The notes beneath the pieces are model-generated. The model saw nothing but the letters and a program-made list of their open reading frames with translations. It did not search any database and had not been told where the DNA came from. Made by a program: the position numbers and the translations under genes. Positions 1 through 64,000 of a stretch of DNA of 64,000 bases are shown here, piece after piece. The stretch comes from Cyanophora paradoxa CCMP329 (lineage: Eukaryota; Plantae; Glaucophyta): positions 248,001 to 312,000 of the forward strand of contig QPMI01000439.1 of NCBI GenBank assembly GCA_004431415.1, in the 5' to 3' direction. How positions within the stretch are numbered: position 1 is the stretch's first letter; each line of letters opens with the position of its first letter.

Positions 1-626
1 AGCTTACGTATACTAAGTTAAAGCCAGCTGCAGCTGTTTAGCCTTGAAGAATGCGAATTCACGAAAATTGAATCATGCAATCGATACCACGCAAACCAAA
101 GTTGATCAGGAGAGCTCACCCTGTGATCATGGATTAAAGTTGAGCTCGGCGCCGACTCGGCGGTCACTGGGGTGGCCCAGCGCCGCCGGCCCGGCGCCGC
201 CGGGCCGGCACGGCGTCGGCGGTCACAATTGCAAGGTATGAGTCAGTGGGATTCAACGGCTTTTCGATTCAGGCGCTCGTCGACTAGCTATAGCTAGCAC
301 TGGAAGTCGAGTCAGTCATAATCAGCGCTCGCAGCTGCAGGCGCCTGGCAGATCTAGACGCTCGGCCGGCGCCGAGCTGTGAAGAGCCTGCCAGGCTGAT
401 CATGAGCTGTTCACGAGAGGAAAGCTCAGCGAGCTAGAGTTCAACGGATAGAGAATTCGAACTTTCGGAAGCCCGGCCCCCGGCCCCGGCGGCGGCGCCG
501 GCGCCGGGACGAATTTGAACTTGAATTTGAATTCCGGATCCCGGGTCCGAACTTCGGAAGTTCGAACTTTCAAGTTTCGTGCGGAGAGCAGAGCACGTGG
601 GGCCGCCGGGGCCGGGGGGGAGATCT

Positions 627-698
627 AGCGCGAGGGAGGATGCAGTACTAGCAGTAGCCGCGGTACGCGCGCGAGGGACGATGCAGTAGCCGCGGGAC
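627..698. repeat. short imperfect tandem duplication (~42 bp unit)
   Basis: gcgcgagggaggatgcagta...gtagccgcgg is followed by gcgcgagggacgatgcagtagccgcgg, just upstream of the first gene. Confidence 0.55.
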
Positions 699-745
699 TA
701 CGGTACCCCTCCCGGCGTGGCGACACTGGCGATCTAGTCGACGTC

Positions 746-3700
746 ATGGCGACTGGCGAGGCTATGGAGGTCGAAGCTGAAGCTCACGATGGTGCGAATT
801 CTACCGCGTCGAACCGCAGTCGCGCACGCGTACGCCTCGAGCTCGCATCGTCCGATTGACGAACCCGAGGCGCAGCCGCTGGGGGCAGAGACGCTGACGG
901 ATTCGCTTCGCTCATGAACCTTCCTGGTGCGCGGAACGAACGCGAGATCCGCCCGCTCGCGCTGAGAGCCTCGCACGACGCAGCGGATCTCCTGTTGTCG
1001 CTTATGGAGAAGGAGGCGGCCGTCAACGGCACGATGAGCGTGCTGCGGGGCCTGGCTTCGGCCCGTCGCCGCTTCCAGGAGCTTGCGTACGGGGAGTCGT
1101 CGACGCTCTTCACAGAGCCCGTCTTCGTCAGCGGCCGCCAAGGATCCCGCCTGGTGAGGCACGTTCGGCGCGTGCATGCGCTTCCACACGCTCATTCTTT
1201 GCTCAGGGCGCGCACCCGATTCTGAGCAGCGCATGGTCGGCCGGCGACACGATCCTGGACGTCGCGCGGCTGAGCTCGCGATTCGGCGAGCGCATCGAGC
1301 GGCTGCACCTCGGGAACGTCAGCTTCGACTTTGGGTTCGGCTTGGGCGCGGCGCGCAGCTCCTCCCCCTGGATCCTGGACCTCCGCGTCGCGGAGATGGC
1401 GGCAGCTTTCGGCCGCGACTCGATCCCCGCGCCGTCCGAGCTCGAGGCCATGCAGACGCGCGTCTCGCGCTGCCTTCTGGAGGTCCTCCGCGCCTGCCCG
1501 AACCTGACGCACCTCTCCCTCGCCGGGGCCGACCCCAAGGGCGCATTCCGGTCCCTCGCCGCCCTTTCGGACCTGCCCGCCAGCTTCTACCTGCACCACC
1601 TCCGCCACCTCGACCTCTCGGGCCTGACTGTACCCCTTCCGGCCCTCCACCGCCTCCTGCGCGCCTGCTCAATCTCGCTCGAGCGCCTCTTCCTCAGGTG
1701 AGCGCGCGCCCCGCTGGTTGCCGCTTCGCCCTCACGTCCGAGAACAGGGGTACGCGTGTGGTACCGGATAGTCAATGGTCCGAGCTTTCCAGTGGAAGCA
1801 GCAAAGCTCTTATCGAGGCCCTTCCAGATGGAACGTGAGCGCTCCCCCCCCCCCCCCCTTTCCTCCTCCTTCTCCACCCCCCCCTTCTTCCTCCTTCCCC
1901 CCCCCCCCCCAAGGCCCACCGGCACTGCTTTTAAACAGGGTTACCGCCTACCCTTCCCTTCCCTCCCTTTCCCCCCCTTCCCCCCCCCTTCCCCCCTTCC
2001 CCCCCCACCTTCCCTCTCTCCCCCTCGTCTCCTCTTTTAGTCTCGCTGGCGCAGTTTGTATTTCCTGCAGAGTCTCGACCTCTCGTCCACGGGCGTGAGC
2101 GCCGTCGAGCTGCAGCCGCTCCTCTCCCGCTTCCCTGAGCTCAAGGACCTCTACGTCGTGCGCCCCAGCCCCGCCCCGGCCTGCCGGCCCCGCCCCCGAT
2201 ATTGATTATGATGTGTCGGCAGTTGGGCATGGTCCAGAACGGAGTCCTCGCCGACGAAGCACTTCTTGAGAATCAACCGGGTTGCCGCCTCATCCGAACC
2301 AGCCTCGTGCGCATAGCACACCGCTCTGTAATCGTGGAAGCGCTCGCCGAATCCAGGCGCGTAACAGATCGACATGGACACCGCGTCGCTGCGGGAGCTG
2401 CGCGCGCACTTCGACGGGACGGCGTACCCCCGCCCCGAGGAGGCCCGCGTCGATGTACCCCGCTTCGCCACCGCTTTCCTTTTCAAAGGTACCTCCGATT
2501 CAAAATTTTCGAACTCGTCAGCCGATCCGCTGGGCCGGGCCGCAGCCCTTTGCGATGGTTCGGTCGCCCGCGCCGACGAGCTGGTGAGCGGCCTGGGAAT
2601 CTCGCCTCTCGATCCCCTCGACGAAGCCGGCCCTTGGGCAAGCGCCCCCGCCCCGTCCGCGCCCCCCCCCGGCCCCCCATCGATAGCTCACCGCCCTCCT
2701 TTCAGGTACCCGCCTACTTCCGGGACGCTGCGGCGACCTTGCCCGAGTGGCTGCGCGAGGGCGGTTCGACGGCCCTCCATTACCTCCTCGCCGGCAACAG
2801 CGACGCGGACGACGTGGAAAGGGCAAGCCGCGGCCGCGCCACGCCGAGCCGCCGCCAGCCCTTACCGACGCTGCCCGCAGCTAATCTCAGAGTGGAAGCT
2901 CGAGCCGCTGGTGAACCTCGCGCAGCGCTCGGGCCGCCGCCGGACGCCGCTCCACATCGCCGTCGAGAGAACGAAGCCTTCGACGCCCGCGATCATCAAC
3001 ATCCTGCTGAAGCTCGGCGCCGACCCGCTCCGGCCGGTACGCCCTGACGGCATGCTCGCCTGACGGCTGCTGCTCACGTGGGCGGCGTGCGCAGGATGCG
3101 GCGGGCGCCACCGCGCTGCACATCGCTTTTCGTCTGGCCGACGTGCATTTGGCGACGGAGCTGCTGCGGGAAGTGGCGCGCGCGAAGCTCGACCTGCTCT
3201 CGGCGAACGGCGGCGCGGCCCGCGACCTGCTCCAGACGCTGCTCGGCGATCCGAGGCTGGGGCCAGCGTCGGCGGGGACCTACTCGCGCTCGCGCATCGC
3301 CTTGCACGCCGTCGGCACGCCCGCCCGCGCCCTCCCGCCCTCCATCTGGAGCCTCGGTCCCCTCCAGCGCTGATCGCCGCCGCCGCCGCCGCCGCCGCAG
3401 AGATCTTGGGGCTCGAGGGGCCGGATCTGCAGGCGCTGGGGGTACGGCGGGCATTCTTTGAGGAGACGCGGTGGGGCAAGAAGGGGAACGAGATTCTCCT
3501 CCACTTTGCTGCCCGCGAGAACCTCCCCAGTGCCGTTCGGGCCCTCCTCAACGCCGGCGCCGATGCAGAGCTGAAGGCCCGCCCGCGCGCCCTGCCCCCC
3601 GCTCCCTTCCCCTTTCTCCTCCTTCCACTTAAATAACCGTCGACGTCGCTGCAGGAACCGCAAGAACCAGGTCGCGATCGGGAGGGCAGGAGCTTTCTGG

Positions 3701-3948
3701 GCAGGCCCAGGGGCTCTCCCGCTACGGGTGCGACGGTGCTCGAGATCGCCCTGGGCATGCAATCGCGCGGCGCGGCGCTCGTGAAGGCGATCATCGCCTC
3801 GGCCGAGAGCAGGGCCGTCCGCGCCTTCGCGGAGGCGAACCGCGTACCCCTCGACCGGGGCGAGGAGGCCGCCGCCCGCCCAGAGAAGCGCGCCCGCACC
3901 TCCGACGCCTCCGCCTCCACCTCCGCCGCCGCCGCCGACGACGGCTGA
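746..3948 (+). CDS. multi-exon F-box-like / leucine-rich repeat / ankyrin-repeat protein
   Basis: Spliced F-box-like SLMNLP|ADLLLSLMEKE (~908-1015). LRR segments ACPNLTHLSLAG, LHHLRHLDLSGL, FPELKDLYVV. Ankyrin motifs GGSTALHYLLA, RTPLHIAVE..IINILLKLGADP, LLHFAARENLPSAVRALLNAGAD. Short GT/GC-AG introns; stop TGA at 3946-3948. Confidence 0.7.
1844..2030. repeat. intronic poly-C / polypyrimidine low-complexity tract (G-quadruplex-prone on - strand)
   Basis: Multiple long C runs and CT-rich sequence. Similar G/C runs occur at 14460-14580, 57270-57298 and 59197-59219. Confidence 0.7.
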
Positions 3949-4215
3949 GCTCCGCTCCGGCTGGAGCCGAGGCCGCCATGGCCAGGCTCGATTCCTACAC
4001 AGTACAGCCTTTTAACGTCGCGATCGCACTTTATTTTATCGTAAATGTAATCAGATATCGATGTAGAGAATGTACAGTCGAACTGTTGTAAGTTAAGCTA
4101 TTCCTACCTGCTGCCTGCTGCGGGTGCCAGCGCATGGCGCTTAGCTACACGCCCGCCTAGAATGCATGTTTACATGGGGCGGATCACATTGCGAGGGCGA
4201 GGACTTGGCTCTGCT

Positions 4216-7200
4216 CTAGGGTGCCCGAGAGTGGCGGCGCCGGCGCCGCCCGCGGGCTCGGCGCCGCCGCCGCCGCGTGGCCCCGAGATCTAGAGGAGAG
4301 GGGACGGGGCGCCAGGAGGGGCGCCTTGGCGCCCGACGCGGGCGGCAGCTGCAGCGCCCCGCGGGGCGCCGCGGAGGGGCGGCGGAGCCTGGGCGCGGGG
4401 CCGAGGAGGCGGAGGCGGAGGCGGGGCGGGCGTCGGGGGCGGGCGACGTGCTCCGGGAGCGGACGCGGCGGGCCCGATCGCGGGCCGCGCGGCGCGTCAT
4501 CTGCTCGAGCGCTTCCATGGTGACGCGCCGCCCGAACACGGCGTCCATCGTGACGCCCGCCCCGCCGCCTGCCGCGAGACCGGCCGCGGCCCGGCGCCCC
4601 GGCCCGCGGGGCCGACGGCGGGCGCGGCCGCGGCGGCGGGGCCCCGGAGCCGCTGGGGGGTAGAAGCCGAAGGGGTCGGGGGTACGGCCCGCTCGGGCGC
4701 CTCGGGAGGGGGAAGAAGGAGGGGGGGACGAGAAGGCAGCCCCCGCCAGGCGCTCGGTCTGCTGCGGGGGCGGCAGGCGGAACGGGCTCGCGGGACGGCC
4801 GCGGCTCCGGCTCCACGCGGGGCGGACGGGGGCGGCGGCCGGGCCGTCGCCGACGCCGGCGCCGGCGCCGCGGCCTGCGCGCCGGTGCGCTGGAGGAGGG
4901 CGTAGGCGTCTCCAAGGAGGGACCGCACGCGGTCGGCCGCCTCCCTGAGCTCTCCGTCCTCCGTCTGAGCCGTCTGAGCGGTCTGAGCCTGCAGCTCCTG
5001 CTCCTGCTCCTGCTGCTCCGCCATCGCCGCCAGCGCCTTTGCAAGCTCGCTCAGCGCCGCCGCGGGCACGGGCGGCGGTGCCACCGGCGCCGCCACCGCC
5101 GGGGCTGCGGAGGCGGGGCGGGGCTTGGGGCCGGGCCGCCTCGCGGAGCGGGGGTACCAGCGCCGACGCCCCCACCGGCGGCGGCGGTGCGGGGCCGCGG
5201 GCGGCGCGGAAGGGGCGCGTAGGCCCCGGGCTGAGGGAGGCCAGGGGCGGGGCCGGGGGCGGCGTTGGCAGGCCCGGGCGCGGGGTGAACGGGGCCCAAC
5301 CCGAGGCGGCGGCGCCGGCCGAGCCGCTGGCGGGGCGGGGCGGGCGGGGCGAGGCCGGGGCGGGGACGACCTCAGTCCGTAGTTCGCCCTCTGGCGCTCC
5401 AGCAGTACACCGTCCAGGTCGCTGGCGGGCGGGGGCGCTGCGCCCCGCCCGGGCTTCCGGTTCGGCTCCCGGCGCGGGAGTTTCCACGGGACCCGCCGCC
5501 GCCGCCGCGGGGCGTCTCCGGCCCGGCCGCGCCCGCCGCGCCCGCCGGAGCGCTCTGCGGGCGCGGCCCGCGCGCCTCCGCCGGCGCCTCCGCCCGCGGC
5601 GTTCCGCTCCCGTTCCCACTCCGCAGCGACGGCGGCGGGTGCGCCGCGCCGTGCCCCGCGGGTCGTCCGCGGCCTGTCGCCTGCGAGCCCGCCGCCGCCG
5701 CCGCCTCCGCCGCCTCCGCGGCCTCCTCGTCCTCCTCGGTCTTGCGGGGCGCGAGAACGTCCCCGGCGCTGTAGACGAGGGGCCCGCGGGCCCAGTCCGG
5801 CGGCGACTCGTCCTCCTCGCCCCCGGCCCCGGGCCCGGCCCTGCGCCCCGCCGTCTTCCTCCGCCTCCTCCGCTTCCGCTTCGCCTCTGCCGCCGCCGCC
5901 GAGTCCGCCGCCTCCGCCGCGGCGCGGCGGAGACCGGGGGCGCGGAGGCGGCGCGGGCGGCCCGCGCCGGCCGCTCATCGAGCCGCGCCACGACCTGCGG
6001 AGCCATCTGCCTCGTAAGGCCCGTGTCCTTCAGCGTGACGCGGCCCGTCTCGTCTCCGGCGGCTTGCGCGGCGGCGGCAGCCGCTCCGGCTCGCCGCGGC
6101 GGCGGGGCCGCGCCGGCCGCGCGTAGAGGGGCGAGAAGACGGCGAGGAGCTGGTCCCGCGCGGGCGCGGGCAGCGCGGCGGCCGCCGCCGCCGCGTCGGA
6201 GTGCCCCGCCCCGCGGTGCCGGCGCGCCTGGCCCCGTATCCTGGCGACCCGAGCCATGCGCATGACCGCCAGACGGTCCACCGCCGCGTCCCGCCACGTC
6301 CGCAGCGTCCGCAGGCGCCGCCGCGCCTGCCAGCGCCGCGCCGCCGCCTGGACCCGCGCCGCGAGCTCGTCCGCCGTGGGCGGGGGCGGCGTGGGAGGCG
6401 GCGGGGGCGCCTCGGGCGGTTCCGGCGCCGGCTGCTGCTCCTGCTCGTCCTCCGGGGGCGACGCCAGGTTCGAGCCGGCGCGGGACCGAAGGCTCCGGTC
6501 CCGCTTCATGCTCCTCGTCGGCCGCATGTACGAGGGCGCCTCGCGCCTGCCTCCGCCGCCGCCGCCGCCGCCGCCCTCTGAGACGACGCTGCCCGCGAAG
6601 CTGCGCGGCGCCGACGGTCCGGCAGGGGGCAGCGGGGCCGGGGCCTGTGCCGAGGCTGAGGCTGAGGGCCCCGCTTCGCTGGACGCCCCGGCGTGGGGGC
6701 TCCAGGGCGGCGAGCCGGCTCCGCGCGCCACATCCCGCTCGATCTGCCTCAGCTCCTTCGTCGCAGCCGCCAGCAGCCTGCGCCAGCGGCAAGCGAGTCA
6801 GTCAGTCAGGACGGCGTCGGCTGAGCAAAGAGGCGCCCGCTGCCCGGCCGGCCGCACCGCGCGCTTCGGATGGAGTCGTCGCCTTGACCCTCGCCCTCAT
6901 CCTCGTCGACGTCGTCGACGTCGCTGTACCCGTCCTCGGGCACCGGGTCGTTGCCGACGGGGGCCCGGGGCGGGGGCGGCTGGGCCGACGGGGGGGCCGC
7001 TGAAGAGGATGCAAGGGCGCCGGTGGACGCCGGGCGCAGGTCTCGTCGGGAAGAGGGGGCGGAGGCGGAGGCTGCGGCGGCGGCGGCGGCGGGCCCCCGG
7101 GGCGAGTTGGGGGCCGAGGCGCCGGAGGTGGGGGGGCGGCCCCGAGGGGGGGACAGGGAATTCTCGTGGCGGAGGGACGCCAGCTCCACGGGGAGGGGTA

Positions 7201-9356
7201 CGTTGTGGCCCTCCATGAGCTACGGAGGAGAGGAGAGGGGCGGGCGAGGTCAGCGACGAAGATCAGTACCCCAGAGATGCGAATGAAATGCGTACCCGCA
7301 TGTAAGAGTGGACGTCGGCGGGGCACAGGAGCCCGCACTGCATACAGATGCTCTGCCCGTGGCTCTGCGCGGCGAAAGGAAGAGCGCGCGAGCGCGAGCG
7401 GTCAGCCCTGTCCAGAAGTGCGACAGAGAAGCGAGGCAAAGCTTCGCATTTGCTCGCCTGGTCGGCGCAGCGGAGGGCGGGGCAGTAGATGAGCCACGGC
7501 CGCTCGTACGTGTCTAGCGCCACATAGAGGACCATGTACCGGACCTGAAAAATGAAAAGAATCAGTTAGTTAGAGATTGCGTTCTAGATCGATTAGAATC
7601 AGTTGGCGGACCCTCAGGTTGGGGCGCTCGTGCTCGATCGCCTTGACGACCTTGGTCGCCATGGCCTTGAACTTCCGCTCCGTGCGGGGCCCCACGAGCG
7701 ACTGGACTGCAAGCAGAGGGGCGGTCTATCAGAGCGAACGAAGCGCGGGGAGGTACGGCATGGGTACCGGAGACGGGGAGGCAGTCGGGCCCCAGCTGGG
7801 TGATCCCCCGGTTGTAGCGGGACTGCGCCCCGAGCAGCCCCCGGTCCGGTCAGCAGGGCCGGAGGGCGCCGGGGCGGCGCCGGCAGGGAGGGGCGGCTAG
7901 ACGGCTAGGGGCAGCCTGCTTGGAAGCTCGACTAGGAGCCCGGCTAGGAGCTAGATGGATAGATAGACAGGGTGTGCGTCTAGAGGAGAGGGGGGGCCTC
8001 GCTTCGCTGGCTTGCCTGCTTGGAGTCGTCGATGGGGTTCTTGTTGGTGCGCGCGTCGACCATGAAGTGGTGCGGCGCCCACGAGATACGCACCGTCCTG
8101 CCGGGCCGGGGGCGTGAGCGGGCGGCCCGGCCGCCAGAGGGCGCCCGGCGGGGCGGGGCGGGGCGGGGCGGGGCGGGTCGCATTCGCGTGCTCACACGGC
8201 GCGGTCGGCGTAGGGGTGGACGAACTTCTGGAGGATGCCGGAGCGGTGCTTGGCGCGGTGCAGGAAGCGCCGCAGCGCCGCCTCGTCAAAGTACTCCAGG
8301 TGCACCGCGTGCGGCCCTGAAGAAGATTAGATTAGGCAGATGGATTGGATTGGATAGAAAGACGTGCGGGAAGCAGGCAGACAGATTAGATAGATAGATA
8401 GATAGTCGGTGCCACTATCAGCCAGAGCAGCTAGAGCAGCTAGAGCTAGAGCGGGTCAGCCTGGCAGGGAGATAGGACCGGTGAGACTAGCTACGAGACA
8501 GGTCCGCTTGTAGGTCCGGCTGTATAGCTAGATCGACTGCTACAACGCCAAGAGCTAGAACAAGAGCCGCGGCTTGGCGGCGCGGCGCACCGCTCTGCTC
8601 CCGCTCGATCTCGAGGTAGAAGGCGCAGATTTCTGAGGGACCCGTTCGCTCCCCAAAGACCTGCGGCGGCGGCGGGTCGCTCGATCGCTCTATCCCGAGC
8701 GCGTGGGGCGGGCGTGCGGGCCGAGCAGCCTGGCGCAAGCGCCGGTGCCGTGGCGGGGCGGGACGGGGCGGGGGCGGGGAGGGCGCGCCTGCATGATCTT
8801 GTCTGTCGTGAAATCGCTGCGCTTGCGCGAGTGGATGACGCCCGTGCGCGCGTCCGACTCGTCGCTGTGGTACCAGTGCACCAGCGCCCCGCTCCTGTAG
8901 ACCAGCGTGTGGGGCAGCCGCAGGCCGCCCAGCGTCGCCAGGGCCCGCTCCTGCCGTCGGCGGCACGTCAGCGGGCGCGGGCGCGGGCAGGCGCGGGCGA
9001 GACGTCGACGAGCGGCCGCGGCTTCGTGCCAGCTTAGCTAAGGCCCCGGGTCGAGCGCAGCGGACCTCAGGGAGGTCCACAGCATTGGTCCGGATGTGCA
9101 GGATGTCGTACAGCTCCTCCTGCGAGCGGCGGTTGAGCCTCGGCGCCAAGCGACCCAGCCGGTCGAGAGGGGGGGGCGGGCGCAGCACTGTCCTATCTAG
9201 CTAGCAGCCTGCACCAATCCTAGCAGCGCAGAAGCAGAGACTCACGACGAAGCCCCGGTCGTCGTCGTCTTCGCAAACCGACTTCCAGGGCGGCACGGCT
9301 GTTCCCTTGTAGAGCTCCACGAGCGAGGGCGGACCCACCCGCTCCTCGCCCTTCAT
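4216..9356 (-). CDS. multi-exon uncharacterised protein: globular N-terminal region, IQ-like motif, long Pro/Ala-rich C-terminus (could be two genes)
   Basis: ATG at 9356 (MKGEERVGPP). Exons include LRLPHTLVYRSGALVHWYHSD, EYFDEAALRRFLHRAKHRSGILQKFVHP, VRISWAPHHFMVDAR, VRYMVLYVALDTYERPWLIYC. IQ-like AARVQAAARRWQARRRL near 6310-6365. The 3' end is uncertain. Confidence 0.5.
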
Positions 9357-9484
9357 GGTCCGGGGCCGCGCTGAATTGGCTTGACCCGGGGTACGCCTCG
9401 CCGATTGAAGGCTGCCTACCCCCCGCCCGCGACCTTGTGCCGCCGGCTTCCTGAGAGGCCGCAAGGCCAGGCGCGAGGGGCGAA
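9357..9484. promoter_or_regulatory. putative compact bidirectional promoter region
   Basis: Only 128 bp separate the divergent ATGs at 9356 (-) and 9485 (+). Confidence 0.35.
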
Positions 9485-12400
9485 ATGGCGGGTCCGGAGC
9501 GCTTCTACGTCGCTCGCCGCCATCGCTTCTTTGCGAATGTCTTCGTGGGGCTGCTCGTGTGGATCCTCTGGTCGTTTCCCCGTGCGTACCTGCCCCGAGC
9601 CCTCGAACTGCGCGCGTCGATGGCCCCGGGGACGAGGGAACTTTGAACCCGCGCTGCGTGGCTGGCTGCACGCCCCCGCAGACCCCTTGTTCCGCTAGCC
9701 TTGCATAAGAGCGAACATACGCCAGCGAAGTCCTCGCGGGCCTGTCCCAAACATGAAGCGCCACGCCGCCAGCTTACTTTCATGCGCAGTTGTCGGATTG
9801 CTGGTCAGCACGCCGCTGCTGCACAACTACCTGGAGAGCGCCGTCTCGCTCTACCTGCTCGGACTCTCGGCTATCATCCAGTTGAACCTTATCATGACGG
9901 TGCAGAGCGGACGGGGATTCAACTGAGCGTCCCCGCTCGCTTTCCGACGAAGCCCGCCCGCCCGCGCAGTGGGTGAACGTTGTGGCGTGCCTCACGACGC
10001 TCCTGAGGAAGCAGAACGAGCCCGAGGACGTCATTACGATGCCCGTCGGCCCGAAGGGAGAGCCGAAGCCGCTGCGCAGCGTCGCCTCCCGGATCCACCA
10101 CCTCGTCATCGTGCGCGTCTTTGATGAATTCGCGAGCAAGCGGAGGGGCGCGAGCGGAAGTGAGCGGGTGCGCGCGCGCAGATCTCGGCACACGGGGAGG
10201 ACGAGAGCCGCGTGGTCAGCACGCTGGAGTCCCTTCGGCACCAGGCGCGCCCGCGCCCGCGCCCGCGCCCTCCCGCGGCGCCCGCGCCGCGCCGGCTCGC
10301 TGAGCCCGCGCGCGGTTGCAGCGGGTGCTGGACGTTCGCGCCTGCATCCACGTCGCTGTGGTCCTCGGCCCGGGGCAGGTGCGCCGCCCGCCCGGCCGCG
10401 CCCGCGCGGGGCCGCGGGAGCCCGGTCGAGCCGCGCGGCTCGCAGGAGGTCGGCGAGCGCCGGCATTGGCTCTGCACAGAGTTCGGTCCCGTCTTCGCCG
10501 ACTTCGAGGTCCTTGGCGCCCCGCCCCTCGAACCCGACGAGGTGCCACCCCGCCGGCCCAGCCCCGCCCGCCGGCTTGAGCAGGCGCCGACGGGCGGGCG
10601 GGCGAACTCGCAGGTGTGCCCGCGGGCGGCGAGCGAGCGGGCGGCGCTGCGGTGGTTCGAGGCGCGCCGCCTCGCGCACGTCGGCTGGCGGCCCTCCGGC
10701 GGCTCGTCAGAGGAGGAAGAGGACGAGGAGGAGGGGGCGGGGGCCGAGTGGGCATCGGACGCGGATCCCGAGGAGGGCCCCTCGGTCGGGAGCCCCGGGG
10801 CAGTCCCCGGCCCTGGCCCCGCCGCGCTGCGGGCGCCCGAGCTGCTCGTTAGCGGCGCGGACGGGGCGGACCCGCCCACGCCCGGGGATACCTCTTTCTC
10901 GGACCCCGCCGCGGCCTTCGTGCCGCTGAGCCCCGCGGCCGCCGCGCCCGTGCGGTTCGTCGACGCGAGCGCATCGCGCCGGCGCCGGCGGCGGCGGCGC
11001 CCGGCGGAGCTGCGCGTACCCCTGCCGGTCCCTTCGGCGGGGGATAGTGGCATCCCCCGCCTGGGCCCCTCGGCCGCCTCTACCCCCGAGCTACTCTCCC
11101 TGGAGGGAATCGAACCCGAGCTCCCCGGGCTCGCCCGCGGCGGCGGCGGCGACGGCGGCGCCGGCGCGCTCTCGGCCAGCCTGCCCCGCCGCGCCTCGGC
11201 CGCCTCCTCCGACGGCGGCGACGCGCTGGGCGTACCCCTCGGCGACCGGGACGCCTCCCGCGAGCACCTCGTACCCTCCTCGTACGCCGTACCCCCATCC
11301 GCCCCCCCACGTGCCCTGAACTCACCCTGTACCCCTTCAGGGGCCTTCACAAGGCGGACGTGCTGGTCACCTGCTGCGGCTCGTTTGCCGTGTTCCAGGT
11401 CCGCGGGTCCCGCCCGCTCCCCGCCCCCCCCCCCCTCCCTTCCCCCGCCGACGCCGTACCCCCCGCAGGACGACTACTTCTGGACGGCGACGACGCGTGT
11501 GATGCGGGCCGCGGAGGGCGACCGGCCCCTCCGCCTCTGGCAGGCCGTGCGCCCCGCCCCGCCCCGCCGCGCCCCGCCCCGCCCCGCCCCGCGCGACAAA
11601 CCGACCTTTCGATCCTCGACCCACCCCCTCGCCGGGCCGCGCAGGCGGTGCTCTTCGACTACTGGGAGGGCTGGGTCTTCGAGCGCGTCATCTCCACCAT
11701 ACGCTGCTGGCTCCAGGCGAGACCCGAGAGCGAGAGAGAGAGAGAGCGAGAGAGATGCGAGCCCGCCCGCGGCTCGGGCCGCGACTGAGCCTCCTCCTCC
11801 CCCCCTCCAGATCGGGATGTTCGGGCCGATGCAGATCCAGCCCTCCCCCGTCTTCAGCGCCCTCTGGCCCCTCTTCGAGCGCACCGGCTTCCAGGCCCGC
11901 CCCGCCCCGCCCCCTCCGCCGCCCTCCGCCCCGCCCCCTCTGACTCGGCCGCAGGACGCGCGCTTCTCGTGCCCGGATGCGCACGCCTTCCTCGCGGGCT
12001 TCGTCGGCTCGGCCGCCCCCGTCCGCATCGAGGCGCGCCCTCTAAAGAATTATAACAGAGATCGCGAACATAAGATCTTAATAAAACTTCATCGCTAAGA
12101 TGTCGTTTTAAGAAGAGCTGGTATAGGATATCACCATGAGATAAAGGGTCTGACTCGGGCCCCTACCCCGCTCCGGACGGCGGCTGACCCGCCGGCCCCG
12201 CAGACGATGCCCACCTGCGTCGTCACGCGATTTGCCCCCTCCTCCTTCTCCCCCGCCTTCACCGCGCGTACCCCCTCCAGCCCCGGCCCCCTGGCCGCGC
12301 CTTTGCCGCTGACTGTACCCCCGCAGGAGGCGGCCGGATCGCTCTTCGGCCACTTCCGCCAGCTCGGCTGCCGTACCCAGCAGGCGCGGCCCCCTCCCTC

Positions 12401-13572
12401 TCTTAAAGGCGTACCCCCCTTACCCTTTCCCCTCCCAGGAGCTCGCGTTTCTGCTGGCGGCGCGCCCCCGCATGCGATTCTTCCACTGGATCGGCCTCTG
12501 CATCTCCTCCCTCCTCCTCGACCCAATCATCGCCCAGCTCGGATTCATCTTCGGTGCGACCCCGTACCCCCCTCGACCCGCTCATTCCCCCCGTCTTCGC
12601 TCATTCCCCCCTCTTCAGTCTTCTGGTCCTTCCTGCCCACGTACCTCCGCCCCGAGCTCACGGCCGTCGTGCGCCGTACCCCCCTCGCACCTTTCCCCCC
12701 CCCCTGCGAGCGATTTTGACCGGTACCCCCGCGCAGGTGTACGGGATGAGCTTCGACCGCGCCTTCATCGTCGTCAACGCCGCCGTGCGCTGTACCCCCC
12801 TCCCCTTCTCCCCCCCTCCAGTAACGCTCGCGCTGCGCAGGCGATCGTCACGATCGGGTCCCTCTTCCTCTTCACGCTCTACTTCGAGTACAGGCACAGG
12901 GGCCCCTGGAAGCGACGCCGCCGCACCCTCGTCAAGGTCCTCTCGTCCTCCCACCAGCCTCTCTCTCTTTATGCCCCTGATCGGATTCGAACCCAGTCCT
13001 TCGTGATGCTCCTGGAGAACGTCCTCTCGCCCTTCGTCCTCCTCGCCTTCATGTCCGTCCCCTTCCTCGTCTCCATGACCCAGGTTCGAATCCTCGCGGG
13101 CCCGTTTCTTTATCGCGCCCCGGCTCACCGGCCGGCCTCCTCGCCTGCGCCCCCGCCCCCTCAGATGGCGCTGGGGATAAGGATCGCCCCGCCCAAGATC
13201 CCGACGCCGGCGGTGCCGCCCGCGGCCTCGGAGACGCTTGCGGGCCCGGCCGCCTGGTTCCGCCCCAAGTCCCGCGGCCGGCCCTCCAGCTCCCATGCCC
13301 GCTCCGCCAACCGTGCGCCCGCCCTCCTCTGCCGCCGCTGCCCTTGCGCCCTTTCTTACGGCCGCGCAGGGCACGGAGCCCCCTCGAACCCATCCTCGCC
13401 GACCCCGCGGCGGGCGAGCGGCAGCGCGGCGAGCCCGCTGCCCTCGCCCCAGCACCTCGACCCCTACGGCGACGCCGAGTCATCCGCCCCCGCCTCGGCC
13501 GCCGCCTCGCCCGCCCCCGGCCGCGTCAGCCTCTCCCGCGGCCGGGCTCACTCCGTCGAGAGCGGCACGTGA
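9485..13572 (+). CDS. multi-exon polytopic membrane protein, glycosyltransferase family 2-like (catalytic motifs degenerate)
   Basis: N-terminal TM segments (FFANVFVGLLVWILWSFP; VVGLLVSTPLL..AVSLYLLGLSAIIQLNLIM). GT2-like RIHHLVIV...VVSTLESLRHQ, VLVTCCGS, CPDAHAFL, FRQLGCRTQQELAFLL. C-terminal TM helices (FFHWIGLCISSLLL, AIVTIGSLFLFTLYF, VLSPFVLLAFMSVPFLVSM). Exons are conserved in the duplicate while introns diverge. Confidence 0.6.
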
Positions 13573-14596
13573 TCGTGGGCTCCCTGTGCTATCTGAAGAG
13601 CTGATCTGATCTGATGCTGCCCCCCATTCGCTGCACCCCGTGGGCCCCCTCGGTCACCGCACGTGCACAGTATCTTAGCTTCCCTTCGTGTCACTGCACT
13701 AAGCACGTGCGTGCTCTCGCGCCGACATAGACCGCGGGGCGCGCCGGCGCGCACGGGTGTGGTGCCGGTGTACCGAGCATGACGCGCCCGCGGCCCTCGC
13801 CCCAGAAGCCGGCCGGGACGTCCCGAACGCGGATCGTGGCCACCTGTGCTGCAGCCGCGCCGCCTGTGCTGCAGCCGCCCCGCCGAAGCCACGAGCTCCG
13901 CCCCCCTCCTCCGGCGCGGAGCACTCCGGCCCCGTTGCTGGCGTTGCTGCCCGACATGTACAAGCAGGGGGGACTCCGCACCCCCCCCCCAATTGCTAGC
14001 TGGGTACAGGTACATATGATTGGAATCACCGAATCGTCCGAGTTTCAGACTGGTGCTTTTTGACTCGACTCGCCGTAGCTCCCCGTACCCACACCCAGCA
14101 CTCTACTTGAGCTGTGTTCGAATTTGCAGGCACGGGTGCATGCACGGTTTGCTGGCTCGGCCTGTCTGGCACAACCAGTTTTTTTACTACTCAATGAATC
14201 AGTCTGACAATATTAATTACACCATTGGTCGACGAACCGACTGGCAGAATTTGTCCTTTTTTTGCCGCTCCAAGCTCACATCGATATCAGCGGTAGTTTG
14301 GTTGAGCCCAAATGTGTTCAAAACTTTCAAGTGGCATGCGCAGCCTCCGGTTTCCTAGTTGCAAATTCTCAGCCTGGCCTGGTAGTGTGGTGAAAAGGTA
14401 CTACTATAAATTGTATTATAGTTACAGCTTTGGCCGCGGGTGGATGGGGGCCGGGGGATCCCGGAGGGGGCTGGGGTGGGTGGGGGTTGGGGTGGGAGGG
14501 GCCGGGGCGGGGGGGCGGGGGGGGGGGGGGGAGACAGGGAGGTAAGGGCGAAGAAAGGGGGGGGGCGAAGGGAGGCTAGGGCGCATGGTCCGACGA

Positions 14597-17500
14597 TCAC
14601 TTCGATTTCGATTTCGATTTGGGTTTGGGTTTGCTTTCGCGCGATTTCGCCGAGCTCCTCTCCTTCTCCTTGCACGACTGCTTGTGCGCCTCCCAGTGGC
14701 CGCGCTGACATTCTGGAGAGCAGTAGGAAGCCTCCCTGATCATAATGGACGATCGCGAGTGAGAAAATCGAACGCAGATAGAACATGTGTGTAGAGCTCA
14801 GAACGAATCGTGTCCCACATGCGCACTTGCATCGCGCACAGTTGGAAAGCGAGCAGCCGCCCACGCCGCAGTGCGCGCAACTGCGCCTCGGGGCGAGCAC
14901 CCCCTCCTCGCGCAGCTCGTCGAATCTCTTCTCAACGGCGCGCTTGGTGGCTGTTTCGCCGCTGCAGTTCACGTGATACCGGGAGTGAGCTGTCGTTGAA
15001 TAATCGTGATAAATCGCAAATCACACCTTCTGAGGTTCTTGTACACAGGAAGGACGCCGCGCTCTGCTTTCTGCGCGAAATGCATTTGGGCGCTTTCGAA
15101 TTCCCGCGCTCAGGTTCGAATTCAACGTTTAACGCCGGCCTCGGGCACACCACACCGTTGTCATACCATGCGACGACTTCTTCCAGCCGCGGGCATCGCT
15201 ACAAGTTGGTTAGCATGGCAAGCGTGCACAGCGGCGAGCAAGCAATCGTTTTAAAAAATTTGAGCTGCCTGCGGGTCCTTCATGTGGAGCCACGCAATCT
15301 GGAAGTGCGCCTTCGCGTAATGTCTGAGAAGTGTTCACATTATATATACGCATGAATCGCCAGAAGAAAGCAGAAAGAAGCATTACAATTCCTCGGGAGA
15401 AGAGATGCCCACGAATGTCTGCAGGGCGGCCAAGGCTTCTGCCTCCCGCCCGACCACGCCGCACTCTCTTTGGCGGCGGCGTCTCCGGCATCAGATGCCA
15501 GCTAGCCTATAGCTAACAATTAACATTGCGAAAGAGCGCACGCGAAACCGATGTTGGCGAGAACTGTCGCTTGGAACTGCTCGAGCTCTCCAGGGGCGGC
15601 AGAAGCCTTCAGCAGCTCAAGGGCCCGCCGGTGGAGCCGTGCCCCCTCGCTGTACTCGTCCGCAAAAGTGTGGAGTCCGCCCGCGAATCTGCGGGGCCCG
15701 GGCCGTTGGGAGGCGCCGCGGCCGGTCGGACTCGAACGGCTCGCGATCGGCGCTCGCGCTCGCACTCGTGAAGTGCCCAATCGTCGGGGGCGAGCGCCAG
15801 GGCGCGCATCGCCTGCGAGGCGGCCGCCTTGGTGTTTTGTTCTTTTCCGCATTCCTGCCTCGCGCCGCGGCCCACGGTGAGGTCGCGCGAGATGACGTCA
15901 TCGAAATGCTTGCGCACGAAAACGATCCTGACGACGATTGCATCCACATTATGAGGATTTCGTGTTACGAACGCCCGAATTTGCGGCTGTACACGACGTT
16001 AACGCATGGCCAGGAGTCGCAGGCGGTTTTATATTTTTGAGTTGGTCAGGAGAATCTCGTACCAAACACTGCAGCTCAAGATGGATACCTGGCGAGAGAA
16101 CGCCAACGCGCTGGTCCCGCTTTACTGCAAACGCCAAGTGCGGGATCTGTCATAGTGTGAACAAGCTCAGAAGCGGCGGTCTTTAATTTTGGCCGCGTGT
16201 GCATGCGCACCGCTTTGCCATAGCGGCCCGTAACCCAGAGGTGGAGGCCGTCGTCCCAGCGGCGACGACAGTCCAACAGGCGGCGCGCGACCTGTGTGGC
16301 CCGTGTCGAATGCACAGGCCCGGCCAGCAGCGATCGCGAGCTGCTGCAGTCGGCACGGGGATCCGGATCGAATCACCTTGCTTCCTAAGTCCACGAATCG
16401 CTGCAGCGAGCTGCAGCTGAAGAGGTCTCTGTCATGATCAGTATCTCCAGCAACGACCTGCGTTGGAATCCTCGGCTGAAACGATTGGCCACGGGGAGAA
16501 GCGGGATCCAATGCTGTACGCCGCACCGGTTTCGGTTTGCGATCGGTGAATCCGACTTCGGAGGGACCCGCGAGCGTCTGCACGGAGTATTGATATTGCG
16601 TAAAAGAATCACCTTAAAACGCAAGGTCGATAGTACCTCTGAGATCGCAGTGCTAAAAGAAGAAGAAGGCTGTGTTTACGTACGGGAAAAAATCAAGCAA
16701 GCACAATCAATTAACCTGAAGGGCGGAATATTAATATGAGAAGACATCGCACCTCGGCGTGCTTGATGTGCCTCGAGCTCGCGATCGCGAGACTGTTGGC
16801 TTTGCCATCGGTGCCGTCGACTTTCTCCGGCTTGAGCGTGCTCGCGCGATGGGCGGCCGCCTGCCGATCCTGCAGTGCGAGCTCCATTCGCCTGAGCTCC
16901 GCTTGCGCAGCGTCGCTCCCGACATCCAGCGCGACGGCCATGTGAACGGCTTCGACGGCGGGCTCGAGTCTGCCCTGTTTCTCCAGCGCCTCTCCGAGCA
17001 GCAGGAATATCTTCGGCAAAGTCATAATCGCAAGATCAAAAGAAATTAATGAGAAGAAATCGGACATCGACAGCGCACCTCTGCAGATTGTGGGGTGTGA
17101 GGAAGCCCAATGCGCTTCAGGCAGTTGATGGCAGACTGCGCCCACCGCTCGCGCGTCTTGGGATCCTCGGCCTCTCGCGCCGCACAGTGCCAGAGCTCCA
17201 CGATTTGACGAGCGCAGTCTTTTCTGAGAGAGCTCTCAACGACAGCGTCGAGCTTGAGGAGCGCTGCGTTCAGGTGCTCGGCTGCCGCTGCGACAAACGC
17301 AAGAGCTGCAGCTGCGATGCGACTACTCGCGGGCTGCAGGCGCCGCGCGCTGTGCACGTCGAGAGCAGCAGCAGCCAGCGCCGCGCAGCGCCTCTCCAGG
17401 CTTGCTGGGTCAGAAACGGGCTGCAGGCGCGCGATGCACTCCTCCAGTACCCTTGCGGCGTCCTCAAGGACAAGGGGCAGATCGGCCAAAGTCCCAAGAA

Positions 17501-20500
17501 CCTTGTCAACGCGGCCCTGGCAAAGACGAGCTCGCGCCAAGAGCACTTTCGCCTGCGAAAGCATCACACACACACACAGTCGATATCGTGCTCTTGCGTC
17601 CACGAATAAATGCGCACCGTATCGCGTTTCTTGGCGGCCGTGGAGGCAAGTGCATGATCCGCGGGTGCACGTTTGAGCAGCACTTCACACAACCGGAGGG
17701 CCGACTTAGCCTCTCGCTCAGCGTCCTGGCCACAGCTCTCGCTCGTGGCCAAGTACTCCTCCGCCCGCTGGATGGCTGCCGCCGCGTCGCAATCGAGCGC
17801 CTTCGTGCGGAACTGGGGGTCTTTCGGGAAGGCGCCCAACGCCTCGCGAAGCACGGATCCTGCCGCGTCGCCCTTGCCCGACTCCTCCAGCGCCCGGACG
17901 AGGACCCAGTAGACCTGCACGCCGTCCGAATACGTTCGAACTCGCATGCAAAGCCAAGCCACTTTTTCGACATCGATCATGAGCACCTCTCGAGATCGCC
18001 GGAAGTGCCTCCTGTCAACTGCGAGCGCGACGCTTCTCCACAGCTTGAGCGAGGCTTGGGCCCATGAGACGACGTCGTCGTAGGGGGCGCCCTTCTCGAA
18101 CCCGGCGGACGCTGCCTTCTGCAGAAGTTCGGCGCGGACGGCGTTGCACTCGCACTTCAGCGCATCGAAGTTGGACGAGTGCTTGCGCGCCGCCCGATCG
18201 CGATCGAGCACGGCGCCGAGGTTGGCGGCGGCGTGCGCGTACGGCGCGGGCTCTGCGTGCTGCACTTTGAGGGCTTCCGAAGCGCGCCTCAGATTCTAGG
18301 AGAGGCTGCCAACCCCCCGCGCCGCCTCCAGATCACCGGCCCTACGTGAATTGTAAGCGGGATATCAGTTTAAGCCCTGAGAACAGCGCCGCTCACAGGA
18401 GGTAACAGTCGGCGGCGGCCTCGGAATTCCCGTCCTCCGCGTGCGCACGCGCCGCACTCTCGAACAGCTTCCGGCGAGCCTCACCATCGCTTTCGAGCTC
18501 AGCGCATCTTTTGAAGCAAAATGCCGCGCGCTTACGGATGCGCGACCTAGCCGTGAAAGTGAGGAGTCGGTCGGGAAGGCAGGCGGAAGAAATGATTGTA
18601 TACGTAATCCTCACATTTCGCGATCCGTAACCCCGAATTCAAAGTTCGAATGCCGCATCGATATCATGCCGAGGCACTGGAGGAACGAATTCGACGCCGC
18701 CGCGTACAGCTGCCGGCGCACGCCGGTGTCCCGCTCCAGCTCTGCCGAAGAGCCGCTCAATATGCGCAATTAATGGCTCGAGAACGAACGGTTTCAAATT
18801 AAATGCTAATTGTATAACACTGCGCACCGGCCTTCGAGCACTCCCACTCCGCCTCGGCAAACGCCGCCATGCACGCATCGCCGGCGTTTCTGTACGCTCG
18901 GGCCGCCATCTCCTGGCCGAGGAGCTGCTCTCCAAGGCGCCGCCAATCCTCCGGCGTCTTCCCGCTCCCCCGCTCCCAGGCCACACCCCGCTTCGCGCCC
19001 TCCTCAACACTCTGGCCATGGAGAAATTAAATATACACGTCAGAAATGAAATTCTAGATAACAGCTATATATAGATAGAATTTCGCACGTGCACCTCAAC
19101 AACGCCCACATCTGCGAAGAGCTTAAACATGGGCTTTCGTGTACATGAATCGTCAAACATCCTGCAAGAATTATAGACATGTGCACATTTGTAAGCTCGC
19201 GGATCAGAATAGAACAGCAGTGGACTGGATTCACGCACCAAACAGAGGCCTTTGCGCGGGTTAGCGCAGTGTACAACTGAGTGAAAACGAATATTCAGCG
19301 CCAGCCAGGAAAGATAGGACAAAAAATGCGGCCCCGGCCCCACCTGCTTCAATTCTGCCGCCACGAGCCTGTTCGCAAGCGGGTCGAAAGGTTTCCTATG
19401 CTTAACCGTTGAACGCTGCTCTTTCTCGCCTGAAACGATCGCAGATCGTGAATAAAGATAAATCCATCTGATAGCATCAAACACGCTCACCCGAACTGGT
19501 ACCGGTCTACCGGAGGCATCGGCCGCGCGCTGCAGGACAACTTCCTCGGCCGCAGAGACCGCCTCCCGCCACATTGACTCGTCAGACGCCGGCGAATCCG
19601 CAAAGAAGTTGAAGCTGCGCAGCGGCGTGAATATACAACGGCAAGCGAAGGGAAACCACGAAAGAGAAGGGCGGACAGCAGCACGTCCTCGAACTCGAGA
19701 CCCTTGGCCTCCTCGACCGTGAGCACGATCGGCGCACCCAGGAGCCTGTCCAGCTGGCTGATGCGCTCCCTCTTCTGCGACTCGCGGATGATGACGACCT
19801 GGTCCGCGCCCAGCGACCTCCTTCCTTCCGCATCGGCGAAGAGAAACGCTGTCAGGCTGCCCTCGTCCAGCCCTAGCAGAAGCAGTGGCGGCGGACCGTC
19901 GCGAAGTCCTAGTAACATCGCCAGCAGACGTTACAAAACAGAGGTGATCAAATATGCAGGGATCGGTGCACCAGAATCGCGCGGAAGATTGTCGTCAATC
20001 TCCTTAGGAAAAAGAGTCTGAAGCATGTCGACCGCGACAGCCGCGCAACGAAGCGTCCCGGAGTGCGACCGGTAATTCTGAACAAAGTGAGCAGCCGAAG
20101 GTTTCCAGCATTTAATTTCGTATGGAAAGGAAGACAAACCAGTGAGAGATTGAGCTGGTGAAACTGGTGGGGGCTCGTGGGAAAGAGCTGACAGATCATG
20201 GATTGCAGGTCGCAGAACCGGAAGACAAGGCCGCTGGCGACGGTCTGGCAGGTGTCGCCGCAGAAGAAAAGGCTGCCGAGGTCCACGGCGGCCTCCGCCA
20301 TGAGGCCCAACTCCGCTCCCGTGAAGTCCTGCACCTACAGCGAGCATGAATGCTTACAGTTTATTTAGAAACGATGAAGTTTCGGTGAAAACAGTTGAAG
20401 GGGTTTCGATTTTGCTGTCAGTCACGGCTGATTGCCGGCTAATCCGCTCGAGCGCCAGTACTTGGAGTACCGTAGAACATAAACAGAGTTTGATTCTAGT

Positions 20501-23470
20501 TTTAAGAGGTTCTGATTTTACTGTTATAATTAGGCGCGGCTACTTGCCTCGTCAGCGATGAGTTCATGCAAATGAGATCGAGCAAAGCCATCGATGTCTC
20601 TCATACCACGGTAGATGTGTTGGACAACATCCTGCAAGACGTGAGCAGGATCCTGATCAAGAACTGCAGCAGCTGCAGAGAGACTTAGAGCAGACCGTGA
20701 CATCGTATTTGTATGTCTTGTCTTGGAGTTTCAGCGCGCGGTAGCGCTCGTACATGTCGTACACCACCCGCCGCTGATCGTCGCTCGCCATGCGTGAACG
20801 CGTCCGTCCCATCTCGCAGTACTTCTCGAAGCTCGCGTACCCCTCCGGATGCAGGAGGCTCTCCGCGCTGCCGCTGCGCCAGAGGGAGGCTTAGATTCAG
20901 ACGCAATTAATATTGGATGAGGATGCAACCACGGAGCGCACGCGATCAGTGAAAGAAACTCGGTCCAGCAGAGGAGCGGGTGTGGGGCCTCCCCCTTTGG
21001 GAGGGAGCTCAGGCGGGGCCAGAAGCACTCCTTGAAGATGTCGAAGTCGATCTCTTCCTCCTCGTTCTGCCGCGGGAAGAAAGGCCGTTCCAGCATGCCG
21101 TCGAGAAGCCGAAGCCATGTGCGCCGCGAAACTGAGATAGCGCAATTGTCAGAGGCGCGGGGCGCTTCACAGCATCAAAAGCGCGCACCGAAGAGGGGGT
21201 ACATGTCGTCTGCGACATCGGCGAGGGAGGCGAGCTTGCTGAGCTCGGCCTCGCCCGAACCGATCAGGTGGTCCGCGTCCTCCTCCGCTTCCAGACCCCG
21301 CTCGTGCTCCGGTGCAAGCAAGATGTGCTTCGGCTCCTGCTGAGCGTTAGATCTTCTAGATCTGCAAAGCAAGAAGGGTGCGACGAACAGCGCCCCGCGC
21401 GCGTGCGCACCAGGCTGCTCATGTCCTTGCGGACCTTGTCGAGCAGCCGGCCGCTCTTCGTGACGTACACGGCCCGCAGGTGGCCGCTGGGGAAGGCGGG
21501 CGTCCCCAGGCTCTTCGACCAGTACGCGTGGTAGAGCGCCCACAACCTGATCATGAGAGGTGAAGTGAGGCGCACAATATAATAGCAGGAAGGGCGTCTG
21601 ACCGCGCGACAGCACATGCCGTCTTGCCCGTGCCTGATCATGAGGTGGTTAAATATTAATAGCATGCTTCAAGCTGTACATGTTCTCCATATCAGCTGCA
21701 GCTGGGAGCACCTGATCGGCCCGATACAGCAAGCGGGCCTTCCTCGCAGATGATAGCAAGCTCAGTTCTGTACGCCAAATTTTATAAGTGAAGTTCAAAA
21801 CGGCGAGAAGCACACAAGAATTCTGCAGGCTGCACACCTGATAGCATTCTGCTGGGCCGGCAGAGCAGCAAATTCTGCCTCGCGGTCCGCCAAAACCGAC
21901 CGTGCAAGCTCGGCAGCGCGTTTCCTGACATCCTTCAGTATAGGGAGATCTGCGTGCCTCGAACTCGTCAGGGTCGATTGGCGGCCCCACGTTCGAGGTG
22001 GATTAAAGCCGCACCGGCTCGCGCAGAGTTGCGAGATTTCTCCTTCGACTTGAGTGCTAGATCTAGATCTGCCGCGGCAGGTGCGAGCGCCTCGAGATGG
22101 AGCGTGTAGCCCAGGTCGACCGCTGCTGGCGGCTGCTCTGGCCGCGCGTGTGCACGCGGGAGCAGCCGTGGGAGTCGCGTGGCCCCGAGAACCGGAGGGC
22201 GCGGGGGCGGCCCTGGCCAGCCAGCCGATCGAAGTTGCTTGCGCCTGCGGAAGTCGGCCGATACATAAGAGACCAGCCGATTGACCTTGTCGTGGTCCCG
22301 CACGCCCCTGCCACGTACGCGTGTAAGACACAGCGAAGAGTTGATGGGGAAATGCAAGCACCAGATCACGATTTTGTCCCGCCAGCAGTCGTAAAGAGAC
22401 GACCAAGCCCAGACCTGCGCTCCTGCAAGTCAGCAAAGCGGACGAGAGTGAAAATCAGAAGTCGGCAATCAGCTACACACCTCTTCCCATACTAGGCGGT
22501 ACCCGCGAGTCTCGTTGCTGTCTCCCATGTAGCTCTCGAAAAGCCCCAGCCCGTCCTCCGCCTGCGATCGCCCGAATCCCTTCAGATAGCTCGCGCTAGC
22601 GCTGCAGGCAGTCTCGAAGAGAGACGCGCACGTGCTCCAGGGGCTTGGCGTGATTCACGCGCGATCGCTCCTCTCGGCCCTCCATGAAGCGCCGTATGAG
22701 GCGCAGGGCGGCACCTCGTATCGAGCGCCCGATGCTGCGCCAGTTCTTGAAGCACATTCGCGCGACCTCGATATCCCTGCAGAGGGGCGGCCGCGGGAAA
22801 GTCAGGGATCAATCGGAACGCTGCATACACAGATGATCTATATATTACTAGATGTGCAGCGCTAGTGGCCAAGCGCGGCTGCGGGGGCGCGCGCGCGCGC
22901 GTATACGTACGCGCGCGCGGCCGTCGCCGCGCGCTAGCCATATATATGAATACGGAGCGCGGCCAGGCTCACCAGAGCTTTCGCTCAGAGAACGCATCCC
23001 TCCGCATGCGCTCCTGCAGCTCCTCGAGGATCATTCGCAGATCCGCGTCGACGTCGTACGCGTCATGATCAGGATCCTTGCCCTCGAAGAGCGATCGGTC
23101 CAGCGCCTCGTCCACTTCATCTGTATCTTCTTCTACGTCATCTAGCTCGCCTGAAGCCGCTCGATCGCCGATCGTCGGCGCCCCTCGATCCGCGGCCGCC
23201 TCGAGCGTGATGCGGGGCAGGGCGGGCAGCTGCGCTTGCGGCTCATCCGTGGCATCACCGCGCGAACGATGGGCCTGCAGCTGCAGGTGCTCAAGTGCGT
23301 CCCGCATCGTCGCTGCGTTCGCTGCTCGAGCCGCGCGAGCGCCTCGCTGTAATCAACTGCTCTTGCTGCCGCCGTGGCCGGCGAATAGCGCTTTCCTCGC
23401 GCGCATTCGGCTGCTTCGGCTGCTTCCTGCAGCTGTGGCTGGCCGTATATACGTACCCCTCGCGGCGCCC
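14597..23470 (-). CDS. TRANK1/LBA1-like UvrD-type SF1 helicase with N-terminal RelE-like domain, TPR-like region and C-terminal MYND zinc finger
   Basis: Walker A GRSG|TGKT is split by an intron (~21620-21722). Other helicase motifs: VQDFT, LFFCGDTCQTVASGLVFRF, NYRSHSG, LTVEEAKGLEFEDVLL, LYTALTRAK. TPR-like helices at 15500-18900. MYND finger CAHC..CARC..YCSPECQRGHWEAHKQSC; stop at 14597-14599. The 5' end is uncertain. Confidence 0.8.
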
Positions 23471-23541
23471 ATTGTCCAGCTTTCCCGGCCGAATGTACCG
23501 CTTGCAAAAAGCGTCGCCTCCCGGAAGCCACTGCGTTACAG

Positions 23542-26500
23542 GCTGCGCAGCGTCGCCTCCCGGATCCACCACCTCGTCATCGTGCGTCGCCTTCGCGGGC
23601 GAGCGGGAGGCGCGAACGTGAGCGGGGGCGCGCGTGCGCAGATCTCGGCCCACGAGGATGACCGTCCGACGAGAGCCGCGTGGTCAGCACGCTGGAGTCC
23701 CTCCGGCACCAGGCGCGCCCTCGTCCTCGCCCGCGCTCTCCCGCGGCGCCCGCGCCGCGCCGGCTCGAGCCCGCTGAGGTCGCGCGCGGCCGCAGCGGGT
23801 GCTGGACGTTCGCGCCTGAATCCACGTCGCTGTGGTCCTCGGCCCGGGGCAGGTGCGCCGCCCGCCCGGCCGCGCCCGCGCGGGGCCGCGGGAGCCCGGC
23901 CGAGCCGCGCGGCGCGCAGGAGAGCGGCGAGCGCCGGCATTGGCTCTGCACAGAGTTCGGCCCCGTCTTCGCCGACTTCGAGGTCCTCGGCGCCCCGCCC
24001 CTCGAACCCGATGAGGTGCCGCCCCGCCGGCCCGGCCCCGCCCGCCGGCTTGAGCAGAAGCTTACGCGCGGGGGGGCGGGCGAACGCGCAGGTGTGCCCA
24101 CGGGCGGCGAGCGAGCGGGCGGCGCTGCGGTGGTTCGAGGCGCGCCGCCTCGCGCACGTCGCGTGGCGGCCCTCCGGTGGCTCGTCGGAGGAGGAGGACG
24201 AGGAGGGGGCGGAGGCCGAGTGGGCCTCGGAGGTGGATCCCGAGGAGGGCCCCTCGGTCGGGAGCCCGGGGGCAGTCCCCGGCCCTGGCCCCGCCGCGCT
24301 GCGGGCGCCCGAGCTGCTCGTGAGCGGGGCGGACGGGGCGGAGCCGCCCACGCCCGGGGACGCCTCTTTCTCGGACCCCGCCGCGGCCTTCGTGCCGCTG
24401 AGCCCCGCGGCCGCCGCGCCCGTGCGGTTCGTCGACGCGAGCGCATCGCGCCGGCGCCGGCGGCGGCGGCGCCCGGCGGAGCTGCGCGTACCCCTGCCGG
24501 TCCCTTCGGCGGGGATAGTGGCATCCCCCGCCTGGGCCCCTCGGCCGCCTCTACCCCCGAGCTACTCTCCCTGGAGGGAATCGAACCCGAGCTCCCCGGG
24601 CTCGCCCGCGGCGGCGGCGGCGACGGCGGCGCCGGCGCGCTCTCGGCCAGCCTGCCCCGCCGCGCCTCAGCCGCCTCCTCCGACGGCGGCGACGTTCTGG
24701 GCGTACCCCTCGGCGACCGGGACGCCTCCCGCGAGCACCTCGTACCCTCCTCGTGCGCCGTACCCCCTCCGCCTTCCCCCCCCCCAACGCGCCATGAACT
24801 CATCCTGTACCCCCTTCCAGGGGCCTGCACAAGGGCGACGTGCTTGTCACCTGCTGCGGCTCGTTTGCCGTGTTCCAGGTCCGCGCGCCCCCGCCCGCTC
24901 CCCCCCTCTCCCCCTTCCCCCGCCCACGCCGTACCCCCCTCCCCCCGCAGGACGACTACTTCTGGACGGCGACGACGCGTGTGATGCGGGCCGCGGAGGG
25001 CGACCGCCCCCTCCGCCTCTGGCAGGCCGTGCGCCCCGCCCCGCCCCGCCCCGCCCGCCCCGCCCCGCCCCGCCCCGCCCCGCCCCGCCCCGCTCCCGCC
25101 CCGTGCGAGCAAGCCAGCGAGCGAGCGAGAAGCCAGTCAGCCGACCTTTCGATCCTCGACCAACCAACCGCCCCGGCCGCGCAGGCGGTGCTCTTCGACT
25201 ACTGGGAGGGCTGGGTCTTCGAGCGCGTCATCTCCACCATCCGCTGCTGGCTCCAGGCGAGCCGAGCGAGAGATGCGGGCCCGCCCGCGGCTCAGGCCGC
25301 GGCTGAGCCTCCTCCTCCCCCCCTCCAGATCGGGATGTTCGGGCCGATGCAGATCCAGCCCTCCCCCGTCTTCAGCGCCCTCTGGCCCCTCTTCGAGCGC
25401 ACGGGCTTCCAGGCCCGCCCCGCCCCGCCGCCCTCCGCCCCGCCCCCTCCCCCTCTGACGCGGCCGCAGGACGCGCGCTTCTCGTGCCCGGACGCGCACG
25501 CCTTCCTCGCCGGCTTCGTCGGCTCCGCCGCCCCCGTCCGCATCGAGGCGAGCGCGCCCTAAAGAATCTTAGTAAGATCTTACTTCTAAGAAGAACTGGT
25601 TTAGGATACCATCGCGAGATAAAGTGTTTGACTCGGCCCCTAGCCGACCCCGCCCCGTCCGCCGAGAAGCTCGCCCTCTCCGGACGGCGACTGACCCGCC
25701 GGCCCGGGCCTCGCAGACGATGCCCACCTGCGTCGTCACGCGATTCGCCCCCTCCTCCTTCTCCCCCGCCTTCACCGCGCGTACCCCCCCCCCCCGCCCC
25801 CCTGGCCGCTCCTTTGCCGCTGACTGTACCCCCGCAGGAGGCGGCCGGATCGCTCTTCGGCCACTTCCGCCAGCTCGGCTGCCGTACCCAGCAGGCACGG
25901 GACCCCGCCCTGTCTTAGAGACGTACCCCCCTTACGCTTTCCCCTCCCAGGAGCTCGCGTTTCTGCTGGCGGCGCGCCCCCGCATGCGGTTCTTCCACTG
26001 GATCGGCCTCTGCATCTCCTCCCTCCTCCTCGACCCAATCATAGCCCAGCTCGGATTCATCTTCGGTGCGACTTTGTACCCCCCACCCGCTCATTCCCCC
26101 CCCTCTTCGCTCATTCTCCCCCTCTTCAGTCTTCTGGTCCTTCCTGCCCACGTACCTCCGCCCCGAGCTCACCGCCGTCGTGCGCTGTACCCCTCTCACA
26201 CCTTCGCCCCCGTCCGAACGGTATTGACCGGTACCCCCCGCGCAGGTGTACGGGATGAGCTTCGACCGCGCCTTCATCGTTGTCAACGCTGCCGTGCGCT
26301 GTACCCCCCTCCCCTTCTCCCCCCTCCCGTAACGCTCCCGCTGCGCAGGCAATCGTAACGATCGGGTCCCTCTTCCTGTTCACGCTCTACTTCGAGTACA
26401 GGCACAGGGGCCCCTGGAAGCGACGCCGCCGCACCCTCGTCAAAGTGCTTCCTCCTTCCTCTCTCTCTTTATGCCCCTGATCGGATTCGACCCCAGTCCT

Positions 26501-27078
26501 TCGTGATGCTCCTGGAGAACGTCCTCTCGCCCTTCGTCCTCCTCGCCTTCATGTCCGTCCCCTTCCTCGTCTCCATGACCCAGGTTCGATTCCGCGCGGG
26601 CCCCTTTCTTTCTCGCTCCCCGCCTCACCGGCCGGCCTTCCCGCCCTCGCCCCCGCCCCCTCAGATGGCGCTGGGAATAAGGATCGCCCCGCCCAAGATC
26701 CCGACGCCGGCGGTGCCGCCCGCGGCCTCGGAGACGCTTTCGGGCCCCGCCGCCTGGTTCCGCCCCAAGTCCCGCGGCCGGCCCTCCAGCTCCCACGCCC
26801 GCTCCGCCAACCGTGCGCCCGCCCTCCTCTGCCGCTGCTGCCCTTGAGCCCTTTCTTACGCCCGCGCAGGGCACGGGGCCCCCTCGAACCCATCCTCGCC
26901 GACCCCGCGGCGGGCGAGCGGCAGCGCGGCGAGCCCGCTGCCCTCGCCCCAGCACCTCGACCCCTACGGCGACGCCGAGTCCTCCGCCCCCGCCTCGGCC
27001 GCCGCCTCGCCCGCCCCCGGCCGCCTCAGCCTCTCCCGCGGCCGGGCCCACTCCGTCGAGAGCTCGAGCGGCACGTGA
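23542..27078 (+). pseudogene. 5'-truncated duplicate of the GT2-like gene
   Basis: Collinear with ~10070-13572 but lacks the N-terminal TM exons. TGC->TGA premature stop at 23817-23819 (gcc tga atc versus gcc tgc atc in copy 1). Confidence 0.75.
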
Positions 27079-27550
27079 TCGTGGGCCCCCGGGCCCGGGC
27101 CCACACGGTCGCCCAGCCCGGCGGGTCACCCTTTGCTCTCTGAAGCTTAAAGATCCGAAGAGCTGATCTGATCTGATGCTGCCCCGGGCCCCCACTCGCC
27201 GCTCCCCTTGGGCCCCCTCTGTCACGTGCGGGCCGGGACGTCCGACGCGCGGGCGGGCCGGGGGACGGCGACGCGCGCACGCGTGCGCCGTTGCGCTGTA
27301 TGGTCGCACACCGGGTGCCGCATGCAGTGCCGCAGTGCTCTTAGCGACGTCGGCTGGCCACTGTGCCATGACGAGCCGCTGAGCAGGCCAACTAGGCTAG
27401 GGTTGTCGGGTACGCGGCACGCCTGCACTGCGGCAGGCGCCTGATGCTTACGCCCACCGGGCGCTCGGCCCGCGGCCGCGCGCCCACCGCGCGCTGCCGG
27501 GCGCGCGGCCGCGGGCCGTGCACGTGGCGGGCTGCGGGCGGTTGCACGCG

Positions 27551-27587
27551 TACGGCGGTTACACGGCGGTTATACGGCGGTTACACG
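27551..27587. repeat. 11-bp tandem repeat YACGGCGGTTA x3.3
   Basis: tacggcggtta cacggcggtta tacggcggtta cacg. Confidence 0.8.
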
Positions 27588-28388
27588 CTGGCTGTTAGTA
27601 ACGTGCCGGCGAGCGGTCGGCGCGCCGCGGTCTAGTACGCTGCGCCGCCTGCCCCAGCCTGCATGCTGACAGTCACTAGTACTGCGCATGCATGCAGCTG
27701 GCATGCGAATTGCCTCGTGGTTGGAGCGCCCGCGGAGCACCGCGGAGCGCTAAAGCTACTAGGCTAGCGCCTGCGCATGCGGATCGCCGAAACGCGACGG
27801 AGCGCTCCGCGCACTTCGAGACGCTGGAGCCTAGCATGCCGCCGGCCGTCCGCTCCCACCTTTGGTGTCTCGCAGTTCGATCGCGAAAACGGCTTATAGG
27901 TCGCAGCTGAAGTCGGAGTTTTCATGGTCGGATCCATCCACAACGTGTATCAATCCCTCGCCTTTTACTAGAGATTGCCGTGTGTGATGGATCATATCGA
28001 CACTCAACATTTTTTAGCGGCCGCTCTGCGGTCTACCTTTTATTCACAAAGTAAACAAAAACGAAAATCTACCTCGGTCATTTCTGCGCCCAGTTGCAGA
28101 TGATGATAGCACCGCCCGCGGCCGGCCCGGGCCGGGTCGCCGCGCCATTGCGCATGCACGCGCGGATGCCCCGGATTCACAGCCAGCTGACTCGTGAGGC
28201 CAGGACGGGCCGGACGGGCTGGAGCGAGCGGGCGCGTACGTTCACTGCGCGCCAGCGCTAGCTACAGCGGGGGGCGAAGCTTAAGCAGGCAGCAAGCCGG
28301 GGCATGTCTCCCCGGGGTCATGAATATGAAATCAGGCGAAGTCTGGCTTGACTCAGTGAGATTATAATTAAAGCACTGTGCTTGTTCG

Positions 28389-30195
28389 TTAGAGAGATCG
28401 TCGGTTGGCTCGCGATCGCTCGCTCGCGTGGGGCGGGGCCGCCGGGCGGGCCGGGGTGCACGTGGTCATGCATATGATCACGGGCGGGGCGGGGCGCCGC
28501 GCCGGCGGGGCGGCCGCAGGGCGCACGGCCTGCATGCCAGAGGCGGAGGGCGCGGTCGCCCTTGCAATTGGCAGCCCGGCCCGCATCACCCCCATCGTCA
28601 CCGGCGCCGTCCAGAAGTAGTCGTACGCGTCCTGCGGGGGGTACGTATACGGCGTGGGCGGGGGAAGCTTAAGGGATCCGGAGGGATCCCGGAGGGCGGG
28701 GAGCGGGCGGGACCCGCGGACCTGGAACACGGCGAAGGAGCCGCAGCAGGTGACAAGCACGTCCGCCTTGTGAAGGCCCCTGGAGGGCCGGGGGTACAGG
28801 GTGAGGTCAAGGCGGGGGGGGGGGAGAAGCTAGAGGGGGGGACGGTGCACGAGGCCTAGGAGGGTACGAGGTGCTCGCGGAAGGCGTCCCGATCGCCGAG
28901 CCTCGGAGGGGTACGCCCAGCTCCGAGGCGCCCGCCGAGGCGCGGCGGGGCAGGCTGCAGCTGGCTGAGAGCGCGCCGGCCCGTTAAATGAATTCGCACA
29001 CACCGAGACAAATGGCTAGAGATATATAGCTGAGGTGTCCATCTGTGTCAAGTCGAGAGATGATTCCGATTCCCTCCAGGGAGAGAAGCTCGGGGGTAGA
29101 GGCGGCCGAGGGCCCACCGAGACCGGCAGGGGAATGTGCAGCTAGCGCTCCGGATCCGCCCGGCGGTGGCGGCGCGATGCGCTCGCGTCGACGAACCGCA
29201 CGGGCGCGGCCGCGGCGGCCGTGGGGCTCAGCGGCACGAAGGCCGCGGCGGGGTCCAAGAAAGAGGTGTCCCCGGGCGTGGGCGGGTCCGCCCCGTCCGC
29301 CCCGCTCACGAGGGGCTCGGGGCCGGGGCCCGGGACTGGGGCCCCGGGGCTCCCGAGCGAGGGGCCCTCCTCGGGGTCCGCCTCCGATGCCCACTCGGTG
29401 CCCGCCCCCTCCTCGTCCTCCTCCTCCTCTGACGAGCCGCCGGAGGGCCGCCAGCCGACGTGCGCGAGGCGGCGCGCCTCGAACCACCGCAGCGCCGCCC
29501 GCTCGCTCGCCGCCCGCGCCGCGGGCACACCTGCGCGTTTGCCCGCCCGCCCGTCGGCGCCTGCTCAAGCCGGCGGGAAGGGCTGGGCGGGGCCGCGGCC
29601 GGGTGGCGGGACGTCGACGGCACCTCGTCGGGTTCGAGGGGCGGGGCGCCAAGGACCTCGAAGTCGGCGAAGACGGGACCGAACTCTGTGCAGAGCCAAT
29701 GCCGGCGCTCGCCGACCTCCTGCGAGCCGCGCGGCTCGACCGGGCTCCCGCGGCCCCGCGCGGGCGCGGCCGGGCGGGCGGCGCACCTGCCCCGGGCCGA
29801 GGACCACAGCGACGTGGATGCAGGCGCGAACGTCCAGCACCCGCTGCGGCCGCGCGCGGACTCAGCGGGCCGGAGCGGCGCGGCGCGGGCGCCGGGGGAG
29901 AGCGCGGGCGAGGGCGAGGGCGCGCCCGCGCCTGGTGCCGAATGGACTCCAGCGCTAGCGTACGCGTGCTGACCACGTGCCGCAGTGCACGCGGCTCTCG
30001 TCCTCTGGGATCCCGGCCCGTGGCCCGAGATCTCTGTGCATGTACGCGTGCGCGCGCGCGCCCGCTCACGCGCGCGTTCGCGTGCCCCGCTCCAGTACGA
30101 TATCGATCGCCTGCAGCTGCGAAGCTCGTGTATACGTACGTACGATGACGAGCTCGAGGTGCTGGATCGAAGAGGCGAAGTCGGCTCTGAGCAGC
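28389..30195 (-). pseudogene. inverted, partial and heavily degenerate third copy of the GT2-like gene
   Basis: The reverse complement matches ~10070-11620 (e.g. EVGERRHWLCTEFGPVFADFEVLG, VTCCGSFAVFQ), with many small palindromic insertions and an internal replacement near 28985-29065. Confidence 0.8.
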
Positions 30196-31135
30196 GGCGC
30201 GCAGTGCGCCTGCGTAAAACGCAGCACTGCGGCAGCTGAGAAGAACCGAAGGACTCGGAGGCCGGTCCGGAGCCTGGCGCCGGCGGCCCTGGCGGCGCGC
30301 CGGCGGCCCGATGCGGGCCATCGCGCGGCCCCGGCGGGCCCGCAGCCCCGCCGCGACTCGGCGAACGCGCGCGCCCGCGGCCGCAGCGGCGCCGCGGCGG
30401 CCCCCGCCGGCGGGGTCCGCCGCCGGCGCCGGCCCGGCCCGGCGGACCGGCGGCGGTGCCCCTCCGCATGCAGGCTTACTAGTAGAGCATTTATTTCCTG
30501 CATTCATGCCGCTCCCTACCGCCAGTCTCTGAACAAAAAATTTAGATTTACATGAATCGGAAGCGCAAAACTTTATTTACTGAGCTTATTTTGTTTAATT
30601 TTCGCTTTAATGCCTTTTTCAGATATTAGCTCCGGTCGAACGCGCAGCGCATATGCATGCCATGATGCGCCGCGGCGCATGCAGCGAGTGCCAGCGACAT
30701 CGAAAGTAGGCTACTCAGTCTCCGCTGTTGTATGCTCGTGAGCTGTGCATAACCAAAGGCAAGGACGAACTCTGCTTGTAAGATGCTGTACCCCGCAGCA
30801 TCTCGTTTGTTATTTCGAAATTGTATAAAAAAACTAGTTTAGTTGTAAAACTTAGCGATTTAACCGCCAGCACGCTGATTCATCCCGGTCGACATGTCGA
30901 GCTAGGGGCTGGAAGTGAAAGTTCCGTCGCGCCGCGGTTCAGATCGTTCAGCTCATCACATGCATGATGCATCATGCATGCAGCTCACATGCACGATGCC
31001 TTGCGGTCGCTGTACATGTCGGACTCCGGGACATGTCCTCTCAACTCGTGCACCGATCCGAAATTCGGATCTAGATCCTAGATCTAGAACGACGTTACGT
31101 CGGTCGCGATATCGATCGTCATGGGAGCTTGAATA

Positions 31136-33751
31136 ATGAGGTGCAGACCGTGCAGCATCTGCGGACGACTTAAGCTTCGTGACCCCTGTCAACATCAGTC
31201 GCTGCGGCACGGATCGGCAGAAACGCTGCTCCCGATCTCGGCAGCTCTCCTCCTTGTGCTGGGGCTCGCCCATCGGTTCTGCGGCGTGTCCGCCGACTCC
31301 TTCACAATAACGTGCGTTCGATAATCACAATAAACTGATTGAAACGAAGGCCTAGGCTATAATGTAGAAATCGATCTTGTGTTGACATTAGAACGACGCC
31401 TATGAAGATCAAACCCTTAGCTGGCTGTCAGGCTGCCCGCCTCCTAGGCTTATGATTAGCTCAACCCCTATGGCATCCTAGCCCCCGGCCGCGGCTTCAG
31501 TATTCGCTCACATTCTAAATATAAAGTCCGGGAACTCGCGCGCAGCCTCTTCAAGCACGTCGGAAAGGAGGCAAAGTGCACCGCAGAGACCGCCGTCACG
31601 CAAGGAGACGCCAGCTCCTTCGGGCTCTCTGCAGGGGTCAGCTTTTGCTCCCGAAGTCCTCTGATCTCCACGTGCCACTGTGCTCACGTTTGAGGCCGCG
31701 ACGGACGCGTGTGCAGCCCTACGCCGTCGAGTTCGCGCAAGTGGTGTGCTACAAATCCTCAGACATCACGGTGACCGGAACCTTCGATCCGCGGCGGGTC
31801 CGCTCCAGCGAAAGCTGACTCGACGATCTGGCAACCATCGCGCAGATTAGGGACGCAAACGGAGCCACTGTGAACCAGAGAACGCACGAGACAGTGAGAC
31901 GGTTCATCCTCAGCGGACTCGGTATGGTGCCCTCCGCAGCCTCGTTCAGGGTGCGCGCTGCGCGCACTGCTGGCGCACGTGCGCTGCGCCTTGCCTGACT
32001 CTGAGTCTCGCTGGATCTCGCGATCGCAGGGCGTTTGCTTTGGCGGCATGCTGTACGCCGCGGGGTTCTCGGACGCGACTTGCTCGGGCAAGGCCGGCGC
32101 GGACCCTTCGTCAGGGACTTCCATTTCCAACTACACCGACGCCATGTTCGGGTCAGCTCGAGCTCTCAAGTCTAGCAAGCGCTGCGACGTGCATTGATCT
32201 AGATCTTGTCGCCGGCTGCAGCTGGCTGCCGTGCAGGCCTCGAGCTCGTTGCTCATGACGCGCTTGCAGATACGGGGGCGCATCCTCCTGCCGGCGTTTG
32301 AACGACGGCGAGCTCTACGGCGGATTCTCTCTGAGCTACAAGCTGGCGTGCACCTCCTCCGGATCCTTCCGGACGTCGGGAGGTTCGAACTCGACGTTGA
32401 CCGCGAACTCCACCTCCGGGCGACTGCAAATGAAGTGCGAAAAGTCATTTTAGGTTCTTATCATCGGATGCAACGTTCTAGATCTAATGAGGCCCGGGCG
32501 CGGCAGTTTCTATCGTTCAGGGGGCTCTTGCAATCCCGACTCGGCCGTCACGCCTGAGGAAGTCAGCAGATTTCAGATGCCACGGCCTGTAAGTGTTTCG
32601 CGATTTTGCATGTGCACGTGCTTATTTCAATCTATCTAACCGCAATACTGTTCTTCAATGTTCTAGCCATGGTACAGCCACTTCAATGCCGGTGCCTGCG
32701 TGAGCGGCACGACGCCAACAGTGCGCAGACCAGCTCTTGAACACGAGCTGAGCTTGTCGGCCTGAATTCAAAGCGATCGCAGGCGTGGGTCGATTCGGCT
32801 GGCGCCAACGCAAAGGTCGCCAACAATCTCAATGCCGGCGCAAACGGCATGAACTCGGGAATAACACATCAGAAGGTGCGATATCGATTAAAAGACATCT
32901 TTTCTATCTTTTGTTTGCTCAAGAGTGTTGTTTACGTTAACGTTAAAGGGCTTCTGCGCCGGCGACGCCTACGTCATGATCGCCTACGGGGAGGCGTCGT
33001 GCTCGTCCCCGGGAAGCCTCGCCGGCTTCCCGGTCGCCCTCGTGTGAGCCCTCTGATTCGAAAATGCTTCTTTAAACACCCATTTAATTTGAGTTCAGGA
33101 CGGGCGGCACGGGCAAATGCGCCTCCGTCTGGGCCCGCAGCGATGCTGCAGCGGATGCGCCTCGGACGGAATTCAACGTCGACATCCTGTGCGAGAACGG
33201 GGAAATTCCGGTCTCGCCCCCGAATTCGCCTGTGGACTCGCCCGCGAACGCGATTCCGTCCTCCAGCTCGGGACAGCGGTCGGGCTCGCCTTCATCTGGC
33301 CTCTCAGACTTGGACAAGATCGGCCTCGTCCTCGGCGCCGGCCTAGGCGGGTGCGCCTTGATTGTTTTACGTTTCACCGGCCGCTGCTCCGCCTTTGGCT
33401 GACGTCCACGCCGTCGACAGCGGCATCCTCCTCGTCGCCGGCGGAGTGGCTGCCTATCTTTTCGCCAAGAAGATGCGCGGGCCGCGCCCAGCTGCAGGCC
33501 TGAGCCTCGGGGCGGCTCCGGATCCGAATATACCCGCGATGTCGACTGCCCCCTACAGGCCCAGGGTCGGCGGGGGCCCCGCGCCGCCGACCGGCGTCCC
33601 CCCGCCCTTCAGCTTGCAAATGGCCGCACCAAGCTTAAGCGCAAGCTTGAGGAGTCCGACGCGGGGAGCTGGCCCCGGGCCTCCCACGGGCACCGCGTCT
33701 CTAAACTTTCCCGCTGCGATCGCAGCTCCCCCCAGACTGAACTTCATTTAG
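31136..33751 (+). CDS. probable multi-exon type-I membrane protein (signal peptide, single TM, Pro-rich tail); possibly disrupted
   Basis: Signal-like LLPISAALLLVLGLAHRFCGVSA (~31225-31295). TM-like IGLVLGAGLG|GILLVAGGVAAYLFAKK (~33320-33470). Stop at 33749-33751. An in-frame TGA at 31816-31818 may be an error or a lesion. Confidence 0.45.
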
Positions 33752-34299
33752 ACTTCTTAATTACTAAGTTATAATTGTATATGTAAGCTTCAATCTTCTG
33801 CGAAGTTCTGTCCTCGAGCTCCGTATGTTGCATGTTTTTGTATACAAATGACGTCGACGTCTTTGCACAGTATTTATTCTTTTATTCTTCATTATTTGCG
33901 CTATCGCGAGTACTAGTCCAGCTCCAGTGCACTACATTCTTTTTCATTTCGTTTTCTTTCCAAATCGCGGAGTGCGAAGTTAAGTTTTTTAGATTTAAGA
34001 AGAAGAAAGTTCTTCGGCGCAACAGAGTAGCTGCAATGCCCAGGACATGTACAGATCAGCCGCTCTTCCGCAAGGCCCCCGCGGCCGGTGATTTGCAATT
34101 GGGTGGCTTCAATAATATTTAATGATGGTTGGTTATTTTCCGAGATCTGCATGGCCACCGTGGCACAAACTAGTTGGCTCTTAGGCCTTGGGCACTTATT
34201 CGTAGCATAAGGCACTTATTTAGGCCTTATACTATCCGACCGTAGCCTAATTCAATATTACAATTATTCGGTCTTTTGGAATTGTTAGAACAGTTGCCA

Positions 34300-37200
34300 A
34301 GTTTGCAGCTCGCCCCTTGCGTGCACGTGTGCTTGCAGACTTGCAATTGTGTACGTGTGGTGCAAGAACAAGTCCAAGCAGATAGCTGATCTGGCGTCCT
34401 TGCACAGTAAACCTCTGCTCTCGCCTTTCCAAGCGGCCGCGGGGCTTGTGGACCAGCTGCCGGCCGCGGCGTGCCGGGAAGAAGTACTCTTGCAGCGCAC
34501 GTGCACGTACACGTAGCGGCAATATTAATGCGGAAGGGACGATCGGGAGAGCAGATCTAGAGGCTTTACGCCATCGCCACCGCCCGAGAGCACTCAGAGG
34601 TGAGTGACTGCGAGCACTTCGAAGGCACTCAAGATCGGAAGTATGGAACTGTCGTTCGCCTCCGGATTGGTTTCGCCCTCAAGCCAGCCTGCCGAACGTC
34701 ACCGGCAACCGTATATAAGTGCGATGTAGCCATAGATCCGAATTCGAAACGGGGATGCATATGGCGGGGCCCCGGGGGCGGGCGCACGGTGGACGAGGCG
34801 GCGGGCGCGCTCGGGCCCCACCTCGCCAGGCAGCAGGCCCTGCCGATCCCGCGGGGCGTCCTGTCCTGCCGGAGCCCCCGCCGCCAGCAGAGCCCGCGCG
34901 ACCTCCACGCGCCCCAGCTGTCGGCCGGCCGCTCATCAAGCAGAGCATGAAAAGATTATTGTTGGATGAGCGCCGCGCGCGCACGCGGCAGGCGATGTGC
35001 AGAGGGGTCGACCCCGTGCGGTCCTGCTGCGCCAGAGCGGCGCACGCCTGCGGCGCTGCCAGCATCGCCGAAAGGAGCACGCTCACGTTGTCGAAGGCGG
35101 CAACCGCCACGTGAATCTGCGTGTCGTCGATGGTCACGAGCACGGAAACACAGTGGGCAGACTTAGAGCAGGGCCCCGCCGCGGGCAAAGCGGCGTGCCG
35201 GGTTGCGGCCCGACGCGTCAAGCACAGCCACATCCGATGCAGAGGTGAGCACATGGGCGGCCCTCTCGATTGCGCCCCTGCGGATGCGAGCGGGGGTTTC
35301 GGTTGCCAGAGCAGACCAAACAAGAGGGTTGCAGAGCGTACGTATACATATACTTTTTCCATCCTACAAAAGTATCGCTGTTCCCCGCTGGAGGACACGA
35401 TGTCGATGTGGAAAGCCACGGCTGTTGCTCTGCAAAACGGTGCAGGGGCGTCTCTCCTTCCAAATTTTGCATGCGCGCCAGCTTCGCGGCCACCGCGCCA
35501 TAAACGTGTCAAGGGCGAGGGAAACAAGTGTCTCGAGACGTATTGCACCTTGGGGCATCGGTGCAAAACCTTGATAACGAAGTCAGCGCCGCCGTCGGCT
35601 CCAAACCCTGTGAGGTGCAGGCAACAGTTTCCGTCGAAATCCTGCCGAGATATGGAGTGAGAGGATCTTCGAAGCGCTTGGCGGATTGCTTAAGATTAGA
35701 GGTGCGGGTTTCCGTGCCTGGGCCCTGGGGTCCGAGAGGGGCAGGAGGGCGGCTGCGGCCGCAAAGTTCCCCTTCCAGCACGCCAGCGCCAACGGGGTCC
35801 GTCCTGCGGGCTAGGCCTCAGATGCGGGCTTGCAATTGCAGATCGAAGGGTTCGAGGGCGAGGCTGAGCGGACCCAGCGGGTCCGTAACGGAGAGGGCGG
35901 CCCTAGGGTCCTTGCAAGCGCCAAGAATGTCTTCAATCGTCAGCGCGGCGTTCTGCACCGCAGCCTGCCGCAGGCGTATGTGTGCAGAAGCACAAGTAGA
36001 GATGAGAGAAAGCTGATCCAAAGGCGGCGCAGAAGCGGGCCAAGTCGCACGTAGTGGAAGACCGTGCACCCGTGCTCGTCCGGGGTTCCGTCCAGCTTCA
36101 CGCCTCGAGAGCGGAGGCCGTCTAGCGCCAGCCCCAACGATTTGGCGTACGTGCGCCAGTCGACGTTACGGGCGGAGCCGACCGGAGCTTCGAAAGCACC
36201 ATGGCCGATGTTAACGTTTCTGGAAGAGTCGAGATCCAGAGCAGAGCGTGCAGCGTCGGGAGTCGACGTCGCTGGCAGAGCCGTAGGTTCCGGGACAGTA
36301 GAAGTCCACTTCTTTTTGCCGCTGCTGACCATCCGGTAGTCGTCCCATCGGATCTCTTCGTTGGACTTACCCGCGTACTCGGGCATAGCAGTAATCGATT
36401 GGATTTGGGTGTCGATGTTCTCAACGTAGTCGGGTTGCCACGTCACACGGTACCTCGGGAAGCCCGTTCCAACAACGGCGTGATAGTCGAAGGGTGGCCT
36501 TGCAGGGACGAGCCCGAGGAGTTGGAAGATGGGCCGGGGGCCTTTGGAGGCCCAACGGGCCGGGTCCGCGCCATGCTGGAGCAGGAGCAAGACAATGTTG
36601 GGTGCGCCAGCCTCGCATGCCGCCAAAAGCGCCGTTCTGCGCAAATTTCGAGAGAGGTGCAGGATCAGGTTCGAATTCGGAAAGTCTAAGACACGATGAA
36701 TGGAATCTTCCACCCTCGGGCCGGGCCTCACCTTCCCTCCAAATCGGTGGCGTCGATGTCGATAGCACCGTCACGGTCTGCAGCATTAAGCAGATCCCGC
36801 ACGGCGGGCTCATCCGATTTCTCGGCAGCCAATATAAGGTGCCCCTTCAAGATTTGATCCGCCAGGACCGCGTCATCAGATCTCTCGCAAGCTGTAGCAG
36901 CCGCACCCGTCTCCGGATTGGTTTCTCCCTCCAGCCAGTCTGCAGAACGGTGACGTCGAGTCAACCGATAAGTGCGATAAGGCCATAGATCCGAATTCAA
37001 AAGGGGGGGGGCATATGGCGCGGCCCCCGCCGCGCGTGCGAACGCACGGTGGACGAGGCGGCGGGCGCGCTCGGGCCCCACCTCGCCAGGCAGCAGGCCC
37101 TGCCGATCCCGCGGGGCGTCCTGTCCTGCCGGAGCCCCCGCCGCCAGCAGAGCCCGCGCGACCTCCACGCGCCCCAGCTGCCGGCCGGTGTGAGCGCCCC

Positions 37201-40200
37201 CGCTCCTTAGCAGAACATGTCCAGAATGTTAATATTGTCGAGCGCCGCGCACGCGGCAGGCGATGTGCAGAGGGGTCGACCCCGTGCGGTCCTGCTGCGC
37301 CAGCGCGGCGCACGCCTGCGGCGCTGCCAGCATCGCCGAGAGGAGCACGCTCACATCGTCGAAGGCGGCAACCGCCACGTGAATCTGCGTGCCGTCGATG
37401 GTCATGAGCACGGAAATGCGGTGGGCAGATTTAGAGCAGGGCCCCGCCGCGGGCAAAGCGGCGTGCCGGGTTGCGGCCCGATGCGTCCAGCGCAGCCACA
37501 TCCGATGCAGAGGCGAGCACATGGGCGGCCCTCTTGATTGCACCCCTGCGGATGATGAAAAGGTGACTAGAACCCCTTCGGATCAAGGCTTCTGACTATC
37601 CCACGGATCTCTAGACGGGCAGTAGGGGGACTACGCACACGGACGGGCTCCGTGGTGGTCAGAGTAGCCTGGACCCCGTTGTAACCGGCCCCCTGCTGAA
37701 CAACAGCAGCGGCGCCCTCGGGCAGAACCGGCGTAGTATTATTACAACCGTGAGAGTCCGACATTGTGAGCCTAAAACGCGGGTTTTGATCAGCGGCCGG
37801 TTCACAAGAATCAGGGGAAAGCATGTCGTAGGAATCAGACTCAGAGCACCGTACGAAGGTGAAGAGAGTCAGGTGGGCGGGGCGTCGGCGCCTAGCTTGC
37901 TGCGATGCGGCAGCAACCAGGCGGGCTTCGCGGACTGCTCCTTTCTGCGAAATTACTGCGAGTTATCGAGTCGGCTTATAATAAGGGACGGGTACCACCG
38001 TCTTCCGTTTCGATCCCTCCCGAGAATCGCCCGATTTCCGGAAATTCCGGAAATCGGAGGATCCTCGTCCAATAGTCGCCAGTCCTTCGACGGCCGAGTA
38101 CTAGTGCCGACGGAAGCCGGCTCGCCAAGTTGGCTCGTAATGTTAATTGCCCCTAGCCGTCGTGAGCTAGTTAGATAAATAGTTATCCATATGGCTTTTC
38201 TTGCGTGCCCATGCCACGCCGTAGTTCGTGCACGTCCGTTGTTCGGAGCTTGCCAAGTTGCTCCTGGCCTGATCGGTCCGAGCCCCTTAGGCTGGTTCGA
38301 TTCGAGCCCTTAGGCTGGACTACCGTAGAGAATAGTAGTGCTGCAACGCCGGACCTTTCCGGGCTTCGAGCCTGGATTACTACGTATACTCGAGTGCGGC
38401 TAGTTAACTGAATATTATATTCGGTCGAAAAAGCAAACCGGGTACGGCCACACGGCCTTAACATGCCGGCCTCCACCAAGCGTCGACCTCGACGCTTTAA
38501 AAAGCAAACCGGGTACGCCTTACGGCAAAGACAAGAGGTTCTCGATCGGAAAGGGTCGCAACCGCGAGACATGGACCTCGATCAACTGACCAGGTCGATG
38601 AAAAATTCGGGGATCATCCGGTACCGACCGGATCTTTACCCGAGACCCGCTCACTGCCTCCTCGACAATATATGGTCCGGAATACCCAGAAGCGGCAGCC
38701 TGTCCAGGCTTTTTGGTTCTCTCCGGTGGCAGATATAAATCAACTGGATCGCCGACTTTGAAATTCCTTCGGCGCCCCTTGTCGATCCAACCGTGCTTAA
38801 TTCTCAAGCTCTGTTTGAACAGATTCAAAAAGGCCATCTGCCAATCAGCAATTTGCTGATTTTTGTGGATTTTTAACCAAGCCGTGAGTACTTCATTAGA
38901 AGCGGGTAACTGGACTATCGACCTGTACATTGCCGACGTTGGCAGATCACTGCCAGTCGACCGCGGTTCAATATTAATTTCCGGTCCGTGTGCAGCGCTA
39001 CTAGTAGTACCACTAGTAGTTGAAGAGCGCGCGGACACCGCACTGCGCATGCCATCCCCAGGGCCGCCAAGGCCAAGGCCAGCGTTGGTATCATTATTAG
39101 TGCCAGCTGCAGCCTCGGCTGCAGCTGTGGCATTGCCGCTCGAGCTGGTCGAGTCCGCTATATGCATATGCTGCTCAGCTAACAGTGCATGTCTATGCAT
39201 TTGGCGTGTATACGTATGCATATCGCCTTCGTTATCTGCGCCCATATCGACCTCAGCGTGTTCAACGCCGCCCGCTGCAGTCGCCTGCGCGCCTCGCAGC
39301 TTAGGGGGTCGACGTGTAGACGGTTTCAGAAGCGCGGGGCCAGGGCTCGTAAAAGTGAGCTGCTTAGATATACCAGCTATATATATCATAGCCGCCGCTG
39401 CTGCAGTTGCGTCGGAACGCCAGCGGCATCGCATATGTGTACGCATACGTCCCGCGCTGCTGTGCTTGTTGGCTACTAAGCGCCAGCCGTTCGTACAGGC
39501 GGAATCGCGGATCCAGACCGCATCTTCGTCCACTGCGTCGGCCGCCACCGTAGTCTTTGCGGGTCCAAACGCTGCTGTCTGCGCCTCGACTGCCGTGAGC
39601 CGCGGCGCGCCCTCTGCGAGCGTAGGCAGTGACGCGTAATGTAAATCGATCGGGAGATAAGGATCATATCCGCGCATGAGCCGGAACGGCGTGAATCCCG
39701 TAGCTTGAGAAACCGTCGTGCGCATAGCTAGCAGTGCCTCGCCGACCACACGTGTCCAGTGCGTCTTACGATCACTAGCTAAGCTACGGATTTTAGCTTC
39801 TAGCGTCTGATGACCGCGTTCCAGCACACCTTTCGCTTGCGGCGTATATGCTGGCATGATTACCAATTTAATCCCCATCGAGGTGAGAAACTCGCGCACT
39901 TCTTTCGACGTGAAAGCTGACCCTTGATCGCATTCAAGTTCGATCATTAAGCCGTGCTCGTAGATCACCGCCAGGATTGCTTGAATAATGGTCTGCGCAT
40001 TTACGCTTTCATGCGCCGACGCACACATCCATTTACTGAACGTGTCTTCGAAGGTGATCAACGCCTTTCCCCCCTTGCCAGCGAAATTGACTTCGTCCAT
40101 CTGCCATCGCTGCATAGGCCGAGACGAATATCGCGGCGTAGGCTCTTTGCTAGTCGGCCTATCGAATTTCTGGGTGCGGCAGTGCTCGCACAGAGATACA

Positions 40201-43200
40201 TATTTGCGAACCGAGTCCCGCATCCGGGGCCAATAAAAATTCCGCTGAAGTCGATTATTCGTCGCATGATAACCGCCGTGTCCCGATCCAAAGCCGCTAT
40301 GCGCTTCTTTAATAATTTCCTTTCGCAGGGAAACTGGGATCACGATGCGCTCACGTGTCTCTCCGTGAGGATACGATAGATGAAGCAGCAGACCGCCAGG
40401 ACCTAACTTATAATCCTGTGACTGTACAGCTAACGCCTCGCGTTCCTTGACTGTAAGCTTTTGTGCTGCTTCACCACCTTCCATAAAATCAATTAATGCC
40501 CGCCAGGTCGGATCGTCGCGCTGTGCGTCACGTACGCGAGGATCCGCTGTGGCCGACGACTGCTGGGTCGTCGCTACGGCAGGTAACTCCCCCCGCTGCT
40601 GCACTCGACGTTTGCGCTGGCGCCGACTCCTGCACAGCGGGCAGATATCGACTGCTGCGCGTACGATGCGAACCATCCAGCCCGGAATCGCTGCGCCTGC
40701 TATATTTGAGGCATCTTTCACTTTCTGCAGCGTTTTCCGGAATCCGAGGCAAGGTCCCTGCCGGCCTCGCCTGTCTTGCCCTGGCATAATATGCAGACTG
40801 AGCACTGCCGCCTGACTCAAAGGAAGTTTATCGATGTGCTGCTTCCAGCTGCGAGTACCCATGAGCTGCTCTGCTCTGGGGTTGTCTGCTGGTGCTAGTG
40901 TGAAATGCACAATTCGCGGCGGCTGCACCACTGGCTTGTTCTTAAGCCGGTGCGCTACCTCTCTTCTTTTTAGAAATTCCGTGATCGCCAATCGATCACC
41001 CTGACTAGCAAGTGTTGCCGTCAGGTTCAGCTTTGCTAGCTCGAATAGGGACGGGGGCCCGCTGCCCGCTTGAGCCGGTGCGAGCAGGTTCGTGAGCGAC
41101 GCGGCTAGTGTAGCCGGGCTCTCTGTGCCCACGTTATCCTCAAGCTCGTTTTCCTCATTTTTCGACGCAGAGACCGCATTCACGCCCAGGCTGGGGCTTG
41201 AGTCACTGTCCGTCTGCGTTGACACCTCCGAGGTAGTCACATCCCTCCGGGGTCTCACTTTACCATAATAGTCATATAAACGCGAGATCACGTCCGCATC
41301 ACCGTTGATTTTACCCTTCACGTGCTCGATCGTGAATGGCATAAATCTCTGCAATTTTACTGCCCATTTTGTCGCGCGATTTGCTGCCATCCCGCTTAAG
41401 GGATAATTTGGCTTGAAAATTGCCAGCAGCGCCTCATGGTCCGTACGCAGGGTGAAAGGTCCGAGTTCCAAGTACGGTCGGAACTGTTCCGTAATTGCCC
41501 AGACTGCTGCTGCACCCTCGAGGTCCGTCGGCCAGTAGTTGCGCTCCGAGTCAGTGGTCGTCCTGCTGGCACAACCCACAATATATTCACGACCTTGACC
41601 GTCTTTTTGTTTAAGAATTGCGCTGAAGCCGTCCACGCAAGCGTCAGTCTGTACAATGAAGGGTCGACCGAAGTCCGGATATTGCAGCACCGGTGCAGAT
41701 GTCAGTCTTTTCTTTAGCTTTTCGAAAGCTTCTTGCTGCGCCTCCTTCCACATCCACGGTATCCGTGCCCGTAATAAGGACGTGAGAGGGGCTGCTAGAA
41801 CAGAAAATCCTTCAATAAATTTCCTGTAATAAGACGCGAAACCCAGAAAACCTCGCAGCTGACGGACTGTCTTAGGCTGCGGCCAGTCATGAAGAATCTG
41901 GACTTTCTTGGGGTCCACACGTACCCCTGATGCATCGACCACATGGCCCAGTAGTTCGACTTCCGCCTTCGCGAACTTGCATTTTGTGGGTTTCAGACGT
42001 ACGTTCGCCTCATCCAGTCGAGATAACACCTTGTTCAGGTCTCTAGCGTGCGTTTCAATTGACCGGCTGTAAACCACCAGGTCATCGAGGTAACACAGCG
42101 CGTGCGTCCATGCCAAGCCGGAAAGGATAATATTCATGGCGTTTTGAAAGCTCCGCGGCGCTCCCGAGAGACCAAACGGTAGTTGCGTGAATTCAAACTG
42201 TCCTTCACTCGTCCTGAAGGCAGTTTTCTCTTTGCTTTCCTCAGATAAGGGCAGCTGCCAATACCCTGAGACCATATCGAGCGTGGAGAATATTACTGCG
42301 CCTTGCAGATTATTGAATATATCGTCGATGCGAGGAAGCGGGTAAGCATCCTGTTTTGTGATTGTATTCAACTGACGGTAATCTACGCAGAACCGCCAAG
42401 TACCATCCTTCTTTTTCGCCAATACTACTGGAAATGCCCACGGCGATTTTGAAGGTACGATCACTCCAGCGTCTAACTGTTCCTGAATGATTTTTCGAAT
42501 TTCGGCCCTTCGAATAGGGTCCATTTGACGCAGGGGGACACGAATTGGCCTGTGATCACCGGTGTCGATTACATGCGCAAATTCTGCAGGCATCGTTTTG
42601 CCTGGCTCTACCTTATAGCTTAAGGTAAACATATGTCGTTTTGCATAAAGCACATCATACACCGAGTCGCGTAAGCAGCGGGGTAGCTCGTCGAAGCCGA
42701 CGTCTAGTCTGGTTTTTAGCTCTTGCCAATCTTTGTCAGCTGCTTTAGCCTGACACTCTTTGCAATGTGCTTGCCCACACCAACAGGTGGTTGGCTCAAG
42801 CTGGCCGCGTGCTGCCTCAGCTACTGCTGCGACTGCGGCGCGCATCGCTGGTTCCTTACTGTTCACTGCGCCGTTTTCAAATATGGTGCTTATATTTAAT
42901 TGTGATGCCTCTGTCCAGTAGCCGACCGCCGTGCCTTTGCGCAGGACGACGCCCTTGACGCTGGGGTTCAGCACTCGCACTGTACATGTGCCGCCGTCCC
43001 ACTTGGTCACGGTGTCTGCAGGCATGAGGTCGTGCTGCACTGCAAATGCTCCGGACCGTTCCATCAAACCACAGGTCCCGTCCTTCGGCTGAGTGAGGGC
43101 GTCTCGCAGCACCAGCTGAATATTTTTCTCAGATGCCGGAGGGATGCGCACGTCCTCGGGCAGCGTCATCGCTGGTGCCTTCTCGTCATTCATCATTTTT

Positions 43201-46200
43201 ACTTGTTCGTCCATTTTATCTTTATGGATCAGCAGTCCGTCCGCTAGGTCTATTAACCAGCGATTTGCTTTGACGAAGTCTGCGCCTAGAATGACGTTCG
43301 TTGGCAACCGCTTCCACACGAAGAAAGGCTGCCGAGCATGTACCATGCTCCCTAGGGTGATGTCAAGATAGATCAGCCCTACGCACTTAACCGGAGAGCC
43401 GTCCGCTGTTGCAAACGAGCATGTGAACGAGCGGTCGATATGCTTCTCCAAGCCAAAGTGTTTAATCACCGCCTCTGCAACGATTGAATAAGCTGCACCG
43501 CTATCTATTAATGCATCGATAGCGCTGTTGCTATTGACCTTGATTTTTACATAGGCGTGGACGCCTCTCCGTCGCGTCGAGGTGGGTGCTAGCACCTCGG
43601 CCTCCGTTAATAATTCCGCAACTAGTGCGTCTACCTCATTCTGATCTGTGGGGATTGTATACAGATCTGCAAAATTGATGCTCATCTCCGCCGTGTTTGC
43701 TGCGGGCGCTGGAGATGAGGTTTCCTTTACACACAGCCGCTTGCCGGCGCGCTGTAAGTCTCGCTCAACCAACTTGCGATTAGTTGGGATAAAGAGCTTT
43801 CTTTCGACTCGTTTAGGTGCGACCGGACTAAGTCCGCCTTCGCTTGCGGCCTTTTGTTGGTCCGCTCCACGAGGGGTTGGCTCACCATGATCAGGTACCG
43901 TCGCCGAGTCAGGAGACTGTGCAGCGCCGAGGCTGCTCGTCCCCTCTTTCATCCCCATATCAGAAGTACGTCCAGACCGCACGGCTAACTCAATACTCCC
44001 CACCTGAGCGTCCCCAGGCGAGGCGAGCCGAGCATGTGACGATCCAGCCATCCTCTCTTGAGAGCTTTGCCCCTGGGCGCCCTTCGAGCGATGCTCTTTG
44101 AGGTACGCCGCCTTGGCCTTTGACCTTGCTGGTCTGGGCCGGGGTCGAGCTCCCGCATCCTGCACTGGCGCTGAGCCGGGGCCAGTCTTGCGCAGGGCAT
44201 AGGTGCCTTCGGTCACGCCGACGCTGTCCTGGGGCCCCAGGATGCCTTCGGTCATGCCGACGCTGCCTGCATCTTCCAAGTCGAGCGCGTGTTCTTCAGC
44301 TTGCAACGGGTATTCATCGTCCGTTTCGTATTTACGTTTATTTTGCTGCTCCGTTTCACACTTGGAAGGCGTCGAGCTCACGTCCTCGACTGTGAGCACT
44401 GCATACGGGTTCCTGTCCGCGAAATCACGCGTATTTACAGGTGACTGTACAACCGAGCGACTCGGCTGAGCTCGCTCGCGACTGACTTTATTTGCAGTTT
44501 TACGCTGAGGGCCTCCCGCCCTGGCTACGAAAGTTCAACTCTTGCAGCTGCTGCTGGAGAGCCGCGATCGCTGCGGTCTGCCTCTCCTTCTGCTGCTCTT
44601 CGTCCTGCTTCTTCTTAAAGAAGCACTTGTCCGCAGTGTGATTGAACCGGCCACAGAAGTCACACTGGACGTTCGAGGCTGCGCCTTGCGACTGGAAGGG
44701 GCGGCCCTGATAGCCTCCCTTTCCCTTGAAAGGTTTCTTACCCCCGCCTTGCGAGAAATTCTCGTCCTGGCGCTGACGCTTGAACCCAGAGCCGAAGCTC
44801 TGCTGCTGCTGGGGCGGCTGCTGGCGCATCCCACGAGCGGCTGCAGTTCCCTCTTCCATCTTGCGGGTGCGGCATTCAGCTATAATGTGCCCGCTCTTCC
44901 CACAGTAATTGCAGATGATCCGGCCGTCAGCATCAAAGCCGGCGTTCGGAGGGCGTTTGCGCTCCGGCCTCTGCTGCCGCTGATCGGACCGCGGGCGTTG
45001 ATACCCCTGGCCCTGCTGCGGGTACCCCTGCTGCTGCCGCTGGTATCCCTGCGGCGCGGGCTCACTGTACCCTCCCGCAGTTTCAGGGCGCTGGCCAACG
45101 TGATCGCGGACTTCCACGATGTTGGCTCGCAGCGTCGCCAGCTCGCGAGTGAGTCCCACGTCGCGCTCGCGCAAGGCCTCGCTGATCACCTCTTTGAGGG
45201 CGGCGGGCGTCGCGGCTGGAGGTGGTGGCGGAGCCAGACCCATGGGCTCCTGGACTGCGGCCACTTTTGCCGCCGCGGCCTGGATAGCGTAGGCGGCGTC
45301 GTCGGTGACGTACTCGACGAATAGCTTTTCCCAGGTAGCCACGTTGCTATTTGCCGCCGTGAGCTTCCTGTAGGCTTTGTGCGCCAGCTTATGCAGTCGC
45401 TTATTTTCGCTCAAGGCCATTGCCATCGCGTTTATTAATGTCGAATCGGTCCAGACGTTTTCCATATTCAGTAGGCGTCGATAGGAAATGCAGTCCTTCA
45501 CGTACATGCCGGCCTCCAGTGAGCCTGGCCGATCGATCTCACAGAGAGACGAGGCGGCCTCTTGTATGTGCTGCCTTAGTACAGCCTCCGGGTTCTGAGC
45601 CTCCGTGTACTTGTTTATAATATATGTGCGCAAAGCCTCGTAGTCATTTCGATCGAGTGCGGCCTCCCGCTCAATGCAGCGCACTAGACTCGTGGCCGTG
45701 AGCTGATTCGACCGCCGAAGGCACTTCATAAGTGCGTTCGCGCGCGCCTTCGAAACCTCCGCGGGCGTGTCGCCCTCGATACTAGCGCTAAAGAGATCAT
45801 ACTCTTCAAGGAAGCGAAGTATCTTATTGCCTCGCAGTTCAGGCAGTGGAAGATCCTTTCTATCCGAGTCCACCTTAAACTGCTTGATAGCCTTAGCTAC
45901 GGCTTCCGTCGCCGCTACTGCTGCGTTGGCAGCCTGCACAGCCATTGCTCCTGTTTGATTGAAATAGGATATGCTACCGAGCAGGGCGGGTTGGAAGGGA
46001 GGGAAAAGAAACTTTGATGTCACTGCGCTCGTTCCAAAAAGGAACGTATAAGGAACCGGTCACAGAGATCGATATACAAAGTACGGGCGCACTGCCTCCG
46101 GGGCCGTAAACGACGATCCGAAGCACTGAGAACCGATGCCCAAAAGTTGACCGTCAGCGGATGTACAGTCTACAAGCGGCAAGACGTATACGTACTTTTG

Positions 46201-49200
46201 AATTCGCAGTTGACGCCCGTTTACCCACGCTTGACGCCGGAGGCCGAGCCGGACGGCGAGGACGGTGAGTAGCCGCCGTCTATAATCCAGTGACCGTCGG
46301 CACAGCGCACGAGAAAACCGTTATCGGGGTGCGGGGTGCACGTGCCGGTCGAATTCTTCTCGCTGGGCGTGTCGGGGAAGAGCGTACGCTCGAGATCCTC
46401 GGGCTCGGCCTTGCGGTTGCGCGGCACCAGCGTCTTGCCGGCGCCCACCTTGACAGGCGTACGCGCGGTCCCGGCGCCGACTCCGGCCGGGGGCGCGACG
46501 TAGACCGGCGGCTGCTGAACGGGGGCCGCGTAGTTGACGGAGGCGCCGGTGTTGGCTCCGAAGAAGTACGACTGACCGACGTCCGGGAACTGATCAAAGA
46601 TCTGTTCGCGAAGAAAAAACGTCGGTTGCGGCCACTTGACTGGCTCTTAGCCGATGACGGCCTAGTCGCGCACGATCTGTTTTAACGTCGGCGGCGAGCT
46701 CACCTTGCCCGCGAAGGTCGGGGCCAGTGGCACAGTCACCGGAACCGGACCGACAGCCGGGGTCGGATCGACAGGCGCGGCGCTAGTAACCGGGTAGGAC
46801 TCCGTGACCCGCTTGGTCTCCCGATCGAGCTCCTCGGTTTGCGGACGGAGCTTGTTCGACTCCGGGGAATGGACGTACTTGACCGAGGTCCGGCGCTCCT
46901 TCACCGTCTCCTCGGTGCGAGTACCGAGTCCAGCCGCAGTCGCGCCGACCGGAAGTGCCTATCCAATGGGAATAGTTCAGAGACAAGCCTTGATAAAATT
47001 ACGAATCCGTTAATTTGGCTGGTGTCGTAGGGGCGTGGGTTCGACGGCCGTTAACGCAGCCGTTCGAGCAGGCCCCGTGAAAAGGTGACTAGAACCCCTT
47101 CGGATCAAGGCTTCTGACTATCCCACGGATCTCTAGACGGGCAGTAGGGGGACTACGCACACGGACGGGCTCCGTGGTGGTCAGAGTAGCCTGGACCCCG
47201 TTGTAACCGGCCCCCTGCTGAACAACAGCAGCGGCGCCCTCGGGCAGAACCGGCGTAGTATTATTACAACCGTGAGAGTCCGACATTGTGAGCCTAAAAC
47301 GCGGGTTTTGATCAGCGGCCGGTTCACAAGAATCAGGGGAAAGCATGTCGTAGGAATCAGACTCAGAGCACCGTACGAAGGTGAAGAGAGTCAGGTGGGC
47401 GGGGCGTCGGCGCCTAGCTTGCTGCGATGCGGCAGCAACCAGGCGGGCTTCGCGGACTGCTCCTTTCTGCGAAATTACTGCGAGTTATCGAGTCGGCTTA
47501 TAATAAGGGACGGGTACCACCGTCTTCCGTTTCGATCCCTCCCGAGAATCGCCCGATTTCCGGAAATTCCGGAAATCGGAGGATCCTCGTCCAATAGTCG
47601 CCAGTCCTTCGACGGCCGAGTACTAGTGCCGACGGAAGCCGGCTCGCCAAGTTGGCTCGTAATGTTAATTGCCCCTAGCCGTCGTGAGCTAGTTAGATAA
47701 ATAGTTATCCATATGGCTTTTCTTGCGTGCCCATGCCACGCCGTAGTTCGTGCACGTCCGTTGTTCGGAGCTTGCCAAGTTGCTCCTGGCCTGATCGGTC
47801 CGAGCCCCTTAGGCTGGTTCGATTCGAGCCCTTAGGCTGGACTACCGTAGAGAATAGTAGTGCTGCAACGCCGGACCTTTCCGGGCTTCGAGCCTGGATT
47901 ACTACGTATACTCGAGTGCGGCTAGTTAACTGAATATTATATTCGGTCGAAAAAGCAAACCGGGTACGGCCACACGGCCTTAACAATGAGAGCGGGGGTT
48001 TCGGTTGCCAGAGTTGAGCGAACGAGCGGGTTGCAGTGCGCACCCTACAGAAGTATCGCTATTCCCCGCTGGAGGACACGATGTCGACGTGGAAAGCCAC
48101 GACTGTCGCTTTGCGAAACGGTGCAGGGGCGTCTCTCCGTCCACATTTTGCATCTGCGCCAGCTTTGCGGGTTCCGTGTCAAGCAAAGGGCCCCGGAAGC
48201 AAGCGCCTTGAGACGCATCGCACCTCGGGGCATCGGTGCAGAACTTTGAGAACAAAGGCAGCGCCGCCGTCGGTTCCAAATCCTGTGAGGTGCAGGCAAC
48301 AGTTTCCATTGAAGTCCTGCCGAGATATGGATCCGGAGTGAGTGTGAGAAGAATCTCGAAGCGGCTTATGATTAGAGGCGCAGGCTCCCGATCCGTGCCT
48401 GGGCCCTGGGGTCGGAGAAGGGCAGGAGGGCGGCTGCAGCCGCAAAGTTCCCCTTCCAGCACGCCAGCGCCAACGGCGTCCGTCCTGCGGGTTGGGCCTC
48501 AGATGCAGGTTTGTGAACGCAGACCGAAGAGTTCGAGAGCAAGAATGAGCAGACCCAAGGGGTCCGTAACGGAGAGTGCGAATTTGATGCTCTGCACAGC
48601 AGCCTGTGGCAGATGCATGTTCATGTGAGAGCCCAGCAAAGGTGGGGTGCGGGCAAGGTTCGGCGCACATCATGATCACTGTCGCTGTCCGCCGGCAACA
48701 GCGCATCTGGCGCTGCACTGACAGCCTCAAACAACTCATCCGGCCACATCGCATCCTGCGCTGCAGCGTGGACCATCTTGTAGCTCTCCCAGCGGAGTTC
48801 CTCGAAGGACTTGGCGGCATATTCTGGCATCAGTGTGATAGCCGTGTACTGCAGAAGCGCAGTCTTTTCTCCAGGTATACGTATAATTTGATCGCCGTCG
48901 ACGTACTGGAAGATCACCTCTTCTGCCTTAGTAACCTCGTAGTCCGGGAGGCCTTGAAGCTCGCCGGAAGGGCGCAAGTTCGCCCCAGGGTCTGGAGTGA
49001 TCGAAAATGGATGAGAAGGGTCCTGCATGCTGGCGGCAATGGTCGTAGGGTCCAAGCAGATGTGAAGTATGTCTCTTATCGAAACTGCCGCAACCAATGC
49101 CGCAGCCTGTGGAAGGCACCAGTGAGGTCGTGCACGAAACTTGGCGAGCCGCGCAGCAATGAGTGTGACGGCAAGCCGAGCGGCACGCACGTAGTGGAAG

Positions 49201-52200
49201 AGTGTGTACCCGTGCTCGTCTGTGGTGCCGTCCACCTTTGCGCCCCGAGCGCAGAGACCGGCCATCACCGCCATCACCTCATTCTTGCCTACTGTTCTCA
49301 GCGCGATGTCGACGCCGCGGCCCGCCATGAAGTTCGGGTGGGGAGGATTGAGACCGAGGAGGTCCACGAAAGGCCGGGGGCTCCGGATCGTGGGTGCCCA
49401 GCGGGCCGGGTCGGCGCCGCGCTCGAGGAGAAGCTTGGCGATCTGGAGAAAGCCAGTTTCGCACGCCACCAGCAGCGCAGTCCTGCGGTGGATATTATTG
49501 CTTAGCAGTGAATGTACATGAGTGCCGCAGTGCCATCAGATCTAGAACAGATCTGAAGCACACGGAACGGATCTTTCGGTTGTGATTGTGTCACAGTGGG
49601 TCTTTTAATTATAATGTCCTCCGTCCCCGTGGCCAGGGAAAGCCACCAATACTCCACGTATAATAATAATTTCTACATATCTTTTAATTCTATAATAAAT
49701 TCTACATAAATGCCTGCTCACCTTCCTTTCGTGTCGGCTGTATCGTAATCAAAGTCCGCATCCTCAGCATTCAGCAGAAGCAGAGCCGCCTGCTCATCAC
49801 CGCGCGCGATGGCCGCGAGGAGCGGGGTCTGCCCCTCCGCGTCCTGAGCGGCAAGGACCGCAGACTGAGAGTTCGCCTGCGCATGTTCTGCGGTGCCACA
49901 TGCATATGTGCAGTGCTGTCAGTGTTGGCCACGCGTGCGGGAGCAGTGCAAGTGCTCTGGGCGTGGAGTCGACGCACCCAAGAGCTCGCGAAGGACATCG
50001 CACCCCTTGTCCCAGTCGCTGTGAACGAGGTGGAAGGCGGTGCGGCCGTCTCGGTCCGCCGCAAGCAGGTCGATCGGTCTTGTAGAGCTCGACGCCTCCA
50101 GCAGTGCTCGAATCGCCGAACCCGCCTTGTGGCTTGCAGCCCGCACCAGTGGAGTCCGCCCCTCGGCATCTGCGGGCCCGCTACCTAAGCCTGGAAGCAG
50201 AGGGCTATCTTATGCTTAGTTCAGAGAACGCACCCTTGGCGCTGGCGGCATCGGGCCGGGCTGCAAAAAGAGTCCGCAGGGCGAACGAACTGTTGTTTTG
50301 GGCGAAGGTGTATGCGAGCGTGTCCCCCGCCTCGTTCTGCCGGCAGATTAATATTCAAGAACGGCTCATTAAAAGCATGGCAGCCGCCGCAGAGACGCAC
50401 GACAGCAGTGCAAGCGGGATCGCGATCGCATCCGAGCGCCAGGAGCAGCCGGAAGGCCAGCACAATTCCCCGGCTGGGCTGTTCGCGGTCGCCCATCCGC
50501 GTTAAAATACCCTGTACGTAGTAGAGGAGGATCCGGTTGACATATAAATTTGGAGGGGAGGCTATATATATCAAAGACAGCAGGAAATGTGTGCCTGAAG
50601 CGGGGTCCGGCCCGTGTCGTATGAACGAGCCTCGACCAGGCTAGACAGGCCCCAGCGCCGCATTACCGAAGCCCATTTCTCCACGAACGATGCGCAGTCC
50701 TCTTCTTCGAGAGTCTTGTAGCCGTCGAGTTGCATCGCAGCCTCCACACTGGATTTTAAAATGAAGTGCAGCGCCGTTCTTCCCGCTAAAAGGATGGACC
50801 TGGAGCCAGCATGCGTGACACGCATTGGGTGCGGCGCATCCCACGGCCGCGGCAGGCGTCGCCACGGGCCGGGGAGCACGCGGCACAGGGGTGACGCCCC
50901 GCGCTCGACGAGCTTCGAGGCCACATCCAGCCGGCCAGCCTTGATCGCTTCTGCGTATATATGTGCACGGCCGGTTCAATATATTAACCAGCCGCGAACA
51001 GCTCACGCAGAAACAAGTGTGCGGACTTAGGAAGAAGGTCAAGCCGTCCTCGTCGGAGCCGTCAAGCCCCGCACAAGAAACCTTTGAAATTCCGTCCGCC
51101 TTATGCAGAGCATCCTTCACGAGAGGAGTTAACGTTGAACAGCATGAGCAGCATTGACTTATATATCAATAACAGGTACTCGTGGCGTACAATGACCTCT
51201 CCGAGAATAACCATCTGTCGCTCCCGCGGAGTCTGCGGATCTAGGACTCCAGCGAACTGCGATTGCAACGGCGTTCAAAGCTGCAACTGCAAGCAAACGC
51301 ACAGCCAATAATTTATAAAGTTAATCTTGTCATGATCATGCTAACCTTCTGGTAGACGTCTTGGACGTGGACGTCGAGCCCGGGGCACCGGAGGCGCGAG
51401 AGGATTTCCAGGGCCCGGGAGGAGTGGGAGGCGTCGCGGCGCAGGCCTTTGATGCGGACTTCGACCTGCGCATGCGCCAGTCTCACGCGCGCGCTGCAGG
51501 TGCAGGCCTCTGGGCCAGCCGGGGTGCGAACGGCGGACCAGAAAGAGGTGCTGCAGGCTTGGAGCGCAGCTGACGAGGAGGTCTTTCAGAGCCGCCTCCG
51601 ACACGCGGGCGTCCGCCAGGTCCAGCGAACGAAGCTTCGGCAGCCTGGCGCTTGTCATCAGAGATGTGCGGAGCAGCAGATCTAGAGCAGCACAATATTT
51701 AATGCGGGCTCTCATGCATATGATCACCTGTGTTTGACGAGGATATCGATTGCGGAAGCAGGCCTGGGAATCGTTGTCGAGCTGCGCCGCGGCGCCACGC
51801 ACGGGGCCAACAAGTCAGGTCAGGATAAGCAAGAGGCACTAGTACTTGGCTAACGGGAGATAGAGAGTTTGAAGTGTGCCAGAGCTGGACGCGAGCAGCG
51901 AGTCGAGTGCGTGGGCGCTCAGGCCGACGCCGGCCGCGTTGAAGTGTTCGAGCTGCGGAAGCGCCGGCAGCGATTTGAAGGCGTAGCGGGAGCCATTCTC
52001 GCGGCAGAGGAAAGCGAGAGAGAGGTGCGTCAGGTTGGGCCCAGCCGCCGCGATACACTGCGCCGGCTCGGATCAGGGCACGTGTACGCAGACCAGCGGC
52101 GACCTGGCAACCGCGGCCGGCCGCGGACCACTAGTAGATAGGGGGGGGAAGTGACATTATTCTGACAGTACTCTGACATTATTTATAATGTCAGACCCGA

Positions 52201-55200
52201 TATTATTCTGACATTATTTTTGTCCGACTTGATATTATTCTGACATTATCCCAAAATGTCAGAATACTGTCAGAGTGATATCAGATATAATGTCATGTTG
52301 ATGTCACAATAACATCAATCTAACAACATACTACTGTCTAAATAGTACTGCGCCCGCCGCCCGCGCCCGCGCCCGTCGTCCGCCCGCGCCTCTCTTCCGA
52401 TCCACCTCCTGCAAAAGAGGAGAACATCAGCCAGCCAGCCAGCCAGCCAGGCGTTAAGGCCAGAGCGGAGAGGGGGCGCTAAGGTCGGGGCGGGGAGGGG
52501 GACGCTAAGGCTGGAGCGCCGGGGCTGGGGCGGGGCGGGGGACGCTAAGGCTGGAGCGCCGGAATTCTAAGGCTGGGGCAGGGCGTACCTTCATCGAGCA
52601 TCACGCCTTCCGGCAGGCAATCTGGGGCCGCGAATCAGCAAGGGCGAGCCGGCCTCGGCGGGGATCGGGCGGCGGCGAGCGTCCGGCCGGGAGCAGCGCG
52701 TACCTTCATCGAGGATCGCGCGGCGAAGTCGCGCGGGGCTGCACGCCCCGAGGCAGGCAAAGATCTGGGGCCGCGAGTCAGCAAGGGCGAGCGGGCCTCG
52801 GCGGGGATCGGGCGGCGGCGAGCGTCCGGCCGGGAGGAGCACGTACCTTCATCGAGGATCGAGGGGAGCGGCCGCGCCGTGCTGCAGCCTGCAGCTGCAG
52901 GAAGCGAGAAGCGCGGGTCGTGCAGTCGCGGCCGCGGGTCACCACGGAAGCGAGAGCGCAGGCCGGTCAAGCACTCCTGCGTGAGAAGATTAGCAAGAAT
53001 AGCCCACAGAGCGACCGCAGCGCGTCCGAGAGCACGAGTTCGCGGATCGGACCTGGCGGGCTGCGGACAATGCCGTTCGGGGCTCCGGGCGGAAGCTGCC
53101 CGCTTCCTAGAGCTTCCTGATCAGCAACGAGTGTGCCAAGAGGCCGGCAGCTCGCGGGAGACGGGCCGCGGACCTGATTCGACGAAGTCCGCCCGCGGCC
53201 CGCTCGCGCTGCCGACCTGCACGCGTACGAGGTGCACGCAACGCTAGAGAGGCCGTTGCTGCACGCTCCGCTCGCCTGCAACCGCCGCAAGGCGCAGGAG
53301 TAGGCAGCGAGGGCTCCGATATTTGCGGCTTGTGTACCCCAGTCAAAACCGGTACCCAAGCTCGAAGACCTCGCTCTTAGCTGGAGGCATGCAAGACAAG
53401 CGGCGAGCGCAGATATGCGCTGGAGACACTAGCTATGAAGAGTGGAGAGCGCCGCGGTCAGGAGAGACACTAGCTATGACGTCGCCCAGATTTGTGCGGC
53501 ATCACAGCAGACCGTTCGCGCTTAGCAGCGCACGGAGAGCCACATGAGATGCTTGGTGCGCTGGATCGGTCCCCGCGAGCTCCCGTTGCCGCTCTCCGCT
53601 TCCCGCGTTCGGGAGAAGTCGCTAACCCTGCCAAGTTGAAGCGCAGCTCCCCGCTCTACATCACACGAGTCTTGCGCCGATGTAAGAATGCCATTCGCAT
53701 GCTTTCAGCCCGACCCGACGCGATTCCGTGCAGGCCTGCCGGCGTCGTGCGGATTCCTTGCAGCTTCGAGAGCGGCTGGAGGCAGCGCGCAGTCAGAACG
53801 CTTTACAACCGCTTTCCGATCGATCTCGTTGCAGGCGAGCCGCGGCCGCGGCCGCGCCGCGCCCGAGCGCCGAACCCCGCCGCAGTTTCATGACCGCGCG
53901 GCCGCACCCGTGCGCCCCCGCCCCAATCGCTGCGCCTTGCAGTGATCCTCGCCTCAGATGCTCGCGAAACAGCCGTGTGGGAGCGGCTCCTCCGCCGCTC
54001 CTTCCCGTCTTCTTACGCGATCTCCACCGCGCCCTGGCCCACTGCCGAGGTAGCCGACTTAGCTCGCCGAGGTAGCCGACTTTCGGCCCACTCTCTTTCC
54101 CTCACACTAGTCTGTATCTAACCTCAAGTTCTGCGTGTCCAGATTTCGGAGGCGATCTGTCCAAGCGAAACTGCAGCGAAGCTCCGCGCTTTTCTGGTGC
54201 GCGCTCGCCAGCCCACGGCGCCGCTCTCAACCTTTATACATGATATTAAATGTCTCTTTAATGCGCGCTGCAACGTACCTCGGATCGCCCCCATCCGAAC
54301 ACCCCTCACCTGCTCTTAATCTGAAATTATTCTGACATTATCTCCTAGGGCGGCCACCGGAGGCGCACCGGGCCGCTTCCTGTGCGCGGCTTCCCGTGCG
54401 CGCCCTGACACGGCCCATCCATACGGCGGGCGCGGCGGCCGGCGTCCGGGGAGCGCCGGCCCGAAATCTCCTTGCGGGGCCGCCTGGGCGGCCGCGCGCG
54501 TATAGTACGGATGTTTAGTATGAAGAGGCTATATATTGTCAAAGTAAAGTCAAGATAATATCGGGCATGTTGACATTATTCTGACATTAAACCGGCGCAA
54601 GCGGACACTCATCATCGAAAGAGCACCGCCCAACGCTAAATGTTGGGCCGGGGACGCCCGCCGGCCCAGTTGCCGAGCTGATTCTAGCATTTGGAGTTCA
54701 AGTCTCGCGCTGTCTAGTAATGTCAGAATGATGTCAGAATAATGTCATTCATTCTGACATTTTAAATAATGTCAGAGTAATGTCAGAATAATGTCACTTC
54801 CCCCCCCTATCTACTAGTGGACCCGAGAGATATCGGACTGGGCGAGTTGGTGCAGGCCGCTGAAGCAGAGCCGCCGGATGTGCACGCCCATCCTCTCGCA
54901 AGCCGCCACGATAAACCGCGCGCTGTCCCCGCGCTGGTACGGTGCGGAGCATGCGCATGTCACAGTGAGCGCATGCATATGTGGTGAGTACGTTTATACG
55001 TACTATTCGCAAGCGCTCAGCGGCTGCTCCGCATCACGATCGGGCGCTAGCGCGAGCGGCGCCGCGGCGCACCGAGAAAGCGGGCTCCTCATAGAGCAAT
55101 CTGTCCCAGCAGGCCGCCCGGAAGAAGCGGGACGAGTGCCCTAAGCCCAGCGCCAGCGCCTGATGCCCGACAGAGCTTGCCACGCAACGAAGGATCTTCA

Positions 55201-55300
55201 CGAGTACGTTGTCTGGCAAGGAGAATCATCGGAGATCTAGATGCATATGCATATGGACGCGTACGACATCGGCGATCAGCGCCAGCGCTGTGCTCCGTCT
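34300..55300 (-). CDS. large multi-exon F-box/LRR/ankyrin-repeat protein with two GLEBS-like motifs, paralogue of 746-3948; interrupted by two intronic transposons
   Basis: F-box-like LPDNVLVKILRCVA (~55180-55220). LRR segments GPNLTHLSLAF (shares PNLTHLSLA with the first gene) and LPKLRSLDLAD. Ankyrin motifs GRTALHFIL, GRTAFHLV, LLVACETGFLQIAKLLLERGADP, GETPLHRF, GSTPLHIAC, EVARALLAAGA. Both ends are approximate. Confidence 0.6.
34650..36640 (-). repeat. internal tandem duplication of an ankyrin module (copy B); copy A = 36900-37555 + 47990-49490
   Basis: 34790-35290 is nearly identical to 37045-37551; 35290-35890 is similar to 47990-48575; the peptides GADPARWA and DEHGxTxFHY occur in both copies. 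Confidence 0.85.
37556..38463 (-). repeat. 3' LTR
   Basis: Direct repeat of 47078-47985 (offset 9522); no differences noticed by eye, and the ORF-track translations are identical. Confidence 0.96.
38520..44534 (-). CDS. pol: Pol polyprotein (aspartic protease, reverse transcriptase, RNase H, integrase), in the +1 frame relative to gag
   Basis: ALIDSGA (protease); WRFCVDYR, LPFGL, CYLDD (RT); FIVQTDAC (RNase H); H..GHGG..CEHC, WQMD, ECDQGSAF, GVLERGH (integrase); GPY C-terminal motif. The frame is open from 44534, with no ATG near its start. Confidence 0.95.
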   Translation of the reverse strand, partial: TFVARAGGPQRKTANKVSRERAQPSRSVVQSPVNTRDFADRNPYAVLTVEDVSSTPSKCETEQQNKRKYETDDEYPLQAEEHALDLEDAGSVGMTEGILGPQDSVGVTEGTYALRKTGPGSAPVQDAGARPRPRPARSKAKAAYLKEHRSKGAQGQSSQERMAGSSHARLASPGDAQVGSIELAVRSGRTSDMGMKEGTSSLGAAQSPDSATVPDHGEPTPRGADQQKAASEGGLSPVAPKRVERKLFIPTNRKLVERDLQRAGKRLCVKETSSPAPAANTAEMSINFADLYTIPTDQNEVDALVAELLTEAEVLAPTSTRRRGVHAYVKIKVNSNSAIDALIDSGAAYSIVAEAVIKHFGLEKHIDRSFTCSFATADGSPVKCVGLIYLDITLGSMVHARQPFFVWKRLPTNVILGADFVKANRWLIDLADGLLIHKDKMDEQVKMMNDEKAPAMTLPEDVRIPPASEKNIQLVLRDALTQPKDGTCGLMERSGAFAVQHDLMPADTVTKWDGGTCTVRVLNPSVKGVVLRKGTAVGYWTEASQLNISTIFENGAVNSKEPAMRAAVAAVAEAARGQLEPTTCWCGQAHCKECQAKAADKDWQELKTRLDVGFDELPRCLRDSVYDVLYAKRHMFTLSYKVEPGKTMPAEFAHVIDTGDHRPIRVPLRQMDPIRRAEIRKIIQEQLDAGVIVPSKSPWAFPVVLAKKKDGTWRFCVDYRQLNTITKQDAYPLPRIDDIFNNLQGAVIFSTLDMVSGYWQLPLSEESKEKTAFRTSEGQFEFTQLPFGLSGAPRSFQNAMNIILSGLAWTHALCYLDDLVVYSRSIETHARDLNKVLSRLDEANVRLKPTKCKFAKAEVELLGHVVDASGVRVDPKKVQILHDWPQPKTVRQLRGFLGFASYYRKFIEGFSVLAAPLTSLLRARIPWMWKEAQQEAFEKLKKRLTSAPVLQYPDFGRPFIVQTDACVDGFSAILKQKDGQGREYIVGCASRTTTDSERNYWPTDLEGAAAVWAITEQFRPYLELGPFTLRTDHEALLAIFKPNYPLSGMAANRATKWAVKLQRFMPFTIEHVKGKINGDADVISRLYDYYGKVRPRRDVTTSEVSTQTDSDSSPSLGVNAVSASKNEENELEDNVGTESPATLAASLTNLLAPAQAGSGPPSLFELAKLNLTATLASQGDRLAITEFLKRREVAHRLKNKPVVQPPRIVHFTLAPADNPRAEQLMGTRSWKQHIDKLPLSQAAVLSLHIMPGQDRRGRQGPCLGFRKTLQKVKDASNIAGAAIPGWMVRIVRAAVDICPLCRSRRQRKRRVQQRGELPAVATTQQSSATADPRVRDAQRDDPTWRALIDFMEGGEAAQKLTVKEREALAVQSQDYKLGPGGLLLHLSYPHGETRERIVIPVSLRKEIIKEAHSGFGSGHGGYHATNNRLQRNFYWPRMRDSVRKYVSLCEHCRTQKFDRPTSKEPTPRYSSRPMQRWQMDEVNFAGKGGKALITFEDTFSKWMCASAHESVNAQTIIQAILAVIYEHGLMIELECDQGSAFTSKEVREFLTSMGIKLVIMPAYTPQAKGVLERGHQTLEAKIRSLASDRKTHWTRVVGEALLAMRTTVSQATGFTPFRLMRGYDPYLPIDLHYASLPTLAEGAPRLTAVEAQTAAFGPAKTTVAADAVDEDAVWIRDSACTNGWRLVANKHSSAGRMRTHMRCRWRSDATAAAAAMIYIAGISKQLTFTSPGPALLKPSTRRPPKLRGAQATAAGGVEHAEVDMGADNEGDMHTYTRQMHRHALLAEQHMHIADSTSSSGNATAAAEAAAGTNNDTNAGLGLGGPGDGMRSAVSARSSTTSGTTSSAAHGPEINIEPRSTGSDLPTSAMYRSIVQLPASNEVLTAWLKIHKNQQIADWQMAFLNLFKQSLRIKHGWIDKGRRRNFKVGDPVDLYLPPERTKKPGQAAASGYSGPYIVEEAVSGSRVKIRSVPDDPRIFHRPGQLIEVHVSRLRPFPIENLLSLP
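44500..45945 (-). CDS. gag: Gag with two CCHC zinc knuckles
   Basis: First ATG at 45945 (MAVQAA); knuckles CNYCGKSGHIIAEC and CDFCGRFNHTADKC; TAA at 44500-44502. Confidence 0.92.
   Translation of the reverse strand: MAVQAANAAVAATEAVAKAIKQFKVDSDRKDLPLPELRGNKILRFLEEYDLFSASIEGDTPAEVSKARANALMKCLRRSNQLTATSLVRCIEREAALDRNDYEALRTYIINKYTEAQNPEAVLRQHIQEAASSLCEIDRPGSLEAGMYVKDCISYRRLLNMENVWTDSTLINAMAMALSENKRLHKLAHKAYRKLTAANSNVATWEKLFVEYVTDDAAYAIQAAAAKVAAVQEPMGLAPPPPPAATPAALKEVISEALRERDVGLTRELATLRANIVEVRDHVGQRPETAGGYSEPAPQGYQRQQQGYPQQGQGYQRPRSDQRQQRPERKRPPNAGFDADGRIICNYCGKSGHIIAECRTRKMEEGTAAARGMRQQPPQQQQSFGSGFKRQRQDENFSQGGGKKPFKGKGGYQGRPFQSQGAASNVQCDFCGRFNHTADKCFFKKKQDEEQQKERQTAAIAALQQQLQELNFRSQGGRPSA
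47078..47985 (-). repeat. 5' LTR
   Basis: Direct repeat of 37556-38463, upstream of gag on the - strand; TATA-like TTATTATAA near 47498-47506. Confidence 0.96.
52129..54819. mobile_element. non-autonomous CACTA (En/Spm) DNA transposon, 2691 bp
   Basis: Ends CACTAGTAG...CTACTAGTG. ~67-bp TIRs (52129-52195 / 54753-54819) with ~2 mismatches. 3-bp TSD GAC (52126-52128, 54820-54822). Many subterminal TGACATTATTCTGACA-type motifs in both orientations. No transposase recognised. Confidence 0.93.
52583..52860. repeat. imperfect tandem repeat (~115-143 bp units) inside the CACTA element
   Basis: Three starts gtaccttcatcgag, and two copies of tcagcaagggcgagc.ggcctcggcggggatcgggcggcggcgagcgtccggccgggag. 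Confidence 0.8.
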
Positions 55301-56040
55301 TAGAAACTTAGAAACCACGCACCGTCGATGCTTTCGAGCGTCGATAGGCCTAGGCCTTGGGAGAGATTGCATGCATATGCATGCGAGATTGCGACTGTAT
55401 TGCAGCCCACCGGAGGCGCGCGCTGCGCAGCCAAGCTTTCCTTATACATATGCGGTTGCCAGCTGCGCATGCTGCAGCTCAGCTGCTGCAGCTGGCCGGT
55501 CAACGTCGCCGCCGATCGCGGATATCGCTGGCCGGCTGTTACTCGGAAGCTGTACGTATACGAAGATAGATCTCGCAAGATCTAGAGTGCCTGAAAGCTG
55601 GATCTCATGAGAATGGCTGGAAGCTGCATGGTCCAGGTCCGGTGGATGGGCCTGATGTGTCCGGGTGCGGCTGATCGATCCGAGCGCCTCACTGATCATG
55701 AGTCAGAGCGCTGCACGGCGGCGGGGTACAGCGCTACATGCAGCGTGGAGCGGAGCCGGCGCCATACTGCAGTCTGCAGACTCAGTGACTGCAGCTGCAG
55801 TCTGCAGTATGCATTGCACTGGACCGTGGGCCGTGGCCCGTGGGCCGTGGCCCGTGGCACACACAATAATATATAATATCAAATTTACGCCGGATATTAA
55901 TTATAATGCGCCGGCGTACGTATATATACGCGTATTTACGTATACGCGCATACTTATGGCAGCGATTATAATTTATAATTAAAGCGGCACCATGCAAATT
56001 AAATAATTAATGCGTTTCGAGTAATTAACTTTTGACGCTC

Positions 56041-59000
56041 TTAACTAAAGGTTTGCAAATGTTTGCAAAATTGAATGCGCCGCATACTGCCAGTCATGCG
56101 CGCCGGATTACTTGTGCATTCAGGAAGCGCGGCCCTCTCGTGAGTGCATGTGCGCAGTGCAGTGCAGCGCTCCCCCGCATGTGCGGAGTCCGGTCCCCCA
56201 CCCAGCGCAGTGCTCGGCTCGGCAGATCTAGAGACAACCGCAGCGGCCTCGTCGGTTTCGAGAGGAAAAACAATGCCCGCAGGACCCGGGGGCGTCGGGG
56301 ACCCGCCGAGCCGGCCCTGGGCCCCGCGGCCCCCTCGCCGCGCGCCCGCCTCGTCCTCGCGGCGGGCCAGCGACGTTCTCCGCCAGTCCGCGATCGCCTC
56401 GAGCTCCCGCGCCGCACCTACCGCCGGCCCCGCGCGCGCCGCTCCCTTGGGGTACCGACGACCGGCCCGCCGTGTGCGCGTACCCCTGCTGGGACCGCAG
56501 GTCCAGCGGATTGCTGTTCGCCGTACCCCACCCTTGATGATCTGCGGAGGACGGAGAGGGACAGGAGTCAGCGATTGGGACGGTTTGCGGATTCGACGTC
56601 CGGGTGGAGGAGGAGAGGGGGGGGAGGTGGGGAGGCGGGGGGTACCTCGAAGTGGGAGGCCTGGCGGTAGAGCTCTGCCGCGGGGCCGTGCTGGTGCCTG
56701 TCCCCGCGGCACTGCGAAGAATTGAGCCGACGTTGGCGGGCTAAAAATAGGACCGGGGGGGGGGGCAGTAAAGGGGGATACGGACCTGGGAGACGACGGC
56801 GAGGCCCCGCGGCGTCAGCTGGAAGAAGACGTACGGCCTGCGGGCGCCGGCGACGGTGAGTCGGACAGGTGATCAGGAAGATTTGAAGCTTCATTTTCTG
56901 TTAAGGTTAAGAGTCCAGATCAGATCGAACGTCTTATCCGAGACTTTGATCCAGCTAAACCGGAGATTAGATCGGATCAGATCGGATCAGAGGGCGGACC
57001 GGGAGCGGTCGGAGGGGGAGAGGATGAGGCACACCGCCCCGGGCCGATCCCGCTGCGGCCGAAAGATCATCAGACGGGGAAAAATAAGGGTGGGGGGAGG
57101 GGAAGATGGGGGTACCTGGAGGGCGGCGAGCGTGTGCTGGTCGTTCGCGGAGAGGGCGGCGGGCCGCTCGGGATCGAACTGAGGGGGGGAGGGAGGGTGC
57201 CGGTCGGGCCGTCAGGAGGAGGCGGGACGGTGATATCGATTTGAGACTAGGTCATGATGTTATGTGACTAGGGGGGGGGGGGGGGGGGGGGGGGGGGAAG
57301 AGCGAGCGGGCGGGCGGACCCGCCAGCAGCCGACGGCGGACTCGTCCCGCCCTATGAGCGCCATGCCGAGGGCATTTTCGTCCACGACGATGTGGGACCC
57401 CCCGGGGGCGGGTCTCTGGGGGGGTACGATCGCCGTCGTCACCATGACGGCTTCTCCTCCGCTCCCGTCGCTGTCGGTGACGTCGCGCCCCGCCAGGTAG
57501 CCGACGGCCTCGCGGCCCGCGCAGCAGTCGCGGAGCTGATTCAGCAGGTTCGCCGTGATGCGAAGGGGCGCGAGAGGGAGAGGCGGAGAGGGCGGGGTCG
57601 GCGGGGTAGGGCGAGGGGCGAGAGGGGCCGCGCCCTGCGAGCCAAAGCGACGCGGATGAGGGGGGCTCTCGGCGGGGGGATGGTGGCGTACCCCCCCTTG
57701 GGGCGCGGAAGGAGGAGGAGGAGGGGGAGGAGGAGGCGCGCCCTGCGCGGGGGACGTTTCATTTCTCAGCGGGATTTCGAGCGGGATCGAGTTGGGTCGA
57801 TGATTCAGCGTACCCCGCCTCGTTCTCTTCTCCCCCGCACCCCCTCCGGCGGCTCAGCGTACCCCTCCGCGGCGCCGACCTCCTCGTACCCCCCCTCTCC
57901 GACCTAAACGCAGACTCAAAAGCGAGGCAGAGGCGGCGGGGGTACAAGCGAACCTCGGGTGGAACGCTGTACCCCGCACGGCCCCATGGTCCGGGGGGCA
58001 CCGTCTCGAAAGACACGGGCGGGGCCTCCGTCCCGGCGGCGACGCCGTACCCCTTGTCTTCCTCCTCGGGATGTGGGGGGACGAAGGGCGGCAGGGGTAC
58101 GAATGCCGCGGCCTGCGGGTCCAGGCGCGGAGGCCGGAGAGGGGCGGGGAAGCCGGGGGCGGCCACGTTCGAATCGGCGGGGGCGGAGCCGCCGCCGCGG
58201 CCGCGTCCGAAGCCGGGAGCGCCAGAAGAGGGGGGTACCGGAGCGGAATTTACAGCGGGACCTGAAGCGGAGACGGGGACGGGTAGTGGGAGGTGGGGGG
58301 CGGGAGGCAATACGCCGCCCGGGGGGGAAAGATCCTCGGGGGGCAGAACGGGGGGGACGAGGGGGTACAGGCGCCGAGGGGAGCCCAGCTGCGGGGGAAT
58401 CCCGCACGGGGCCTCCTCGGGGACCGAGGGGGCGAAGGGGGGTACGGGCACCGGGAGCCGCGGGGGCGGCGGGGCGGGGGGTACATCGGAGGCCGGGCGG
58501 AGGGTCGGGAAGTTGGACGCCGGCGAAGCCGCAACCCAGCCGGGGGGTAGGGACGCGGGCTTCGGGGGAGTACCGTTAGACAGGGACTCGGGCGCCGGCG
58601 CCGGCGGCTGCGGCGCGGGGAAAGGGGCCGGAGCGACGCTGCGCGCGGGGTTCGCTCGGAGGCGATTCGCATAAAAGCAGAAGACTGGGCGCACGGGATC
58701 GAATCCGCGCGGGTCGTCGCAGAAGTTCTGCAAGCGCGGGGCTCGCTCGGCGTTCGTTCGCGGGGGGCGAGAGAGGAATGGCGCGGCGCACGGGAACGGC
58801 GGCGCCGCCCCCGCCGGAGAGGCGGGCCCGGCGAGCTCTGCCTCGGCCTCGGCTTGGAAGAGGCGGAGGTGGTCGAGCATCGCCCGCAGCGGCCCGTCGG
58901 GCGTGCCCTCCAGCGCCCCCGCGTCCCCCCTGCCCGAAGCGAAGGCCCGTCAGAGGGAGAGGGAAGGGGAGGAAGGAAGGGGAGGCAGAGAAGATGATGG

Positions 59001-60069
59001 GGAGGGGAAGGGGCGCACTGCCAGAGCCTGGCGCGCAGGTCCATCTGCGCGCACTCCATCTCGACGGCCGCCCGCCGCGCCGCGCGCTCCTCGCGGAGCC
59101 GCGCGAGCTCGCCGAGGTGGTGGTGGGCCGAGGCCGCGGCCGAGGCCGTCGAAGCCTGCAGCTTCTGCGAGGATAGGGGTGAGCGGGGTGAAGAGAGGGG
59201 GGGGGGGGGGGGGGGGGGGCACCAGGACCGCCTCCTCGGCTTGCCGCGCCTGCGCCTCGGCGCGCTCCGCGGCGGCCGCCGCCTCCTCCGCCCCGCCCCG
59301 CGCCGCCGCCAACTCCGCCTCGGCCGCCTTGGCCGCCGCCTCGGCCCGCCGCGTCGCCTCTGACTGCGCCCGCAGCGCCGCGCGCCTCGCCTCCACCTGC
59401 TCAGATCAGATCACATCAGATCAGATCTGAGCAGAGCGGCTTCGAGGCCGCGCACCTCTTTGCGGAGAGAATCCAGCGGCGCCTCTGCTCCGTGCTTCTT
59501 CTTCGATCCCGAGCCCTTGGACAAACCGCCGTCGGACAGGAAGACGGCCTGCACGCACGGGCGACGCCGTGTCAGAGCCCCACGGGAAGGCGAAAGGCGG
59601 CGGGGATCTAGATTGCTAGATTCGAGGAATCTAGAGATCTAGCACGGACGCCGTCTAGAGCTCGGCGGAAAGGCAGCGGGGAATCTAGATGGCTTGCCGA
59701 CGGAAAGGCGTCTCCTCTATAGATCTAGATCTATAGAGGAGACGCGATCGCTCGAGCTCGCCCGCGGACCTCCAGGGCGGCCTTTTCGGCGTTCTTCTGT
59801 TCTTCGTGCCACTTCGCCTCGCCCCGCGCCTCGCCCACCTCCTCCCGCAGCCGCTCCACCTCCGCCTCCAGATCCGCCAGCGCCCGCTGCGAAGCGGTTC
59901 GGTCGAAATCAAAGATAGATAGACAGATAGTTAGGTGGATCTAGAAGATAGATAGATAGAGATATATTGGCACCTCTTCACGCTCCTCTCCGCTGGAGTG
60001 GCCTCCTCTGCGGGCCGCGGCCGCGGCCGCGGCCGCCCGCCCCTGCTTCGCCGCGCCGCGCCCGCCCTT

Positions 60070-60104
<35 letters not shown>

Positions 60105-63100
60105 GCTTCGCCGCGGCCGCGGCCGCGGCGGCCTTGGCCTTGGCCGCCTCCTCCGCCTTCCGCCGCTTCTCCTCCTCCTTCTTGCTCTCCTCCCTCTCGA
60201 GCTCGCCGACGAGCGCCTGCGCCGCCCTCTCCGCCGCTCGACCTCCTCGTCAAGCGCGGCCGCAAGGCGCCCCGGCAGGAGCCGCTTGACGCCGGCCGTA
60301 AGCCAGAATACGGCGTCCTCGCGCGCCGAGCAGAGGGCGCGGACGGCAGCGCCCCGCGGAACAGGACGTCGCGAAGGGAGAGGCTGTTCTGCTGGAGCCG
60401 CCGGGCGAGCAGGCACGCCACGCAGTAGCGCCGGACGAGTCGGAGGTACTCGCGGGCCAGAGTCCGCTCGGCTGGCCGCAGCGCGCGGGCGATCTCGTAA
60501 GCGATGCGGGCGCCGTCCTCCTCCGAGATCGAATCCAAGGCGCGGGCGCTCGAGCTCGAGCTCGTCGGGTCGGGATCCGCCGCCCGCGCCTCTTCCTCGG
60601 CTCGCATTCGGAGGACGTCGGCGTCGATGTCGGCGCGGACGCGCCCCAGTACGAGAGCCAGGATCTGATTTAGCTGCAGCGACGCGGCCGGCATCGGCTC
60701 GCCGGCCGCCTTCGCCACCCCTTCCCGCCAGGAGCGCTCGACGGCCTCCAGGCGCTCGGCGAAATCGTTCAAGGCAACCTGGGAGGAGGCTCACGAGTGC
60801 GAGAGCGAGAACGGGGCTATTATTTCTTCGATTCAAAGAGCGGCGCACCGCGATCGTGTCTGCCCGATCGAAGAGCGAGTGTGCGGGATAGTGGAGGCTA
60901 CTAGCGACCACCTGATCGACGATGTCTGGTACGCAGTTGACCTGCTCCAGGCTAAGACGGGAAAGGGGGGGCATAAACGGTGCAGCCTCGGTGAGACTGA
61001 CGCCCACCTGCCATGTCGAATGAAACTTTTCGACATCGGGATTCCGCCTGCAGACCAGGTGAGCCGAATCCACTGGAAGCACATTAATTCACGTATAACA
61101 AACTACCGCACCCGCCAATCCAGGCGATGTGAACCGCCCGCGTGCTTTGCCCCGCGGCAACAGCGATAGGGACGAATGCGAACGGGACGGACGGCTCAAG
61201 TGCGGAAACACAGGGGAGCCGGAGCTCCGTGCCCGAGAGCCGTTCCGGGTCCCACAAGCTCCGCCGGATGTGCGCGCGCAGCTCCTCGACCTCGTCCCCG
61301 CCTTCTTTGACGGGCTCGTCGTCGTCGAGGTCGTCCCAGGCAGATCTAGAACTCGCCGGGCCTGCGGGACCGGCAGCGGCTGTCATTCAAGCGCGACAAA
61401 CGCGCGGAGGTGAAGTGCAGCTCGATATCGCACCATCGTCCAAACATTTGCCAAGCTGTACGTCGCGAATCACACGAAAACCTTTGGCTTCAGGATTGCG
61501 TGCGTAGAATTCTAGACCGAAGAGCAGCCGCGTGAGCATTCGTTGCTGTCTCCGGATCGTTGCGAGCTTCCCACTGTTCAACTGCAACTCCTTCATGAGG
61601 CCCCCTGTTGAAAAACGGTACCAGTGGTCAGCGTCGGAGTGCGCCAAATTTGCCTGTACTTGACGAGTAAAAAGCACGTGCCAGTTCTTCGAAGAGGCTT
61701 GCTATCATTTCCTCTGCATCTGGAGAGCCGATATTGTAGAGCCGTCTTACAGTATCGGCGACGACGTCGGGTGCGGAGGGAGAGAGTCTGATTCAAAGTC
61801 AGCCAAGATCTGGAGAAGCTCGGGAGCAGGCGTATATATGCACTGGACTCACGGGGGCTGCTCCAGCAGGACGTCCAAAGGCGAGCGCGCCATGATGCCA
61901 GCGAGTCCTTCGCCGATGCCGAAGGAGAAAGAACCGGTCGCTTCGTCACAGACGGGTGTCGGGTCCGTGAACTCGCCCGGCCAAGGCTCCATTTCGCAAA
62001 CGGAAGCGCGGAGCAGCGAGCAGCGCCCGCAGGTCGGCATGCTCGGCCCGCAGATGTCCGTCGGGTCGATGGGACCGCCGTCCACCTTGCACACGGGCAG
62101 TGCTGCCGGATGGAATGTGAGAAAAGCCGGGCCAGACGTTGGTTTTCTAAGTAACCGCACCTGCGCATCGAATCACAAAGTCCGGGCGGAGCCAGATTGC
62201 AGCAGAGGTCAAGAATATGTCCAAGCTGATGCGGTCCCGCTTTTGCGGAGCGCGAGCCTCAGCGTCGCTTCGACTGCCGCCTCGGGACAGTCCTCACGAC
62301 AGTCGGAGGAGCGGATCAACCCGCTGAACTCCACAGAAGTGACAGCCGTGCTGCCGCTGACTGTTGAGGTCTTGGGTCGGACTAACACTTCTGTGGCCGC
62401 GGTGCTCTGCTGCTGAGAATCCTGGCAAGATGAAGCGAGGGAAACAAGGTCGGCGGCTACAAAGGACCAAGAAACTAGGAAATGACCTGCGGGAAAAGTA
62501 TTCACAAACGTATTAATGCTTTTTAAGCTCATAAGACGAACCGGAGGGCGGGACCACGTCTGCTGATGAGAGGGATTTGAGCCTGCAGCGCTCACTGGAG
62601 CTAGGCAGTCTGAGGAAGAATCGTAAAATGATGGAGCGCTTGAGCCTGTGATCAATAGTCCAGGTGGATGCATCGGTGCAGGATCCTGTAAGAGGAAGAG
62701 AGCAAACGGACTGGGCTGCTCCGTCTGAAATCGGAAAGTAATACCGCGCAACGAACATGCTGCTCAGCGTCTGAAAGTCCGGCAACGAGATCCCCGGATC
62801 CCTTTGCAAAGGATCCTCGGAATCATGATCAGATGAACTGTCGGTAGCGCCACCGTCGTCAGCCTCCGTGAAGTACGACATGCCCGTCGAGCCGATCGAA
62901 GCGTCGGCTTGGTTGATGTAAAGCGGCTGCCGAGCGTGCAGGACGCCGGCCGTCTCCTTCTGGCTGAACTCGATTCGCATTGCAGACGCTGCAGCTGCAG
63001 CTGGCGCCGGCGCATGCAGATTCGAAATTCCGACGGGATAGGACCCGACGGTCAGATCGACGCTGAAAAGAGAGGAGATCTCGCGCGGCTGGGTGCGGCG

Positions 63101-63564
63101 AAGAAGAGGCCAGTCCAACGGTTCGAGGTCTGGAGGAAGGAGGTGCCAGCGGACATCTCCAGGAGCAATCTCGCCGCGTCGATCGGCAGGCCGGACTCGG
63201 ACGCCACCAGAGCTTCGGCCACGTCCCAGTCGATGGTACAGCAGCGGACCAGCAGCTCCGCCTTCCACTTCTCTGACGCCTTCTCCCACAACTGGCGCCG
63301 AGCGAGCGCGCGCCTCTGCTCATCGGTGAGGGCCTCTGCGCAGAATGCGGTGCGGAGCTGGTGAGCGAGGCGTGCAGCCGGCGCGGGAAGGGGTCTACGC
63401 CGACCTTCCGCCCGCTGGGATGCACCCTTGCCCTTCGGGTTCTTCTTCCCGCCGCCGCGGCCGGCGCCTGAGCCCGCGGCCGCGGCCGCATGCGCATGCG
63501 CAGCCGCGGCCGCCGCAGGAGCGGGCCCTGGAGTCGCGGTCGAAGGCTGAGAAGAGGATTGCAA
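56041..63564 (-). CDS. large hypothetical multi-exon protein(s) with coiled-coil/Ala-rich and Pro-rich regions; apparent frameshifts
   Basis: ATG at 63564 (MQSSSQPS). Coding-like segments in several frames (QLWEKASEKWKAELLVRCC, DFAERLEAVERSWREG, EARRAALRAQSEATRRAEAAAK, GSHIVVDENALGMALIG). No domain confidently recognised. Confidence 0.35.
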
Positions 63565-64000
63565 TGAAGTCCCCGCTCCAGCGAGTGCAGCGGCGTCGCG
63601 CTTCCTGCGGAGCCGCTCCGCGCCGCCTCCTTCTTGTCGACTGCGCAGCGCGGATCGTCAGCGGCGCAAGGCTGAGCGCGCGATACGCTAGATCGACTCC
63701 GCGACGCCTAGGTCATCGATCTAAAGCGGCGTGGACCGCAGCGTTCGAGCCCGCGCTGGCCATGGCGCGCGGCCCGCATGAGCGCTCTCGCGCGGCACAA
63801 AGCGCGGCGGACATCTAGGCCGCTCCGCGAAGCATGCGCGTCTAGAAGCTACAGCAGCGCCCCAGGATCGCAATCCCTGCACGATGTGCGCACCGGCGCC
63901 GCCCGGCATCGCGCAGCTTCCGCCTCCGGTCAGGCACGCACGCCTCCGCTGTGCGACATCGGCTGCCGCCTTCTTCCGCGATGCGCGCTGCCCCGATCTC

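Follow-up and report, generated by a model that had tools for sequence, protein, structure and literature searches.

The minus strand of the window (the whole 64,000-nucleotide stretch of Cyanophora paradoxa CCMP329 DNA that was analysed) carries a locus that can be modelled by hand as 34 exons and 33 introns, yielding one open frame of 1656 aa without stops. From its N-terminus, the model encodes an F-box-like segment, leucine-rich repeats (LRR), an ankyrin array, a Nup98-type Gle2/Rae1-binding sequence (GLEBS-2, core at residue 837), further ankyrin repeats, a second such sequence (GLEBS-1, residue 1273) and a last set of ankyrin repeats. Exons 1-3 (54823..55470) include the start codon (55470 or 55449), the putatively degenerate F-box-like segment (exons 1-2) and the start of the LRR, which continue through exons 4-8 (51197..52057). 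The first ankyrin array and the 5' part of a duplicated ankyrin module (module A) occupy exons 9-21 (48044..51114), as delimited by Pfam Ank matches, a local profile and an RNA contig. The 3' part of module A is found at 36732..37545 and is 95% identical to 34657-35277 within the sister module B, which comprises exons 26-34 (34594..36636), carries GLEBS-1 and runs to the stop codon, as defined by sequence comparison and RNA joints. Two transposons are lodged in introns of the model. The initial annotation, made from the letters alone, had recognised GLEBS-1 and missed GLEBS-2 as well as the Gypsy and CACTA insertions.

Gene model and annotation

The modelled introns comprise 28 GT-AG and 5 GC-AG introns, the latter at 50512-50594, 48317-48398, 37385-37466, 35642-35717 and 35117-35198, one of them with a compatible RNA joint. 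At two junctions without RNA joints, four splice combinations keep the frame open, and the model represents one of these. Its GC3 is 0.72. A local profile detects nine ankyrin repeats at E<0.01 in the 1656-aa model, and the tandem repeats score above cut-off. Only two FG dipeptides occur in the 1656 residues, in agreement with the earlier remark that FG repeats are missing from the neighbourhood, and the autoprotease domain PF04096 is absent by Pfam from 78 minus-strand ORFs of the locus (of 117) and from the annotated protein of the locus. This protein, P0003 (EukProt Cyanophora paradoxa tig00020675_g12647.t1), has 640 aa, matches the GLEBS-1 exon at 100% and contains two Pfam families, ankyrin (Ank_2, 112 bits) and GLEBS, without an F-box. 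Its annotation begins after the Gypsy element, within the 3' part of module A, and its start codon lies at a place that corresponds to an intron in the sister module. In the ESM Atlas, residues 160-360 of P0003 match ankyrin clusters only; a single-sequence AlphaFold model of the protein was discarded owing to a mean pLDDT of 36.7. Outside the locus, a Pfam scan of 93 ORFs chosen from the window gave only retrotransposon matches and a weak TPR match (17567-18295, minus strand; E 1.4e-4, below cut-off).

A Nup98-type GLEBS within an ankyrin exon

The initial annotation placed a Nup98-type GLEBS at positions 36336-36470, whose minus-strand translation is identical to the 45 residues quoted there. 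Including its hairpin half and core, the motif extends over 36315..36473 (minus strand), as supported by Pfam, PDB and an independent profile. On the Pfam family PF21240 (Nup98_GLEBS) it scores 40.9 bits (E 2.2e-10; cut-off 27), so that the profile search suggested at the time returns a match above threshold, and each of the seven PDB sequences recovered at E<=10 is a Nup98 chain (3mmy_B ranks first, E 0.00026). When 70 GLEBS segments from other proteins were made into a profile, the exon scored 54.2 bits on it; after residue shuffling, 967 of 2000 shuffles gave any score and the highest was 5.4. The match covers positions 7-61 of the 64 in this profile, from which we conclude that the N-terminal hairpin half is present. 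A degenerate DNA pattern of the GLEBS core finds two sites in the window and none in 100 shuffles. Sixteen of 21 residues are identical to the Nup98 GLEBS of the green alga Micractinium, and the Glu-Glu pair is located at 36354-36359. Based on alignment with 3mmy_B and on the GLEBS alignment, the counterparts of human E201/E202 are kept in both GLEBS-1 and GLEBS-2; according to the available text of one study, this pair makes salt bridges to Rae1 (PMC3783196). At the level of sequence, the presence of a genuine Nup98-type GLEBS at 36336-36470 is confirmed.

The motif had also been described as lying inside an ankyrin array, and this is borne out by a single 586-nt exon (36051..36636, minus strand) that contains an ankyrin repeat, a linker, GLEBS-1, a second linker and the start of the next ankyrin repeat. 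Since GLEBS-1 and an ankyrin repeat share one exon, their fusion cannot have been created by the gene model. Positions 35767-36905 are covered by a DNA contig of run X3 that agrees with the window throughout, and an RNA contig of run X1 extends over 36389-36623, likewise without differences, and connects the ankyrin repeat with the first half of GLEBS-1. The RNA contig ends before the Glu-Glu pair; the RNA runs gave no cover over the Glu-Glu core, which counts neither way. Separately, short partial matches of RNA and DNA contigs at 36048-36080 and 34874-34907 point to a related ankyrin gene family elsewhere in the genome, some members of which are more highly expressed.

Two further explanations bear on the motif itself, namely that it binds Bub3 rather than Rae1, or that the locus is part of Nup98 put in the wrong place by the assembly. 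Bub3 is a relative of Rae1, and Bub1 and BubR1 contain GLEBS motifs, as far as described in the available text of PMC4695854 (related literature, available in part: bioRxiv 10.1101/2021.10.26.465790). Against binding to Bub3, the matches of GLEBS-1 are confined to the Nup98-type profile and to Nup98 chains, and no Bub1/Mad3 family is matched by it in Pfam at E<=1. Against mis-assembly, the FG repeats and the autoprotease domain of Nup98 are missing from the model and the 78 locus ORFs, respectively, and the ankyrin-GLEBS junction is spanned by both the DNA and the RNA contig. Both explanations are considered very improbable.

A second GLEBS and the duplicated ankyrin module

The core of GLEBS-2 is located at 48765..48854 (minus strand) and scores close to the Pfam cut-off of 27, with 28.0 bits on its exon and 26.7 bits on the longer ORF. 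It matches the independent GLEBS profile at positions 30-59 only, and its spacer is longer. The cores of GLEBS-1 and GLEBS-2 share 16 of 26 residues, and the values of pS (0.85) and pN (0.25) indicate saturated synonymous sites.

The ankyrin region that surrounds both motifs is a tandem duplication, in which 35284-36129 resembles 47986-49269 (80-88%) and 34657-35277 resembles 36908-37545 (88-96%). The latter pair has a dS of 0.06, and the preceding module parts have dS values of 0.19 and 0.94; this uneven divergence along the sequence suggests stepwise duplication or gene conversion. Comparison with the sister module defines the exon of GLEBS-2 (48669..49106, minus strand): a single 91-nt exon of the other module (35874-35964) corresponds to its first ~62 nt joined with the closing part of the exon that follows. 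The sister of the GLEBS-1 exon (49191-49482), in turn, has only 292 nt and no GLEBS. As the GLEBS-2 block splits the sister of a different exon, the one after the GLEBS-1 exon, the two GLEBS occupy non-equivalent sites of the module, which would imply two placement events. Both are found ~30 residues past the end of an ankyrin-like repeat. A two-sequence DNA alignment misplaces the 5' half of the GLEBS-1 exon, and the protein alignment was relied on instead.

For three module pairs, dN/dS amounts to 0.33, 0.26 and 0.36; values near 0.3 are only moderate, and the conservation of the GLEBS motifs could have been inherited from donor genes. One candidate donor comes into view at 48771-48812, where loose ends of contigs in runs X1, X2 and X9 reveal a more abundant GLEBS transcript of the same alga. 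It agrees with the GLEBS-2 core at 90% or above and has GLEBS-like flanks beyond it; a short extension after the core is common to this transcript and both GLEBS of the window. It may correspond to the alga's Nup98 or a paralogue.

The F-box and LRR end

The N-terminal end of the model is located 15-19 kb upstream of GLEBS-1, beyond both transposons. A Pfam F-box match reaches 18.0 bits (cut-off 24.3), and the first residues of the matching ORF are intron according to RNA. Exon 2 alone gave no F-box match in Pfam, PDB or the Atlas. The spliced segment does not contain the usual Leu-Pro; compared by eye with the consensus, the segment encoded by exons 1-2 presumably has its hydrophobic residues spaced as in an F-box. 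We regard a degenerate F-box as the somewhat more probable identity of this N-terminus. The LRR of exons 4-8 match the F-box-associated Pfam family LRR_At5g56370 at 24.8 bits (E 2e-5; cut-off 27), and individual exons taken alone reach 18.1 and 13.6 bits. Of the F-box/LRR/ankyrin protein proposed in the initial annotation, the one open 1656-aa frame stands, and a single gene with this reading frame is plausible as modelled; the F-box remains below its cut-off, and no RNA joint across the transposons is listed.

Recent transposon insertions and the transcribed segments

The Gypsy-type LTR retrotransposon (37556..47985, minus strand) encodes gag (44500-46059) and pol (38520-44534) with reverse transcriptase, RNase H and integrase. 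The 10.4 kb element is bounded by LTRs of 908 bp that are identical to each other and by a 4-bp target duplication, runs in the same orientation as the gene and is contained in intron 21, with 6 nt between duplication and acceptor. Without it, intron 21 would have 64 nt, the same length as the sister intron. With an open gag and a pol frame of 2004 residues, the element is apparently intact and very young; a long low-complexity stretch follows the integrase. Its LTR sequence also occurs in RNA contigs, about 50 letters of which are unplaced. The second element, 2.7 kb in length (52129..54819), has 71-nt terminal inverted repeats and a 3-bp target duplication and is one that we take to belong to the CACTA superfamily, given its terminal motif and this duplication. 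The duplicated letters are the first three of intron 3, and a transcript in which the element is left unspliced meets a stop two codons past the intron 3 donor. The CACTA element is without a recognised transposase, carries a plus-strand spliced RNA at ~53360-54350 and shows high RNA depth, which stems from other copies. Both insertions are recent and intronic, with clean target duplications, and they probably now lower the amount of full-length mRNA in the sequenced strain or cut it.

Runs X1, X2, X7 and X9 are identified as RNA because their contigs show spliced joints. Such joints are available for 6 of the 33 modelled introns: introns 1 and 2 (55213-55322 and 54934-55072) in all four runs, three introns of module B (35642-35717, 35482-35548 and 35278-35341) and, past the Gypsy element, a single module A intron (37178-37252), which was assigned by four of four variant letters. 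Exact-match RNA contigs were obtained from all three segments, that is, before the CACTA element, between the elements and after the Gypsy element. In the middle segment, a contig of run X7 corresponds exactly to 49190-49376, where it ends at the modelled donor and continues with 67 further letters; all four runs are without cover at 49709-51514, which counts neither way. RNA depth on the exons 3' of the elements is 2-4. Contigs of the F-box exons are, in all four runs, unspliced past the intron 3 donor and extend 28-260 nt into the CACTA element. Among the RNA joints listed, none crosses either transposon, in contigs that drop rare forms. All three gene segments are thus transcribed at low depth, with no joint between them among those listed.

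This pattern bears on the question of whether the protein acts as a ligase adaptor at all. The ankyrin-GLEBS part could work on its own, for example as the 640-aa protein, with its start past the 3' LTR or its expression driven from it, or the F-box could be defunct; in either case the product would tether Rae1 without a ligase, keeping it from the pore or linking it to ankyrin-bound partners and thereby damping mRNA export. Such a possible, if rather doubtful, arrangement agrees with the start of the P0003 annotation past the Gypsy element, with spliced RNA from the exons downstream of it, with its orientation along the gene, and with a weak F-box whose transcripts end in the CACTA element; moreover, the available text of PMC2133102 describes how a free GLEBS draws RAE1 away from the pore. 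However, the start codon of P0003 is intronic in the sister module, the middle segment is covered by RNA as well, and the frame is intact over exons 1-34. Together with the identical LTRs, this intact frame implies that the split is very recent and that both GLEBS took shape while the long gene was still whole.

A more neutral explanation holds that fragments of GLEBS genes were captured in tolerant loops of a redundant ankyrin paralogue, with idle motifs in a decaying locus. The two recent insertions, the RNA depth of 2-4, the moderate dN/dS and the absence of an orthologue among the matches listed are in line with it. By contrast, 34 exons are free of stops and frameshifts, and two separate in-frame insertions keep the full invariant set even though synonymous sites are saturated and the flanks have diverged. 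Idle capture is considered improbable.

GLEBS motifs outside Nup98

Homologue searches were conducted with several queries. The GLEBS-1 exon retrieved only itself and one ankyrin protein; with both motifs, the search returned the query itself, one Nup98 and one weak match, and no protein with GLEBS-2. A phmmer search with the ankyrin and GLEBS stretch was run against 1.84 billion representatives, and the best 150 of 1012 matches were used. Among 265 proteins gathered, 132 score for GLEBS (a number that includes the window's own peptide and P0003) and 132 for ankyrin, and both are present only in P0003. Eighteen matches contain multiple GLEBS, including four with a RING domain above cut-off (one of them also with Deltex), one with a weak RING and one with a weak AAA match. 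In a GLEBS profile search, the 120 of 1370 matches listed include nine RING proteins (four of which were in the query), one TRAF and one PARP/CAP-Gly protein; 108 of these rows are new and contribute five further RING proteins, one TRAF and one PARP. The same 120 of 1370 matches contain no F-box, and ankyrin in P0003 only. Hence, neither another protein with ankyrin and GLEBS nor one with F-box and GLEBS is found among the matches listed, and the co-occurrence of F-box, ankyrin and GLEBS elsewhere, for which a proteome search had been proposed, did not materialise among them. As no relatives of the same build were found, the gene may be young and strain-restricted.

The non-Nup98 GLEBS proteins (P0066, P0120, P0185, P0213, P0216, P0220, P0224, P0238, P0015, P0087 and P0057) carry RING, Deltex, TRAF, PARP, kinase, CAP-Gly or AAA domains and originate from plants, a tunicate, a green alga and other eukaryotes. 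Named hosts of ligase-linked GLEBS are Macleaya, Castilleja, Styela, Parnassius and Myrmecia; the Parnassius protein is probably a chimeric gene model. The share of RING among GLEBS proteins is a raw count without a background control, and some of these proteins may likewise be chimeric models. A tree computed over 66 columns from 50 GLEBS rows (48 of 130 GLEBS proteins, plus both motifs of the window) leaves most branches unresolved, so that no donor can be named; in it, the two window motifs pair at 93/74, a node that is not starred. Ligase-linked motifs are scattered in this weak tree among plant-type, animal-type and other rows, a placement that fits repeated recruitment without proving it.

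A literature search at the level of titles and abstracts, covering few subscription papers and no supplements, revealed no account of a GLEBS in an ankyrin, F-box, RING, PARP or Deltex protein and nothing on this gene family in Cyanophora. The earlier statement that the architecture is not among described proteins therefore holds for this search and for the database matches listed. The motif itself is known, and the pairing of ankyrin and GLEBS is already an automatic Pfam call on P0003.

A putative Rae1 tether and its possible role

The product of the locus is likely a Rae1 tether. In the available text of PMC2133102, the isolated Nup98 GLEBS is described as both necessary and sufficient for RAE1 binding, and the free GLEBS as titrating RAE1 off the pore. 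Each GLEBS would loop out between ankyrin repeats and bind the top of the Rae1 propeller via its Glu-Glu pair, as in Nup98; for GLEBS-1, it is highly probable that the motif loops from the ankyrin stack and clamps one Rae1. We tentatively favour, at a little short of an even chance, a product that clamps Rae1/Gle2 to a predicted F-box/LRR/ankyrin SCF adaptor, encoded by a gene with two Nup98-type GLEBS. For this, one 1656-aa gene would have existed before the two recent intron insertions, the degenerate N-terminal F-box would bind Skp1, and the bound Rae1, or an occupant of its RNA groove such as an mRNP or a viral antagonist, would become a target for ubiquitination.

The initial annotation had also raised the idea of an integrated decoy for viral effectors. 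In structures of ORF6-Rae1-Nup98, as presented in the available text of PMC9376891, ORF6 touches the RNA groove of Rae1 and not the GLEBS. Since the contact is made with Rae1, the motif could at most present Rae1 as bait, and a role as decoy would be indirect. More broadly, GLEBS might be a mobile bait that is repeatedly grafted onto ligases and defence-type proteins, with the glaucophyte gene as an SCF version that arose by two uptakes and ubiquitinates Rae1-docked viral proteins, although we consider this wider proposal unlikely.

In the literature that was available in part, the role described for the Nup98-type GLEBS is to anchor Rae1 at the pore. A protein that has two GLEBS without being a nucleoporin would compete for Rae1 or redirect it, and with an F-box, mRNA export or Rae1-bound viral proteins would come under SCF control. 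That GLEBS occurs beside RING, Deltex, TRAF and PARP in eukaryotes of separate lineages suggests that the design is a general one, apparently not described so far. Taken alone, the locus is of lesser value, being one algal gene that is possibly being broken by transposons.

Comparison with known systems

The GLEBS of Nup98, Nup116 and Nup145N (PF21240; 3MMY chain B) has the same core and Glu-Glu pair as the Cyanophora motifs, and GLEBS-1 shares with it an N-terminal half of hairpin length. In contrast to these nucleoporins, the Cyanophora gene has two GLEBS among ankyrin repeats and is devoid of FG repeats, the autoprotease and the Nup96 part, and its protein is therefore not a nucleoporin. 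The GLEBS of Bub1 and BubR1 is likewise a short acidic motif for a Rae1-related WD40 propeller, whereas the Cyanophora sequence is of the Nup98 type.

In viral ANKR/F-box proteins, the F-box is C-terminal. The Cyanophora model differs from the poxviral proteins in its order of F-box, LRR and ANK, its N-terminal degenerate F-box and its GLEBS inserts. An F-box combined with repeat domains is a feature that it would share with F-box/LRR proteins and poxviral ANKR/F-box proteins (for the latter, PMC4353913 and PMC9414399), which act as substrate adaptors of SCF. The GLEBS proteins with RING, Deltex, TRAF or PARP domains (those listed above except P0057) resemble the Cyanophora model in that they have at least two GLEBS, here alongside domains of ubiquitination or ADP-ribosylation, and several are nearly FG-free; in contrast, they are single-chain RING types without ankyrin or F-box, and they do not group with the window motifs in the weak tree.

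That a ligase can have Rae1 as a partner is shown by the PHR ligases (RPM-1, Highwire, Phr1/MYCBP2), in which, according to the available text of PMC4806438, a RING ligase binds RAE-1 by a short motif and acts with an F-box partner. As portrayed there, these are giant RING-H2 proteins of animals only, with a RAE-1 binding domain of their own rather than a Nup98 GLEBS. In Cyanophora, by comparison, it is the F-box adaptor that would carry the Rae1-binding motif.
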